From: Bacteroidota bacterium
GTDB lineage: Bacteria > Bacteroidota > Bacteroidia > Bacteroidales > JACABE01
Length of the DNA stretch: 64,000 nt
Assembly (NCBI GenBank): GCA_037133555.1
Contig: JBAXNW010000004.1
Coordinates: forward strand, 13,176 to 77,175
Direction of reading: 5' to 3'
Part shown: piece after piece, positions 1-64,000 of the stretch
Layout: each line of letters opens with the position of its first letter
Position numbering within the stretch: the stretch's first letter is position 1
Made by a program: the position numbers and the translations under genes
Notes under the pieces: model-generated
Told to the model about the DNA's origin: nothing
Seen by the model: the letters and a program-made list of their open reading frames with translations, nothing else
Databases searched by the model: none

Positions 1-2
1 AA

Positions 3-431
3 GACTTCGTCCATTTAAAAGAAGATGTTTCTAAAAAAACACTTTCTGCATCAGAAAAGAAAAAATGCATATTATACATTGAAGACAATACAACTAATAC
101 CGAATTAATTGAACTTATATTGTATGCTTATCGTTCAGATATCCGATTAATAACGGATGAAAAAGGAGAAAAAACTGTCCAGCTTGCCATCGAAAACCAT
201 GTGGATTTGATCGTACTGGATCTTGATTTGCCGGATATACATGGGAGTGAAGTCCTCAAAAAGCTGCTGACAAACAAAAAAACGAAAAACATCCCGGTTG
301 TTATCGTCAGTGCTGACGCCATGCCTCAACAAATCAATAACTTACTAAAGTCAGGCGCTAAAAAATACATAACAAAACCCATCGCTATTCAAGCTTTTTT
401 AGAAGTCTTGGATGAGTGGGTAGGGAAATAA
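3..431 (+). CDS. C-terminal receiver (REC) domain of a hybrid sensor kinase; the 5-prime end lies upstream of the window
   Basis: The frame of the 120..431 ORF stays open back to nt 3 (..EKKKCILYIEDNTTN..). REC signature: ILYIEDN, DLIVLDLDLPDIHG, VVIVSADA, KKYITKPI. Confidence 0.8.
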   Translation, partial: DFVHLKEDVSKKTLSASEKKKCILYIEDNTTNTELIELILYAYRSDIRLITDEKGEKTVQLAIENHVDLIVLDLDLPDIHGSEVLKKLLTNKKTKNIPVVIVSADAMPQQINNLLKSGAKKYITKPIAIQAFLEVLDEWVGK

Positions 432-744
432 TTAGAAATTAGTAATTTAGGCTATAGGCGTTTAGGCTTTAAAAATTAGGAATTTAGACGGTAGGCGTTT
501 AGGCTTTAAGAAATAAGAATTAGGAATTATAAATCAGGAATTTAGACGGTAGGCGTTTAGGCTTTAAGAATTAGGAATTTAGGCTATAGGCGTTTAGGCT
601 TTAAGAAATAAGAAGTAGAAATTAGAAATTAGGCTGTAAAAGTGATTTTAAGCAACCTAAAAACCTAAAGCCTAAATAACCTACAGTCTAAATAACCTAC
701 AGCCTATATAAACATTAACAAAAAACAAATAAACAACCAACCAT
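432..744. repeat. Intergenic mosaic of 8-bp-periodic word arrays (TAGGCGTT/TAGGCTTT/AGGAATTT family) with inverted right arm
   Basis: The 16-mer TAGGCGTTTAGGCTTT occurs at 455, 492, 550 and 587. Reverse-complement words (CCTAAAGCCTAAATAACCTACAG..) occupy about 668-710. Confidence 0.9.
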
Positions 745-2445
745 ATGATCGATTCAACCTTGAAAAATGCAAACATCCTTATTGTGGATGATAAACAGGC
801 CAATATTGATATTCTTGTAGGATTGCTTGAATTTCATGGCTACAACAATATCAAAACTACAACAGATCCACGATTAGTTGTAGCTTTGTATGAAATGTTT
901 AAGCCAGATATCATACTGCTTGATTTAAACATGCCTCATTTTACAGGTTTTGAAATAATTGAACAATTACAGTCCTTTATCCCATCCTATGTGTTTATGC
1001 CGATACTTGTGCTTACTGCCGATATCACCATGGAAGCCAAAAAGCATGCACTTTCAATAGGGGCTAAAGATTTTATTTCAAAACCCTTTGACTTGAATGA
1101 AGTAGACCTCAGAATTAAAAACCTGCTGGAGACCCGCTACCTTTATCAACAGTTGAATCATCAGAATTTTATTTTAGATGAAATTGTACAAGAACGTACC
1201 TATGAACTCGAAAAGAAAAACAAAGAGTTAAAAATAGCTATGTATAAATCTGATGAAAGCAATCGCCTTAAAACAGCTTTTCTGAATAATATTTCTCACG
1301 AAATACGTACACCTTTCAATGGCTTACTTGGTTTTATGTCGCTGTTGCAGGACGATGAAATAACAAAATCGGAAAGAGATGATTATATCAAGGAAATCAA
1401 TACCAGCGCTTTTCGTTTGATGCATACTATCAACGACATTGTAGAAAGTTCAAAGATTCAGGCAGGAGAATTAAAACTCGATATCCACAAAACCAATATC
1501 AAACAATTGTCAAATGAAGTATTTAAGCGATACAAACCCCTTGCCGAAATAAAAGGCCTGAGTTTTACAATCAACCATCAATTACCAAAAAGCATTGAAT
1601 ACCTTTACACGGGTAGTACAGAGCTAGAAAGCATACTTTCAATCCTCATTGACAATGCAATAAAATTTACTAATAAAGGCAGCATTGAATTTGGATATAG
1701 AATTAAAAATGGATTAACTGAGAAATCGATTGATTCTCAACATGATGATAAGCAAATGCTGTACGAAACAGATACCCAAAGTAATTTGAAAGAGATAGAA
1801 TTTTACTTAAAAGATAGTGGCATCGGAATTTCAGAAATTAATCAACAAATTATCTTTGAACATTTCATGCAGGTAGATGTTTCAAATACTAGACAATATG
1901 AAGGCTCAGGTTTAGGCCTTTCTATTGCAAAAGCACATGCTGATTTATTGGGTGGTAAAATTTATTTAGAAAGCGTTGAAGGCTCAGGTTCTGTATTTTA
2001 TTTCTCTTTACCTTATCAGGTACGACAACAGGAAAAAGAGGAAGCTTTTAAGAAAATTTCAACTAAGAAATCGGAAAACAACTTAAAGAATCTTAATATA
2101 TTAATTGTAGATGATGACGATATTTCTGTAATGCTGATTAAAATGGCTGTTAAGAACATTCACCAAAAGCTTATTATTGCAAAAACAGGTGCTAAAGCTG
2201 TGGAAGAATGTATAGCCAATCCTGATATTGATTTGGTACTGATGGATATGAAGATGCCGGATATGGACGGCTATGAAGCCACTCGAAAAATCAGGAAGTT
2301 TAACGATACAGTTGTAATTATAGCACAAACAGCCTTTGCCATAAAAGGTGATAGGGAAAAAACCATTGAAGCTGGCTGTAACGATTATATTTCAAAGCCC
2401 ATACAAAGAGAAGATTTACTGTCGATTATTAAAAATAATTTTTAA
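745..2445 (+). CDS. Hybrid sensor histidine kinase (REC-HisKA-HATPase_c-REC)
   Basis: N-terminal REC: ILIVDDKQAN, DIILLDLNMPHFTG, DFISKPF. HisKA H-box: FLNNISHEIRTPFNG. ATPase G-boxes: DSGIGI, GSGLGLSIAKAHADLLGG. C-terminal REC: ILIVDDDDIS, DLVLMDMKMPDMDG, NDYISKPI. Confidence 0.93.
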   Translation: MIDSTLKNANILIVDDKQANIDILVGLLEFHGYNNIKTTTDPRLVVALYEMFKPDIILLDLNMPHFTGFEIIEQLQSFIPSYVFMPILVLTADITMEAKKHALSIGAKDFISKPFDLNEVDLRIKNLLETRYLYQQLNHQNFILDEIVQERTYELEKKNKELKIAMYKSDESNRLKTAFLNNISHEIRTPFNGLLGFMSLLQDDEITKSERDDYIKEINTSAFRLMHTINDIVESSKIQAGELKLDIHKTNIKQLSNEVFKRYKPLAEIKGLSFTINHQLPKSIEYLYTGSTELESILSILIDNAIKFTNKGSIEFGYRIKNGLTEKSIDSQHDDKQMLYETDTQSNLKEIEFYLKDSGIGISEINQQIIFEHFMQVDVSNTRQYEGSGLGLSIAKAHADLLGGKIYLESVEGSGSVFYFSLPYQVRQQEKEEAFKKISTKKSENNLKNLNILIVDDDDISVMLIKMAVKNIHQKLIIAKTGAKAVEECIANPDIDLVLMDMKMPDMDGYEATRKIRKFNDTVVIIAQTAFAIKGDREKTIEAGCNDYISKPIQREDLLSIIKNNF

Positions 2446-2520
2446 TACAAACAGAAGGGAATCAATTATCAGTGAGCAGTGGTAGAGAAATAAGAGACGA
2501 AAAGCGATACGTTCATATAA

Positions 2521-2550
2521 TTTTGTTATGCTGAACAAAGTGAAGCATCT
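2521..2550 (+). repeat. Hairpin module H (solo copy)
   Basis: ttttgttATGCTgaacaaagtgaAGCATct. Confidence 0.8.
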
Positions 2551-2591
2551 TATAAAGATTAAATGCTAAATTATTTAAATAACTGATAAGC

Positions 2592-3734
2592 ATGAAAACA
2601 GAACAACAGATCTATTCCCAAGAAAATGCCTGGGTAAAAAAAACAGACCATAATCTCAGCAATTTGGCTCAGTTGGTTTTTTTATTTGGCAATAAAGACT
2701 TGCTTAAACAAGCTGCACTCATTGATGATATGAAAGCCCTTTATCCAATGGCAGAAATAGTAGGTTGTTCTACTTCCGGCGAAATTTATCAGGAAGAAGT
2801 GTTCAACAACAACATCGTTTGTACGGCTGTTTTTTTTGAAAAATCAAAGATTGAAATTGCAAAAGAAAGCATACATAGCATGGAAGATAGTTTTGAGGTT
2901 GGCGAAAAACTGGCAGCAAAACTCGACAAACAAGACCTTGTTCACATCATGATACTTTCTGAAGGCTTGAATATCAATGGAAGTGAGCTAACCAAGGGTC
3001 TGAATAAACAACTCAATGACCGGATTCCAGTTACGGGTGGTTTGGCAGGTGATCAGGATTTGTTTTCGGAAACCGTTATCGTTCACAATCAGGCCGGTGA
3101 AAAAAATATAGTCATTGCCATCGGCTTTTATGGCAGCCAGCTTCAGATAGGCTATGGCTCATTGGGCGGCTGGGATTCCTTTGGTGTCGATCGTGAAGTT
3201 ACCCGTTCAAAAGGAAATATCCTTTACGAATTGGATGGACAACCAGCCCTGGAACTTTACAAGCGTTACCTGGGCGATTATGCTGCAAATTTGCCAGCTT
3301 CGGCGCTCTTGTTTCCTTTAAGCCTTCGTATCAAAAATTCAGAAACACCATTGGTGCGTACCATATTAGCCGTAAACGAAAGCGATGGGAGCATGGTTTT
3401 TGCGGGCGATATCCCTCAGGGTGAATATGTTCGCCTGATGAAAGCCAATATTGACAAACTGATTGATGGAGCCAGCGATGCTGCAGAAATATCAAAAACC
3501 AGCCTTCAGTATCCTGATGCTGAGCTGGCAATCCTGATTAGTTGCGTAGGACGTAAACTGGTATTAAAACAAAGAGTGGAAGAAGAACTGGAAATTATTC
3601 GTGAGGTAATTGGGAATTCCCCTGCAGTTACAGGTTTTTATTCTTATGGTGAAATCTGTCCCTTGCAAGCATTCGAACAACATTGTGAACTGCACAACCA
3701 AACCATGACCATTACCCTTTTTAAGGAAATTTAA
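2592..3734 (+). CDS. FIST-domain sensory protein
   Basis: 380 aa with FIST-like blocks (IVGCSTSGEI, PVTGGLAGD, ISCVGRKLVL, TGFYSYGEI). Its stop is 11 nt before the next kinase gene, suggesting an operon. Confidence 0.8.
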   Translation: MKTEQQIYSQENAWVKKTDHNLSNLAQLVFLFGNKDLLKQAALIDDMKALYPMAEIVGCSTSGEIYQEEVFNNNIVCTAVFFEKSKIEIAKESIHSMEDSFEVGEKLAAKLDKQDLVHIMILSEGLNINGSELTKGLNKQLNDRIPVTGGLAGDQDLFSETVIVHNQAGEKNIVIAIGFYGSQLQIGYGSLGGWDSFGVDREVTRSKGNILYELDGQPALELYKRYLGDYAANLPASALLFPLSLRIKNSETPLVRTILAVNESDGSMVFAGDIPQGEYVRLMKANIDKLIDGASDAAEISKTSLQYPDAELAILISCVGRKLVLKQRVEEELEIIREVIGNSPAVTGFYSYGEICPLQAFEQHCELHNQTMTITLFKEI

Positions 3735-3745
3735 TTCTTTGCAGC

Positions 3746-6700
3746 ATGGAAAGCAAATTAAACAAGCTCCTGACACGACAGCTTAAAAAACACTTTGGTT
3801 CTGTTGACAATATGCCGGAAGAACTAAAAGGCATTATTCTGGACATCAACAATACCTATGAAAACTTTAAAGATGATACAGCTTTGCTTCAAAACTCCAT
3901 CGAAATCAGTTCGCTGGAGCTTAGAAATGCTTTTCAAAAACAAAAACAAGATGCTGAAGACCAAAAACTTACCATCAACAGCATAAAAGAAGCCATACTT
4001 GCCATTCAGCCTGCTTCTCAACATACAATTTCCGAACCCGAAACATCAGTTTCCGGCACCAGCTATTTGTTTGAATCACTGATAAAACTCATTGAAGCGC
4101 GTAAAACTGCTGAGGAGGAAATTCTTAAGCTGTCGAAAGCCGTGGAACAAAACCCGGCTTCTATCGTTATCACTGATATTTATGGCAATATCGAATATGT
4201 AAATCCTAAATTTTACAATTTAACCGGATATACCAGAGAAGAAGTGATTGGTAAAAACCCAAGAATATTAAAGTCAGATGCAACCCCGTCTGATTATTTC
4301 AAAAATCTATGGGAAACCATATTGTCGGGTAAGGAATGGAGCGGCGAATTGCAGAATAAAAAGAAAAACGGCGAAATCTATTGGGAATCAGCTTTAATAT
4401 CACCTATTTTCAACGAACACCATAAAATTACACACTTTGTTGCCATCAAGGAAGATATCACTGAGCGTAAATATATTGATGCTGAAAGAATCCGACAATC
4501 AGGATTAATTACCTCCTTACTGGATTCCATCCCTGATATTATCTTTTTCAAAGACATCCAAGGTGTTTATTTGGGTTGCAATCCTCCTTTTGTTGAATTT
4601 GTAGGAAAACCGAAAAATGAAATTATCGGAAAAACCGACTACGATCTTTTTGACCAGGAAACCGCTACAATATTCCGACAGTTTGACAATGAAATGCTTG
4701 CTCTTAAATTATCCAGGCACAACGAAGAATGGATTACTTATCCTGACGGAAGGAAAATATTGATAGACACCCTAAAAACACCTTATTGGGCAAGTGATGG
4801 AAGCCTGATTGGAATATTAGGCATCAGCAGGGATATTACCAAAAGAAAAGAAGCTGAAGATAAATTGTTGCAAAGCAGTCAGAAATGGGAAGCCATTATA
4901 TCAGCTTCACCCGATGGAATCGGAGTGGTTTCTTTAGATGGAAAATTGCAGCTTTTATCGGAGAAATTAGCCACGATGTACGGCTATACCATCGAACAAA
5001 AAGATGAATATCTTGGAAAAACAATTTTTGATTATATCGATCCTTCCAACCATCAATTGCTGAAAGATAATATTCGTTTATTGATTGACGCTGAAAGTGA
5101 GAATAAAATTACGGAATACCTGGCTATTAAAAAAGACAACAGCAGATTTTATGTGGATGTAAATTCTTGTGTTTTGTATGATACTGATGGAAATCCTGAA
5201 AGCATTTTATTTGTTGAACGCGACATTACAGAGCGTAAACAAGCAAAAGAAACCCTGGAAAATGAACGAACACTCTTCAGAACCATTATCGATTTAATTC
5301 CCGATGCCGTATATGTAAAAGATACGGAAGGCCGAAAAATTATTGCCAACCCAAAAGAAGTAGAACTCATAGGAAAAAATTCCGAAAATGAAATAATCGG
5401 CAATACCGATTTTAATTTACTTACAAAACATCAGGCGGAATACTCTCAGGGAGAAGATCAATTTGTGCTGACTACCGGAAACCCCTTATTGGATATTGAA
5501 AGTACGATGCACGACAGAGATGGCATCCAACATTGGCTGATGGGCTCCAAGGTAGCTTTGCGCGACATCCATGGCAACATCACCGGTATAGTAGGAATCA
5601 CCCACGATATCAGTGATCTTAAGAAAACAGAAGCCGGTCTCGTGAATGCAAAATTGGAAGCAGAAATGGCCAATCAATCGAAAAGTATTTTTCTGGCCAA
5701 TATGTCTCACGAAATCAGAACCCCTCTGAATGCCATTATTGGCTTTTCTCAACTGATGAATAGAGACCCCTTGTTGACAGCTACCCAAAAAGAATACAAT
5801 ACATCCATTATTCGTGCCGGTGAACATCTGCTGATGCTCATCAACGACATTCTTGAATTATCCAAGGTAGAAGCCGGCCGTGTTGTTATCAACCCGACAA
5901 ATGTTGATTTGTACGAATTGATTGATGACATTCAGATGTTATTTAAAGAAAGGGTTGAATTTAAACAGCTTCAGTTATTGGTGGAGGTCTCCAGCGATCT
6001 TCCTCGTTATGTTTGGGTAGATGAACAAAAATTACGTCAGATATTTTTTAATTTAATTGGGAATGCCATTAAATTTACCGATCAGGGTGGGATTGCCGTA
6101 AGGGTGAGGTCTGATGAAAGAAAGAAAAATGAAAGGCAGCTCATTGTTGAAGTTCAGGATTCAGGTCATGGCATTGCAGAAGACGAACTCAATATGCTGT
6201 TTCAACACTTTGCTCAAACTGCATCGGGTATCAAAAAAAGCAGCGGCACCGGTTTAGGCCTTGCACTGAGCCGCGAATTAGCCATCTTAATGGGAGGTAA
6301 TATCACCGTAAAAAGCCAGTTGGGAAAAGGATCCGTATTTACTTTTTATATTGCAATCAAAGAAGGAGAAGCCAAAACACAAAAGAACTTAGTGGCTAAA
6401 CGCGTAACAGGTATTTATAATCCTCAAAAAACTTACCGTATTTTGGTAGTGGACGATAAAGAAGAAAATCTAAAAGTGGCTGTTAAATTGCTGCAATTAG
6501 TTGGATTTGAAACAGCCGAAGTTATGAATGGGAAAGCTGCTGTCGAAAAATTTAAGGAATGGCAACCCGACCTGGTTCTCATGGATATTCGCATGCCTGA
6601 AATGGATGGGCTTGAAGCTTGTCGTTTGATAAAATTAACTGAAAAAGGAAAAGAAACGCCGATTATAGCCCTTACAGCCAGCTCTTTTGAAGAAGAACGA

Positions 6701-7066
6701 AAAAAGATAGAATCATTGGGCATGCTTGACTTTATCCGTAAACCATTCAGGGAAAACGATTTTTTTACAAGTATAGGAAATGCATTGGCTATTGAATACA
6801 TTTATGAAAAGGAAACCGCATCTGTTCAGCATAAAATACTGAAGGATCAAACAGCCATTGAAGAAGCCATTGCTAATTTACCCAATTACCTGATATCGCA
6901 AATGGCCGATGCCCTCTCTATCGCAGATTTAGACCTTTTGATAGTCCTTATAAAAAGTATAGCTGTCGAAAATCCTGAACTGTCACAACACTTAACAACC
7001 CACGCCAATGATTATGATTATGCTTATCTGCAGCAGTTGTTAAAACAGCACAAGGGCTCAAATTAA
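3746..7066 (+). CDS. Multi-PAS hybrid sensor histidine kinase (PAS x ~4, HisKA, HATPase_c, REC, conserved C-terminal extension)
   Basis: Repeated PAS-type blocks followed by (DIT/DIS)xRK(x)AE. H-box: [19 protein letters not shown]. ATPase: [61 protein letters not shown]. Confidence 0.93.
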   Translation: [1106 protein letters not shown]

Positions 7067-7090
7067 ATGCTTTTGGACTATACTAAATAC

Positions 7091-7098
7091 TATCTTTG
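7091..7098 (+). promoter_or_regulatory. Bacteroidota -7 promoter motif (TAnnTTTG) upstream of the CHASE kinase
   Basis: TATCTTTG, 64 nt upstream of ATG 7162. Confidence 0.4.
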
Positions 7099-7161
7099 TT
7101 ATAAATTACACCATACATAATCAAGCTAATAGATAAAATAATTAATCCTTTAAGCAATACA

Positions 7162-10100
7162 ATGATACTACAAATAGATTATATTTTCTGGCTTTTTGTA
7201 ATTACATTTCTGTTCAGCTTTCTAGTTATTTATCTGTTGTGGCCTAAACATCACCAAAGGCTAAGCTGGTCATTGTCGTTCTTACTACTTTTATTATTTG
7301 TTGCTGGATTTTTTGTTGCAAACTGGAAAGGGCAGCAAAAAGACAAAGAATTAAAAAAGAATTTACAAAGGCAAGTTGAAGCGATTGCCCGTACCATCCA
7401 TACATCCCAAGTAAAAAGCCTGAGTTTTTCATTGAAAGATAAAATAAATCCTGATTTTCAAATGTTTTCAGAGCAAATGAAGGCGTATAAAAAGATGATA
7501 CAGGAAAATCTAAAGGTTTCGAATTTGAGTATTTACAGTATGACACTTCGAAATGACAGTATATTATTTGGTCCCGAAAGTTACAACGAGGGTGAGTTGT
7601 ATGCTTCACCACCCGGTACCTTTTACAAAGAACCTACTATGGCTGTTAAAAGGGTTTTCTCCAATGGAAAATCTTTCGTAGAAGGCCCTTATACCGATGA
7701 ATACAGTACATTTATTTCGGCCTATGCCCCTGTCATTGACCCTGTAAGTAGAAAGGTGATGATGCTGATAGGGATGGATATTGAATATACCGCATTTAAG
7801 AAAGAAATTGCCCTTCCCCGTCTGATTACTTTTCTTTGCATACTCTTATTGGTAATGGTATTGCTGGGGGGGGTCTTTTTTATGGGTTTACGTGAAAAAA
7901 AGAGCAATTATCAGCATTTTTTCTGGAAGCATACCGAAGCAATCATCGTTTCTACTTTTGGCATTACACTCAGCTGTATCATCGCCTTTACCTTGCATCA
8001 AAACGAAAAAGGGAAACAACAGGAAATATTCACCCAGGTTTCGGAACCTGAGGCCAAAAGTATTTGCGAATCATTCAACGATTTACGTGATTTTCAGTTT
8101 GAAGGAATAAATCCTTACCTTTCTGAATTTAAAGATGTTGACAGGAAATCGAATCGTTCATTGTTAACGCCCCTGTTTCAGCTGAGCAATCTTCAACTTA
8201 CCATTGCCTGGGTGGTAACTGTTCAGGATAATGAAAAATTGAAATGGGAAGCTGTAACTTCTGCCGAAACCAGCAGCAATATCAGGATCTGGCAACAAAA
8301 TGGTGCCGGTCTTAAAATCCCTGTAAAAAAAAGGGCCACTTACTTCCCAATTAAATATATAGAACCCTATTCAGTAAATGAGGGTTTAATCGCTTATGAT
8401 TTAGCATCGGATAGTATTGCAGCAACAGCGCTCGAAAAAGCGATGAAAACAGGGATGGATGTTGCATGCGATCCTATTGAATTACCATCCAAAAAAAACA
8501 AAAATACTGAAATTCTTATCTTCCATCCTGTTGTAACAAAAGATACTGTGAATCAAAACATACATACATTTGTAGCCTGCCTGGTCCAGCTCGAATTGTT
8601 CATGCAAAAAGCAGTATCCTTTGATCCATCAGAAAAATCACAATCTATAATAGATCTCTATCAGCTAACTTCCGATAAACCTGCCCATTATCTTGCTTCC
8701 ACTTCCGAAAAAGATGACCCTCACGATGGGAATATGAACAATGATAAAGATTTCAAGCAACAAAAAAATGTAATGGCCATATACCCGGTCTTTGTTTTTG
8801 ATAAGTCCTACGCAATTGTCATTTATCCTTCAAAGGGAACTTTTGCAGCCTCACAAATTTTTACAGGATACCTCGCCTTGCTAATAGGCTTGTTCCTCAC
8901 TTTTGTTTTGGCAGCCTTTACAGTCTTTCTCAATCGTCGTCAAGCCAATCTGGAGGTGAGGGTTGCTTTACGGACAGCAGAATTGCGCGAAAGTGAAGAA
9001 AGATTTCGTGGCATTTTTAATTCCTCACTGGTGGGAATTGCCATAACCGGAGCAAATGGAAAATGGTTGTATTTCAACGATAAACTCTGCGAAATGCTCG
9101 GCTATTCTAATCAAGAGCTTGAAAAAATGAGCTGGACCGACATTATTCCATTGGAAGACCAGGAAAAAGAAAACGAATTGTTTTTACGCGTTCTTTCGGG
9201 CAAACAGCCTGCGAATATCGAGAAAAAATACATCTGTAAAGACAAGACGTTGATGGATGTATCCGTATCAACAGGTATTGTCAGGAATGCTGAAGGTGAT
9301 GTGATTCATTTTTCTTCCATTATTCAGGATATTACCGAACAAAAAAACACAGAAGCCGTACTTTTAAATGCCAAAATTCAAGCTGAAACGGCCAATAAGG
9401 CTAAAAGTATTTTCCTTGCAAATATGTCGCACGAAATCAGAACACCCCTGAATGCTATCATCGGGTTTTCGCAACTCATAAATCGCGATCCATTATTAAC
9501 AGATATTCAAAAGGAATACAGCACTTCTATCATTCGAGGTGGCGAACATCTTTTGACCCTTATCAATAACATATTGGAATTATCAAAAGTAGAAGCTGGG
9601 CGGGTTGAATTAAACCCTGTAAATGTTGATTTACCTGCTTTTATTGATGATATAAAGACGATTTTCAAAGAAAGATTTGAATCCAAACACTTGCAATTTA
9701 TTTTTGAATTAGCTACAGATCTTCCACGTTTTGTTTATGTTGACGAGCATAAATTAAGACAGATTTTTATCAATTTAATAAGCAATGCCATCAAATTCAC
9801 CGAAGAAGGAGGCATTGCCATAAGGGTAAAACAAATAAAAAAAGATGAAGAGAGTGGACTGTTGATGGTTGAAGTGCAGGATTCAGGTTACGGTATTGCC
9901 GAAGATGAAATCAAATTGCTCTTCAAACATTTTGTACAAACTGCTTCAGGTATCAAAACAAGCAGTGGTACTGGTTTAGGCCTTGCCCTGTGCCGTGAAT
10001 TATGCCTCTTAATGGGCGGCGATATCAGCGTAAAAAGCCAGTTGGGTGAAGGTTCGATATTTATTTTTACGGTGGCAGTCAAAAAAGGAAGTCCTGAAAT

Positions 10101-10782
10101 TGCAAAGAATATCCCTAACAAAAGGGTCATCGGTATCGAAAACACAGGTAAAAAATATCAAATTCTGGTGGTAGACGATAAAGATGAAAACCTGAAAGTA
10201 GTTGTTAAATTGCTGCAATGGGTAGGTTTCGAAACGATGGAAGCTGTGAATGGACAAGATGCCCTGGAAAAATTTGAAAAAGGCAGGCCTGATCTTATTC
10301 TAATGGATATGCGTATGCCGATTATGGATGGTTTTGAAGCCTCCCGTTTGATAAAATTAACCGAAAAAGGCAAGCTAACACCCATTGTTGCCCTTACTGC
10401 CAGCTCTTTTGAAGATGAACGAAAAAAAATAAAATCCTTGGGTTTGCAAGGCTATATCCGTAAACCATTCAGAGAAGCAGAGTTGTTTAATACCCTTGCA
10501 GGAATTCTCGGAATTCAATATATTTATGAAGATGAAAAGCCTTCGATGCTGAAAAAATATAGTTTGAACGAAACAGGCATTAAACAGGATGTTGCAAAAT
10601 TATCTTCTGACTTGCGGTCTCAGATGTTAGATGCAATTGTACTGGCAGATATTGAACTATTGATCGATCATATTAAAAGTATCCAAAAAGAACATCCTGA
10701 ATTAGCAGATTACTTAATTACACTAGCCAATAATTACGATTACAATTACTTACAACAATTATTAAATAATAAAAAACCATAA
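7162..10782 (+). CDS. Membrane-bound CHASE-type hybrid sensor histidine kinase (TM, extracytoplasmic domains, PAS, HisKA, HATPase_c, REC, conserved C-terminal extension)
   Basis: Hydrophobic segments at the N-terminus, near aa 215-240 and near aa 570-590. CHASE-like block: [38 protein letters not shown]. The transmitter is a close paralogue of 3746..7066 ([30 protein letters not shown]). Confidence 0.9.
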   Translation: [1206 protein letters not shown]

Positions 10783-10792
10783 AAATAAAAAA

Positions 10793-11902
10793 ATGAACAA
10801 TATAGCATTACATCCGGTCAGATACAATATCTTAATTGTAGACGATATCCCTACCAACCTTAAAATACTGGACGGTATTTTGAAAGGAGATGGTTATAAA
10901 GTACGTCCTGTTCCCAATGGTTTGCTTGCACTGCAAGCTGCAGAAAAAGAAAGGCCTGACCTTATCCTCCTCGACATCATGATGCCCGAAATGGATGGTT
11001 ACGAAGTCTGCCGCAAATTAAAAGAAAACCCTGAATTAGTAGATGTTCCGGTTATATTTATCAGCGCTTTAAACGACACCCAGGATATTGTCAAGGCATT
11101 TACTTCAGGTGGTGTCGATTACATTACCAAGCCTTTTCAAGCCGAAGAAGTCAAAGCACGGGTAGCTACACATCTAAAAATTTGCCGTCAAAACCTGGAA
11201 TTAAAGCAACTCAATGCCGAAAAAGATAAGTTCTTTTCTATAATTGCCCATGATCTAAGAAGTCCTTTCACAGGATTTTTAGGTCTTACTCAGATTTTGG
11301 AAGAACAATTATCAGATTTAAGCAAAGAAGAAATTCTGGATTTTTCTACAAGTATGAGAAAATCAGCTACTAAACTTTTCACCTTGCTCGAAAATCTGCT
11401 GGAATGGGCAAGAATACAGCAAGGTCTCATCCCTTTTACACCCGAAACGGTTCAATTGTTAGCAGTTGTAAACGAAAGCATTGGCATGATAAAGGAAAGT
11501 GCCAGCCTTAAACAAATTGAAATCATTTACGACATCCCCGATGAAATCACCGTTGTTACCGACACCAACATCCTACAAACCATTTTACGCAACCTGGTCT
11601 CAAATGCAGTGAAATTTACATCCAAAAACGGAAGTATCATTATTTCGGTTCTGCCTCAAAACGATGGTTCGATGGTGATTTCAATTAAAGATACTGGAAT
11701 TGGAATGAGCCAACATATCATGGATAACCTTTTCCGCATTGACGTCAACACCAGCCGTAAAGGCACTGACGGAGAAACAAGTACAGGCTTGGGACTTATT
11801 ATCTGCAAGGATTTTATCGAAAAACACGGAGGTAAACTCTGGGTCGAAAGCGAAGTAGGAAAAGGAAGCAGTTTTAATTTTACATTGGGAAGTAAAAATT
11901 AG
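10793..11902 (+). CDS. Response-regulator / histidine-kinase fusion (REC-HisKA-HATPase_c)
   Basis: REC: [35 protein letters not shown]. H-box: [13 protein letters not shown]. ATPase: [38 protein letters not shown]. Starts 10 nt after the upstream hybrid kinase stop. Confidence 0.92.
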   Translation: [369 protein letters not shown]

Positions 11903-11914
11903 GAGAAGGAGGGT

Positions 11915-12016
11915 GACTAAGAGACTATGAGACTATGAGACTATGAGACTGAGAGAACGAGGGAGCGAAGATGAGTCTAAGAGACTGAGGGAGCGAATGA
12001 GCGAAAAGGAGAGTCA
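11915..12016 (+). repeat. Octamer tandem array (GAGACTAT/GAGACTGA/GGGAGCGA family)
   Basis: Starts 13 nt after the kinase stop. gagactat occurs 3 times, followed by degenerate 8-mers. Confidence 0.9.
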
Positions 12017-12024
12017 AAGATTTT

Positions 12025-12196
12025 CTTTTGTCAAACTGAACGAAGTGAAGTAGCTCATAAAAGGAATTTAGGCTATAGGCGTTTAGGCTTTAAGAAATAG
12101 GAATTGTAAATAACACTAAAAAATAAATCGAAGAACCTCCCTTCTCCATTTAGAGCCTGTTCCGATTTATCGGAAAGAAGGGATGGGGATGAGGTT
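12025..12196 (+). repeat. Composite module, copy 1 (hairpin module H + TAGGC words + long imperfect hairpin)
   Basis: Aligns base-for-base with 25230..25400, with about 4 substitutions and 1 indel by eye. Confidence 0.92.
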
Positions 12197-12294
12197 CAAA
12201 AATTAAGAATCCAATCCTAAAGCCTAAAACCCTATAGCCTAATTAATTAGAAAAATACTTTTTGCAAAATAAGAAAATTACAAAATGAATAGTT

Positions 12295-15135
12295 ATGAAT
12301 TATACACTAGAAGAATTAATTGACCTTCCACTGCTTCAGAATTTGCAGGTGAAGCTGAATGTAATTTATACATTTCCATCTGCAATTATTGATAATAATG
12401 GCAAAATATTAACTGCTGTGGCATGGCAGGATATCTGTACAAAATTTCACCGAATAAATCCTGAATGCGAAAAGGAATGCATCAAAAGTGATCAGTATAT
12501 ATATGCACATCTTCAAGAAGCGAATCCAGCGGTAAGTTATCAATGTCCTCATGGACTGGTCGACAATGCAACACCCATTATAATTGACGGAAAACATTTA
12601 GGCAATTTTTTTACAGGTCAGTTTTTTTTAGAGAAACCCGATTTGGATTTTTTTAGGAAACAAGCAAAAAAATATGGCTTCGACGAAACAGCTTACCTGT
12701 CAGCTGTAAAAAAGGTTCCTGTCTGGAGCAAAGAAAAGCTTGCACAATACCTTGATTTTATTAAAGGCTTTATCGAGATTATTGCTGGGATTGGTTTAAA
12801 AAACTTAAAAGAGAAAGAGAATAACCTGGAATTAAAAAAAATCCAGGAAAGAAATGATGCCATTATTCTGAATACCTCAGATTGGATATGGGAATTAGAT
12901 GAGAATGGAAAATACAGTTATTGTTCCAATAAGATAGAGCAAATTTTAGGATATACAGTTGAAGAATTGATAGGCTCGTCACCTTTTGATCTAATGCCAC
13001 CCGATGAAAGTGAAAGGGTATTCTCAATTTTTCAAAACATTGCAGAAAACAAACTACCCATTGTTGATTTGGAGAATTGGAACGGCCATAAAGACGGACA
13101 CAAAGTTTGCTTATTAACGAATGGATTTCCTGTATTGAATGAATCAGGCGAAATTAAAGGATGGAAAGGTGCTGACAAAGATATTACAGATCGTAAACTT
13201 GCCGAATTAGTTAATAAACAGCATCATGAATTACTTTTAAAACTTTCGGAACAAGTACCCGGTGTTATTTACCAATACAGATTGTTTGAGGATGGTCGTT
13301 CTTGCTTTCCTTACTCAAGTTCTGGAATGAACGATATTTACGAAGTTTCTCCGGATGATGTAAGAGAAGATGCCACGCCTGTATTTGGGCGACTTCACCC
13401 TGATGACCTTGACATGATTTCAGCATCGATCTTTGAATCAGCTCGCACACTTCAGCATTATTACAGTGAGTTTCGGGTAGTGCTTCCCCGTCAGGGTTTG
13501 CGTTGGCGTTTTTGCAATGCAGTACCCGAACGTTTGGATGACAACTCTACCCTCTGGCATGGAATTATTTACGATATCACCGACCGTAAATTATCAGAAG
13601 AAAAACTTCAGGTGAGTGAAAATCGCTATCACAACATCTTTGATCAGGCAAACGAAGGCTTGTTAATAATGACCAAAGAAGGAAAAATTTCTGAAGTTAA
13701 CCTCGCATTTGCCATTATGCATGGCTATAGTTTAGAGGAGCTTAAATCAATGGACATTCAAAATCTGGATGTCCTCAGAGAATCAACCATGAAAGAACGT
13801 AGCGAAATAATAGCACGAATAGAAAGAGGTGAAGTACAACGTTTTGAAGTGGAACACTACCATAAAGATGGCCACATTTTCCCCCTCAGTGTTACCACAA
13901 GTAAAATCAATATCGGTAATCAGGAGTTCTATTTAGCCTTCCATCAGGACATCACCCAGCTTAAACAATCAGAAAATGAACTTATCGAAGCCAAAGAAAA
14001 AGCCGAAGAAAGCAACAAGCTGAAAACAGCTTTTCTGAATAATATTTCTCATGAAATCCGTACACCCTTTAATGGTATTCTTGGGTTTTTATCAATTCTC
14101 CAGAACGAAGTGCTCAGTCATCAGGAAAGAGAAGAGTATACCGGTATCATTAATAAAAGTGCCAAACGCTTAATGAACACCATCAACGATATTGTTGAAA
14201 TATCAAAAATACAGGCTGGGCAATTGAAATTAACAAGTTCCAACATCAACATCAGCAGCTTACTATTTGAACTCAGCTACTATTTTAAACGCGAAGCCGA
14301 AAACAAGGGCTTACTATTCAGGACCTTGAATGAATTACCTGATCCTAACTCATTTATTAACACTGATAATATTAAACTCAATAAAATACTTTCAATACTG
14401 CTGGAAAATGCAATTAAATTTACAAAATCTGGAAGTATAGAATTGGGTATTTGTCAAAAAGGCGAAAACCTTGAGTTTTTTGTGAAAGATAGTGGTATTG
14501 GTATTCCCGATAACAAAAAAGTTTTAATTTTCGAACGTTTCATGCAGGCAGATGTATCAGATACGCGGAATTTCGAAGGATCGGGCTTAGGCCTTTCTAT
14601 CGCAAAAGCTTATGTAGAAACCATGGGTGGAAAACTGAGTTTCGAAAGTGATGAAGCTCAGGGCTCCATATTCTATGTCAGTTTTCCATATGCTGATCTT
14701 AATCCTGAAAAAAAACAGGCTCAGCAACTTTTAATGTCAAAGACCATTAAAAAGAACCTTAAAAAAATGGACCATCTTAAAATACTCATAGCCGATGATG
14801 ACGAAATTTCAGAAATATTTATTAAACTGGCTGTCAAAGAGATATGCAAAGAAGTTTTTATAGCAAGAAACGGAACAGAAAGTATAGCGCAATTACACCT
14901 TCACCCAGATATTGATCTGGTAATTATGGATATAAAAATGCCCATTCTCAATGGTTACGAAGCTACCCGAAAAATCAGGCTTTTTAACAGTAAGGTGGTA
15001 ATTATTGCACAAACTGCCTTTGCAATGGTAGGTGACCGAGAAAAAACAATAGAAGCTGGTTGCAACGACTATATTGCGAAACCCTATAAAAAGGATGAAT
15101 TCTTGGCCGTAATCAGGAAGTATTTTGGAAATTAG
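12295..15135 (+). CDS. PocR-like/PAS hybrid sensor histidine kinase with C-terminal REC
   Basis: Cys-rich N-terminal sensory block resembling PocR (WQDICTKFHRINPECEKECIKSD..YQCPHGLVDNATPIIIDGKHLGNFFTGQF). Three PAS-like blocks. H-box FLNNISHEIRTPFNG and C-terminal REC are paralogous to 745..2445. Confidence 0.9.
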   Translation: MNYTLEELIDLPLLQNLQVKLNVIYTFPSAIIDNNGKILTAVAWQDICTKFHRINPECEKECIKSDQYIYAHLQEANPAVSYQCPHGLVDNATPIIIDGKHLGNFFTGQFFLEKPDLDFFRKQAKKYGFDETAYLSAVKKVPVWSKEKLAQYLDFIKGFIEIIAGIGLKNLKEKENNLELKKIQERNDAIILNTSDWIWELDENGKYSYCSNKIEQILGYTVEELIGSSPFDLMPPDESERVFSIFQNIAENKLPIVDLENWNGHKDGHKVCLLTNGFPVLNESGEIKGWKGADKDITDRKLAELVNKQHHELLLKLSEQVPGVIYQYRLFEDGRSCFPYSSSGMNDIYEVSPDDVREDATPVFGRLHPDDLDMISASIFESARTLQHYYSEFRVVLPRQGLRWRFCNAVPERLDDNSTLWHGIIYDITDRKLSEEKLQVSENRYHNIFDQANEGLLIMTKEGKISEVNLAFAIMHGYSLEELKSMDIQNLDVLRESTMKERSEIIARIERGEVQRFEVEHYHKDGHIFPLSVTTSKINIGNQEFYLAFHQDITQLKQSENELIEAKEKAEESNKLKTAFLNNISHEIRTPFNGILGFLSILQNEVLSHQEREEYTGIINKSAKRLMNTINDIVEISKIQAGQLKLTSSNINISSLLFELSYYFKREAENKGLLFRTLNELPDPNSFINTDNIKLNKILSILLENAIKFTKSGSIELGICQKGENLEFFVKDSGIGIPDNKKVLIFERFMQADVSDTRNFEGSGLGLSIAKAYVETMGGKLSFESDEAQGSIFYVSFPYADLNPEKKQAQQLLMSKTIKKNLKKMDHLKILIADDDEISEIFIKLAVKEICKEVFIARNGTESIAQLHLHPDIDLVIMDIKMPILNGYEATRKIRLFNSKVVIIAQTAFAMVGDREKTIEAGCNDYIAKPYKKDEFLAVIRKYFGN

Positions 15136-15175
15136 GGATTGAGAATTAAGAATTAAGAATTACAAATTACGAAGA
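15136..15175 (+). repeat. Heptamer tandem array (GAATTAA/GAATTAC family)
   Basis: gggattgagaattaagaattaagaattacaaattacgaag, immediately after the stop codon at 15133..15135. Confidence 0.85.
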
Positions 15176-15185
15176 CATTCATTTT

Positions 15186-15271
15186 CTTTTGTCATTCAGA
15201 GTGTTAGCGAGGAATCTCATTTATATAATTTTATTATACGAGATGCTTCACTACGTTCAGTATGACAAAGG
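15186..15271. repeat. Convergent pair of hairpin modules H (variant ATTC/GAAT on +, variant ATACT/AGCAT on -)
   Basis: cttttgtcattcagagtgttagcgaggaatctca at 15186..15219. gagatgcttcactacgttcagtatgacaaagg at 15240..15271. Confidence 0.85.
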
Positions 15272-15315
15272 AAAAAGCTTCTGTTCACTGTTTAATGATA
15301 AAGATAACCCAATCT

Positions 15316-17922
15316 ATGAATACAATCAAGCATTCCATATTTGCAGTAACCGGACTTTCGTGCAGCAATTGTGCACTTACTATCGAGACGAATGTAAGCA
15401 AACAAAAGGGTATTGAAGCTGCCACTGTTGATTTCGCCAGCGAAAAATTGTCGGTAAGTTTCGACACAACAGTTTTAGGCGAAAGCGATATTATCCATTT
15501 TATCCGTCAGCTAGGCTATGGCGTTGCCGTTGGCAAGCTTGATCTTCCACTCTTTGGTATGCTGGATACTACCGATGCCTTATCTTTAGAAAAAATGCTC
15601 CTCAAACAAAATGGTGTTTTGCACTGTAGCGTTAATTATGCTTCAGAACGTTGCTTACTCGAATACATCCCAGGTATGATCAGCGTTGCCGACATTGCTT
15701 CAGTAATCCACAAAGCAGGCTTCGACCTCGTTCAAGCAGATGGAACGGAAGATGCGGAAGATTTGGAAGCCAGCATCCGCAGTCAGGAACTTCGTAAGCA
15801 AAGAAACTTGCTGAAGACGGCAGTTGTATTTACCATTCCCCTCGTTGTATATAGCATGGCCCACGATTTTAATGTGGTCGGATTCAACTACGATCAATAT
15901 GTGATGCTTTTTGCAGCCACAATTGTCCAGTTTATTGCTGGATGGCAATTCTATGTGGGTGCATGGAAGAGTCTTCGCTTTGGCAGTGCGAATATGGATG
16001 TACTCATTGCAATGGGTTCATCGGCAGCCTATTTTTCGAGCCTGCTGGTTACCATAGGTTTCATCTCCAGCCCCCATGTATATTTCGAGACTGCTGCATC
16101 CATTATTACCCTCATCAGACTGGGCAAATACCTCGAGGCCCGCGCTAAGGGCAGAACCTCCGAGGCATTGAAAGCATTGATGGGTTTACGTGCCAAAACA
16201 GCAAAGGTAGTTCGAAATGGTATTGAATTGGAAATAAGCATCGAAGAAGTGGTGGTAGGCGACCTATTGATTGTTCGTCCTGGTGAAAAAGTAGCTGTGG
16301 ATGGTATTATCTGTGAAGGCCGTTCTGCATTTGAAGAATCGATGATCAGCGGCGAATCGATGCCGATAAGCAAATCAGCCGGTGATGAAGTAATTGGCGC
16401 CACCATCAACTGCGAAGGATTGATCAAATATGAAGCCACCAGGGTAGGCAAAGATACCTGCCTTTCGCAGATTATACAAATGGTACAGCAAGCCCAGGCC
16501 AGCAAAGCTCCCATTCAGAAACTAACCGACAAAATCGGGAAATACTTTGTCCCTATCATTATTGGTATCGCTTTGTTTACATTTATTGGATGGATGAATT
16601 TTGCTCAAGGCGAGTGGACCGCTGCCTTGATGAATGCCATTGCAGTGCTTGTCATCGCCTGCCCATGTGCAATTGGGCTGGCTACTCCTACAGCCATTAT
16701 CGTTGGCACATCCAAGGGTGCCGAAAACGGCATCTTATTCAAAAACAGCGAAATGCTTGAAAAAGCAGGAAAACTCAACATTGTGGTTCTCGACAAAACA
16801 GGCACTCTTACAATGGGAAAACCCGAAGTCAGCAATATTTTCCCACTTGAAGATAATACAAGCGATTATTTGCTTCACTTGGCAGGCAGTGCTGAGTTGG
16901 GATCAGAGCATCCTGTGGGCATTGCCATGGTAAAGGCAGCAAAAGAAAAAGGCTTGGTAGTTGTCAATCCCATGCAATTCCGATCATTTGGAGGTTTGGG
17001 TATACGTGCCATTGTAAATCATCAAACGGTATTGATTGGCAATCTACGGCTGATGCAGCAAGAAGGGGTTTCTACAGAGGCCATCCAAGCTGAAGTCATC
17101 AAAATGCAAAGCGAGGGAAAAACAGCCATGATAGTTGCGGTAAAACAGCCCGACAGTGCTAATCCTTGCCGACCTATCGGAATCATTGCTGTGGCTGACA
17201 GGGTGAAAGCTGGCGCAAAAGAAGCCATAGCAGAATTACGTCAACTTGGTATGAATATTGTGATGATTACCGGAGATAATCAGCATACAGCAGAAGCTGT
17301 TGCCCGTGAATTAGGTATCGATCAGGTATTGGCCGAAGTGATGCCCGCCGATAAAGCCAAAGCTATCAAAAAGCTACAACTTGCCGTCAGCCCCGGCAAT
17401 TATAAACTTTCCACAGTAGCCATGGTGGGTGATGGCATCAACGATGCCCCGGCATTAGCACAAGCCGATGTAGGTATCGCTATTGGAAGCGGTACTGATA
17501 TAGCCATGGCAGCTGCCGGCATCACACTCGTGAGTGGTGAACTTTCAGGTGTTGGTCGTGCGATTTCATTATCCAGAGGCACTTCACAAACCATCGTTCA
17601 AAACCTGATGTGGGCTTTGTTATACAATGTGGCCCTCATTCCCATTGCAGCAATGGGAATGCTGAATCCTATGTTTGCAGCTGGAGCCATGGCATTCAGC
17701 TCTATTTTTGTGGTGAGCAACAGCCTTCGTTTGCGGGCTTACAAAGTGCAAAGTTTTGCAGCAAAAAAAACAATCTTTCGCCAAAGCATCGAACTGATAC
17801 CCCGAATATTGCTTCCTGCAGCAACGCTGGCTTTGCTCATTTTTCTAAGCATGCAATCGATGCCTGATAAATGCACCAAATCACCAAATCACCAAATCAC
17901 CAAATCAAAAAACAACAAATGA
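15316..17922 (+). CDS. copA: Heavy-metal (Cu+) translocating P1B-type ATPase
   Basis: HMA domain with GLSCSNC; CPC ([13 protein letters not shown]); DKTGTLT; [10 protein letters not shown]. Start moved to ATG 15316 (MNTIKHSIF..) because ATG 15262 lies inside an intergenic repeat module. The last ~15 codons read through an octamer array. Confidence 0.9.
17874..17905. repeat. Perfect octamer array (CACCAAAT)x4 inside the copA 3-prime end, upstream of the kinase start
   Basis: Four exact units at 17874, 17882, 17890 and 17898. Reverse complement of the GATTTGGT family seen at 37429 and 44687. Confidence 0.95.
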
Positions 17923-19388
17923 AAACAAAAAGAATCAAATGGATATATAGCTTATGGATACTACTGATTGTTTTATCTTATTCATGGAATTATTATATTG
18001 CAGAAAGCAATAACCAGAAAGTAGTTGAGAACAAAGCACGTTCTTTTTTTAGTCAGATTGTAGTTGCCCGATCGTGGAATTCAAAACATGGCGGAGTATA
18101 TGTTCCTGTGACAAAAGAAACACAGCCCAATCTTTACTTAATGGATTCGTTGAGGGATGTTACCACTATTGGAGGTTTGAAACTTACTAAAATTAATCCG
18201 GCTTTTATGACTCGCCAGATTTCAGAAATCAATAAAGTTGAAAATGATCTTCAATTTCACATTACCAGTTTAAACCCAATAAGACCCGACAATAAAGCCG
18301 ATGCCTGGGAAAACAAAGCCCTTAAATCATTTAGAAACGGTAAACATGAGTTGTTGGAATTGGTGGATGATGATTCCGTTGCTCAGTATCGTTATATGGC
18401 GGCTCTGGTTACCGAAAAGTCTTGTCTGAAATGCCATGCCGTTCAAGGCTATAATGAAGGCGATATCAGGGGTGGAATCAGTATTTCTTTTCCTTCACGG
18501 ATATACAAACAATCGGAAAACGCAAGGCTCTTTCATTTATTGATTGCTCATTTTCTCATTCTCATTGTTGGCTTATTTGGTATTTACAGCTATTTTAAAA
18601 TGGAACAACATCTCTTTACTATTATCCACGAAAAAAATCAAGAACTCGAATCTGATACCAAACTCTTGCGTCAAACCAACGAGGAATTATTGAAAATCAA
18701 TACCGAAAAAAATAAATTCTTTTCCATCATTGCCCATGATTTACGCAGTCCTTTCACCAGCTTTTTAGGGTTTACTCAAATTATGGTTGAAAAATCCCAA
18801 ACTATGTCGAAGGAAGAAGTTCAGAATTATGCTGTAAGTATGAGCAACTCTGCCAACAATCTTTACCTTTTACTAGAGAATCTACTGGAATGGGCATGCA
18901 TTCAGCAAGGATTGATACCTTTCAGTCCTGAACAAGCTAAATTGTATCCTATTGTAGACAGTAGCATTGCCATGGTTGTGGATATTGCTGCCAAAAAAGA
19001 GATTGAAATTAAAACAAGCATTCCTTATAGTTTGGAGGTTGTTGCCGATAACATGATGCTCCAAACCATCATCCGCAACCTGGTTTCGAATGCAGTAAAA
19101 TTCACACCCAAAAAGGGAAACATTTACATTTCGACTAAGGTCCTCCCCGATCAAAGCATCGAAATATCCGTTCAAGATACAGGTATTGGAATGAATAAGA
19201 AAATGATAGATACAATTTTTCGTATGGATGTCAATACCAACCGCGCGGGTACAGATGGAGAAGCCAGCACAGGTCTGGGACTGATCATCTGCAAGGATTT
19301 TATCGAAAAACACGGAGGAAAACTTTGGGTTGAAAGTGAAGAAGGCAAAGGAAGTACGTTTAAATTTACGCTGGCAGCGAAGAATTAA
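17919..19388 (+). CDS. Sensor histidine kinase with a DUF3365-like (putative heme-c, CxxCH) extracytoplasmic domain
   Basis: Signal/TM segment: [21 protein letters not shown]. Also [21 protein letters not shown] and CLKCH. A second TM is followed by [13 protein letters not shown] and [35 protein letters not shown] 17919 overlaps the copA stop (ATGA). An alternative upstream ATG at 17871 lies in the octamer array. Confidence 0.85.
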
Positions 19389-19400
19389 AAATTATGAAAA

Positions 19401-19479
19401 AGCGAGAGCGCAAAAGGTAGACTAAGAGACTAAGAGACTAAGAGACTGAGAGACTGAGGGAGCGAGAGAGCGATGGAGC
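19401..19479 (+). repeat. Octamer tandem array (GAGACTAA/GAGACTGA/GGGAGCGA family)
   Basis: gagactaa x3, gagactga x2, then gggagcga-like units. Starts 13 nt after the kinase stop. Confidence 0.9.
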
Positions 19480-19579
19480 TAATTAGGAATTACGGCGAAA
19501 GGACGAGAGACTAACTCCTTGTATCTTTGTGACCTCTGTGTCTCCGTGGGATAAAGAGAGAGAGGGAACGATGTTGTTT

Positions 19580-19611
19580 CTTCGTAATTCTTAATTCATA
19601 ATTCGTAATTT
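19580..19611 (-). repeat. Heptamer array (reverse complement of the AATTACG/AATTAAG family)
   Basis: cttcgtaattcttaattcataattcgtaattt. Confidence 0.8.
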
Positions 19612-19617
19612 TTCATT

Positions 19618-19649
19618 GAGATGCTTCACTTTGTTCAGCATGACAAAAG
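19618..19649 (-). repeat. Hairpin module H (reverse orientation)
   Basis: gagATGCTtcactttgttcAGCATgacaaaag. Confidence 0.85.
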
Positions 19650-19920
19650 AAAATGGCACGACAAAAGAAAACGATGCTATGATAATTTAAAGGATAATAA
19701 GCAAAGCTATATAAATCATCAATTTAAAAATAAATCGGACGAAGCTTAAAATTATATTATCTTTGACTATAATTACTGAACGATATATATACAGATTAAA
19801 GATTGAAGCTAGTGGAAACGGAATTTGCTTATCCATTTTGTACAGCTAGTGAAATAGTTTAATAACGTGATAACCATTAAAATGCTTACAGCTTAATAAC
19901 CTAATCATGCAACTTAAATC

Positions 19921-22875
19921 ATGAAAAAAGAAAAAAAGACAAACCCCACTCTATTACGCCAAAAAGCTGAGGAATTATTGAAAGAGAAAAAAATCAGTAC
20001 TTCTTTTGCCCATCCTAATCAACTGTCTGAAAATGATTTGTTAAAACTCATTCATAATTTGGAAGTGCATCAAATTGAGTTGGAATTGCAAAACGAAGAA
20101 CTTTTACTGGCAAAAGCTGCTGAAAAACAGCTTACAGCTAACTATATTGAATTGTACGATTTTGCGCCTACACCTTATTTTACACTTTCTAAAGAAGCTA
20201 AAATAATTAGACTAAATCTGAGTGCAGCTCAGCTTTTAGACAAAAACAGACATTCATTGATCAACAGTAGTTTTGCTTTTTTTGTTGCTGAGCATGAAAA
20301 GCTTGTTTTCATTGAGTTTTTCGATAAAATAATGAATGATTACAAAACAAGCAATTGTGAACTCAGCCTTTCAGTAAATACTCATCCTCCAATTTTTGTT
20401 CGTTTAAATGCTACGCTCAACCAAAACAGGGATGAATGCCTTATTACTGCAGTGGATCTCAGCGAACACCACGCTTACATTGAAGCACAAAGGCAAAAAG
20501 AAAATTTGCATCTCTCAAGGCTGCACTTGCTGGAATTTGCTGTTAAGCATACGCTGAATGAATTGCTAGAAGAAATGCTCAACCTAGCCGAAATCCTGAC
20601 TGGCAGTTTAATAGGCTTTTCCCACTTTGTAGAAGATGATCAGCAAACCCTTAGGCTGCAGAATTGGTCCAGCCGTACCAAAAAAGAATTCTGCAGGGCC
20701 GAAGCGATAAATATGGAATATAAAATTGAGAAGGCGGGCATTTGGGTCGACTGTATCCGTCAGGGCCATGCTGTCATCCACAACGACTATGCTTCTCTTA
20801 CCTATAAAAAAGGGCTGCCCCCAGGACATGCCACTTTAATTAGGGAAATGGTAGTGCCTGTCATTCGCAACGGTAAAATAAAAGCCATAGTGGGGGTGGG
20901 AAATAAACCAACAGACTATGTTAACAAAGATGTTGAAACAATTACCTTGTTAGCTGACCTTGTATGGGATATCTGCGAACGCAAAAAGGCTGAAGAAGAA
21001 TTGCTTACCTCAAACTGGAGGATGGAGAACATCATAGAGGCTTCTTTTATCGGAACCTGGCAGTGGAATGTCCAAACCGGAGAAACAATATTTAATGAGC
21101 TGTGGGCTGAAATTATAGGTTATACCCTTGATGAGTTGGCGCCTATCAGCATCATGACCTGGCAAGCATTGGTCCATCCTGAAGATTTAAAGCAATCCAA
21201 CAAATTATTGGAGCAACATTTTGCTGGCGAACTACCTTATTACGATTTCGAATGCAGATTAAAACACAAAGATGGCCACTGGGTATGGATCCGCGACCGC
21301 GGTAAGGTAATTAGCTTCAGCAGTGATGGCAAACCCTTGATAATGTTTGGCACACATAGCGACATCAACCAACGCAAACAGGCAGAAAAAACCTTAATAG
21401 AAAGAGCCAAAATATTTGCTATGTTTATGGATAATTCACCCATTTATTCATTTATTAAAGAAGTAAAACCTGACGAAAGTCGTGTACTAAGAGCTTCCAA
21501 GAATTTTAAAGAAATGATTGGCATAGCGGGTGAAGAAATGGAAGATAAAACCATGCATGAACTCTTCCCCCCCGAATTGGCAACTAAAATTACAGCCGAC
21601 GATTGGTCGGTTGTTACTGGCGGTGAGGTATTTAAAATAGATGAAGAAATGAATGGCAGAAAGTATTCAACCATTAAGTTCCCCATTCACTTAGAAGATA
21701 AAACTCTTTTGGCAGGTCATAGCATCGACGTTACCGACCGCTTAAAGGCAGAAGCATCAGTGCGCCAAAGTAAAGAACAATACGATAAACTGGTTGAAAA
21801 TATCCCTTTAGGTGTGGGTGTTGTAGTTACTAAAGCTGATGCTTCCTTTAAATTCGAGTTTCTAAGTCCGAGAATAGCTGAAATTCTCAATCAAAGTATT
21901 GAAAGTTTGTATGCTGATGCGAATGCAATCACTAAAAATATGCATCCTGATGATAAAAACAACTTTGCAAAATCCTTTCGTGAAAGTATACAGCAAAAAT
22001 GTAATTTTGAATGGCAAGGACGCTTCCTGATTGAGGGAAAGACAAAATGGCTGTTTATCTTCGCAATACCTGAACTACAGCCTGAAAACGATGAAATTTT
22101 ATGGAATGGAATCTTAACTGACATTACGGAAACCATTTTATCGGATATTGAAATAAAAGAAACGAATGCTAAGCTTCAAAAAGTCAATATCGAAAAAGAT
22201 AAATTTTTCTCTATCATCGCCCACGACCTGAGGGGTCCTTTGAGTAATTTTATGGGACTTACCAAAATTATGGCAGAATCCTTATCGAGTTTATCTTTTG
22301 AAGAAATTGAAAAGTTTGCTAACAGTATGAAAAATTCGGCCAGCAACCTCTACCGTTTGTTGGAAAACTTGCTGGAATGGGCAAAAATTCAGCAAGGTTT
22401 AATCCCTTTCAATCCAAAATTGAATCCATTGTGGGTGATTGTTGACGAAAGTGTAGAAATGATACTAGAAGCTGCTGAAAAAAAAGAAATTAAAATAGCT
22501 TATAATTTCTCTTCCGAAATTGAGGTTTTTGCTGACAGCAACAGCCTACATACCATCTTCCGAAATCTTATTTCAAATGCCATCAAATTTACACACAGAG
22601 GTGGCAACATTGAGATTTCGGCTCAACCTAACAGTGATCACAACCTTGAAATATCGGTTAAAGATACAGGTATTGGAATGAGCCAGGAGATGATAATAAA
22701 TCTTTTCCTGATTGATATGGAAACCAACCGCAAAGGCACCGAAAGTGAACCCAGCACGGGTCTGGGTGTATTTATCTGTAAGGATTTTATCGAGAAACAC
22801 GGTGGAAAATTATGGGTTGAAAGTGAAGTAGGCGTTGGAACTACTTTTTACTTTACTCTTCCTATTAGCTATTAA
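19921..22875 (+). CDS. Cytoplasmic GAF/PAS multi-sensor histidine kinase
   Basis: GAF-like block: [42 protein letters not shown] blocks: [36 protein letters not shown]. H-box: [13 protein letters not shown]. ATPase: [38 protein letters not shown]. Confidence 0.9.
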   Translation: [984 protein letters not shown]

Positions 22876-22876
22876 T

Positions 22877-22916
22877 AAGGATTTTAGACTGTAGGCTTTT
22901 AGGCTTTAGGAATCAG
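22877..22916 (+). repeat. TAGGCTTT-family word array (left arm of the gap between the kinase and recJ)
   Basis: aaggattttagactgtaggcttttaggctttaggaatcag, starting 2 nt after the stop. Confidence 0.85.
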
Positions 22917-23001
22917 TTTCTTGTGATCAGTTAGCAGTAAACAATGTATTGAGGTCTGAATTAGGTTGACCATTTTAGAATTCGTCTTTTTTTGACCTTG
23001 A

Positions 23002-23158
23002 CTTTTGTCATTCACAACGAAGTGAAACATATCAACCAGTTCTTTTGTCATGCTGAACGAAATGAAGCATCTCAATCAGTTCTTTTGCCATGCTGAACAA
23101 AGTGAAGCATCTCAACCTATTAATTTGAGATTCCTCACTTCGTTCGGAATGACAAAGC
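23002..23158. repeat. REP/BIME-like cluster: three direct hairpin modules H at about 40-bp phase plus one inverted variant
   Basis: Direct copies at 23002..23034 (degenerate), 23041..23074 and 23081..23114. Inverted ATTCC/GGAAT variant at 23127..23158. Confidence 0.9.
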
Positions 23159-23174
23159 AAAAATTTGTCTTAAT

Positions 23175-23223
23175 TTCTTAAAGCCAACAGTCTATTCTCC
23201 TAATGTCTAAATTCCTAATTTCC
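23175..23223 (-). repeat. Reverse-complement TAGGC/AGGAATT word array (right arm of the same gap)
   Basis: ttcttaaagcc is the reverse complement of ggctttaagaa. cctaatgtctaaattcctaatttcc is the reverse complement of ggaaattaggaatttagacattagg. Confidence 0.75.
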
Positions 23224-24971
23224 TATTCAAACCTGATATCTTTCACATTCAACTGCAGGCTTATTTTCCCGTTCCATTCGTTTTCTTCGATATGATAGGA
23301 TATTGAGAAGGGAAATCCTTTTTGTATCGCATCAAAATAATCGCCCTGCTGAAATGCAATGCCCGAAATAGGGTAACTGGCCACATCGGGACTGATTACA
23401 GAAAGCTTAATATGGTTGTTTCCTACTATACGTGAGTATCCGGCATCTTTGACATTGTCGGTCTGAAATACTGGTGACATATTTCCGGGTCCGAAAGGGG
23501 CAAATTGTTTAAGAATATTATAAAATTTGGTATTGATATCTTTCAGTTGTATGCTGTCGTCGATTTCAATTTCGGGAGTTTGCATTTCAATGGTAATGCT
23601 TTTGCTGACAACTTCTTCAAACTGAGTGCGGAAAGCTTCCAGATTTTCGGGCTTTAACGATAAGCCGGCTGCATATTTATGTCCCCCAAAATGCTCCAAC
23701 AGTGGGCTGCAGGCTTCGATGGCATCGTAAATATCGAAATCTTTCACACTACGGGCAGAGCCAGTAATCAAACCATTGGATTGTGTGAGTACCACGGTGG
23801 GACGGTAATACTCTTCTGTTAAGCGCGAAGCAACAATGCCAACCACACCTTTGTGCCATTCTTTGTTGAAGATAACGGTGCTTTTGCTCTTCATCAAAAA
23901 TTCGTCGTTTTTGATAAAATCGAGGGCCTGCTGTGTTGCAGTGGCATCCAGACTTTTTCGTTCGGTATTGTTATTGTTGATGAGTTCACCAAAAACCATG
24001 GCTGCTTCCAGATCTTTACATATCAGCAGTTCTACAGAGCTGCGACCCGATTCGATACGACCAGCAGCATTGATGCGGGGACTGATCAGAAAAACAAGGT
24101 CGTTAATCGTAAGTCCGCGTTTAAAAAACAATTCATTTTCGACGGTATAGAGTTCATTTTTGCATACATTGCTGTATCTCAAAACGGCTTCTATGCCGGG
24201 ACGTGGATTAGAATTAATCAGCTTCAACCCATAATAAGCCAGAATTCTGTTTTCCCCTGTAATGGGAACTATATCCGCAGCAATACTGATAGCAACCAAA
24301 TCGAGGTATTTTTCAATTTGTTCAAAAGGGAAATTATGATGCTGAGCATAGGCCTGAACAATTTTAAACCCAATACCACAACCTGACAATTCATCATAAG
24401 GATAAGTGGAGTCTAATCTTTTGGGGTCCAGTATAGCAACTGCATCTGGTAATATATCACCCGGGCGGTGATGGTCACCGATGATAAAATCGATATGTTT
24501 TGCTTTGGCATAGGCAATGTGTTCAGTAGCTTTGATGCCACAATCTAATGCAATGATCAGTTTAAAGCCATTTTCCTCGGCAAAATCTATACTTTTATAA
24601 GAAATTCCGTAGCCTTCCGAATAGCGGTCGGGAATATAAAAATCGACCCCTTCGTAATTTTCTTTCAAAAATGAATAAACCAGGGCTACAGCACTTGTTC
24701 CATCCACATCATAATCGCCGTATACCAGTATTTTTTCATTCTGTTGAATGGCTGTATCTATCCGTTGAATGGCCTTATCCATGTCTTTCATCAGAAAAGG
24801 ATCGTGGAGGGCAGTAAGCTGAGGGCGGAAAAAAGATTTGGCTTCATCGTAAGTCGAAATCCCTCTTTGAGCCAATAAATTAGCCAGATGAATATCAATA
24901 TTCAATGCCTGCTGTAAGTCTGCTATTATTTTAGTATCCCCTTTTTTCTTATAAACCCACCTCTTTTCCAT
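23223..24971 (-). CDS. recJ: Single-stranded-DNA-specific exonuclease RecJ
   Basis: DHH motifs: VYGDYDVDGTSA, IALDCG, IIGDHHRPG. DHHA1 motif: GGHKYAAG. Length 582 aa. Confidence 0.93.
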   Translation of the reverse strand: MEKRWVYKKKGDTKIIADLQQALNIDIHLANLLAQRGISTYDEAKSFFRPQLTALHDPFLMKDMDKAIQRIDTAIQQNEKILVYGDYDVDGTSAVALVYSFLKENYEGVDFYIPDRYSEGYGISYKSIDFAEENGFKLIIALDCGIKATEHIAYAKAKHIDFIIGDHHRPGDILPDAVAILDPKRLDSTYPYDELSGCGIGFKIVQAYAQHHNFPFEQIEKYLDLVAISIAADIVPITGENRILAYYGLKLINSNPRPGIEAVLRYSNVCKNELYTVENELFFKRGLTINDLVFLISPRINAAGRIESGRSSVELLICKDLEAAMVFGELINNNNTERKSLDATATQQALDFIKNDEFLMKSKSTVIFNKEWHKGVVGIVASRLTEEYYRPTVVLTQSNGLITGSARSVKDFDIYDAIEACSPLLEHFGGHKYAAGLSLKPENLEAFRTQFEEVVSKSITIEMQTPEIEIDDSIQLKDINTKFYNILKQFAPFGPGNMSPVFQTDNVKDAGYSRIVGNNHIKLSVISPDVASYPISGIAFQQGDYFDAIQKGFPFSISYHIEENEWNGKISLQLNVKDIRFE

Positions 24972-25140
24972 ACTTCATTTTTAGTTTTGTAAAATTACAA
25001 TAATATATCAAAGACAGCAAATCAAATTGAGTAAAACTTTAAACTTTTTCTTAAAAATTTAAATATCAAATATTTGCTTATGAATAAAAATATGCAGAGA
25101 TCATTTTTTGAAATTATTTGTTCTTTTGGCAAATATAGTG

Positions 25141-25148
25141 TAATTTTG
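25141..25148 (+). promoter_or_regulatory. Candidate -7 promoter motif upstream of the repeat-filled rnr leader
   Basis: TAATTTTG. I found no TAnnTTTG match between the composite module and ATG 25457. Confidence 0.35.
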
Positions 25149-25153
25149 AGGGG

Positions 25154-25222
25154 GAGATTTGGCGAGAGAGCGAAATGGAGACTGAGAGACTGAGAGAGCG
25201 AGGGAGCGAGGGAGCGATAAGC
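25154..25222 (+). repeat. Octamer tandem array (GAGACTGA/GGGAGCGA family)
   Basis: ..ggagactgagagactgagagagcgagggagcgagggagcgataagc. Confidence 0.88.
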
Positions 25223-25229
25223 TCATTTC

Positions 25230-25400
25230 CTTTTGTCATACTGAACGAAGTGAAGTATCTCATAAAAGGAATTTAGGCTATAGGCGTTTAGGCTTTAAGA
25301 AATAGGAATTGTAAATAACACTAAAAAATAAATCGATAACCTCCCTTCTCCTTTTAGAGCCTGTTCCGATTTATCGGAAAGAAGGGATGGGGATGAGGTT
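25230..25400 (+). repeat. Composite module, copy 2
   Basis: Near-identical to 12025..12196. Lies in the recJ/rnr divergent gap, 57 nt upstream of the rnr ATG. Confidence 0.92.
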
Positions 25401-25456
25401 ACTTGAAATTACGAATTACGAAGAAACATAATCGCTGTTTAAAACAATAAAAAAAT

Positions 25457-27619
25457 ATGAAAAAACAACATAAAGACATTGAACTGAGTAACAATACATT
25501 TGTTAGCAGCGTTTTGCGTATATTCTCCAACGATCCGTTTTCGGCTTTCAATTACAAACAGGTATCTGCCCGAATGGGCGTCAGCGACAAAGCCAGCAAA
25601 GAGCTTGTAATCAATGTTATTCACAAACTTGTAAAAATTGCTGCTTTAAAAGAAGACAGTCGTGGAAAATACAAACTGAACCCATCCTATATCAACGAAA
25701 GCCTGATACCTTCCTCCTATATTACCGGCATTGTTGACATGAAACAAACCGGCAAAGCCTATATCATCATCGATAAAGAAAGCGAGGATGTATTTATCTC
25801 AGCCAACAATACGAATCATGCCATGCATGGGGATAAGGTAAAAGTATTCCTTTTCCCACGCCGCAAAGGCAGAAAACTGGAAGGCCAGATTATCGAAATC
25901 ATCGAAAGAGCACACAAGCAATTTGTAGGTATTGTACAACTATCCAAAAAATTTGCTTTTCTGGTTCCTGACAACAATAAAGTACCCGTTGATATTTTCA
26001 TCCCTCTTGATTGCTTAAACGGTGCAAAGAACGGAGAAAAAGCATTGGCCCGTATTACCGACTGGCCAGAAAGAGCCAGCAATCCTTTTGGCGAAATCAT
26101 TCAGGTTTTGGGTAAACCGGGGGATAACAATGTTGAAATGCAATCGATATTAGCCGAACTCAATTTCCCATTGTCCTTCCCTTCGAATGTTGAAAAAGAA
26201 GCCGACAACATCCCTGAAGCCATACCCGAAAAAGAGATCAACAAGCGGAGAGATTTTCGTTCCATCGTCACTTTTACCATCGACCCCGAAGATGCCAAGG
26301 ATTTTGACGATGCCCTTTCTATTAAAAAATTAAAAAACGGGAACTGGGAAGTAGGCGTACACATTGCAGATGTATCCTATTATGTGCAGCCTAATTCATT
26401 GATTGACAAAGAAGCTTATGAGAGAGGTACTTCTATCTACCTGGTGGACCGTGTAATTCCGATGCTGCCCGAGCGTTTATCGAACGGGGTCTGCTCACTG
26501 CGGGCCAACGAAGACAAACTCTGCTATTCAGCAGTGTTTGAAATGGACGACAATGCCCATATCAAAAACGAATGGTTTGGGAAAACGGTCATCAGATCCG
26601 ACAGAAGATTTACCTATCAGGAAGCCCAGGATATTATTGAAACAGAAAGCGGAGAATTTGCCACAGAAATGCTCAGCTTGAACAAACTGGCACTCAAACT
26701 CAGGGATGAAAGATTCAAAACAGGTGCCATCAATTTTAAATCGACAGAAGTTAAATTTCAGCTGGATGAAAATGGGAAACCTTTGGGGGTTTTTATCAAA
26801 GAGATCAAAGATTCAAATCGATTGATAGAAGACTTTATGCTGCTTGCCAACAAAAAAGTAGCCAGTTTTATCGGCATGAAAAAAGGCAATGAAACACCCA
26901 AAACATTTGTATACCGCGTTCACGATGAACCCAATGCCGAAAAGCTAAATACTTTTGTCCTCTTTCTTTCTAAGCTGGGTTATACCATGAAGACAGGCTC
27001 CCGCAAGAACCTGGCAACATCTTTCAACAATCTTTTTGAAGCCATCGAAGGAAAAGGCGAAGAAAACATGATAGAAACCATTGCTATACGAACGATGGCA
27101 AAAGCCTATTATTCAACCGAAAATATCGGTCATTACGGATTGGCTTTCCCTTATTATTCGCACTTCACCTCCCCTATCCGCCGTTATCCCGATCTGATGG
27201 TCCATCGTTTGCTCGAAATGTATATGGATGGAAAACCTTCTGTTAATAAAAAAGAATACGAAGAAAGCTGCGAACATTCATCCATGATGGAACGCAAGGC
27301 TGCCGAAGCCGAAAGAGCTTCAATCAAATACAAACAAGCTGAGTATTTATCGGATAAAATCGGAGAATCCTTCTTTGGCTTGATTTCAGGAGTAAGTAAA
27401 TGGGGTTTGTTTGTAGAAATTGAAAGCAACAAATGTGAGGGCATGGTATCGCTCAGAAACATGGCTGATGATTATTACTTCTTAGACGAGGAAAACTATC
27501 AGGTAATCGGACAGCGTTACGGCCATAAGTATAAATTAGGCGACCGTATTAAAATCAAAATCGTCAAGGTTGATATTGCCAAAAAGCAAATGGATTTTGA
27601 AATTGCAGAGGAAAATTAA
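25457..27619 (+). CDS. rnr: Ribonuclease R (3-prime to 5-prime exoribonuclease)
   Basis: RNB domain blocks: TIDPEDAKDFDDALS, YLVDRVIPMLPERLSNGVCSL, HYGLAFPYYSHFTSPIRRYPDLMVHR. C-terminal S1 domain: GLISGVSKWGLFVEI. Confidence 0.93.
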   Translation: MKKQHKDIELSNNTFVSSVLRIFSNDPFSAFNYKQVSARMGVSDKASKELVINVIHKLVKIAALKEDSRGKYKLNPSYINESLIPSSYITGIVDMKQTGKAYIIIDKESEDVFISANNTNHAMHGDKVKVFLFPRRKGRKLEGQIIEIIERAHKQFVGIVQLSKKFAFLVPDNNKVPVDIFIPLDCLNGAKNGEKALARITDWPERASNPFGEIIQVLGKPGDNNVEMQSILAELNFPLSFPSNVEKEADNIPEAIPEKEINKRRDFRSIVTFTIDPEDAKDFDDALSIKKLKNGNWEVGVHIADVSYYVQPNSLIDKEAYERGTSIYLVDRVIPMLPERLSNGVCSLRANEDKLCYSAVFEMDDNAHIKNEWFGKTVIRSDRRFTYQEAQDIIETESGEFATEMLSLNKLALKLRDERFKTGAINFKSTEVKFQLDENGKPLGVFIKEIKDSNRLIEDFMLLANKKVASFIGMKKGNETPKTFVYRVHDEPNAEKLNTFVLFLSKLGYTMKTGSRKNLATSFNNLFEAIEGKGEENMIETIAIRTMAKAYYSTENIGHYGLAFPYYSHFTSPIRRYPDLMVHRLLEMYMDGKPSVNKKEYEESCEHSSMMERKAAEAERASIKYKQAEYLSDKIGESFFGLISGVSKWGLFVEIESNKCEGMVSLRNMADDYYFLDEENYQVIGQRYGHKYKLGDRIKIKIVKVDIAKKQMDFEIAEEN

Positions 27620-27749
27620 TGCAAGCATTTAGTTATTTCGTGCAAAGCTTTGTAATGCAAATTTTATTGGTAATTTTATTATCTTATATAAACTGGAATA
27701 CTAACATAAAATGGGTTCTAAAATTCATTTTTTAAAATTATATAAAAGT

Positions 27750-27903
27750 AATAAGGTTTGATTGAATGTGTGTGTTTTTCTACTAAGGTTGAATAAAAAT
27801 AAGGTTTTAAATACGAATGAAATTAATTTACAGACACATACATATATAGTTAAACCTTAGTAGAAAATGAGATAATAGTAAATTAAACCTTATCACCTTA
27901 TTT
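27750..27903. mobile_element. MITE-like nested inverted-repeat element, copy 1 (~150 bp)
   Basis: Outer inverted repeat: AATAAGGTTT (27750) and AAACCTTAT (27885). Inner perfect 15-bp inverted repeat: TTTTCTACTAAGGTT (27776..27790) and AACCTTAGTAGAAAA (27853..27867). Confidence 0.6.
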
Positions 27904-28141
27904 CTAAACATTAATTAATAAAAAAAACAATCCATAAATAACAATAGAAGCCATTTTTAAATTCTTCATAATTTAAAAATAACACATGAAATGTCCATGT
28001 TCTAAAGACGCAACCGAGATGAATATATCATGGACATTCTCCCGATAGATCGGGACAGGCTATTGGCGAAACTTGAATACATTTCATTAACTTTAATATT
28101 ATAACAATAACCATTTCAGTAATTTAACAAAATATAAACAA

Positions 28142-29467
28142 ATGAAAAAAATTTTAATCTTCAGTTTGTTTTTGATAACAGCTGCAACAACTTACTCCCA
28201 ATCCAAAATTGATTCAAAAGAGATTGCGGATAAAATGCAATGGTTTGCCGATGCCAAACTGGGCATTTTTATCCATGCCGGTATTTATGCGGTAGATGGC
28301 ATCGACGAATCCTGGAGTTTTCACAACAAAAAAATCAGTCATGCCAATTATATGAAACAGCTGAAGGGGTTCACCCTCAAGAATTACGATCCGGCATTCT
28401 GGGCAGATCTCATTCAGGAAAGTGGTGCCAGGTATTCAGTTATAACTACTAAACACCACGATGGCGTGGCCATGTACGACACAAAAATGAACAACCTCAG
28501 TATAGTGAAGGCTACGCCTGCAAAAAAGGATATGATTCAACCCTTCTTTAATGAATTGCGCAAACGCAACATCAAATGCGGGGCTTATTTTTCTCTTATC
28601 GACTGGACGGATGCCGATTATCCCGGGTTTTTAAAAGACAGTTCTAAATACAAGATAGAAAATGATTATCCCAGATGGCAACGTTTTCGCAACTTCTTTC
28701 AGGGGCAGATCAAAGAAATCAGTCTGAATCTGAAACCGGATTTATGGTGGTTCGACGGCGACTGGGAACACAGTGCCGAAGAATGGGAAGCCCAGAAAGT
28801 AAGAAAGATGATACTTGCAGCCAAGCCCAAAGCCATTATCAATGGCCGTTTACAGGGTTATGGCGATTATGACACCCCTGAACAGAATTTCCCGGTAACA
28901 CGACCTAAATTCAACTGGTGGGAATTATGTATGACCACCACCGAAGACTGGGGTTATCACCACGATACCATCTGGAAAACACCTTATGAAGTCATCACTA
29001 TCTTTGTGGATGCCGTTTCGAATGGAGGTAACCTTTTACTGGATATGGGCCCAATGGAAGACGGAACCATACCAGAAAAACAAATTTATGTCCTCAAAGA
29101 ACTGGGTGCATGGAATAAGAAAAACGGAGAAGGCATATTTAATACCATAGGTGGCATCCCTCAGGGCCATTTTTACGGGCCCACTACCTTATCGAAAGAT
29201 TCAACGACTCTATACCTGTTTTTACATGGAAATGTAAACGGTAAGCTCCTCTTGAAAGGATTGATCAATAAAATTGAAGAGATTACGGTTGTTGGAAACG
29301 GTACAAAACTCTCACATAAAGTGATAGGTAAAATTTCCTGGAGCCCTGTACCGGGATTGGTTTATATAGACGTGCCTGAAAATGTGATGGATAAATATGT
29401 CACTGTATTGAAAGTAAAACTGGAAAAACCCATTAATCTCTATCGGGGACAAGGTGGATTGAACTAA
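28142..29467 (+). CDS. Secreted alpha-L-fucosidase (GH29-like)
   Basis: Signal peptide: MKKILIFSLFLITAATTYSQ. GH29-type blocks: KLGIFIHAGIYAV, YSVITTKHHDGVAMYDT, LWWFDGDW. Confidence 0.85.
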   Translation: MKKILIFSLFLITAATTYSQSKIDSKEIADKMQWFADAKLGIFIHAGIYAVDGIDESWSFHNKKISHANYMKQLKGFTLKNYDPAFWADLIQESGARYSVITTKHHDGVAMYDTKMNNLSIVKATPAKKDMIQPFFNELRKRNIKCGAYFSLIDWTDADYPGFLKDSSKYKIENDYPRWQRFRNFFQGQIKEISLNLKPDLWWFDGDWEHSAEEWEAQKVRKMILAAKPKAIINGRLQGYGDYDTPEQNFPVTRPKFNWWELCMTTTEDWGYHHDTIWKTPYEVITIFVDAVSNGGNLLLDMGPMEDGTIPEKQIYVLKELGAWNKKNGEGIFNTIGGIPQGHFYGPTTLSKDSTTLYLFLHGNVNGKLLLKGLINKIEEITVVGNGTKLSHKVIGKISWSPVPGLVYIDVPENVMDKYVTVLKVKLEKPINLYRGQGGLN

Positions 29468-30978
29468 AACTGAAAATAAATAAAGGGTTGGATTTCAGCT
29501 GATTTAACTTGATACAGCATAAATACAACCAATACGACTACGATGGCTTTTGCAAAGTAAGGGATGTTGATAAAATAATTTTTGTAAAATTCTTTGGTAG
29601 TTTGCGGTAGCCAATGAATGATGAATCCCACTAAAATCAAAGAAAAAACATTTTTATAAGACACCATTACTTCTGGTATTAGTTGCCAGTTAAAATGATT
29701 AAATATCTGGGACAATATCATAGTAACACTTCTCATGCTGTCGGCTCTGAAGAAGATCCATGCAAATATCACAAAATGAAAGCAAAGAAAGGCTGCCCAG
29801 AACTTACTCCATATACTGATCTTTTCTTTGGCAGGAAACCACTTCATCCATAATTTATGGAAAGTTAACCCTAAGCCATGTAAACCACCCCAAATGATAA
29901 ACCTGACTGCTGCCCCATGCCACAATCCTCCAATGAGCATTACCAACAACAAATTGATATAGGTTCTGATTTTTCCTTTTTTGTTGCCACCCAGTGGGAT
30001 GTACAAATAGTCGCGCAACCAGGTTGACAGAGAAATATGCCAGCGATGCCAGAAATCGGTAATATTGGCAGCTTTGTAAGGCGAATTAAAGTTAACAGGT
30101 AAACGGAATCCCAATAAGAATGCCACACCAATCGCAATATCAGTATACCCCGAGAAATCACAATAAATCTGTATGGTATAACCATAAACAGCCATTAAAT
30201 TTTCGAAGCCCGAATACGACATTGGACTGTCGAAAACCCTGTCGACAAAATTGGTGGAGATATAATCCGAAATCAACATTTTTTTGATGAGTCCATTCAA
30301 TATCAAAAATACAGCAAAGCCAAACTCTTTCTTTGAAAGCGAAAAATCTTTGTACAATTGTGGGATAAAGTCGTAAGCTTTCACAATAGGACCGGCAACC
30401 AACTGAGGAAAAAAAGTAACAAAACAACCATAATCCAGGATATTATGCAAAGCACTTATCTTTTTACGATAAACTGAAACCGTATAACTGATGGATTGGA
30501 AAGTATAAAAAGAAATACCAACGGGTAAGATAATAGAAGTAATGTCAAGGTGAGTACCTGCCACACCATTGGTCCAGTAAGCCAAATAATTGACCACTTT
30601 AAAATCGCTGTGAAATAAATTATTGATGGCATCCAGTAAGAAATAGCTGTACTTAAAATACGCCAATACACCCAGGTTCATAAAAATGCTTAAGGCCAGA
30701 TATAGTTTCTTACGTCCTTGTGTTTTCGCATGCTCTATCCACAAACCTACCGCAAAATCGAACAAGGTAGTAAATGCCAATATGAGAAAGAAATAGCCAC
30801 CCGATTTATAATAAAAAAACGAGCTCACCAGCAATAGATAAGCATTCCGGGCAGGTTTTTTTTTGTAAACCACCGAATAAAGGGTCAACACCACTGCAAA
30901 AAATACCCAGAAATACAATCGGGTAAAAATCATGGGCGACTGTGGGTCGTAAGTGAATATATCTTTTAGGGAATCCAT
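29464..30978 (-). CDS. MBOAT-family membrane O-acyltransferase (AlgI/PatA/DltB-like)
   Basis: Polytopic. Signature: FWHRWHISLSTWLRDYLYIPLGGN. Catalytic-His block: GGLWHGA. Confidence 0.9.
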   Translation of the reverse strand: MDSLKDIFTYDPQSPMIFTRLYFWVFFAVVLTLYSVVYKKKPARNAYLLLVSSFFYYKSGGYFFLILAFTTLFDFAVGLWIEHAKTQGRKKLYLALSIFMNLGVLAYFKYSYFLLDAINNLFHSDFKVVNYLAYWTNGVAGTHLDITSIILPVGISFYTFQSISYTVSVYRKKISALHNILDYGCFVTFFPQLVAGPIVKAYDFIPQLYKDFSLSKKEFGFAVFLILNGLIKKMLISDYISTNFVDRVFDSPMSYSGFENLMAVYGYTIQIYCDFSGYTDIAIGVAFLLGFRLPVNFNSPYKAANITDFWHRWHISLSTWLRDYLYIPLGGNKKGKIRTYINLLLVMLIGGLWHGAAVRFIIWGGLHGLGLTFHKLWMKWFPAKEKISIWSKFWAAFLCFHFVIFAWIFFRADSMRSVTMILSQIFNHFNWQLIPEVMVSYKNVFSLILVGFIIHWLPQTTKEFYKNYFINIPYFAKAIVVVLVVFMLYQVKSAEIQPFIYFQF

Positions 30979-31031
30979 AAGTGAGTTAAAAGTTTATAAA
31001 GTTTGTTAGGTTCATAAAATCTTTAATAATT

Positions 31032-31063
31032 GGGTTATTGGGTTATTGGGTTATTGGGTTAAT
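31032..31063 (+). repeat. Octamer array (GGGTTATT)x3 + GGGTTAAT
   Basis: Lies between the MBOAT start and the SGNH gene stop. Confidence 0.9.
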
Positions 31064-31106
31064 AATAAATGATGATGACTACTTCTGACATCTGGATCCT
31101 GACTTT

Positions 31107-32345
31107 TCATAATTTCTCATTCTTTTCAATAAACCTGTCGTAGGCTTTTAAAAATGCATTGAACAATAAATCGCCCTGAAGTAAATAGCCAGGTTTTGAA
31201 AAATGAACTCTATCGTTTGCAGTCAAACCAGCCTTTTGCCATTTTTTCATAGATGTAAAGCCACCCATCACCTCATACAAATCCCAGACAGCACAGGCAT
31301 TTTGTCTTGCTATATCTAATATTACTTCCTGGGCTATCTTCATATCAGGATTCGGGTAACGTTTTTTTCGGTAACTATCTGCGGGTGTTGTCAATAATAT
31401 AAAACTATGGGGCAAGGTTTTTTTAATCCGTTGAATCAATAGATTGTAATTGTTTCCAAACAGATTTTTATCGAAATTCTTACCATAGGCATCATTGGTA
31501 CCCAACGAAATAATCACCCAATCAGGATTTAAAATTTTCAACTGAGCTTCCAGCAAATTACACTTCAGAAAACTACTTACTTCTGCACCATTTACACCCA
31601 CAGCCGAGCAGATGAGACCGGGATCATCATTATCTAATTCGATGCCATACAATGCAAAATTCTTTTGTAAGGAATCCGTTTTCTGAAAAAATAAATTGAG
31701 GGTATCAAAATGATCAATCGTCGAAAAAGAAGTATAACCCAGCGAATTAGAAACACCATCAATAAGCTGATCTTCCATCAGTTTAACCTTATAAACGCTG
31801 TCACCAATATTGTGAAATATCTTCACTTTATTAAAATCCTGGTGTAAGTAATTTTTATTGTTTAATATGATTTGAATACTGGAATTTGAATCAGTAGTAG
31901 TAACAGAAATGCCTGCAATTCCTAACTCACAGCCATTTAAATTTTGAATATTCCGACAATGTTGCCATTTACCTGTATATTTTACCTTATAGTTATCAGG
32001 ATTATTGGTAGCTGCAACGTTATACGGAAAAATAAACCCACGACTCCCTTGTATACCCAATGCAAAACTTTGCATATTTTCACGGATTCTCCCCGAAAAA
32101 AAATCTGCCTGTATGTGAGAATCTCCGATATGCAGCACCCTCAACTGGCGATCTCCTTTTAATATTAACTGATTCAGATTTTTACAGATAGCATTGAAAT
32201 CAGTTTGAGCAGTTCCGAAAAAATGCAGACTATCCACCTCTTGATTGACAAAGGGAAAGGCAATATCCTTATAGGGGGTCTCCTGCGAAAACACCTTCCC
32301 CAAAAAAAGGGATACAAATAATATGAATATCAGTCTTTTTATCAT
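31107..32345 (-). CDS. Secreted SGNH/GDSL-family hydrolase or acyltransferase
   Basis: Signal peptide. SGNH blocks: VLHIGDSHIQ (block I), GVNGA, SLGTNDA, DRVHF (block V). Confidence 0.8.
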   Translation of the reverse strand: MIKRLIFILFVSLFLGKVFSQETPYKDIAFPFVNQEVDSLHFFGTAQTDFNAICKNLNQLILKGDRQLRVLHIGDSHIQADFFSGRIRENMQSFALGIQGSRGFIFPYNVAATNNPDNYKVKYTGKWQHCRNIQNLNGCELGIAGISVTTTDSNSSIQIILNNKNYLHQDFNKVKIFHNIGDSVYKVKLMEDQLIDGVSNSLGYTSFSTIDHFDTLNLFFQKTDSLQKNFALYGIELDNDDPGLICSAVGVNGAEVSSFLKCNLLEAQLKILNPDWVIISLGTNDAYGKNFDKNLFGNNYNLLIQRIKKTLPHSFILLTTPADSYRKKRYPNPDMKIAQEVILDIARQNACAVWDLYEVMGGFTSMKKWQKAGLTANDRVHFSKPGYLLQGDLLFNAFLKAYDRFIEKNEKL

Positions 32346-32451
32346 ATCAATATAAAAACATATAGGTCTTTAAAATTAAATAGCATTCATCAATCTATTT
32401 TTTAATAAAGCAGTACTATTTAAACTTTAAGTACTTCAGTCACTCCATTAC

Positions 32452-33945
32452 TTATCTGTTCAGTGCAATTTTACCAATTCCGCTTTCCGAAAATTTCAGA
32501 AATTGCAAATAATCATAAATCAATGCATTGTAAAACATTTCAGCGACCACGCGGGCCCCTTTTTCGTTAAAATGGGTAAAGTCTTTATTGGCCAAAGCAG
32601 GACTAGCAAATACCCAGCTGGGCATTGAATTTTCGCCTCCCATGGCTTCGAATAAATCCCAATAGGCACAACCAGCTTTAAAAGCAGCATTTTTTTGTGC
32701 TTTTCTTATTTTTTCAATATTAGGATTGGTTTCGTAGGCATCCCCTGCTTTGCGCGAACGATCAGAAATGCCGATAACGATGACACAAATATCTTTTTTG
32801 ATGCTTTTAATGGTTTTCAGTTGATTGTAAAATCCTCTTTCGTAATAAGAGTAATCGGGCACAATTGTTTTCTCGTTTTCAGGAACTGCATTCACCCCAA
32901 ATTGCATAATTACCATTTTTACATTCAGCAATTCATAAAACTTCTTCAGAAAATCAAAATTCATCTGGGTAAATCCATAACCAGCACTTCCACGTAAAGG
33001 AATATTGTCAACAGCAATACCTCTGTCAGCATCCAGGGCAAAGCCATAGATATCAGGACTGTCTTTCCCTTTTAATTGTAAGGTAAGGGATGCGGGCGAT
33101 TTCTTAAAATCATATTCAAATACATTCAGGTCTCTGTTGGAAGCCAGGTTTTCGCTGCTTAGCATTGTTTTATTGGATATAAGATTGATTTTCACATCTT
33201 TTTTGTTATACCCATAAAATAATCGCAATTTTTGGAAATCACGTGTATTCGCATAACCCTGATTGGAAGTATGTATAAAAATACTTCCCTGAAAATGAGA
33301 TGAATCATTAGAAGAAGAATCCTGAAATACAGTAGAAAATCTTGCAAAACCGAGCAAAGCACCATATCTGTTGTGTGCAATTTTTGGAGATGTTTTGCCA
33401 ATAAGGGTGTATTTAATGCAATTTTCCGACACCGATTCTGCCAAGGAAGCCGAAGGCGATGCATTTACCAATTGCATCAAGCCCACACCACTTCCTCCAA
33501 ATTTAGCCTGTAATTTAAATCGCAAAAACGATGTAATCCTATCTCCTTCTATTTGAGAATCGCCGTAATGTAAAATCCTGATAAGTTCATTGACATCTTT
33601 CAGTTTGGACAGCGATTGAAAAACCGGGTATAATATTGAGATATCGTTGTTAGGATATTCAATTTTGTGAATATTTTGCAATAAAGCATTGCGGGATGCT
33701 TTTGAAGTGTCATTTACCAATGAATCAATATTCACGACGCTTTTTGTGCTATCCAGGGGATCAGTCACAATTCCTGATATATCAGCGTACTTTTTCGCAT
33801 TGCTTGAAAAAACTTCTGCGAAATCTGGAAAATACAGACTGATATTTTTACTGAGCTTTATACCATTTTTAGGAAAAACAAAGATTAAACAAGCCAATAG
33901 ACAAAAAACAAAAATCAGGAATAAAAGAATTTTAAAGGGTTTCAT
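32452..33945 (-). CDS. Secreted SGNH/GDSL-family hydrolase or acyltransferase (second paralogue type)
   Basis: N-terminal TM/signal. Blocks: ILHYGDSQIEGD (block I), FGVNAVP, DFTHFNEKG (block V). Confidence 0.78.
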   Translation of the reverse strand: MKPFKILLFLIFVFCLLACLIFVFPKNGIKLSKNISLYFPDFAEVFSSNAKKYADISGIVTDPLDSTKSVVNIDSLVNDTSKASRNALLQNIHKIEYPNNDISILYPVFQSLSKLKDVNELIRILHYGDSQIEGDRITSFLRFKLQAKFGGSGVGLMQLVNASPSASLAESVSENCIKYTLIGKTSPKIAHNRYGALLGFARFSTVFQDSSSNDSSHFQGSIFIHTSNQGYANTRDFQKLRLFYGYNKKDVKINLISNKTMLSSENLASNRDLNVFEYDFKKSPASLTLQLKGKDSPDIYGFALDADRGIAVDNIPLRGSAGYGFTQMNFDFLKKFYELLNVKMVIMQFGVNAVPENEKTIVPDYSYYERGFYNQLKTIKSIKKDICVIVIGISDRSRKAGDAYETNPNIEKIRKAQKNAAFKAGCAYWDLFEAMGGENSMPSWVFASPALANKDFTHFNEKGARVVAEMFYNALIYDYLQFLKFSESGIGKIALNR

Positions 33946-33983
33946 TCGTAAACTGTAAAGTAAATGTAGTTTATTTAAAATTT

Positions 33984-35633
33984 CTATTTTTTGTTTTTGA
34001 TTTTCAGCAACTGACCAGGTGTAATGTTATCATTTTTATCAATATCATTCCATTCCATTAAATCGTTTACGGTAACACCTTCAAATTTTCTGGCTATTGC
34101 GGTCAGGCTTTCACCTTTTTTAACCTTATAGCTTGTTACTTTTGTCTTTTCCTTTTGTTTCTCTGTTTTTTTAGAAGTCTCAGTAGTTTTTTTTGTTTTA
34201 CTTTCTTCTTTTGAAGTGGGTTTTTTAGATTTAACTTCTTCTTTTAAACTGGTCTTTTTTACTGTTGAATCTGGTTTTGTTTCAGAATTATTTTTCATAA
34301 ACGGTTTATTTTCTTTCTTTTCTGATTTTTCTTTTTTAGTTGTATAAATAATCAGTTTCTGACCCGGCTTAATTTTTTTATTCCGCATTCGGTTCCATTC
34401 CTTGAGGGCATCAGCATCAACATTAAATTGGTTGGCAAGTTTAAAAAAAGTATCTCCTTTTTTAGCCTTATAGTTAATCCGAATAATATCATCGTTAGGG
34501 CTTACCTGCAGATAATTATGAGAAGGGGCTACTTCTGCATATCTCATCATAGACTCTTTGGTTTTGGCAGCTATGGTATCTTCCATTCCAATAAATGTAG
34601 TCACCAAATTGATTGGTAGCTTTAACGAATATGCCTCACTATTTCCGGGTATGATATCGTTCTTATATTGAGGATTCATATCTCTTAGTTGTTGTACCGG
34701 AACATTTAAAGCTTCTGAAATTTCCTTAAAATTCATATCTGCATCAACCATCACGGTATCGGTTAGGGTAGGAAAATCAATTTTTTGAGGAAAAAGGTTG
34801 TGTTCCTTATAGTAATTCATCATGTAATTGGCAGCAATAAAAGCAGGAACGTAGCTTCTTGTTTCAGCAGGCAAATAATCGTAGATTTCCCAGAAATTGG
34901 TTTTACCTTTAGAACGTTTGATGGCTTTGTTAACATTTCCCGGTCCACAGTTATAGGCAGCCAGAGCTAAGGTCCAGTCTTTGTATATTCCATATAAGTC
35001 CTTGAGGTATTTAGCAGCAGCGTAACTGGCTTTAATTGGGTCGCGGCGCTCATCCACCAAAGAATTGACCTGTAAATCATAAATTTTCCCAGTTGTATAC
35101 ATAAATTGCCACAAGCCCGAAGCCCCGACACTGGATACTGCTCTGGGATTCAATGCCGATTCGATAATTGTCAGGTATTTTAATTCCTGCGGAACGCCCT
35201 GTTGATCGAGGATTTCTTCAAAAATTGGAAAATAATACTGCGATAAGCCCAGCATTACTTTCACATTCTTGCGTTTTTTATTGACATACAATTCTATAAA
35301 AGCTTTCACTTTATCGTTGTAAGTCATGTCGATGACCGAAGGAAGCGATTGAAGGCGATGAATATAAACGGAATCAGAAAAATGAGGGATGATATCATTG
35401 AATGCATCTGCATCCTGCGACATATTTATATTCTTCGTATTTATTTTAAGTGACTGACTCACAAAGAAATTATTCAACAAACTATCCAAATTTGCCTGAA
35501 AATCTTTACTGCTGATTTTTACGGTATCAATAGGGATAGGCGACAATGTGTAATTTGCTGAAAACAAAACATTTGTCTGAATAAAAAATAAAAATAAAAT
35601 AAAAATTAACCTCACTCGCTTTACCAACATCAT
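33984..35633 (-). CDS. Membrane-bound lytic murein transglycosylase (MltD-like) with LysM repeats
   Basis: SLT catalytic block: IIESALNPRAVSSVGASGLWQFM, AYNCGPGNV. Two clear LysM repeats: YKAKKGDTFFKLANQFNVDADALKEWN and YKVKKGESLTAIARKFEGVTVNDLMEWN. A K/E/T-rich linker separates them. Confidence 0.88.
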   Translation of the reverse strand: MMLVKRVRLIFILFLFFIQTNVLFSANYTLSPIPIDTVKISSKDFQANLDSLLNNFFVSQSLKINTKNINMSQDADAFNDIIPHFSDSVYIHRLQSLPSVIDMTYNDKVKAFIELYVNKKRKNVKVMLGLSQYYFPIFEEILDQQGVPQELKYLTIIESALNPRAVSSVGASGLWQFMYTTGKIYDLQVNSLVDERRDPIKASYAAAKYLKDLYGIYKDWTLALAAYNCGPGNVNKAIKRSKGKTNFWEIYDYLPAETRSYVPAFIAANYMMNYYKEHNLFPQKIDFPTLTDTVMVDADMNFKEISEALNVPVQQLRDMNPQYKNDIIPGNSEAYSLKLPINLVTTFIGMEDTIAAKTKESMMRYAEVAPSHNYLQVSPNDDIIRINYKAKKGDTFFKLANQFNVDADALKEWNRMRNKKIKPGQKLIIYTTKKEKSEKKENKPFMKNNSETKPDSTVKKTSLKEEVKSKKPTSKEESKTKKTTETSKKTEKQKEKTKVTSYKVKKGESLTAIARKFEGVTVNDLMEWNDIDKNDNITPGQLLKIKNKK

Positions 35634-35714
35634 GCCTGCTCCCTTTTTTAAGAATTAAATAATCTTTCACCATTGTCCATTAAAATCGCATGGACTAAAG
35701 TCCTTTTAAAACAG

Positions 35715-35752
35715 ATTAATTAGCCCCAGCCTGGAGACTGGGGCTAATTAAT
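35715..35752 (-). terminator. Perfect 15-bp stem hairpin downstream of glyQS (candidate terminator or REP-like hairpin)
   Basis: ATTAATTAGCCCCAG-cctggaga-CTGGGGCTAATTAAT. On the minus strand it is followed by ctgtttt, which is only a weak T-tract. Confidence 0.4.
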
Positions 35753-35881
35753 AACATTCTTAATCTGGGCTTTAGCCCAAATCTAATTTATTTTAATTGA
35801 ACAATCGTGATAATCTTTGCAAAATAAGCAAAAATTAATAAAATAATCGGAATAAAATTCTTAAAAAAATGAAAACATCTA

Positions 35882-37405
35882 CTAAAATGATGATAATAAC
35901 ATATTCACTTCTTCAACTATTTTATCTACAGAAATCCGTTGCTGTTTCATGCTGTCACGGTCACGGATGGTTACAGTATTGTTTTCGAGGGTTTCGTTAT
36001 CTATGGTAATACAATAAGGTGTTCCTATGGCATCCTGGCGACGGTAACGTCGACCGATAGAATCTTTTTCTTCGTAAGCGCATTGGAAACTTAGTTTGAG
36101 CTTATCCATAATTTCACGGGCTTTTTCGGGTAGATTATCCTTGGCTACCAAAGGTAAAACGGCTACTTTATATGGTGCTAACATTGGAGGTAAATTCAGC
36201 ACAACGCGTTCGCTGCCATCTTCCAGTTTTTCTTCGGTAAATGCATGGCTCAATACCGCCAGAAAAGTACGGTCGAGGCCTACAGAAGTTTCAACTACAT
36301 AAGGAACATAGCTTTCGTTTAATTCAGGATCAAAATACTGCAGTTTTTTACCAGAATATTCCTGGTGTGCCTTTAAATCAAAATCGGTACGGGAATGTAT
36401 GCCTTCCAGTTCCTTAAACCCAAATGGGAATTCAAATTCAATGTCAGCAGCAGCATTGGCATAATGAGCCAATTTTTCATGGTCGTGAAAACGGTATTTA
36501 TTTTCGGGTATACCCAAGGAAAGATGCCATTTTTGACGTTCTTGTTTCCAGTATTCAAACCATTTGAGTTCTTCGCCCGGGCGAACAAAAAACTGCATTT
36601 CCATCTGTTCAAACTCCCGCATGCGGAAAATAAACTGACGTGCTACAATTTCATTACGGAATGCTTTGCCTATCTGAGCGATGCCAAAAGGAATTTTCAT
36701 CCTGCCTGATTTTTGGACATTGAGAAAGTTTACAAAAATACCCTGAGCTGTTTCAGGACGCAAATAAACCTGGCCTGCATCTTCGCTTACCGAACCCATC
36801 TGGGTAGAAAACATCAGGTTGAACTGGCGGACATCTGTCCAATTGCGACTGCCCGAAACAGGGCATACAATTCCGAGTTCTTCAATCAAAGCTTTGACAT
36901 CGGCAAAATCTTCTTTCCCTAGTGCTGCATAAAAACGTTGGTTGATTGTATCTATCTTTTGCTGGTATTCTACTACCCGAGGATTCGTGCTTAAATATTG
37001 TTGTTCGTCAAAAGTTTCTCCAAAACGTTTGGCTGCTTTTTCGACTTCTTTTATGATTTTATCCTGAATTTTAGCTACGTGATCTTCAATCAGAACATCG
37101 GCACGGTAGCGTTTTTTGGAATCCTTGTTGTCAATCAGCGGATCGCTGAATGCATCCACATGTCCGCTGGCCTTCCATATAGTTGGGTGCATAAAAATAG
37201 CCGTATCAATCCCAACGATGTTTTCGTGAAATTGAACCATTGCTTTCCACCAATAAGCTTTGATATTGTTTTTAAGTTCTACCCCATTCTGACCGTAATC
37301 ATAAACAGCCGCCATACCGTCGTAGATCTCGCTCGACGGAAAAATAAACCCATACTCCTTGGCATGAGCTATAATCTTTTTAAAAATATCTTCGTTGTTT
37401 GCCAT
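35882..37405 (-). CDS. glyQS: Glycine--tRNA ligase (dimeric class II type)
   Basis: Typical GlyRS blocks: GFIFPSSEIYDG, LRPETAQGIFVNF, IGKAFRNEI, GLDR. Start set at MANNEDIF (ATG 37405), which has a CAAAAATA (-7 motif, reverse strand) 5 nt upstream. Confidence 0.92.
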   Translation of the reverse strand: MANNEDIFKKIIAHAKEYGFIFPSSEIYDGMAAVYDYGQNGVELKNNIKAYWWKAMVQFHENIVGIDTAIFMHPTIWKASGHVDAFSDPLIDNKDSKKRYRADVLIEDHVAKIQDKIIKEVEKAAKRFGETFDEQQYLSTNPRVVEYQQKIDTINQRFYAALGKEDFADVKALIEELGIVCPVSGSRNWTDVRQFNLMFSTQMGSVSEDAGQVYLRPETAQGIFVNFLNVQKSGRMKIPFGIAQIGKAFRNEIVARQFIFRMREFEQMEMQFFVRPGEELKWFEYWKQERQKWHLSLGIPENKYRFHDHEKLAHYANAAADIEFEFPFGFKELEGIHSRTDFDLKAHQEYSGKKLQYFDPELNESYVPYVVETSVGLDRTFLAVLSHAFTEEKLEDGSERVVLNLPPMLAPYKVAVLPLVAKDNLPEKAREIMDKLKLSFQCAYEEKDSIGRRYRRQDAIGTPYCITIDNETLENNTVTIRDRDSMKQQRISVDKIVEEVNMLLSSF

Positions 37406-37409
37406 GCTG

Positions 37410-37417
37410 CAAAAATA
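37410..37417 (-). promoter_or_regulatory. -7 promoter motif for glyQS (reverse strand)
   Basis: The plus strand reads CAAAAATA, the reverse complement of TATTTTTG. It lies 4 nt from start codon 37403..37405. Confidence 0.45.
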
Positions 37418-37428
37418 CAAAAAAAAAT

Positions 37429-37465
37429 GATTTGGCGATTTGGAGCTTAGGTGATTTAGCGATTT
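37429..37465 (+). repeat. Octamer array (GATTTGGC/GATTTGGA/GATTTAGC family)
   Basis: gatttggcgatttggagcttaggtgatttagcgattt, upstream of the glyQS start. Confidence 0.85.
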
Positions 37466-37524
37466 TTATAAAATTCTAATCATTAAAGCTATTTGTTTTT
37501 TTATTAAATAGCTAAAAAAAATAT

Positions 37525-37532
37525 TACTTTTG
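37525..37532 (+). promoter_or_regulatory. -7 promoter motif for hicBA
   Basis: TACTTTTG, 15 nt upstream of ATG 37547. Confidence 0.5.
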
Positions 37533-37546
37533 TAAAAAACAGTAGA

Positions 37547-37774
37547 ATGAAAAATGCAGAATTAACTATAATAGTCCAGAAAGATTTAGAAAGTGGTTGG
37601 TTTGTGGGACAAATTGAAGAATTCCCTGCAGCAATTTCTCAGGGGAAAACCATTGACGAATTAGAAGAAAACCTCAAAGCTGCTTTAAAATTATTGCTTG
37701 AAGTACAAAAAGAAGATTTAAGAAAAGATTATGCCAGTAAAAAAATAACAAAGCGCAAATTGCAATTTGCATAA
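37547..37774 (+). CDS. hicB: HicB-family antitoxin (short form)
   Basis: 75 aa. ..SGWFVGQIEEFPAAISQGKTIDELEENLKAAL.. is typical of the HicB N-terminal fold. Overlaps the hicA start by 1 nt (TAATG). Confidence 0.7.
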   Translation: MKNAELTIIVQKDLESGWFVGQIEEFPAAISQGKTIDELEENLKAALKLLLEVQKEDLRKDYASKKITKRKLQFA

Positions 37775-37968
37775 TGAAACGAATAGATTTCGAAAAACAT
37801 TTAAAACGCAATGATTGCCTAAATTATAGAGAAGGAGGTAACCATTCTATATGGGTCAATAAGATGAACAATAAACACACAAGTATTCCCCGCCACAACG
37901 AATTGTCTAATATTACGTGTAAACTAATTTGTAAGCAATTAGAAATTCCTCAACCTGATAAATTTTAA
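37774..37968 (+). CDS. hicA: HicA-family mRNA-interferase toxin
   Basis: 64 aa. Pattern GGNHSIWVN..TSIPRHNELSNITCKLICKQLEI matches the HicA pattern G-x-H...IP-x-H..E..G....I.KQ. Confidence 0.78.
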   Translation: MKRIDFEKHLKRNDCLNYREGGNHSIWVNKMNNKHTSIPRHNELSNITCKLICKQLEIPQPDKF

Positions 37969-38151
37969 AAAAAGTAAAGAATCAACCTCAACGAAAACTT
38001 ATCGTTTATTTAATAGCATTGAAATAAATAATTCAAGAAAAAGATTCAACACTAAACACTTAGAAATTCATTCACGAACAATCAATTATTCATTCTCATC
38101 ATTGCCAGCCTAAAATTCTCGTTTCCCTTATTCTGATTTCTATAAAATCAC

Positions 38152-38159
38152 TACCTTTG
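38152..38159 (+). promoter_or_regulatory. -7 promoter motif for the DUF3109-like gene
   Basis: TACCTTTG, 5 nt upstream of ATG 38164, giving a near-leaderless transcript. Confidence 0.5.
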
Positions 38160-38163
38160 CAGC

Positions 38164-38721
38164 ATGATTTCTATTGACAATACTATAATATCCGACGACC
38201 TGAATGCGGTTTGCTTTGTATGCGATTTAAAGAAATGCAAAGGCGCCTGTTGTATTGAAGGTGATGCCGGTGCACCTCTGGATGCAGAAGAAGTCAGCAT
38301 ACTGGAAGATGCAATTGAAGTAATTAAGCCTTATATGAGGACAGAAGGCATTGCTGTTGTGAATGAAATTGGCGTTTTCGAAATGGATGCCTGGGGAAAT
38401 ATGGTTACACCTTTGGTAAACCAGCGTGAATGTGCTTTTGTTTATTTTGAAGATGAGATTGCTTTTTGTGCCATCGAAAAAGCCTGGGAACAGCAAAAAC
38501 TGAAATTCCAGAAACCCATTTCCTGCCATTTGTATCCCGTAAGAATCAATCATTACAATGATTTTGATGCAGTCAACTACCAACATTGGCACATCTGCGA
38601 AAAAGCATTGGTCAATGGCAAAAGATTAAACGTAAAAGTTTATGAATTTCTCAAAGAGCCTTTGATTAGGAAATACGGAATGAAGTGGTACATAGAATTG
38701 GGAAAGAGCTATAAACAGTAA
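38164..38721 (+). CDS. Cys-rich conserved hypothetical protein (DUF3109-like)
   Basis: 185 aa. CFVCDLKKCKGACCIEGDAGAPL plus later Cys residues. TACCTTTG -7 motif 5 nt upstream of the ATG. Confidence 0.7.
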   Translation: MISIDNTIISDDLNAVCFVCDLKKCKGACCIEGDAGAPLDAEEVSILEDAIEVIKPYMRTEGIAVVNEIGVFEMDAWGNMVTPLVNQRECAFVYFEDEIAFCAIEKAWEQQKLKFQKPISCHLYPVRINHYNDFDAVNYQHWHICEKALVNGKRLNVKVYEFLKEPLIRKYGMKWYIELGKSYKQ

Positions 38722-38810
38722 TCAGTAAAATCCTTACATCTAAATTTCATAATATCCTTGAACATAATTAGTCGCTTTTCGGTAAATAGTTTTTTTAATA
38801 TTGTCAGAGA

Positions 38811-39055
38811 AATAAGGCAATAAGGTTTAATTTGCTATTTTCGCATTTTCTACTAAGGTTTAATTTCGTAGGGTATAATTCCTCAAAGCACTGCTTCGAA
38901 AGCAAAATGTTTTCAGTTAATCCTTCTTCCTTCTGCTACGAAGTAGTTTACTTAAATATTTTTTTACGAATTATTAATTAATTAGCTAATTTACAGCTCC
39001 TTATTTTATTTTCACAACCTTAGTAGAAAAAAATCCCACGCAAACAAACCTTATT
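38811..39055. mobile_element. MITE-like nested inverted-repeat element, copy 2 (~245 bp)
   Basis: Outer inverted repeat: AATAAGGCAATAAGGTTTAATT (38811) and AAACCTTATT (39046). The same inner 15-bp inverted repeat sits at 38846..38860 and 39016..39030. The interior differs from copy 1 apart from an ACGAAT..ATTAATT..TTTACAG block. Confidence 0.6.
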
Positions 39056-39059
39056 ACTT

Positions 39060-39329
39060 TTATAGAATTGGGAAGTAAATCAAATATAAAAACAGCGATA
39101 TCCAAGCAATCAATATCAGATAACTGACAAAAAAATAAGAAATTTTTCTGTTTTTGTGATGCAATCCGTACATTAACAACAGTATACAAAAAATTCCACC
39201 AAACAGCTCAAGGAGATGAAGCGTTGTTTCGGGAACACGATAGCGTTTTCTAACAGCATTCCGCTTATCGGTATAAAACACAAATGCTGACAGTATATTT
39301 ATTACAATTAAATAATAGACTATCAGCAT
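39060..39329 (-). CDS. DUF1294-family small membrane protein
   Basis: Block YTDKRNAVRKRYRVPETTLHLLELFGG. Start moved to MLIVYYL.. because the 22 upstream codons of the track ORF are encoded by an 18-bp tandem repeat. Confidence 0.7.
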   Translation of the reverse strand: MLIVYYLIVINILSAFVFYTDKRNAVRKRYRVPETTLHLLELFGGIFCILLLMYGLHHKNRKISYFFVSYLILIAWISLFLYLIYFPIL

Positions 39330-39341
39330 ATTGTTTTTATA

Positions 39342-39385
39342 AGTACTTAGAGTATTTAAAGTACTTAGAGTGCCTAAAGTACTTA
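39342..39385. repeat. 18-bp tandem repeat (AGTACTTAGAGTnnnnAA), about 2.5 units
   Basis: agtacttagagt at 39342 and 39360. agtactta at 39378. Confidence 0.85.
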
Positions 39386-39421
39386 ATTTAATCATTAACT
39401 AACGTAAGTGTGTTAAACTTA

Positions 39422-39451
39422 AAATCACCAAATCACTAATTCTCCAAATCC
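39422..39451 (-). repeat. Octamer-type array (reverse complement of the GATTTGGT/GATTTGGA family) spanning the secA stop codon
   Basis: aaatcaccaaatcactaattctccaaatcc. The secA stop (39436..39438) and its last 4 codons lie inside it. Confidence 0.75.
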
Positions 39452-42400
39452 TTCCCATGGCATTGTTTGAATTTCTTACCGCTTCCACAAGGGCATGGGT
39501 CGTTGCGGCCTACTTTTTTCTCAACCCTGATAGGTTGCACTTTTTCGTCACTTTGAGTTCGGTTGCCAGTTGGTAATTGTTCGTCTCGGCTGGTTTTTAA
39601 CCTGCTCAGATCGGTATGAGGCATTTTAGCTTCTTTTACATTGGAAGAATCATTGATAGGTAATTTTCCCAGGCATAAAAACGAGCTAATTTCCTTGTTG
39701 ATATTCTGAATCATTGTTTTAAACAATTCAAAAGATTCAAATTTGTAAATCAACAAGGGATCTTTTTGTTCGTAAGTGGCATTCTGAACAGATTGTTTCA
39801 ACTCGTCCATTTCGCGGAGTTGTTCCTTCCAGGCATCGTCAATCAATGCAAGGGTAAGGCTTTTTTCGACAGCTACAATTAATTCTTTTCCTTTTGTATC
39901 GAAGCATTTTTTGATAGGAGCCACAATATTTAAAGTTTTCTTACCATCGGTAATCGGAATGGCTATATTTTCGTAACGGTTGCTGTTGTTTTCATAAACA
40001 TCTTTAATTACCGGAAATGCTTGTTCGGCCATCAATATAGATTTGTTGTGATAAGATTGATAAACTTCATTAAAAACCATATCCGACATTTCTTCCACCT
40101 TGGCATTAAAGAATTCTTTCTGGTTAATGGGAGATTCAACACCGAAAGTTCTGATCAATTCAAGGTTGAAGCCATCAAAATCTCTCGACTCGATATGATC
40201 GTGAATAATGCTTTCGCTAACATCGAACATCATATTCGAAATATCAATTGGCAAGCGATCACCATACAATGCATTGCGACGTTTTTTATAGATTACTTCA
40301 CGTTGTGAGTTCATGACATCATCGTATTCGAGCAATCGTTTACGAACGCCAAAGTTATTTTCTTCTACCTTTTTCTGAGCTCTTTCGATAGATTTGGTAA
40401 TCATGGAATGCTGAATCACTTCACCTTCCTTCAAACCTAAACGATCCATTACACTTGCAATACGGGCAGAACCGAACAAACGCATCAGATCATCTTCCAG
40501 TGATACAAAAAACTGGGTACTTCCTGGATCTCCCTGACGTCCGGCACGACCACGCAACTGACGGTCGACACGACGGGATTCGTGACGTTCGGTACCTACA
40601 ATGGCCAAACCACCGGCTTCTTTTACACCAGGCCCTAATTTTATATCAGTACCACGACCCGCCATATTGGTGGCAATGGTAACAGTTCCAGCTATACCAG
40701 CTTCGGCAACAATATCGGCTTCTTTTTTATGCAGTTTTGCATTCAGCACATTGTGACGGATGTTGCGCATTTTTAGCGACCTGCTAAGCAATTCCGAGAT
40801 TTCAACAGAAGTAGTCCCAACCAAAACTGGTCTTCCAATGTTTACAAGGTTTTGAATTTCTTCAATTACTGCATTGTATTTTTCTTTCTTGGTTTTGTAC
40901 ACAAGATCTTCCCAATCCTTACGTACAATTGGACGATTGGTAGGAATTACAACTACATCTAATTTATAAATATCCCATAATTCGCCAGCTTCCGTTTCGG
41001 CAGTACCGGTCATACCTGCTAGCTTGCTATACATTCTGAAATAATTCTGTAAGGTAATGGTAGCATAGGTTTGCGTGGCAGCTTCTACTTTTACATTTTC
41101 CTTGGCTTCAATCGCCTGGTGCAAACCATCAGAATAACGACGGCCTTCCATAATACGACCTGTTTGCTCATCTACTATCTTAATTTTGTTGTCGATAATA
41201 ACGTATTCAACGTCCAGTTCAAACAAGGTATAAGCTTTCAATAACTGATTGACGGTATGTACCCTATCGGACTGTATGGCATAGGTACGTAAAATTTCGG
41301 CTTTCTTTTCAACTTTTGCTGAAGGGTTTAGATTCAATTTTTCGAGTTCAGCAATCTCAGCACCTACATCAGGAAGTATGTAAAACTTTGCTTCTTCGGC
41401 ATCGCTCGAAACATAATCAATACCCTTGTCGGTTAGGTCGATGGTATTGTTTTTTTCGTCAATCACAAAAAACAGCTCATCATCGATAATGTGCATATTT
41501 TTAGATTGTTCTGCCATGTAAAAGTTTTCGGTTTTCTGCAACAAGGCTTTCATACCCGGTTCACTTAAGAACTTAATAAGAGCCTTGTTTTTGGGTAAAC
41601 CCCTGTGAGAACGGAACAATAATTCGCCCCCTTTTTTCTCGTTTTCAGAACTTGGATTGTCGTTTAATAACTTTTTGGAATCGGCTAATAATTGAGTAAC
41701 CAAATTACGTTGCGCATTGTAAATCTTTAAAATATTGGGTTTCAATACTTCAAATTCCTGGTTATCGCCTTTGGGCGTGGGACCTGAAATAATTAAAGGA
41801 GTACGCGCATCATCAATCAACACAGAATCTACCTCATCTACAATGGAATAATTGTGTTTACGTTGCACCAACTCTTCAACATTGCGGGCCATATTGTCGC
41901 GCAGGTAATCAAAACCAAATTCGTTATTGGTACCATAGGTGATATCGGCTAGGTAAGCATTTTTACGACTTTCTGAATTAGGTTCGTGTCTGTCGATGCA
42001 ATCCACTTTCATGCCGTGAAATTCAAACAACATGCCCATCCATTCCGAGTCACGTTTGGCAAGATAATCATTGACAGTAACCAGATGCACGCCTTTTCCA
42101 GGCAAGGCATTCAGGTAAACAGGCAAAGTAGCTACCAGGGTTTTTCCTTCACCTGTGGCCATTTCGGCAATTTTACCTGAGTGCAATACGATACCACCTA
42201 TCAGCTGCACATCGTAATGTATCATATCCCAGGTTATCATGGTTCCACCTGCCGACCATTTATTGTCGTAATACGCTTTATCACCAACAATATTTACACT
42301 GTCGCGTTTGGTAGCCAGCTCCCTGTCCCAGGGCATAATACTTACTTCAACTTTTTCGTTTTCGGTAAAACGTTTGGCTGTTTCTTTTACAACTGAAAAA

Positions 42401-42732
42401 GCTTCAGGAAGGATTTCATATAATATTTCCTGAATTTTATCATATTCCAGTTTCTCAAGCTTGTCAATCTGCTGATACAATAATTCTTTTTCATCTACAT
42501 CCATATCAATTTCCAGCTCAATCCGCTCTTTGTTCTCAGCTACCTGAGTTCTTTCTTCGGCTACATATTCCGAAATACGGTCTTTGAATTCCTGAGTTTT
42601 GGCTCTTAATTCATCGTTGCTGAGCAGTGTAATGGATTGATAGGCAGTCTTGGTCGCCTCTAATAAGGGCGTAATTTCTTTTATATCTCTTTGGGATTTA
42701 TTTCCGAATAATTTACTAAACGATTTAAACAT
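39436..42732 (-). CDS. secA: Preprotein translocase ATPase SecA
   Basis: 1098 aa. Blocks: [44 protein letters not shown]-terminal zinc motif: [14 protein letters not shown]. Confidence 0.97.
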
Positions 42733-42903
42733 AGTAAGTGTAAAATTATAAAGTTAATAGAGTGAACAGTTTGAAAAAAGAAGCTATTAAAATAAGGTTA
42801 TGTGTTCAAAATCTTATTATAGCTATATAAAGCAAAATTAACCTAAATATTGCAATCAGCATTCTTTTTTAATAAAATTAAATAGAAAGTCGGCTTATTA
42901 TTG

Positions 42904-42937
42904 TAAAAAAAACCGTCTCACAATAGCAAAACGGTTT
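42904..42937 (-). terminator. Rho-independent terminator of the DUF2795 gene
   Basis: Minus strand reads AAACCGT-tttgctattgtgag-ACGGTTT followed by TTTTT. It begins 8 nt after the stop codon. Confidence 0.55.
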
Positions 42938-42944
42938 ATTATTT

Positions 42945-43166
42945 TTAATATTCATCTTCATGAAAGAAGAAGTCATCCTTGGTAGGATAATCGGGCCATA
43001 AATCATCGATACTTTCGTAAATTTCTCCTTCATCTTCAATTTCCCGAAGGTTTTCAATCACTTCCTGTGGAGCACCGGATCTGAGCGCATAATCAGTTAA
43101 CTCTTCTTTGGTTGCGGGCCAAGGAGCGTCTTCAAGCTTTGATGCTAATTCTAATGTCCAATACAT
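42945..43166 (-). CDS. DUF2795-family small protein
   Basis: 73 aa. WPATKEELTDYALRSGAPQEVIENL is typical of DUF2795. Followed by a hairpin + T-tract terminator. Confidence 0.75.
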   Translation of the reverse strand: MYWTLELASKLEDAPWPATKEELTDYALRSGAPQEVIENLREIEDEGEIYESIDDLWPDYPTKDDFFFHEDEY

Positions 43167-43292
43167 ATTACGAAAATTTTAGGTTAGTTATTTTTTGCAA
43201 AAGTAATTTATTTTTTGATTAAACAATTTTTATTTTTATTAAAAAAAAATATTTGTTAAATCTCGGGAAATAAAGCTATTAAAAACGCAGTT

Positions 43293-43853
43293 TTAAAATC
43301 TTGCTTTCCAAACTTCTTCTTTGGCTCCAAAATCTTTGGATATTTTTCGGGCAAGGACAAATAAATAATCCGATAAACGGTTTAAATATTTGATCACCAA
43401 AGGAGAAACTGCATTGGTTTCAGCTAATCTAATCGTGATTCTTTCGGCCCTGCGGCAGATGCAACGTGCAACATGACAATGAGATACAACCACATGCCCA
43501 CCTGGAAGTATAAAAGAATGAAGGGGTAGCAATGCTTCGTTCATGCTATCCATTTCGTTTTCAAGCAATAAAATATCTGCTTCAAAAATTTGAGGTAATG
43601 CTTTATGAGAGGTTTCAGTATCTTCTGCCAATAGTGATTCCAGGGTAAAAAGCCGATCCTGAATTTCGAGCAGCATTTCTTTATAATGTTCATTTATCTG
43701 CTGATCCCGTATCAGCCCAATGTATGAATTGAGTTCATCCACAGTTCCATAGGCCTCAATCCGTTCGTGGTACTTAGGCACTCTTTTTCCACCTATCAAA
43801 GAGGTTTCGCCTTTATCGCCGGTTTTGGTGTATATTTTCCATTCTTCTGCCAT
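43293..43853 (-). CDS. ATP:cob(I)alamin adenosyltransferase, PduO/MMAB type
   Basis: N-terminal KIYTKTGDKGETSL, plus EAYGTVDELNSYIGL and YLNRLSDYLFVLAR. Confidence 0.88.
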   Translation of the reverse strand: MAEEWKIYTKTGDKGETSLIGGKRVPKYHERIEAYGTVDELNSYIGLIRDQQINEHYKEMLLEIQDRLFTLESLLAEDTETSHKALPQIFEADILLLENEMDSMNEALLPLHSFILPGGHVVVSHCHVARCICRRAERITIRLAETNAVSPLVIKYLNRLSDYLFVLARKISKDFGAKEEVWKARF

Positions 43854-43864
43854 TGCCAGATGTT

Positions 43865-43892
43865 GGTTATTGGTTATTGGTTAATGGTTATT
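43865..43892 (+). repeat. Heptamer array (GGTTATT x2, GGTTAAT, GGTTATT)
   Basis: Lies between the adenosyltransferase start and the ABC ATPase stop. Confidence 0.88.
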
Positions 43893-43901
43893 GACCACTG
43901 A

Positions 43902-44627
43902 TTAAGCTTCTACTAAATAATCGGCCATTTTACGAATCTTTGGATTGATTTCGTCGGAGGCTACTTCTCCGTCAATCAAACGAATGATGCGATGGGCATG
44001 ACGGGCAATGTCTTCTTCGTGGGTAACGACTATGATGGTATTTCCTTTTCTGTGGATTTCTTCAAATAATCCCATTATCTCTACCGAAGTTTTTGAATCA
44101 AGATTACCAGTGGGTTCATCGGCCAGTATAATTGAAGGATCATTCACCAATGCCCTGGCAACTGCAACACGTTGACGTTGTCCGCCTGACAATTCGTTGG
44201 GTTTATGGGTCATTCTATCGGCAAGTTTTACATCGGCCAATGTTTTTTTGCCTTTCTCTATACGATCAGCTTTGTTTATACCTGCATAAATCAGCGGCAA
44301 CATCACGTTTTCGAGAGCTGTAGAACGGGGTAAAAGGTTAAAAGTCTGGAAAACAAAACCTATTTCCTTGTTGCGGACTTCAGCCAGCGAATTATCGTCC
44401 TGTTTGCTTACATCTTTTTTATTTAGAATATAAGTGCCCGATGTAGGTGTATCCAGACAACCCAATATATTCATCAATGTTGATTTACCGGAACCCGAGG
44501 GCCCCATCAAGGCAACATATTCGTTTTTATAGATTGTTAAAGAGATGGTTCGTAATGCTTTAACGATTTCAGTACCGACTTTATAATGCTTTGCGATATT
44601 GCTCAAGCTAATAATTTCTTCAGCCAT
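43902..44627 (-). CDS. ABC transporter ATP-binding protein (MacB/LolD-type ATPase, no fused permease)
   Basis: Walker A: GPSGSGKST. Signature: [15 protein letters not shown]. Walker B: [12 protein letters not shown]-loop: VVTHE. Confidence 0.92.
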
Positions 44628-44686
44628 TTTCTGTGTTTATTTTGAATGACAAAACTACTAAAAATTTTATGATAAAGTTAAATTTT

Positions 44687-44742
44687 GATTGGGCGATTTA
44701 GTGATTTCGTGAATTGGCGATTTTGTGATTTTGTGATTTTGT
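44687..44742 (+). repeat. Octamer array (GATTTAGT/GATTTCGT/GATTTTGT family)
   Basis: ..gcgatttagtgatttcgtgaattggcgattttgtgattttgtgattttgt. Confidence 0.88.
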
Positions 44743-44750
44743 AAAGATTT

Positions 44751-44865
44751 CTTTTGTCATGCTTAACGAAGTGAAGCATCTCATTCATCTCTTTTGTCAT
44801 GCTGAACGAAGTGAAGCATCTCATTTAATATTATGAAATTCCTCGCTGTTGCTCGGAATGACAAT
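44751..44865. repeat. REP/BIME-like cluster: two direct hairpin modules H at 40-bp phase plus one inverted variant
   Basis: Direct copies at 44751..44783 and 44791..44823 (ATGCT/AGCAT stems). Inverted ATTCC/GGAAT variant at 44835..44865. Confidence 0.9.
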
Positions 44866-44939
44866 AAAAAACTATTTAAAAATAGGAATAGAAATGACGC
44901 CTCTTTCCCTCTTTTACAATCAATAAAACGCCTTTTTTA

Positions 44940-45725
44940 CTAAAATAGTATCCTAAAATTTTCTTTTGTGGATGCTTTTCTGAAGAAAACCATACCGATA
45001 AAGAACAAATCAATACTAACCGTTACTTCAGGGGATTGTTTGATGATCTCCCAGGCTTCTTCCATTTCAGCCGACCAATGAATGTCGTCGAAAACAAAAA
45101 CACTGTCGTTGTGCTTATGCTTCAGGCAGCTTTCAAAATAGGAAAGTGTGGGTATTTTTCGGTGATTTCCATCAAAAAAAACAAAATCAAAAGCCTTTGT
45201 ATAAGCTAATAAGAGCGGTAGCTGCACATCAAAATTGCCTGTAATGACCTCAACGTTTGGTAGTTTCAATACTTGAAAATTTTTATTTGCCTGTTTTGCA
45301 ATGGTTTCGCTACCTTCCAGTGTAAATATCTTAGTTTCAGGACATGCTTGAGCCATGTAAGCGGTACTGATTCCCAATGAAGTACCCAATTCAACTAAAT
45401 TTTCTGGCTGAAAATGTTTTACCAGGCGGTACAACAACTGCGCATATTTGGGTGGTTTGGCAGCATTGCGGGTGATTTCAGCAATCGTTCTTATTTTTGT
45501 TTTGTTTTTTAAGCTGCCTGCTCCAAAATCCTCAACATTGATTTCACTTTTATTTTTCAACAGCAATGAACGCAAATCTTCAATTTCTCTGAATTCAGGC
45601 AACGGCTTTTTATCGCTGATTACGTTTGTAAGCAACTGATAAACAAAAGGCGAATGAATATCGTATTTGGTTTGCGCCGAAAAACGGTATTTTATGTATT
45701 TTAGAATTAATTTAAAATTATTCAT
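44940..45725 (-). CDS. Class I SAM-dependent methyltransferase (O-methyltransferase family 3-like)
   Basis: Motif I-like block LVELGTSLGISTAYMA, plus FDFVFFDGNH. Confidence 0.7.
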   Translation of the reverse strand: MNNFKLILKYIKYRFSAQTKYDIHSPFVYQLLTNVISDKKPLPEFREIEDLRSLLLKNKSEINVEDFGAGSLKNKTKIRTIAEITRNAAKPPKYAQLLYRLVKHFQPENLVELGTSLGISTAYMAQACPETKIFTLEGSETIAKQANKNFQVLKLPNVEVITGNFDVQLPLLLAYTKAFDFVFFDGNHRKIPTLSYFESCLKHKHNDSVFVFDDIHWSAEMEEAWEIIKQSPEVTVSIDLFFIGMVFFRKASTKENFRILF

Positions 45726-45747
45726 TTTAATTAATAAAGCTTTATTA

Positions 45748-45778
45748 GAACACGGATGATGCGGATACCTTCGGTAAC
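45748..45778 (+). repeat. GCGGATACCTTCGGTAA-containing repeat, copy 1
   Basis: gaacacggatgatGCGGATACCTTCGGTAAc. Lies downstream of the OmpA-family gene. Confidence 0.75.
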
Positions 45779-45952
45779 AAGAATTATCGCGGATTTGTAG
45801 TTTGCAAATTGTTCATTTAATGCTCACCTCTTATCTAACTGTTGTAAATCTTCGACTAAATCAAAGCATGACAAATGAGAGTATTTTCCATACTACAGTT
45901 TTTAGCACTTCCCGAACTTTATAAACTTTACAAACTTTAAGAACTTTTCAAA

Positions 45953-46987
45953 CTAATTCGACTCCAGTATCTTAAACAAGGCATCCATTTTAGGTGTTAG
46001 GATAATTTCGGTACGGCGGTTTTTTGCACGGGCTTCTTTGGTATCCAGGGCTTCTAAAGGAACATACTGGCTTCTGCCAGAAGCAATAATCCGTTGGGCT
46101 TCAATGCCTTTATTTTCCAGTATAATCTTTACAATAGAAGTGGCTCTCAACACACTCAAATCCCAGTTGTCTTTTACCTGTGCTGCGCCATTGTATGGCA
46201 CATTGTCGGTATGGCCTTCTATCATTACATTGATTTCAGGATTCAATTCCAGGACCTTGGCTACATTCCGCAAGGCAGTTTTGCCATCTTCCGCAACATT
46301 CCAGCTTCCGGAAGCAAAAAGCAATTTTTCGTCCATCGATACATAGACTTTGCCATTGCGGGTATTGATGGTAAGCCCTTTGTCTTTAAATCCCAGCAAG
46401 GCATCGGTAATTTTATTTTTCAGATCATTGACCTGTTTGTCTTTATTATCGAGTATGGCCTGTAGCTCATTCAGTTTCTTTTCTTTTACATCCATCTCAG
46501 CAGATAAAATATCTAAATTTTTCTTTTTATCATTGAGTTGCACTTGCATAAGCTGCATTTCTGCTTCGGTTTTCTTCAGATCATTTTCTTTTTTCAACAA
46601 ATCACTTTGGGTTTTCTGCAAGGCTTCCATAATTTCGGAAGTTTCGGCACGGTTACCACCTAATAATTTATTGTATTTCTGCTGCATAGCAGCATAATCA
46701 GATGATAGTACAGTTTGTTCTGCCTGTAATTTATCGAAATTATTTCTTACTTCATTGGCAGCTCTTTCATTTTCCGATCTTTCTTTCTTCATTTTTTCAA
46801 TTGCTGCATTCAGTTCAGTATTTTGAACAGCTATATCGTTTTTCGATTTATCGATCGTTGTGAGGTCGTCATTGCATTTTTTGTACTTGGTTTCCAGATC
46901 GGCATAACGTTTTTGAGTTACACAAGATGAAACCATTATCAACATGGCTGCAAAAAACAGCAATTTAAAATTAATTAAGTTTTTCAT
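45953..46987 (-). CDS. OmpA-family lipoprotein with a long coiled-coil N-terminal region
   Basis: Lipobox: LIMVSSC. About 170 aa of K/E/Q-rich heptad-like sequence. OmpA_C block: EGHTDNVP, NWDLSVLRATSIV, NRRTEIIL. Confidence 0.88.
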   Translation of the reverse strand: MKNLINFKLLFFAAMLIMVSSCVTQKRYADLETKYKKCNDDLTTIDKSKNDIAVQNTELNAAIEKMKKERSENERAANEVRNNFDKLQAEQTVLSSDYAAMQQKYNKLLGGNRAETSEIMEALQKTQSDLLKKENDLKKTEAEMQLMQVQLNDKKKNLDILSAEMDVKEKKLNELQAILDNKDKQVNDLKNKITDALLGFKDKGLTINTRNGKVYVSMDEKLLFASGSWNVAEDGKTALRNVAKVLELNPEINVMIEGHTDNVPYNGAAQVKDNWDLSVLRATSIVKIILENKGIEAQRIIASGRSQYVPLEALDTKEARAKNRRTEIILTPKMDALFKILESN

Positions 46988-47024
46988 TTTTTTATGGTTT
47001 GTATTTAAAAATTTAATTTTAGCT

Positions 47025-47090
47025 GAACGCTGATGACGCGGATACCTTCGGTAAACGCCTATTATTCAATGTATCTGCGTTATTCGTGTT
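47025..47090 (+). repeat. GCGGATACCTTCGGTAA-containing repeat, copy 2, with imperfect inverted arm
   Basis: gaacgctgatgacGCGGATACCTTCGGTAAac. The arm gtatctgcgttattcgtgtt (47071..47090) is an imperfect reverse complement of aacgctgatgacgcggatac. Confidence 0.75.
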
Positions 47091-47132
47091 TAAATTCTTT
47101 GCTATTTATATATAATAAAATTCAATCTTAAG

Positions 47133-47900
47133 CTAAAAATCAATCTCTAACAATACCGGGCAATGATCTGAATGAACAGCATCGGGTAAAATTACAGAGC
47201 GTTTCATTTTATCTTTCATATTTTCACTTACCATCAGATAATCAATCCGCCAGCCCAGGTTACGGTCTCTTGCTCTGGTTCGGAAACTCCACCAGGTATA
47301 TTGATGAGGTTCTTTGTTAAAAGTTCTGAAAGCATCCACAAAACCATCGTTGATAAAACCGTCTATCCATTCTCTTTCCTCTGGTAAAAAGCCTGAACTT
47401 GTAGCATTGCGGATAGGATCGTGAATATCGATGGCCTGATGACATATATTATAATCGCCTGCTATGATTAAATTGGGTCTTACTTTTCTTAATTCGTTGA
47501 TATATTGATGAAAATCATCCAGCCAGGTCATTTTAAATCCCTGACGTTCGTCGCCACTACTACCCGATGGATGGTACACACTGATAACCGAAATATCCCC
47601 ATAATCGGCACGGATAAACCTGCCCTCGTGGTCATATTTTTGTATATCCATTCCATTCACCACTTTATCGGGTATTGTTTTAGTAAGGATGGCAACGCCA
47701 CTGTAGCCTTTCTTAAATGCTGTTTCATAATAACAACTGTATCCGGCTTCCTGGAATTCGAGCAAAGGCAGTTGATCACCCTGGGCTTTTAGTTCCTGCA
47801 AACAAATGATATCGGGATCTACAATTTTCACCCAATCCAGCCAGCCTTTCGACATAGCAGAACGGATACCATTTACATTATAGGTGATGATTTTTTTCAT
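47133..47900 (-). CDS. xth: Exodeoxyribonuclease III
   Basis: Blocks: ITYNVNGIRSA, CLQELK, AGDYNI, SDHCPV. Start set at MKKIITYN (47900), with CAAATTTA (-7 motif, reverse strand) 18 nt upstream. Confidence 0.9.
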   Translation of the reverse strand: MKKIITYNVNGIRSAMSKGWLDWVKIVDPDIICLQELKAQGDQLPLLEFQEAGYSCYYETAFKKGYSGVAILTKTIPDKVVNGMDIQKYDHEGRFIRADYGDISVISVYHPSGSSGDERQGFKMTWLDDFHQYINELRKVRPNLIIAGDYNICHQAIDIHDPIRNATSSGFLPEEREWIDGFINDGFVDAFRTFNKEPHQYTWWSFRTRARDRNLGWRIDYLMVSENMKDKMKRSVILPDAVHSDHCPVLLEIDF

Positions 47901-47917
47901 ACTTGTATTTATAATAG

Positions 47918-47925
47918 CAAATTTA
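47918..47925 (-). promoter_or_regulatory. -7 promoter motif for xth (reverse strand)
   Basis: The plus strand reads CAAATTTA, the reverse complement of TAAATTTG. It lies 17 nt from start codon 47898..47900. Confidence 0.45.
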
Positions 47926-48113
47926 TACAATGATTTTTTACTTAACGCAAAATGCATGCATTTCTTATGAACAATTTATTGTAAATTAAAAACAGCCAAA
48001 TACACATATTTGTTTCAGGATTTCAGGACATAAATTCTAATGTATTTTTTAAAGAGGAAGAAATTCTAATGAAAATTTTCTTTTTTAAAGCACTGGGAAC
48101 AAAGAAAAAGCAA

Positions 48114-48178
48114 TAGGCGCTTTAGGATCTCCAAGTAATTCGCAATTTTTAAAGGCTAAACACCTATAGCCTACAGCC
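48114..48178. repeat. Small TAGGC-word inverted pair
   Basis: taggcgctttagga (48114) faces aaaggctaaacacctatagcctacagcc (48151..48178). Confidence 0.65.
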
Positions 48179-48203
48179 TTTTCAACTCCATGCACTTCAG
48201 CCC

Positions 48204-48851
48204 CTATTTCCCGTCCGCTTTGTCTTCCAGCAAAGGTACAAATCTGAAGGTCCCATGTTCTTTTTGTTCAATCTGTGTAGCTGAAATTTTGCTCAGACTG
48301 ATCATGGTTTGCACATCTTCTCCAACAGGAACCACCAAAATGCCACCGACTTTTAATTGTTGAATCAGTGCTTCGGGAATAAATGGGGCACCAGCCGTAA
48401 CGATAATTTTGTCGAAAGGAGCAAATGCCGGCAAACCAGCATAACCATCTCCATAGAACATACGTGGATTATACCCTATTGTTGGCAGAAAAGCTTTTGT
48501 TCTTTGATACAAAGCCTTTTGCCGTTCAATCGTAAAGACTTTAGCACCTAACTCAAGCAGCACACAGGCCTGATAGCCTGAACCGGTTCCAACTTCAAGT
48601 ACTTTCTCTCCTTTTTTAATTTTCAATAATTCCGATTGAAATGCTACGGTGTAAGGTTGTGAAATGGTTTGTCCATTACCTATTGGGAAAGCGGTATCCT
48701 GATAGGCAAATTCAGTAAAAGAAGAATCCAGAAAAAAATGACGTGGGATTTTTTCGATAGCCGCCAATACATTTTCATCTTTTATACCTTTTGTTTTAAT
48801 GAGGGCAATAAGATGTTTTCGAAGGCCTTTGTGTTTATATGAATCTATCAT
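48204..48851 (-). CDS. pcm: Protein-L-isoaspartate O-methyltransferase
   Basis: Blocks: GQTISQPYTVA, VLEVGTGSGYQA, DKIIVTAGAP. Confidence 0.92.
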   Translation of the reverse strand: MIDSYKHKGLRKHLIALIKTKGIKDENVLAAIEKIPRHFFLDSSFTEFAYQDTAFPIGNGQTISQPYTVAFQSELLKIKKGEKVLEVGTGSGYQACVLLELGAKVFTIERQKALYQRTKAFLPTIGYNPRMFYGDGYAGLPAFAPFDKIIVTAGAPFIPEALIQQLKVGGILVVPVGEDVQTMISLSKISATQIEQKEHGTFRFVPLLEDKADGK

Positions 48852-48917
48852 TTATGAAATTCTTCAATCTTTATTTATTTTTTTGCGAAAATACTCATTT
48901 CAATGATGATAAAAAAT

Positions 48918-48925
48918 TACTTTTG
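48918..48925 (+). promoter_or_regulatory. -7 promoter motif for the Gfo/Idh/MocA oxidoreductase
   Basis: TACTTTTG, 18 nt upstream of ATG 48944. Confidence 0.5.
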
Positions 48926-48943
48926 CAAAAAAAACAGAAGCGC

Positions 48944-49915
48944 ATGTTAAGAATAGGCATTATGGGTGCTGGTCACCTTGGAAAAATACATATCAAATGT
49001 ATACAACAAATACCTGAATATAAATTTATTGGATTTTTTGATCCAGATCAGGAAAATGCAAAAAAAGTTGCAGCAGAATACAACACACATTCTTTTGCAT
49101 CCATAGAAGAGTTAATTGATGAAGTAGATGTTGTTGATATCGTTACACCTACCTTGTCGCATTTCGATTGTGCTGCCAAGGCATTGAAAAGAGGAAAACA
49201 CGTTTTTATCGAAAAACCCATAGCTGCTTCAGCAGCCGAAGCTCAACAGATGATTGTACTTTCTAACGATGCCAATGTAAAAGTTCAGGTAGGACATGTA
49301 GAAAGGTTTAATCCGGCTTTTACAGCTGCTGTGAATTTTATCGATAATCCGATGTTTATTGAAACACATCGCCTGGCTCAATTCAATCCTCGTGGTACCG
49401 ATGTGCCGGTAATCCTAGATCTGATGATACACGATATTGATATCGTATTGAGTGTTGTGAAATCAAAAGTCAGCAAAATAAGTGCAAGTGGCGTAAAAGT
49501 TGTAAGCGACACACCTGATATTGCCAATGCCCGAATTGAATTTGAAAATGGATGTGTTGCCAACCTCACAGCCAGTCGTATTTCGATGAAAAACATGCGT
49601 AAATCAAGATTTTTCCAACGCGATGCATACATTGCCGTCGATTTTCTGGATAAAACAACCGAAATCGTTCGTATGAAAGAAGTGAATCCTGAGGAAAACG
49701 ATCCGTTTGCCATGATTATCGAATTGGGAGAAAACAAAGGTTCAAAACAAATATTTTTTGAAAAACCTGATATCCAAGCTATCAATGCCATTAAAATGGA
49801 ACTGGAAACATTCTACCACGCCATCGTTAATGACACGACCCCAATTGTTTCAATTATAGATGGATACAATGCTTTAGATGTTGCTTATCAGATTATTGAT
49901 AAATTAAACGACTAA
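48944..49915 (+). CDS. Gfo/Idh/MocA-family NAD(P)-dependent oxidoreductase
   Basis: Rossmann start: MLRIGIMGAGHLGKIH. Also HVFIEKP. Start moved from 48839, which would overlap pcm, to ATG 48944; TACTTTTG lies 18 nt upstream. Confidence 0.85.
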   Translation: MLRIGIMGAGHLGKIHIKCIQQIPEYKFIGFFDPDQENAKKVAAEYNTHSFASIEELIDEVDVVDIVTPTLSHFDCAAKALKRGKHVFIEKPIAASAAEAQQMIVLSNDANVKVQVGHVERFNPAFTAAVNFIDNPMFIETHRLAQFNPRGTDVPVILDLMIHDIDIVLSVVKSKVSKISASGVKVVSDTPDIANARIEFENGCVANLTASRISMKNMRKSRFFQRDAYIAVDFLDKTTEIVRMKEVNPEENDPFAMIIELGENKGSKQIFFEKPDIQAINAIKMELETFYHAIVNDTTPIVSIIDGYNALDVAYQIIDKLND

Positions 49916-50081
49916 TGCACTAAATTGTGATTATTGCAATAACTGCTTTTTGAAAGGCTTAAACTACATTAGCTACTTATCATGATTTTTCTGCCATTTC
50001 AAAAACTAAATGCATCTTAACATAATAATCCGTCAAATTCAGCGTTTCAACCTTATATTTGTTTTCATACATCCTGATATA

Positions 50082-51023
50082 ATGATGCAGAAGTATTCTT
50101 TCGTTTCAGTGTTTAAAAAATCATACATTTTCCTCCTGTGCGCTGTATTGTTGTTTTCTTGCGACAAATTTGATGGGGATCAAACAATACCTGCTTACAT
50201 TCACATCGAAAAAATTTCATTAGACAGAAATCCGAGTTTACTCTATAAAGAAGGAAGTTTATCTAATAAAATTACTGATGCTTGGGTATATATAGACGAT
50301 GAGTTAATCGGAGCTTTTGAACTTCCCGCTACTTTTCCTGTATTAAAAAAGGGCAAACATATTATCATCATTTATCCGGGTATCAAAATGAATGGAATAT
50401 CCGGGACAAGAGTGCAATATGACTTTTATAAGAAAATCAGCATTTCGGATTCTACGCTTAAAGAAGGAAATATTCTTCAAATAGATACCATGGTTACCAG
50501 AACATCCTATAAAGACAACACTGTGTTTTGGATAGAAGATTTTGAAAGTAGCATTTTAAAGTTCCAGAAACGCAACAATAGCGATACAACAATAGTCCAG
50601 ACCCTTGCTCCGGCTAATTTTTTTGATGGTTCTCCTTCAGGAATCGTTACTATCAAATCAAATCAAACTTTCTTTGAAATTGAAACAAAAGTAGACGGTA
50701 ACGGCGATAATTTTATTTTACCTAAAAGCGCTTCACCTGTTTTTTTGGAAATGAACTACAAAACAAACAACAGCGTATATGTTGGATTATTGACTTTTTC
50801 AGCTGCTAATCAAATATTACCAACAGCTCAGGTTTCTACAATTGTCCTCAAACCTAGTACGGAGTGGAAAAAGATTTATATTAATTTCACTCCCGATATC
50901 AGTGATTACTATAATGCCTATAGTTTTAAAGTTTTTATCGGTGGATACAAAGATGAAGGTATACAAACTGCTGAAATTCTGCTGGACAATATCAAACTGG
51001 TTCATTTCCCTTTAATAAAATAA
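50082..51023 (+). CDS. Hypothetical lipoprotein
   Basis: Lipobox: LLCAVLLFSCDK. No recognisable catalytic motif. Ends 9 nt before the sugar transferase gene. Confidence 0.6.
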   Translation: MMQKYSFVSVFKKSYIFLLCAVLLFSCDKFDGDQTIPAYIHIEKISLDRNPSLLYKEGSLSNKITDAWVYIDDELIGAFELPATFPVLKKGKHIIIIYPGIKMNGISGTRVQYDFYKKISISDSTLKEGNILQIDTMVTRTSYKDNTVFWIEDFESSILKFQKRNNSDTTIVQTLAPANFFDGSPSGIVTIKSNQTFFEIETKVDGNGDNFILPKSASPVFLEMNYKTNNSVYVGLLTFSAANQILPTAQVSTIVLKPSTEWKKIYINFTPDISDYYNAYSFKVFIGGYKDEGIQTAEILLDNIKLVHFPLIK

Positions 51024-51032
51024 AAATAAAGA

Positions 51033-52448
51033 ATGAATAAAAAACTCCATGTTGCCAAATATGTGCTTGCTGATATTTTCGCTGCTATGCTGGCATGGGC
51101 ATTGTTTTTTATTTATCGGAAAACAAAAATAGAACCAGATGTTCTTCAAAGATTTGATACAATTATCAATGACATAAACCTTTACAAAGGTGTGTTATTG
51201 ATTCCATTTTTCTGGATGTTGTTGTATTTGATGATGGGTACTTACCGGAAAATTTATCGGAAATCAAGATTAAAAGAACTTGAACAAACATTTTTGATAA
51301 GTTTGATAGGTGTTTTAATCATCTTTTTTGCATTGATTTTAGACGACGTTATTGTAACCTATAAAAATTATTATCAATCCTTTTTGGTTTTATTTTCCCT
51401 GCATTTTTTTATCACTTATACACTCCGATTAATTATTACGTCCATGACTGCCTATAAGATTCATCATAAAATCTTAGGTTTTAACACGGTTATTGTCGGG
51501 AGTTGCGAAAATGCAGTAAAAACTTTTCAGGACATTGAGAATCAGGTTGAATCTTCTGGAAATAAATTTATTGGTTTTGTGGGTGTTAATGGAAACAAAC
51601 AATCGTTGATGAGCAATTATTTACCCTATTTGGGTAACTACAATTCGCTACGAAATATAATCAAAGAACTGGAGATTGAAGAAGTAGTGATTGCAATTGA
51701 AGAATCGGAACATAAACTGATTGGAAACATTATTACTGCCTTAGAAGACAGCGAAGTAGTTATAAAAATAATTCCTGACATTCAGGATATTTTATTGGGA
51801 TCGGTCAGGATGAGTGCAATATTTCAGGCTCCCTTGATCCTCATTTCACCCGACCTGATGCCAGCCTGGCAACAATCCTTAAAAAGAATTTTAGATGTGA
51901 TTTCATCCATATTGATGCTGATACTATTGTCACCTGTATACCTCGCTACGGCATTTATTATCAAATCTTCGTCCAAAGGACCTGTTTTTTATTCGCACGA
52001 ACGGATTGGATTAAAAGGCAAACCTTTTTTGATGTTCAAATTCCGTTCGATGTACTTAAATGCAGAAAGTGGTACGCCTTTATTGTCATGTAAAGACGAT
52101 GCCCGCATCACAAATTTCGGTCGGTTTATGCGCAAAGTAAGATTGGATGAAATACCTCAGTTTTACAATGTACTCAAAGGCAATATGTCATTGGTAGGAC
52201 CTCGTCCCGAAAGACAATTTTTTATCAACGAAATCATGAAAAAAGCACCTCATTACCGTTTGCTACACAAGGTAAAACCAGGGATTACTTCATGGGGTCA
52301 AGTAAAATTCGGCTATGCCGAAAATGTGGATGAAATGATAGAAAGACTGAAATATGATTTGTTGTATATCGAGAATATGTCTTTAGCTACTGATTTGAAA
52401 ATACTTTTATATACTTTCATTATTATTATGCAAGGCAGAGGGAAATAA
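51033..52448 (+). CDS. Polyprenyl-phosphate glycosyl-1-phosphate transferase (WbaP/WcaJ-like initiating sugar transferase)
   Basis: Four to five N-terminal TM segments. C-terminal block: KRILDVISSILMLILLSPV, RIGLKGKPFLMFKFRSM, DEIPQFYNVLKGNMSLVGPRP. Confidence 0.9.
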   Translation: MNKKLHVAKYVLADIFAAMLAWALFFIYRKTKIEPDVLQRFDTIINDINLYKGVLLIPFFWMLLYLMMGTYRKIYRKSRLKELEQTFLISLIGVLIIFFALILDDVIVTYKNYYQSFLVLFSLHFFITYTLRLIITSMTAYKIHHKILGFNTVIVGSCENAVKTFQDIENQVESSGNKFIGFVGVNGNKQSLMSNYLPYLGNYNSLRNIIKELEIEEVVIAIEESEHKLIGNIITALEDSEVVIKIIPDIQDILLGSVRMSAIFQAPLILISPDLMPAWQQSLKRILDVISSILMLILLSPVYLATAFIIKSSSKGPVFYSHERIGLKGKPFLMFKFRSMYLNAESGTPLLSCKDDARITNFGRFMRKVRLDEIPQFYNVLKGNMSLVGPRPERQFFINEIMKKAPHYRLLHKVKPGITSWGQVKFGYAENVDEMIERLKYDLLYIENMSLATDLKILLYTFIIIMQGRGK

Positions 52449-52485
52449 AAAAGCCTTACAAATTTATCAATTCTTTCTTCCCCCA

Positions 52486-52505
52486 CAGCCTAAACGCCTA
52501 AAGCC
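52486..52505 (-). repeat. Solo TAGGCGTTTAGGCTG word (reverse complement)
   Basis: cagcctaaacgcctaaagcc is the reverse complement of ggctttaggcgtttaggctg. Confidence 0.7.
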
Positions 52506-52509
52506 ATTC

Positions 52510-53328
52510 TTAATCACACATTACGTATAAATCATCTCTCTGGTTGAGGCACATTATAGAAATTTTCTCTTTGTTGGTAATTAATGCTAATTCCTTGGGA
52601 CCTTTCAATACATCCAGTATGCCATAAGTCTTGGTAGATAATATGATGACCAATCCGGCATTTTCTTCAGCTGCAGTATTAATAGCAACTTTGTCAATGA
52701 TGGATTGCTTTTCGGCCGTCTTTATAATTTCGTAATTTACTTCAAAGCTTTCAAAAATCTTTTTGATAAATTTTAAATTATTATTCAATTGACGCAACAA
52801 ATATTCGTCTTTAACTGATGCAGCCATTACCTTTAATTCAGCTTCATTAAACCTTCCGAAATAACTAGCCCATAATACTTTCTCTTTGGCTTCTTTGGTC
52901 GAATCAATAGGTAAAATTATTTTTTTATAATAGCTGGCATTGGTGATGGCGCTATTGGTAAAAATATATGGAATCCTGGAATTGTGAAACAGCTTCAACA
53001 ATCGGGAAGGATGATACAGGTTTTTAGAATCAGCGTTGTTGAAACATACGATAGCCAACACAGCGTTGACTTCAGGAACCATTTCGTTGTAGGATTTTGC
53101 ATACTTATCCTTAATTACATAAGTACTTACCTTTGTATTTCTTTCTTTCGCAATGCATTGCAATTTTGAATGCAAACTATCTTCATTCTCATTATTCAGC
53201 ATGAGACAAACCAGAGTTAGCTCTTTCTCCAACACCTCAGCCAATACCATGGCATGATCCATCGCAAGTTTACTTCTCTCGGTAAAATCGGTAAAAACAA
53301 TAATTTGTTGATTTTTTCCTTCGTCCAT
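52510..53328 (-). CDS. Tandem universal-stress-protein-like (USP) domain protein
   Basis: 272 aa. Two alpha/beta halves of about 130 aa with USP-like layout (IIVFTDFTERS.., KIILPIDSTKEAKE..). The match is weak. Confidence 0.55.
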   Translation of the reverse strand: MDEGKNQQIIVFTDFTERSKLAMDHAMVLAEVLEKELTLVCLMLNNENEDSLHSKLQCIAKERNTKVSTYVIKDKYAKSYNEMVPEVNAVLAIVCFNNADSKNLYHPSRLLKLFHNSRIPYIFTNSAITNASYYKKIILPIDSTKEAKEKVLWASYFGRFNEAELKVMAASVKDEYLLRQLNNNLKFIKKIFESFEVNYEIIKTAEKQSIIDKVAINTAAEENAGLVIILSTKTYGILDVLKGPKELALITNKEKISIMCLNQRDDLYVMCD

Positions 53329-53395
53329 CTTTAATAAGTAAATAGTTATTAGGTTATTGCATGTGATGCGTAGTTATTAGTTCGAACAAAATCAT

Positions 53396-53419
53396 CATTC
53401 ATAATTCATAATTCATCAC
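53396..53419. repeat. Heptamer array (TCATAAT x2 + TCATCAC)
   Basis: cattcataattcataattcatcac, between the USP-like gene start and the tsaB stop. Confidence 0.75.
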
Positions 53420-53421
53420 TA

Positions 53422-54123
53422 CTAATAAAGTCCTTTTACAATAGGTTTTGCTGCAATAAAATCTTTTAAATAAAAAGGTTCAAAATAGGCTGAATCTTCA
53501 AATTCCTTTAGGCTAAATTTTTCTTCGGCAAGTTGCACCATGTTAACGGCCGAAAGTTGGATGTTTTCAATAAAATGGGCATTGGCATGATTCGACAAAA
53601 CTTCTTTACACTTTTGAGAACCATTCCCAAAAAAATATACAGTTTGTTGGTTTAAATAAACAAGATATATATTTTCATCCACAATATCAGCCTGTACATT
53701 GCGGATCTGATGAAGATTTGCATCATAAAAAGCACTGTATACTTCCATTCTACGGGCATCTATCATGGGGCAAAATAAAGTATTTGCTTTATTGATTGAA
53801 TGACTTTCCAGCACACCATTCGTCATAGCTAATAAAGTATCAATGGATATAAGTGGAATCTTCAGCCCATAACTTAATCCTTTAGCAGAAGAAACACCTA
53901 TTCTCAAACCTGTATATGAACCAGGGCCTTTGCTTACAGCCACAGCGTCTAAATCTTTAGGTGACTTCCCGGCTTCTTTCAATACTTCATCAATAAACAC
54001 AGCTACATTAGCCGAGTGAGAATTACCTTGATTGGTTTCTCGAAGTGAAATCAAATGGCCGTTAAAAGCTAAGGCCACAGAACAAACTTCTGTAGCCGTT
54101 TCTATCAATATTATCAATCCCAT
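53422..54123 (-). CDS. tsaB: tRNA t6A37 biosynthesis protein TsaB
   Basis: Blocks: ILIETATEVCSVAL, AVAVSKGPGSYTGLRIGVS. Length 233 aa. Confidence 0.88.
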   Translation of the reverse strand: MGLIILIETATEVCSVALAFNGHLISLRETNQGNSHSANVAVFIDEVLKEAGKSPKDLDAVAVSKGPGSYTGLRIGVSSAKGLSYGLKIPLISIDTLLAMTNGVLESHSINKANTLFCPMIDARRMEVYSAFYDANLHQIRNVQADIVDENIYLVYLNQQTVYFFGNGSQKCKEVLSNHANAHFIENIQLSAVNMVQLAEEKFSLKEFEDSAYFEPFYLKDFIAAKPIVKGLY

Positions 54124-54132
54124 TAATTTGCT

Positions 54133-55515
54133 TTATTTGCTTTTTTCAGTTTTGCTTTCAAACATTTTCGATTTCTCAACTTTTTTTACAGTCGCTTTGT
54201 TCTTGAGGGTTTTTGTAACTGCCGTATAAGGTCCGGCAATGATTTCATCATTTTCTTTAAGCCCTTCTAGGATTTCGATATAGTTATTATCCTGAATACC
54301 ACATTTAACCTTTTGTATTACAGCCATACCATTTTTATAGAGGAACACATATTCTACGACTTCTTGTACGGTTGTTTTCTTACTGCTTGCTTTTTGGTCC
54401 TCATTTTCATCTGTCGCTGCTTTTTTAGCAAATAATGATTTCTTACCTGTTGTATCTTCACGGGTAGTAACAGATTGAATAGGAATCGTCAATATGTTGA
54501 TGGCACTTTTTGTTTGAATTTCTACGGTTGCCGACATGCCTGGCCTGAATGGACTGATATTTGGTTTATCTGCCTTCATCAAATCCTGATAGGAAGATTG
54601 CAAAATTCTGATTTTTACATTAAAGTTGGTAACCTGATCTGCACTTACACCGGTTGTATTGGCCGAATTGGCTATCTGAGTTACCAGTCCTTTAAATTTA
54701 CGATTCAGATAAGCATCTACTTCAATCAATGCAGTATCCCCTAATTTCACCCTCACGATATCATTTTCGTTGACATCCACATTTACTTCCATATTGTTGA
54801 GATTGGCAATACGCATAATTTCGGTACCGCTCGAAAATTGTGATGCACCGGTAACTCTTTCGCCCACTTCCACACTGAGTTTCGATATGGTTCCACTATT
54901 GGGAGCATAAATAGAAGTGCGGCTCAGATTTTCTTTCGATTGTTTTAAGGCTGCTTCGGAACTACTTACGTTGAATTTTGCTGCTTCCACATTTTGTTCG
55001 GCAGCTTCTACCTGAGCTTTGGCTACATCAAAGGCAGCTTTGGCTGCATCAAAATCAGCTGCAGAAATGGTTTGTTGTTTGAAAAGTTTATCATTGCGAT
55101 CGAAGGTTATGCGGGTATTGTTGTATTGAGCTTTTACCTGAGAAAGATTTGCTTTGGCATTTGCCAATCCTGCTTTTTGGCCATTGAGCATCGCCAGACT
55201 TTGTTCATAGGAAGATTTGTAAATTTCGGGGTCAATATCTGCCAGCAATTGTCCTTGCTTAACCTCATCCCCTTCTTTGACCATAAGCTTAACTACTTCT
55301 CCCGAAATAAAGGGGCTGATTTTAATTTCAACTTCAGGTTTTATTTTTCCGCTGGCAGAAACCGATTCGGTAATGTTTCTCTTAGTAACTTTTTCTGTAA
55401 AAACTTCCATCACTGCATCTCCACCGATCCATCCGCTTTTTTTAGCGATAAGTAAAAAAACAATGATGAGGATGCCTATAGCGATAGATAATCTGATAAT
55501 ATTTTTCTTTTTCAT
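54133..55515 (-). CDS. Efflux periplasmic adaptor (HlyD/MacA family)
   Basis: N-terminal TM. Lipoyl-like block: SGEVVKLMVKEGDEVKQGQLLADID. Long alpha-hairpin. Block: IYAPNSGTISKLSVEVGE. Confidence 0.9.
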   Translation of the reverse strand: MKKKNIIRLSIAIGILIIVFLLIAKKSGWIGGDAVMEVFTEKVTKRNITESVSASGKIKPEVEIKISPFISGEVVKLMVKEGDEVKQGQLLADIDPEIYKSSYEQSLAMLNGQKAGLANAKANLSQVKAQYNNTRITFDRNDKLFKQQTISAADFDAAKAAFDVAKAQVEAAEQNVEAAKFNVSSSEAALKQSKENLSRTSIYAPNSGTISKLSVEVGERVTGASQFSSGTEIMRIANLNNMEVNVDVNENDIVRVKLGDTALIEVDAYLNRKFKGLVTQIANSANTTGVSADQVTNFNVKIRILQSSYQDLMKADKPNISPFRPGMSATVEIQTKSAINILTIPIQSVTTREDTTGKKSLFAKKAATDENEDQKASSKKTTVQEVVEYVFLYKNGMAVIQKVKCGIQDNNYIEILEGLKENDEIIAGPYTAVTKTLKNKATVKKVEKSKMFESKTEKSK

Positions 55516-55565
55516 GGTGAAAAAATTATGTGTATTTAGTTTTTTATTTGCCTTATTGAATTGTT

Positions 55566-56909
55566 TTATTTTGATAATGTAACAGGATTGCCCTGATAAA
55601 AGTCGAGTATCACTTTCTTGAAAATGAAATTATATTTTGATCTCAACAAATCTGATTTTGCTTTAATCAATTTGTTCTTTGCATCATTGTAATCAACAGA
55701 ATTCATCATTCCAACATCAAATTTCTGTTGAGTATAGTTAAACGCTTCCTGGAATGAGGTTACCGCTTTGAAAGAAGCATGGTAGCTTTTTAAAGCACCT
55801 TGTGCATCCGCATAAGCTTGCTCAATACTTTTTTGCAATTGATTCTTAGCTGTTTGCAAATTATAATCAGCATTTAAGGTATTTAGTTTTGCTTTACCAA
55901 TGGATGCATTTACCCGAAAACCATTAAAAATAGGGAAATTGAGCGAAAAATTTAATGATTTGCTTAAATTCCTGTCAAATTGGTCTTTAAAAGACATGAT
56001 TCTATTGTTGTTTGGATAATTATCAGGAAAATTATTGGCATAGTTACTACCAAAATATCCACCCAAGGATAAACTCGGGTATCTTTGGCTACGAGCTATT
56101 GTCAGACCACGATAAGTACTTTCGAGGCGAAATTCGGCACTTTTTATTTCAGGCATCACTCCAGCAGCATACGCAAATACCTGACTGGCAGGAATCAACG
56201 TAACCTGCGTTTCCATTTGAATATTTGGCTTTTCTATTTCGAAGTCTGAGGTTGATTTTAAATCGAGGAGTTGAGTAAGATCCAGATAAGATAGTTCTAA
56301 CTGATTTTGTGCTGCAACCAGGTTGGATTCTTCCAATGCTGCCTGGGCTTGTATATCGAGCAAATTACCCTTTGCGATGCTACCTGCTTCAAAAAGCTTA
56401 GTAGTTCTGATAATTTGCTGATCACTTATATCTACCTGATTTTGTGACACATCTACTTGTTCCTTATTAAAAAGTATTTGCAAATATGCCTGTCCGATGC
56501 GAAGAATAATGTCGTTTTTCATTTTTTCAACATCATATTTGCTGGCCATGTAATTACTTTGACTTTGGCGTATGGTATTTAATTTTTGGAAGCCATTAAA
56601 AATATCAATGGATGAATTTAAAGAAAATGAATTGGATTGTGTTTGTTGGTCAGTGTATGAGTTGGACGATGGATCAATATTTCGACCCCAATTGTAATTA
56701 TGACTTACACTTCCATTAAGGTTGGGCAAAATATCCAATTTAGACTGCAATACACTTATTTTGTCTGATTCTGCAGCTAATTGGCTTTGTTTCACCTGTA
56801 TATTGTTATCGAGTGCATATTTGATACAATCTTCCAATGTCCATTTTTTTTGGGCTTGAATATTGAAAACAAAGAGCAGTAGGATGAACAGTAAGAATAA
56901 TTTTTTCAT
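55566..56909 (-). CDS. TolC-family outer-membrane efflux channel
   Basis: Signal peptide. Block: WTLEDCIKYALDNNIQVKQ. Two TolC repeats. Lies directly upstream of the adaptor gene on the same strand. Confidence 0.9.
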   Translation of the reverse strand: MKKLFLLFILLLFVFNIQAQKKWTLEDCIKYALDNNIQVKQSQLAAESDKISVLQSKLDILPNLNGSVSHNYNWGRNIDPSSNSYTDQQTQSNSFSLNSSIDIFNGFQKLNTIRQSQSNYMASKYDVEKMKNDIILRIGQAYLQILFNKEQVDVSQNQVDISDQQIIRTTKLFEAGSIAKGNLLDIQAQAALEESNLVAAQNQLELSYLDLTQLLDLKSTSDFEIEKPNIQMETQVTLIPASQVFAYAAGVMPEIKSAEFRLESTYRGLTIARSQRYPSLSLGGYFGSNYANNFPDNYPNNNRIMSFKDQFDRNLSKSLNFSLNFPIFNGFRVNASIGKAKLNTLNADYNLQTAKNQLQKSIEQAYADAQGALKSYHASFKAVTSFQEAFNYTQQKFDVGMMNSVDYNDAKNKLIKAKSDLLRSKYNFIFKKVILDFYQGNPVTLSK

Positions 56910-57047
56910 CTATTATAAATGTATATGTTTCTGTTTAAACAATTTATCAAAACAGATCCGTTAATAAATAAGGTATCAAAAGTAGTTATAAAACTTCGTT
57001 TTTAAATAATAATTGTATTTTATTTTATGTTTTTTCGCCCAAAGGCT

Positions 57048-57055
57048 TATTTTTG
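57048..57055 (+). promoter_or_regulatory. -7 promoter motif for the M1 peptidase
   Basis: TATTTTTG, 31 nt upstream of ATG 57087. Confidence 0.45.
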
Positions 57056-57086
57056 CAGTTGAATTATCCATTTTAAGAGTTGAACC

Positions 57087-59447
57087 ATGCGAAATTTTAT
57101 TGTTTTCCCATTCCTTATTCTTTCCTTTTTTTTATTCAATTCCTATTCTCAAACCTCATCTCCCAAAGCATTGGTAAGCGATTCTATAGATGTGCTGCAT
57201 TATGATATCCACATCGATGTAGCCCATAAATTTTCAAATCAATTGTCTGGTTTTACTGAAGTTAAATTGTGTCCAAAATTGAATTACCTCCACAATATTA
57301 CATTGGAATTATTGTATCTTACTATTGATTCTGTTAGCATCAACAATGCAAGCAATGCATTCTCCTATATCAATAACAAAATTTACATCCCTCTGGCAGT
57401 GGCTGCCAATTTAAGTGATACGCTGAATGTTAAAGTATTTTATCGTGGCACACCTCATTTAGAAACATCTGGCTGGGGGGGATTTCATATCAGTTCAGGA
57501 CTTTCATACAATTTAGGCATTTCATTTGGTGATAATCCCCACAATTACGGAAAGTGCTTCTTCCCTTGCATAGATGATTTTTTAGACCGGGCTTTTTATG
57601 ATTATTACATTACAGTAGACTCCACAAAATATGCAGTCTGCGGTGGAACCTTGATGAATACATTAATCAATGGCGATGGAAGTAAAACTTTCCACTGGAA
57701 ATTTAACAATAGCATTCCTTCTTACCTTGCTTCGGTTGCAGTATATAATTATGTAGCTGTGAGCGGAATTTTCCAGGGAAAGCATGCCAATATCCCCACA
57801 GCTGTTTATGTGCAGCCTGCTGATACAGCCAAAGCAAGAGCTTCTTTCATTCACCTAAACAATATTTTAAAAGCTTTTGAGCATTATTGGGGTCCTTACC
57901 GCTGGGAAAGAGTCGGCTATGTTGCTACTACAGAAGGTGCGATGGAACATGCTACCAATATTGCATATCCTTCTACTTCAATCGACGGTACCCTTAAAGA
58001 TGAATGGATGCTGGCTCATGAACTTTCGCACCATTGGTTTGGCAATCTAATTACCTGTAGAACGGCCGAAGACATGTGGATTAACGAAGGCTGGGCTACT
58101 TTTAATGAGGCTCTTTACAAAGAAGAATTATACGGGAAAAAAGCCTATAAAGATTATCTGCGTAATAAGCTAAAACAGGTATTGCAGTTTTGCGATAAAA
58201 AAGACGCCGGATACAGAGCATTATATGGCATACCTACAAATTATACATATGGAGAAACTGTTTACCAGAAAGGAAGTTGTGTAGTACAGAGTTTACGAGG
58301 CTATCTGGGTGATAGTCTGTTTTTTGGAGGTGTTAAACAAATGTTGAATCAATTTGCCTATCATGATATTTCCACTTCAGGCATGCGTGATTTTTTGAGC
58401 AATCATACAGGGGTAAATCTCAGTGATTTTTTCAACTTTCATGTTTACAATCCAGGGTTTACACATTTTTCCATCGACAGTGTAATTAACTTCTCCTGTC
58501 CTGCTAATCATTTTGTTTATATTCGTCAGAAATTAAAAGGAGCTTTTTCTTTTGCCAATTCCAATGTATTGGAAATTACATTTATGAACAATAACTGGGA
58601 TAAATATACCGATACGATTCATTTTAATGGAGAATTTGGAATGAAAGCTTTTCAAATGCCATTTGTTCCGACTATTGCAATGCTTGATATGGAAGAAAAA
58701 CTGGCCGATGCTACTACCGATAGTTACGAGATCGTGAAAAATACAGGCATAGTGGATTATCCATCCAGCTTTTTTCAGTTAGACGTGCAACAAATCAGCG
58801 ATTCAGCATTGGTTCGTGTTGTAAATAATTGGGTAAAACCTGATACACTGAAATCAATCCATCCTGAAATCAAAAGAATTAGTCCGGTCCGCTACTGGCT
58901 GGTGCAGGGGATATTCCCAAATGGATTCGATACCAAGGGGAAATTTTATTATAACTGTCAAACACCTGTGTATTTGGACCATTTAACATTATTGCCTTCC
59001 TATATGTCAACTGATTCTTTAATCCTATTGTATCGCCAGAATACTTCCGACGATTGGCACATTGTAAATTTTGTGAAGGATGACGATAGCTTTTCGGGAT
59101 ATTTGACGACAGCCCACCTTCAACAGGGCGAATATGTTCTGGGAGTTGGGAAACCTTTTCAATCGGGATTGAACGAGTTAATACCTGTCCAGCCTAAAAA
59201 CATGGAATTATTCCCCAACCCTAACGCAGGTGAATATACCCTCCGTCTTAATGATGTGAATGAAGATACATTTGCTTTTATTTATGCTCCTTCAGGGATT
59301 GTAGTAGATAGTTTTGCCATTGACAGAAAAATCCATTTAACCCATCGTTCATGCAAAGCATTGAAATCAGGCAACTATCTGGTAAAATTGAAGAACCGTG
59401 ATGGTAATATTATTGCTACAGAAAAAATGCTAGTTATTAAAGATTGA
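57087..59447 (+). CDS. Secreted M1-family zinc aminopeptidase with a T9SS type-A C-terminal sorting domain
   Basis: Zinc motif: HELSHHWFGNLIT..WINEGWATF (HExxH-18-E). C-terminus: LFPNPNAGEYTLRL..GNYLVKLKN. Confidence 0.88.
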   Translation: MRNFIVFPFLILSFFLFNSYSQTSSPKALVSDSIDVLHYDIHIDVAHKFSNQLSGFTEVKLCPKLNYLHNITLELLYLTIDSVSINNASNAFSYINNKIYIPLAVAANLSDTLNVKVFYRGTPHLETSGWGGFHISSGLSYNLGISFGDNPHNYGKCFFPCIDDFLDRAFYDYYITVDSTKYAVCGGTLMNTLINGDGSKTFHWKFNNSIPSYLASVAVYNYVAVSGIFQGKHANIPTAVYVQPADTAKARASFIHLNNILKAFEHYWGPYRWERVGYVATTEGAMEHATNIAYPSTSIDGTLKDEWMLAHELSHHWFGNLITCRTAEDMWINEGWATFNEALYKEELYGKKAYKDYLRNKLKQVLQFCDKKDAGYRALYGIPTNYTYGETVYQKGSCVVQSLRGYLGDSLFFGGVKQMLNQFAYHDISTSGMRDFLSNHTGVNLSDFFNFHVYNPGFTHFSIDSVINFSCPANHFVYIRQKLKGAFSFANSNVLEITFMNNNWDKYTDTIHFNGEFGMKAFQMPFVPTIAMLDMEEKLADATTDSYEIVKNTGIVDYPSSFFQLDVQQISDSALVRVVNNWVKPDTLKSIHPEIKRISPVRYWLVQGIFPNGFDTKGKFYYNCQTPVYLDHLTLLPSYMSTDSLILLYRQNTSDDWHIVNFVKDDDSFSGYLTTAHLQQGEYVLGVGKPFQSGLNELIPVQPKNMELFPNPNAGEYTLRLNDVNEDTFAFIYAPSGIVVDSFAIDRKIHLTHRSCKALKSGNYLVKLKNRDGNIIATEKMLVIKD

Positions 59448-59452
59448 TAGGA

Positions 59453-61261
59453 CTAAAATTTACCTCCCAACACTGCTGTTTTTTTAAAACTTTTTACATT
59501 GCCTTTATTATCAAATATTTCAATATAAATCACATAAATTCCAATGAGGGCTTTTTGATTTTTTTCATCAATTCCATTCCAACTAAAACCACCTTCGACA
59601 CCTAATAATTCATTCTTTATCAATGTCTTAATCAGCCTTCCTTTAGCATCAAAGATAATAACATTGGCAACGTATCCTGAAGTTGAAAACCGATAATTGA
59701 TATGTAAAACATCATTGAACCCATCATTATCAGGTGAAAATATCTCAGGATGAATGCTAATCGGTTCTTCAAGATAAAGAAAACTACTGTATTGTGAATT
59801 TTTATAGGTGGGTGTGGCAAAACCATGTGATTGTGCAGCTGAATGCCAGTTATTAGCATCCTGTGTAAGTTTGTCGGGATTAATTCGCTCTAAAGAAACA
59901 CCTTCAACGCTCACCAAAAGAGGAAATTGCATACTTTCGTTGTAATCAAAGCGGTCGATAACAGTAGAATCTGAAAGGGCTATTACTACGATGCCCATAT
60001 CATTGTTAAACAAAGGCATACTCGTCATTTGTTGAAAGTTCTGAGGGGCTTCAGTATAATACGACAACTTAATATTATCCGGGTCTTTGGTCAATACAAG
60101 GTATTCGCCTGAAAACAAAATTCTATACTCTGAAGCTATTGCATACATTGACTTTAATTTTTCTGAAGTAACATCATAAGTTGCTATCATCAATTGAGTC
60201 AGGTCAATGTTTTTTTGCGAACGGTTATATATTTCAACAAAATCTTCCCCATCATCTTTCGGATTAAAAAGTACTTCGTTGACGACTATATCATTGGGTG
60301 AGGCCACAACAGGAAAAGCAAAAGCATAGTTCTTGGCTATTATAATATTTGCACTCAAATCCATCACATTGGTTATCTCAAGATGACTGATTCCATTCAT
60401 TGGAAAATCCTGAGCAAACTGCAAATGCATTAATGCATTATTGCTTATTTCCTTAACGGCTGTAATCGGGTTTCCAATTCCATTGTCTACGGTATAATTC
60501 AGCGTATTTTGTGAAGTTGAAGCTTCTACTTCTTCCGAAAACAAAATATCAAGGGTTCTGATTGTCTTTGCTTGAAGAGAATTAACAGTGGGCTTTATTG
60601 TATCTGCAATGATATTTCCTACAAACACATCGTCAAAATAATACATATTGTAGCGACTGGCAGTTGCATACTGACAATAAAACCCAAAATAAGCAGTACT
60701 TTGAATGCTATTTTCAATAAATGAATTTCCTTCAGAAACAAAATTATATCCTCCTGTTTTGTCAGAAAATACTCTCCATAAGGCATTGTTATCACGACAA
60801 ACTTTAATCCTTACTTTCAATTCCGTAATACTTGTACTAAAAGAGCTACTCCCAGTGAAAATTAATGAGGAAATGCTTCCTTGTTTTTTGAAAAATTTTA
60901 TGCTATCCTGATTGCTCTGCCCAAGCTCAATATAATAAGCAGCAGCAGCAGTAAGTAGATTTGAATCACTGGCAACCAAATATATACGTGTAAGATTAGT
61001 AGAAGAAGGTGCAAACTTAAGGTCAATCAAAAAATTCCATTCGGTACTATCCAACATTGTATTCATCGTACTTAGGTATATTTTGGAAGAAGACTGAGGA
61101 CCATTGCTGTGAAGTTGTAAATTTTCAATATTAAAGCTAGTTTTATCTCCTATCCAGCATGGATTATTGGTAAAATCACCATCATTGAAGTTGTCAGTAA
61201 CTTGTGAATGAGCAAGGAATGGAAAAAAAATGAATAAAACGAATAGCTTTTTCATTTGCAT
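59453..61261 (-). CDS. Secreted lamin-tail-domain (LTD) protein with a T9SS type-B (CHU_C / gliding-associated) C-terminal domain
   Basis: Signal peptide. LTD block: VVNEVLFNPKDDGEDFVEIYN. C-terminus: IFSPDNDGFNDVLHINY..FSWNG..GIYVIYIEI. Confidence 0.8.
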   Translation of the reverse strand: MQMKKLFVLFIFFPFLAHSQVTDNFNDGDFTNNPCWIGDKTSFNIENLQLHSNGPQSSSKIYLSTMNTMLDSTEWNFLIDLKFAPSSTNLTRIYLVASDSNLLTAAAAYYIELGQSNQDSIKFFKKQGSISSLIFTGSSSFSTSITELKVRIKVCRDNNALWRVFSDKTGGYNFVSEGNSFIENSIQSTAYFGFYCQYATASRYNMYYFDDVFVGNIIADTIKPTVNSLQAKTIRTLDILFSEEVEASTSQNTLNYTVDNGIGNPITAVKEISNNALMHLQFAQDFPMNGISHLEITNVMDLSANIIIAKNYAFAFPVVASPNDIVVNEVLFNPKDDGEDFVEIYNRSQKNIDLTQLMIATYDVTSEKLKSMYAIASEYRILFSGEYLVLTKDPDNIKLSYYTEAPQNFQQMTSMPLFNNDMGIVVIALSDSTVIDRFDYNESMQFPLLVSVEGVSLERINPDKLTQDANNWHSAAQSHGFATPTYKNSQYSSFLYLEEPISIHPEIFSPDNDGFNDVLHINYRFSTSGYVANVIIFDAKGRLIKTLIKNELLGVEGGFSWNGIDEKNQKALIGIYVIYIEIFDNKGNVKSFKKTAVLGGKF

Positions 61262-61399
61262 AAGTCTTAGTCAATATTCAAACAGACAATTTTGGAGAAC
61301 TATCGGCATTTTAAAGAGGTGAAGCGCTGACTCAAACTCCAATAAGCAAATCTACACAATATTTTATGTAAAATCTCTTTATTAATAAAAAATATTTCG

Positions 61400-61407
61400 T
61401 AGGTTTG
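61400..61407 (+). promoter_or_regulatory. -7 promoter motif for asd
   Basis: TAGGTTTG, 25 nt upstream of ATG 61433. Confidence 0.45.
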
Positions 61408-61432
61408 AAGTCATTTTTAAAAAATTAAATCA

Positions 61433-62425
61433 ATGAAAATTGCAATTGTTGGCGTTACTGGTTTGGTTGGCAGTATTATGCTTAAAGTATTGGAAGAGAG
61501 AGAATTTAATAAAGCAGAACTTTTAGCAGTAGCTTCCCCAGCTTCGGTGGGTAAAAAGATAATATTTCTGAACAAAGCATATACTGTGATTTCTGTTGAA
61601 GATGCGATCTTACAAAAGCCAGATATTGCTATTTTTTCTGCCGGTTCAGATACATCCTTACAATATGCTCCTCAATTCGCAGAAATGGGTTGCTTTGTCA
61701 TTGATAATTCTTCAGCCTGGCGAATGAATGCTGAAGTTCCATTAGTGGTTCCCGAAATCAATGCGAATGCCATTACCCCAACAAGCAGAATTATTGCCAA
61801 TCCCAACTGTTCGACCATACAAATGGTAATGGCCCTGGCTCCATTACATAAGATCTATTCAATCAACAGATTGGTCATTTCAACTTATCAATCTGTAACA
61901 GGTACCGGAGTGAAAGCCGTGAGACAACTTGAAAACGAAACCAAAGGCATACCCACTGAAATGGCTTATCCTTATGCTATTCACAGAAATCTTTTCCCTC
62001 ACGGAGGCAGTTTTTTAGCAAATGGCTACACATCCGAAGAACAGAAACTTGTAGAAGAAACTCGCAAGATTCTGGAAGATGATAGCCTTAGAATTACAGC
62101 TACCGTAGTAAGAGTTCCAGTAACAGGTGGGCATTCCATTGCAGTAAACGTAGAATTCGAACATGACTTTATGTTGGAAAACGTGAGAAAATTACTCGCT
62201 GAGATGCCTGGAATAATGGTATTAGATGAAGTTAAAAAAAACATTTATCCTATGCCCTTACTTTCAGAAGGCAAAGATGAAGTATTGGTAGGCAGAATCC
62301 GCCGCGACGAATCCAACCCCAAAACCCTGAATTTATGGATAGTGGCCGACAATCTCCGTAAAGGCGCTGCTACCAATGCTGTTCAAATTGCACAGTATTT
62401 GATTGAAAAAGGAATGGTAAAATAA
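61433..62425 (+). CDS. asd: Aspartate-semialdehyde dehydrogenase
   Basis: Blocks: MKIAIVGVTGLVG, active site IANPNCSTIQ, VRVPVTGGHS. Confidence 0.95.
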   Translation: MKIAIVGVTGLVGSIMLKVLEEREFNKAELLAVASPASVGKKIIFLNKAYTVISVEDAILQKPDIAIFSAGSDTSLQYAPQFAEMGCFVIDNSSAWRMNAEVPLVVPEINANAITPTSRIIANPNCSTIQMVMALAPLHKIYSINRLVISTYQSVTGTGVKAVRQLENETKGIPTEMAYPYAIHRNLFPHGGSFLANGYTSEEQKLVEETRKILEDDSLRITATVVRVPVTGGHSIAVNVEFEHDFMLENVRKLLAEMPGIMVLDEVKKNIYPMPLLSEGKDEVLVGRIRRDESNPKTLNLWIVADNLRKGAATNAVQIAQYLIEKGMVK

Positions 62426-62439
62426 ACAACTATTGGATA

Positions 62440-63813
62440 TTACTCTTTTATAAACTTTAACATCCGTTTACCTTTATTCGTAGTCAAAGTAATAAAATAC
62501 ATACCTTTTGCCAAACAACTGACATCAATCTTCTCTATCGTATTCATTGAGCTATGAATAGAAAGGAATCCTTTGGAATCGAATATATCAATACAATCAA
62601 TACTTTCATTTTTAGATTGAAGTTTTAATTTTAAAAAATCTGCTACAGGATTGGGAAAGACTAGTAGTCCTTTATTATTTTCATTTTCTTGAATATAATT
62701 GGCATCAGGCACCTTCACCAACAAACTAAAAACAGGGCTGTCGTCTATCCCATCATTAACCTTTACTGCAACATAGATACTGTCTTCATCATTATGGATG
62801 GGTGTAATGATATTTCCATTCAAACTATAATCAGTACCACTCATCACTATTACTTTAAATCCGGCAGGATAAGTGTGATAAAAATCACTCACAAAGAGCA
62901 TATTCGGAACGATTGCAAGTGAAGAAAAGAATGAAATACTGATTGGAATCTGTCCGGTAATGATAGGTGGAGGAACAGTATCCTCACTGTAGGCCCTGAA
63001 ATAGTCAATATTATAATACGATGGAAAAAGGGAAGTATTGTCAGGTATACCATCAAGGGTTCCAACTTCACAAGTAAATATGGCATTCATATTCACGTGA
63101 GGAATATGCCTCGATCGTGTGATTCTTGTATAAAAGTCTTCTATAACTTCGTTATTGTTCACATACCAGGTTAATTCATTCTGTTTCCATTTCACGCCAA
63201 AAGTATATTCTTTTTGGGAGAAAGTAGAATCGATACTATAGGTATGATAAATACTCTGCCGACTGTTGCTGATGGTGTCCAGGTCTTTCCAGTGCAAGGT
63301 CATTTGGGCATTATTGGAGGTGCTTCCCTGAATTTCAAACACATCTATTTCACAGGCTTCAGGACCATATAACCAAAAACCTGCATTGAGTCCTTTGTTA
63401 GCAGGAATTTTAACTTTGCTCTCAAAATAGCCGTATTTAAAATTACGGTTTGAATAAATCATGCCTGAAGTATAATCAAAATGTTTATAGTAAGGAATAT
63501 AATTCCCCAGACTGTCCCAGCTCATGACAAAGCCTGTTAAGCTATCGTCATCGGTTTTAATTGCAAGATGGGATCCGTCAAAAACAAAATTTTGCCCGTT
63601 GGTGTTGTAATGCAGGCCATGCGTCCATCTTCCCCAGGGAAATTGATTGCTCCATTTCTGAGCATTCAGTCCCAGCGAATCAAACTCATCGGCAAAGACA
63701 AGCCTCCAGTTGACTTTGTAAGCTTTATCCACAGCATTGCCTTGAGCATGAATTCCATTCGTAATAGATATAAAAATGAAACCAATGCAAAGAAATTGGA
63801 GGAGTTTTTTCAT
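62440..63813 (-). CDS. Secreted GH16-family glycoside hydrolase with a T9SS type-A C-terminal sorting domain
   Basis: Catalytic motif: EIDVFE. Signal peptide starts at MKKLLQFLCIGF. C-terminus: VFPNPVADFLKLKL..GMYFITLTT. Confidence 0.85.
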   Translation of the reverse strand: MKKLLQFLCIGFIFISITNGIHAQGNAVDKAYKVNWRLVFADEFDSLGLNAQKWSNQFPWGRWTHGLHYNTNGQNFVFDGSHLAIKTDDDSLTGFVMSWDSLGNYIPYYKHFDYTSGMIYSNRNFKYGYFESKVKIPANKGLNAGFWLYGPEACEIDVFEIQGSTSNNAQMTLHWKDLDTISNSRQSIYHTYSIDSTFSQKEYTFGVKWKQNELTWYVNNNEVIEDFYTRITRSRHIPHVNMNAIFTCEVGTLDGIPDNTSLFPSYYNIDYFRAYSEDTVPPPIITGQIPISISFFSSLAIVPNMLFVSDFYHTYPAGFKVIVMSGTDYSLNGNIITPIHNDEDSIYVAVKVNDGIDDSPVFSLLVKVPDANYIQENENNKGLLVFPNPVADFLKLKLQSKNESIDCIDIFDSKGFLSIHSSMNTIEKIDVSCLAKGMYFITLTTNKGKRMLKFIKE

Positions 63814-64000
63814 AATTATTTTTTTGAAAATCAGCGTTTTTCTAACCACAAAAATACAGTAAAAAATCAATAGATGTTAGGCATTGATAAAATTAAAATC
63901 TTCGGCAAACTTTTCGTTTTTTTAGCTTTCATTTTTTCGACTTCTCAATTATTCCAACTTTCTATCTGAATATCAATTTTGCTAATTTATATACTGATTC

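Follow-up and report, generated by a model that had tools for sequence, protein, structure and literature searches.

Our preferred reading, to which we assign a probability of about 0.65, is that the short hairpin module recurring in the window (the whole stretch of DNA analysed, 64 kb) is a TGTC-tagged REP, a subtype of the CGTC-tagged REP superfamily, and acts as a DNA hairpin ligand of a trans-acting protein. Few non-coding features are as common in bacterial genomes as REPs and, to our knowledge, the GTAG class is the only one with a known enzyme (RAYT).

A first-pass annotation had placed 13 modules in the window, and all 13 are present at those positions and on those strands (Table 1). 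Allowing up to 3 mismatches, the consensus gave seven matches in the window, and a degenerate core pattern gave 11; the expectation from shuffles is 0 in both cases. As an independent test, we used a covariance model (R1) made from 94 copies, all of them from other genomes, to search the window with filters off. R1 returned 13 matches with E values from 2.6e-12 to 0.026, which are exactly the annotated set, and the next-best match had an E value of 0.11. The three stem variants described in the annotation (ATGCT/AGCAT, ATTCC/GGAAT, and ATACT/AGTAT) were also seen. Its statement that copies always lie outside CDS hinges on the real start of ORF 15262..17922, as the first ATG of this mechanically called ORF falls inside the minus-strand module at 15236 (ATGACAAAGG).

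Table 1. Modules in the 64-kb window, with window coordinates and scores from covariance model R1.
Position	Strand	Feature	Support
2519..2555	+	Single module, GTTATGCT...AGCATCTT	R1 33.9 bits, E 6.5e-7
12024..12060	+	Single module, decayed stem AAACT/AGTAG	R1 29.4 bits, E 9.5e-6
15185..15222	+	Left half of head-to-head dimer, ATTCA/GGAAT type, 4-nt loop	R1 32.2 bits
15236..15272	-	Right half of head-to-head dimer, ATACT/AGCAT type	R1 27.1 bits
19614..19650	-	Single module	R1 51.5 bits, E 1.7e-11
23001..23037	+	Degenerate unit 1 of 40-bp tandem array	R1 16.2 bits, E 0.026; Tandem Repeats Finder period 40
23041..23077	+	Unit 2 of 40-bp array, ATGCT/AGCAT	R1 48.4 bits; Tandem Repeats Finder
23081..23117	+	Unit 3 of array, left partner in head-to-head heterodimer	R1 43.6 bits
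23123..23159	-	Inverted ATTCC/GGAAT module, right heterodimer partner	R1 45.7 bits
25229..25265	+	Single module, ATACT/AGTAT	R1 54.6 bits, E 2.6e-12
44750..44786	+	Second 40-bp array, unit 1	R1 44.5 bits; Tandem Repeats Finder period 40, 97% matches
44790..44826	+	Second array, unit 2, left heterodimer partner	R1 54.2 bits; 0 mismatches to consensus
44831..44868	-	Inverted ATTCC/GGAAT module, GC..GC inner pairs, 4-nt loop	R1 28.4 bits

The module at 2519..2555 is flanked by two plus-strand genes, for a hybrid histidine kinase and a FIST protein, and that at 23123..23159 lies in the spacer of convergent genes for a histidine kinase and RecJ. We also note that the module at 12024..12060 is followed by a TTTAGGC module and then by a 65-nt hairpin repeat, and that the GACAAAAGAAAA end of the module at 19614..19650 is partly duplicated at 19651-19680.

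The annotation had implied a scope within Bacteroidota, which proved too narrow. With a search pattern that left the stem positions free, the matches listed place the module at no fewer than 120 loci, which span about 20 phyla, although most of the hosts outside Bacteroidota are MAGs, for which the phylum assignment may be in error; the carriers listed include Bacteroidota and Bacillota isolates and one closed Nitrospirota genome. Cultured carriers are Dysgonomonas hofstadii DSM 104969, Pedobacter frigoris, Sedimentibacter hydroxybenzoicus, and Lutibacter agarilyticus. A 28-nt core is nearly identical in Saccharibacteria, Bacteroidota, Clostridia, Planctomycetota, and Aquificota, and the distribution is patchy across this wide taxonomic range. 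No match was found in 5,426 E. coli genomes, and the plasmid collection, the phage collection, and IMG/VR gave one, zero, and two matches, respectively; the module is not plasmid- or phage-borne. Searching the literature for the literal DNA consensus and its would-be peptides returned only chance primer matches, and 'GCGAAGC' combined with repeat keywords returned nothing relevant. Tandem Repeats Finder detected a period of 40 at 23002-23117 (2.9 copies, 85% matches) and at 44750-44825 (1.9 copies, 97% matches), and two arrays of such regular period could point to an origin by simple local duplication, or to a CRISPR-like array, limited to this island. This explanation is refuted: the linkers are just 8 nt long, copies of both orientations are scattered across 42 kb next to unrelated housekeeping genes, and the module recurs at the loci of other genomes described above.

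The invariant parts of the module are TGTC-AT…GA…GA…AT-CTC (an example of the tag-strand sequence is TGTCATTCTGAGCGAAGCGAAGAATCTC). An unpaired 5' TGTC tag precedes a stem that opens with A-T and T-A and continues with three pairs that covary freely; next comes a tandem G·A/A·G mismatch, which is invariant and has a 5'-Y-GA-R-3' context on both arms; two further covarying pairs then close a loop of 3 nt (sometimes 4 nt), mostly G/A-N-A, and the 3' end is an unpaired CTC tail. Only 7 of the nine stem positions are therefore Watson-Crick pairs, and the predicted fold (5 bp, a 2x2 loop, 2 bp, and a GAA loop) is the one drawn in the annotation. We scored positional conservation in 93 partner copies not chosen by the pattern, which gave values of.87,.97,.95, and.96 for the tag (T6, G7, T8, and C9),.98,.95,.92, and.90 for the first stem pairs (A10, T11, A29, and T30),.99, 1.0,.96, and.94 for the G·A positions (G15, A16, G24, and A25), and.90 and.86 for the tail (C31 and T32). 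The A-T/T-A first pairs occur in all 13 window copies except the decayed one at 12024. Among 208 G·A-type copies, the tag is TGTC in 190 and CGTC in 10, the CTC tail is present in 170, and the commonest geometry is a 9-position stem with a 3-nt loop (138 copies), the 4-nt loop being next (30 copies). The tandem G·A/A·G occupies stem positions 6-7 in 185 of 189 copies; the C(GNA)G loops among the 189 are GAA (74), GCA (33), and GTA (14), and the commonest variant reads GCGAAGC in its inner part. Conservation of the Y-GA-R context is 95-99% at positions 14, 17, 23, and 26.

A tandem G·A in Y-GA-R context is the sequence rule for sheared tandem G·A pairs in DNA, and C(GNA)G triloops are the rule for hyperstable DNA mini-hairpins such as d(GCGAAGC). 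The sequence of the module obeys both rules, and the sheared pairs and mini-hairpins, which are physico-chemical motifs and not a genetic element, are probably present in it. By nearest-neighbour energies, a single hairpin has -5.5 kcal/mol as RNA (z = -0.5, not unusually stable) and -2.2 kcal/mol as DNA; the special stability that we infer for the DNA hairpin comes from literature knowledge that is absent from the nearest-neighbour model.

The annotation had proposed, from the stem variants of the window, that selection acts on pairing, and strong covariation in the independent cross-genome sample bears this out. Of the 125 matches listed for the free-stem pattern, 112 were fully paired, with at least 13 pair combinations, and 96% of the cells at unconstrained stem positions were paired across the listed matches. 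Double-change cells numbered 127, compared with 35.9±4.5 in shuffles (0 of 500 shuffles reached the observed value), and sliding the stem partners against each other dropped pairing to 13-51%. Such covariation also speaks for a cis-acting structured RNA, in which the single hairpins, or the long hairpin of a dimer, would be transcribed at gene 3' ends and either protect the mRNA upstream from 3'-5' exonucleases or serve as operon punctuation; E. coli REPs have been shown to act in these ways. However, among 1323 stem cells, G·T occurred 16 times and A·C 19 times, so there is no excess of wobble pairs.

The genomic setting of the modules bears on the same question. Module spacers were convergent in 29, co-directional in 65, and divergent in 14 cases (background: 76, 273, and 87), so that convergent spacers make up 27% for modules versus 17% for the background; further, modules lie mostly downstream of genes, and their median distance to the preceding stop codon is 61 nt. 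A role at RNA 3' ends would likewise predict that convergent and co-directional spacers are enriched, to which can be added that a good fold is predicted for the 23081-23160 dimer (-13.7 kcal/mol as DNA, z = -4.0) and that Di Nocera et al. argue, in the text of PMC3733652, that most REPs are transcribed. Against this role, modules may point with or against transcription (of the singletons located in co-directional spacers, 21 are opposite and 7 the same), the copy at 25229..25265 lies in the divergent promoter spacer between RecJ and RNase R, and the single hairpin has the unremarkable z value given above. An intrinsic terminator was rejected because the T-run lies before the hairpin and nothing U-rich comes after it. 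Rfam yielded no relevant family: the whole window had no match at gathering thresholds, and the 401-bp stretch 22850-23250, searched at E values up to 10, gave only sub-threshold microRNA-type hairpins. A generic hairpin role would also hardly explain one 28-nt core across about 20 phyla. We therefore consider the RNA reading improbable; the lack of wobble excess, the mixed orientation, the copy in a divergent spacer, the missing U-run, the Y-GA-R context, and the GNA loops together favour a DNA-level hairpin element. Reading the module as a promoter (TTGTCA...N18...ATCTCA), or its GA pairs as a hammerhead or K-turn, was rejected from the sequence for not fitting the consensus geometry, and GC skew was uninformative for tying orientation to replication, since skew simply tracks gene orientation in the window.

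Across genomes, modules occur as singletons (95 of 167 clusters), as tandem arrays, in which head-to-tail order is common, and, above all, as head-to-head dimers with the tags outside; head-to-head (+-) clusters outnumber the reverse order (-+) by 49 to 14. The window itself contains three head-to-head dimers (15185/15236, 23081/23123, and 44790/44831), the first being the pair that the annotation had described as facing each other. Both 40-bp arrays are followed by one inverted ATTCC/GGAAT copy, so the layout of direct copies followed by an inverted variant is shared by the two loci as had been stated. The 40-bp phase is local to the source genome, a Clostridia MAG (L023) having a like layout with a period of 43, and the REP/BIME-like character proposed for the layout is upheld in that direct-plus-inverted arrangements with different stem types recur in other phyla. 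Among 27 cleanly aligned dimers, 17 were heterodimers, whose partners mostly differ at 2, 4, or 6 positions (14 of the 17), and pairing within modules reached 96.7%, versus 73.7% for complementarity between the arms at the same positions.

These dimers could be taken for MITEs, deletion derivatives of a DDE-type IS with modules as terminal inverted repeats and mobilised by its transposase, given an inverted-repeat layout with a short variable spacer and a wide, patchy taxonomic spread that suggests horizontal transfer. We regard this as very improbable. At 55 dimers, direct repeats of 3-5 nt, as expected of target-site duplications, were no more frequent than expected by chance (0-3 of 55 whatever the offset); singletons and head-to-tail arrays are common; and the arms often differ by compensated changes that keep their own hairpins, which recognition of terminal inverted repeats would not need. 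Further, genes between module clusters are ordinary, with no module-flanked transposase in about 1 Mb of loci, and the module is almost absent from plasmids, phages, and IMG/VR.

Strain comparisons showed wholesale replacement in one case and shared occupancy in another. The array at 44.75 kb gives way to unrelated sequence in a related strain (L130) in which both flanks are conserved, and this replacement leaves no clean insertion boundary. L124 and L125 each carry modules at all three of the sites at which they were compared; no pair of a clean single-module insertion and its empty site was found in these comparisons. The search for a linked enzyme was negative in the loci covered. When the 2,548 ORFs of 120 loci were clustered all against all, no protein family turned up in more than 7 of these loci, and those that recur are generic (e.g. 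ABC ATPases). A Xer-like recombinase was considered as a partner and judged a chance neighbour, as it occurs at 4 loci only, 0.4-5.5 kb from the modules. The annotation had reported no RAYT in the window, and jackhmmer with E. coli RayT found no homologue there or in about 1 Mb of related loci (L001-L126); for the source genome, this covers the 81.7 kb read (the window plus extensions L124 and L126, on a contig of 105 kb).

The lack of a linked transposase, in the loci examined and in the text of PMC3733652, suits another reading, in which the module is a site recognised by a conserved host protein of DNA replication, repair, topology, or recombination, and not by a dedicated mobile-element enzyme; it would be spread by gene conversion and recombination and kept for chromosome organisation. 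The occurrence of one 28-nt core in about 20 phyla among the matches listed is also consistent with such a site, and work cited in PMC6006769 describes binding of gyrase, Pol I, and IHF to the REP/BIMEs of E. coli. However, an essential role predicts more uniform presence than the patchy distribution observed, with none in the E. coli genomes and few in plasmid records; the source contig has 14 copies in about 55 kb (2.3-57 kb of the record) and none in the next 27 kb, and copy numbers differ widely among CGTC families according to the text of PMC3733652. We consider a host-protein site to have a low probability, similar to that of an RNA element.

For the preferred reading, a DNA hairpin ligand, we propose the following. 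The tag strand, when single-stranded, would extrude a compact hairpin, which together with its tag and tail would be bound by a candidate trans-acting protein, encoded away from the repeats, that copies, maintains, or homogenises them. By analogy with GTAG REPs and RAYT, this candidate may be a structure-specific ssDNA nuclease or transposase. Copies would be retained at sites where their cost is low, chiefly 3' of genes and in the gaps separating cistrons, and would turn spacers into recombination-prone, strain-variable mosaics; an effect on mRNA, such as 3' hairpin protection, would be secondary, if there is any. A stronger version, which we put forward tentatively and think unlikely to hold in full, is that the G·A-type TGTC module is the most widespread REP known, a 28-nt ssDNA hairpin that keeps its tag, tail, sheared G·A platform, and GNA triloop unchanged in about 20 phyla as the ligand of one candidate ssDNA-binding enzyme that is either horizontally mobile or universally conserved. 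If the module were the ligand of a single enzyme, finding this partner would end the 'orphan' status of the whole CGTC superfamily, dRS3 and RPEs included, and might bring to light a DNA-processing enzyme of a new, hairpin-specific class. A subtype so sharply defined is a good bait for a partner search by phylogenetic profiling or pull-down, since the tag, the tail, and the tandem G·A are invariant, the triloop is of GNA type, and the core is nearly identical across phyla. In practical terms, modules break MAG assemblies (contigs end at module sites), seed spurious small ORFs (they translate to ...RSEES... or ...NDK, or start MTK...), and mark spacers that are hypervariable between strains. 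The window itself is mostly clarified as carrying ordinary selfish or structural repeat DNA and not a new regulatory system.

The annotation had regarded the module as an unnamed family, and this claim to novelty is weakened by a match to a described one: the features that define the module also define the CGTC-tagged REP superfamily (families CGTC-1 to CGTC-4), published in 2013 (Di Nocera, De Gregorio & Rocco, BMC Genomics 14:522, PMC3733652). As described in the text of that paper, the superfamily includes Neisseria dRS3 and Rickettsia conorii RPE-4/RPE-6; its tag is CGTC, with TGTC and CCTC as accepted variants; its stem has 8-9 bp, the first two pairs being A-T and T-A; its loop has 4 nt in family 1 and 5 nt in families 2-4, with other lengths in some CGTC-1 and CGTC-3 hosts; and its short, unpaired 3' tail has the consensus CCA. 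Head-to-head dimers, often heterodimers, predominate; the elements sit between unidirectional and convergent ORFs; and they are catalogued in 5 phyla, with no associated or flanking transposase found. The module shares the tag variant, the A-T/T-A pairs, the head-to-head heterodimers, the spacer preference, and the lack of a flanking transposase. It differs from these text descriptions in having 7 Watson-Crick pairs plus an obligatory G·A/A·G instead of a fully complementary stem of 8-9 bp, a loop of 3 nt (occasionally 4) instead of 4-5 nt, a CTC tail, also of 3 nt, instead of CCA, and TGTC instead of CGTC as the rule, in about 20 phyla (among the matches listed) instead of 5. Judged on sequence features, then, the module is a TGTC-tagged REP and a structural subtype of the superfamily, set apart by the descriptions in the paper's text. 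The tandem-G·A/triloop architecture is apparently undescribed, as it is not among the four families in that text, where the pruning procedure dropped repeats with more than one stem mismatch; the subtype may nevertheless already be contained in the published set, for example in Kosmotoga/Mesotoga CGTC-3 elements with unusual loops. Perfect-stem CGTC-1/2-like REPs adjoin G·A-type modules at six loci (L034, L074, L093, L106, L109, and L110), and their tails there are CTG, CTT, CTC, or CCA.

The atypical REPs of RAYT subclass 2.6 (Bacteroidetes) and class 3 are also non-GTAG hairpin repeats found in Bacteroidota and other phyla, and we rejected them as the identity of the module because the sequences in Table S1 (e.g. 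GCTAGCGCGAGCGTCCCGCTCGTG and CCGAGCCGCGACTGTCAAGGAGCGGTTG) are unrelated to it (Quentin et al. 2018, PMC6006769). With the GTAG REPs, REPINs, and BIMEs of E. coli and Pseudomonas, the module has in common a short hairpin preceded by four unpaired nucleotides that serve as its 5' tag, the coexistence in one genome of stem subtypes that covary (Y/Z types in GTAG REPs), inverted dimers, intergenic mosaic clusters, and the lack of target-site duplication. The tag is GT[AG]G in GTAG REPs and TGTC in the module. GTAG REPs occur with RAYT (TnpA-REP), whereas no repeat-flanked RAYT was found for the module in the loci examined, and GTAG REPs co-diverge with their lineage-specific RAYT, whereas the sequence of the module is conserved across phyla.

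Direct reading of the window placed the TGTC-tagged hairpin module at all 13 sites (13/13) at which the first-pass annotation had listed it, on the same strands and with the same stem variants. The consensus at up to three mismatches gave 7 matches in the window and a degenerate form of the core gave 11, with 0 expected for either in dinucleotide shuffles. The strongest check on this set is R1, a covariance model trained on 94 module copies, all from genomes other than that of the window and thus independent of the window copies; with its filters off, the model picked out exactly those 13 sites in the window (E = 2.6e-12 to 0.026; next match, E = 0.11). The 40-bp spacing of the direct copies was recovered as period-40 arrays at both loci, each followed by one inverted copy of the ATTCC/GGAAT variant, and the two facing modules were also found (see the table); the copy at 23001 is degenerate. 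The claim that the modules lie outside coding sequence needs a qualification at one copy: the inverted module of the facing pair holds, at 15262, the first ATG (ATGACAAAGG, giving 'MTKE...') of a mechanically called ORF, 15262..17922, which is a P-type ATPase. We note that at other loci the same module end gives ORFs spurious 'MTK...' starts and peptides such as RSEESQ and ...RNDK. By nearest-neighbor energy, the single hairpin is not exceptional (RNA, -5.5 kcal/mol, z = -0.5; DNA, -2.2 kcal/mol) under models that encode no bonuses for sheared G·A pairs or GNA triloops.

Table. Repeat arrays and related features of the window
Feature	Window position	Detail
Period-40 module array	23002-23117	2.9 copies (Tandem Repeats Finder)
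Period-40 module array	44750-44825	1.9 copies (Tandem Repeats Finder)
Two facing modules	15185-15272	
7-8-nt tandem repeats	11915-12012, 17869-17907, 19419-19479, 25178-25217, 31029-31061, 37429-37465, 39422-39450, 43863-43893, 44695-44742	
~37-nt repeat	430-633 (tandem), 12054-12100, 22870-22916, 25259-25305	
~65-nt hairpin	12133-12197, 25337-25400	also L124 (contig extension), about 4470-4545
~180-nt composite	12020-12196 vs 25225-25400	90-97% identical
Cluster of paralogous hybrid histidine-kinase genes	1-23000	segments 70-80% identical
Paralogous kinase segments	5603-6697 vs 9325-10419	
Paralogous kinase segments	11192-11901 vs 18678-19387 vs 22165-22874	
Paralogous kinase segments	1246-2442 vs 13999-15126	
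Spacer polymorphic between strains	44628-44939	

A scan that took a single genome for each species of bacteria and archaea used the pattern TTTTGTCATNNNGAN{7,8}GANNNATCTCA, in which three stem pairs, the two inner pairs, and the loop are unconstrained. At least 120 loci matched, so the copies are not confined to this island as local duplication would have it. With taxa taken from record titles, the matches listed comprise many Bacteroidota (including isolates of Pedobacter, Lutibacter, Flagellimonas, Dysgonomonas, Spirosoma, Tenacibaculum, Winogradskyella, and Prevotella), Bacillota (including Sedimentibacter isolates), Saccharibacteria, Alpha-, Beta-, and Gammaproteobacteria, Desulfobacterota, Verrucomicrobiota, Planctomycetota, Acidobacteriota, Chloroflexota, Armatimonadota, Elusimicrobiota, Omnitrophota, Cloacimonadota, a closed Nitrospirota genome, Aquificota, Cyanobacteriota, Fibrobacterota, Caldisericota, Ignavibacteria, and Binatota. 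Two loci with unpaired stems (L002 and L095) are probable chance matches. Collections of plasmids, phages, and viral contigs almost lack the module, as does E. coli.

The three free outer pairs were all complementary in 112 of the 125 pattern matches listed, in at least 13 different combinations. In 94 ungapped sequences, standard pairs filled 96.0% of cells (80.4% in shuffles) and two-sided changes 127 cells (35.9±4.5 in shuffles), values reached by 0 of 500 shuffles; pairing fell to 13-51% when the 3' partner was shifted by 1-3 columns. Covariation is thus present, as the first-pass proposal that selection keeps the pairing demanded, and the module structure is real. Invariance was read from 93 further copies, mostly inverted partners of pattern matches and not selected by the pattern. 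Conserved in these were T-G-T-C-A-T, then G-A, then G-A, then A-T-C-T-(C) and, outside this ~28-nt core, a weak upstream T-run only. The pair preceding the G·A step has a pyrimidine in the 5' arm in 95% of copies and the pair following it a purine in 98%, with Y in 98% and R in 99% at the mirror positions of the 3' arm; both arms therefore read 5'-Y-GA-R-3', a context favoring sheared tandem G·A pairs in DNA. Of 189 distinct copies, 185 have GA/GA, and the loop is GAA in 74, GCA in 33, AAA in 20, and GTA in 14, usually with a C-G closing pair, and GCGAAGC is the most frequent inner heptamer among the pattern matches listed. C(GNA)G is a hyperstable DNA triloop, d(GCGAAGC) being an example.

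Modules are enriched in convergent spacers (27% vs 17% background) and depleted in divergent ones (13% vs 20%). This bias fits a role in RNA 3' ends, which therefore keeps some weight, but it is also compatible with tolerance of insertions. Against the RNA role, G·U-type mismatches on the tag strand (16) do not exceed A·C mismatches, the wobbles of the other strand (19; together less than 3% of 1323 stem cells), whereas a clear G·U excess is normal in structured RNAs. Further, modules occur in both orientations to transcription (singletons in co-directional spacers: 21 antisense, 7 sense), and the copy at 25229 lies between divergent genes. The T-run stands 5' of the hairpin and no U-run follows it, which rules out an intrinsic terminator, and no Rfam family matches the module. 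Overall, several results point to selection at the DNA rather than the RNA level.

The commonest multi-copy layout was the head-to-head dimer, forward then reverse with the TGTC tags outside (49 clusters vs 14 opposite). Heterodimers, whose partners have different stem types, made up 17 of 27 cleanly aligned dimers, and in 14 of the 17 the partners differed at 2, 4, or 6 of the ten variable stem positions, i.e. by whole compensated pairs. Within dimers, each module's own pairing was 96.7% compared with 73.7% inter-arm complementarity at the same positions, indicating that selection keeps the individual hairpins and not a long inter-arm hairpin, as already noticed in the window, where ATGCT/AGCAT and ATTCC/GGAAT types stand side by side. 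A direct array followed by one inverted copy of another type recurs elsewhere, for example in a Clostridia MAG (L023, period 43). Tandem arrays of the module's 5' part alone are frequent (L039, L056, and L064), and two stretches of the window, 19651-19680 and the GATTTTGT octamer run at 44695-44742, seem to be further cases of this kind. On the reverse strand of L039, from an Omnitrophota MAG, a putative cobalamin riboswitch and terminator lie just upstream of two truncated modules and a complete one, after which comes the downstream gene.

The window modules neighbor ordinary chromosomal genes (hybrid histidine kinases, FIST protein, P-type ATPase, RecJ, RNase R, and ABC ATPase), and the spacers of the kinase cluster hold most copies. 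Extensions were read from the 105-kb metagenome contig that contains the window (ENA ERZ4224321 NODE_196; window base 1 = record base 11600); Por_Secre_tail and CHU_C domains of genes in the extension mark the host as a Bacteroidota bacterium. The 9-kb upstream extension holds 1 further copy; R1 over window 45-64 kb, and a check of the next 8 kb downstream, gave none. Across the matched loci, no specific protein family recurs beside modules, the recurring families being generic, and the stretches between module clusters hold housekeeping genes. An iterative RayT-seeded search of all ORFs of at least 70 aa in the window and 126 loci found no homologue, in agreement with the earlier view of the window. 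A XerC/D-like tyrosine recombinase ORF lies 0.4-5.5 kb from modules in 4 of 120 loci (L001, L010, L106, and L112, two of them small Saccharibacteria genomes); with a rough expectation of about 1, we judged it a chance neighbor and not a linked enzyme. No 3-5 bp target-site duplication was found at dimers, a result that speaks against a DDE-type MITE and would fit either HUH-type ssDNA chemistry or the absence of any transposition; any mechanism beyond a protein-recognized ssDNA hairpin repeat is one that we infer rather than observe.

Two strains 96-98% identical in the region each carry modules at all three sites that they share, with point changes in the modules and strong differences in the surrounding simple repeats. 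At 44.75 kb, a related strain has the same flanking genes and ~330 nt of unrelated repeat-bearing sequence instead of the three-module array. In this strain (Logan SRR30676220) the replacing sequence carries a CGCGGAT-type repeat, and the AAATCAC octamer run is conserved along with both flanking genes; the comparison covered L128, L130, L132, and the ERZ1426829 contig. In another sample, the spacer is 463 nt vs 312 nt. Contigs of the MAG GCA_049315395.1 terminate exactly at module-bearing spacers (L125 ends at window 12025; L129 starts inside 44628-44700), and the module repeats fragment short-read assemblies. No clean insertion event was captured at module sites in the strain comparison. The replaced array, variable simple repeats, and contig breaks indicate that module spacers are hypervariable mosaics; they recall the mosaic intergenic regions of Neisseria, in which dRS3 is the central element.

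Other repeats share these spacers. Tandem repeats of 7-8 nt (GAGACTAA, GAGGGAGC, AAATCACC, ATTGGGTT, GATTTGGC, TTGGTTA, and GATTTTGT) fill them; unit and copy number both differ between the two strains (~96-98% identical; e.g. GAGACTAA/GAGATGAT in L124 vs GAGAGGGA x7 in L125), and several of the units are similar to the T-rich 5' end or the purine-rich 3' arm of the module. A second intergenic family, the ~37-nt 'AGGAATTTAGGCTATAGGCGTTTAGGCTTTAAG' repeat, varies in copy number between strains, directly adjoins a TGTC module at two places, 12025 and 25230, and also occurs a short way upstream of the 23002 array. The third, a strong ~65-nt hairpin (AACCTCCCTTCTCC...CCGATTTATCGG...GGGATGGGGATGAGGTT; RNA fold, -28.7 kcal/mol, z = -2.9) with an identical 39-mer common to its two window copies, precedes genes for a PocR-PAS histidine kinase, RNase R, and a second PAS kinase; it has no match in Rfam and may be either a leader element or simply one more palindromic repeat. 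The duplicated ~180-nt composite joins TGTC module, TTTAGGC module, and 65-nt hairpin, and its two copies lie upstream of genes unrelated to each other: copying extends to whole mosaic blocks and is not limited to single modules.

The module family is real and the REP/BIME analogy of the first-pass annotation proved right, but the module is not outside any named family. Several of its features match those of the CGTC-tagged REPs, a superfamily defined beside the classical GTAG REPs by Di Nocera, De Gregorio and Rocco (2013; PMC3733652). The text of that paper describes short unpaired tails (consensus CCA), mostly head-to-head dimers with tags outside, heterodimers common in CGTC-2 and CGTC-3, and locations between unidirectional or convergent ORFs; the superfamily takes in Neisseria dRS3 and Rickettsia RPE-4/RPE-6 and is described from five phyla, among them Bacteroidetes (Gramella forsetii), Chlorobi, Spirochaetes, and Thermotogae. 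The authors' pruning, as given there, dropped repeats with more than one stem mismatch and would have removed the G·A type, the subtype with a tandem G·A/A·G mismatch inside the stem and a short triloop; Figure 2 of the paper may nonetheless already include it. Canonical perfect-stem CGTC elements (e.g. CGTC-ATTCCCGC-gtat-GCGGGAAT-CTT and CGTC-ATTTCCAG-cttga-CTGGAAAT-CTG) share loci with the G·A type, some directly abutting it (L034, L074, L093, L106, L109, and L110). Atypical REPs of RAYT subclass 2.6 (Bacteroidetes) and class 3 were rejected as the identity of the module, their listed sequences being different (Quentin et al. 2018, PMC6006769). The analysis adds the definition of the G·A/triloop subtype with its Y-GA-R rule, the evidence for selection at the DNA rather than the RNA level, and the demonstration of an almost identical core in about 20 phyla among the matches listed, without a linked enzyme. 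Compared with CGTC REPs as described in PMC3733652, the module is alike in its tag, first pairs, presence of a tail, dimers, location, and lack of a transposase, and is set apart by its obligatory tandem G·A step, 3-nt loop, CTC tail, and a tag that is as a rule TGTC, not CGTC. We conclude that the module family is a member, more precisely a structural variant, of this already described superfamily.
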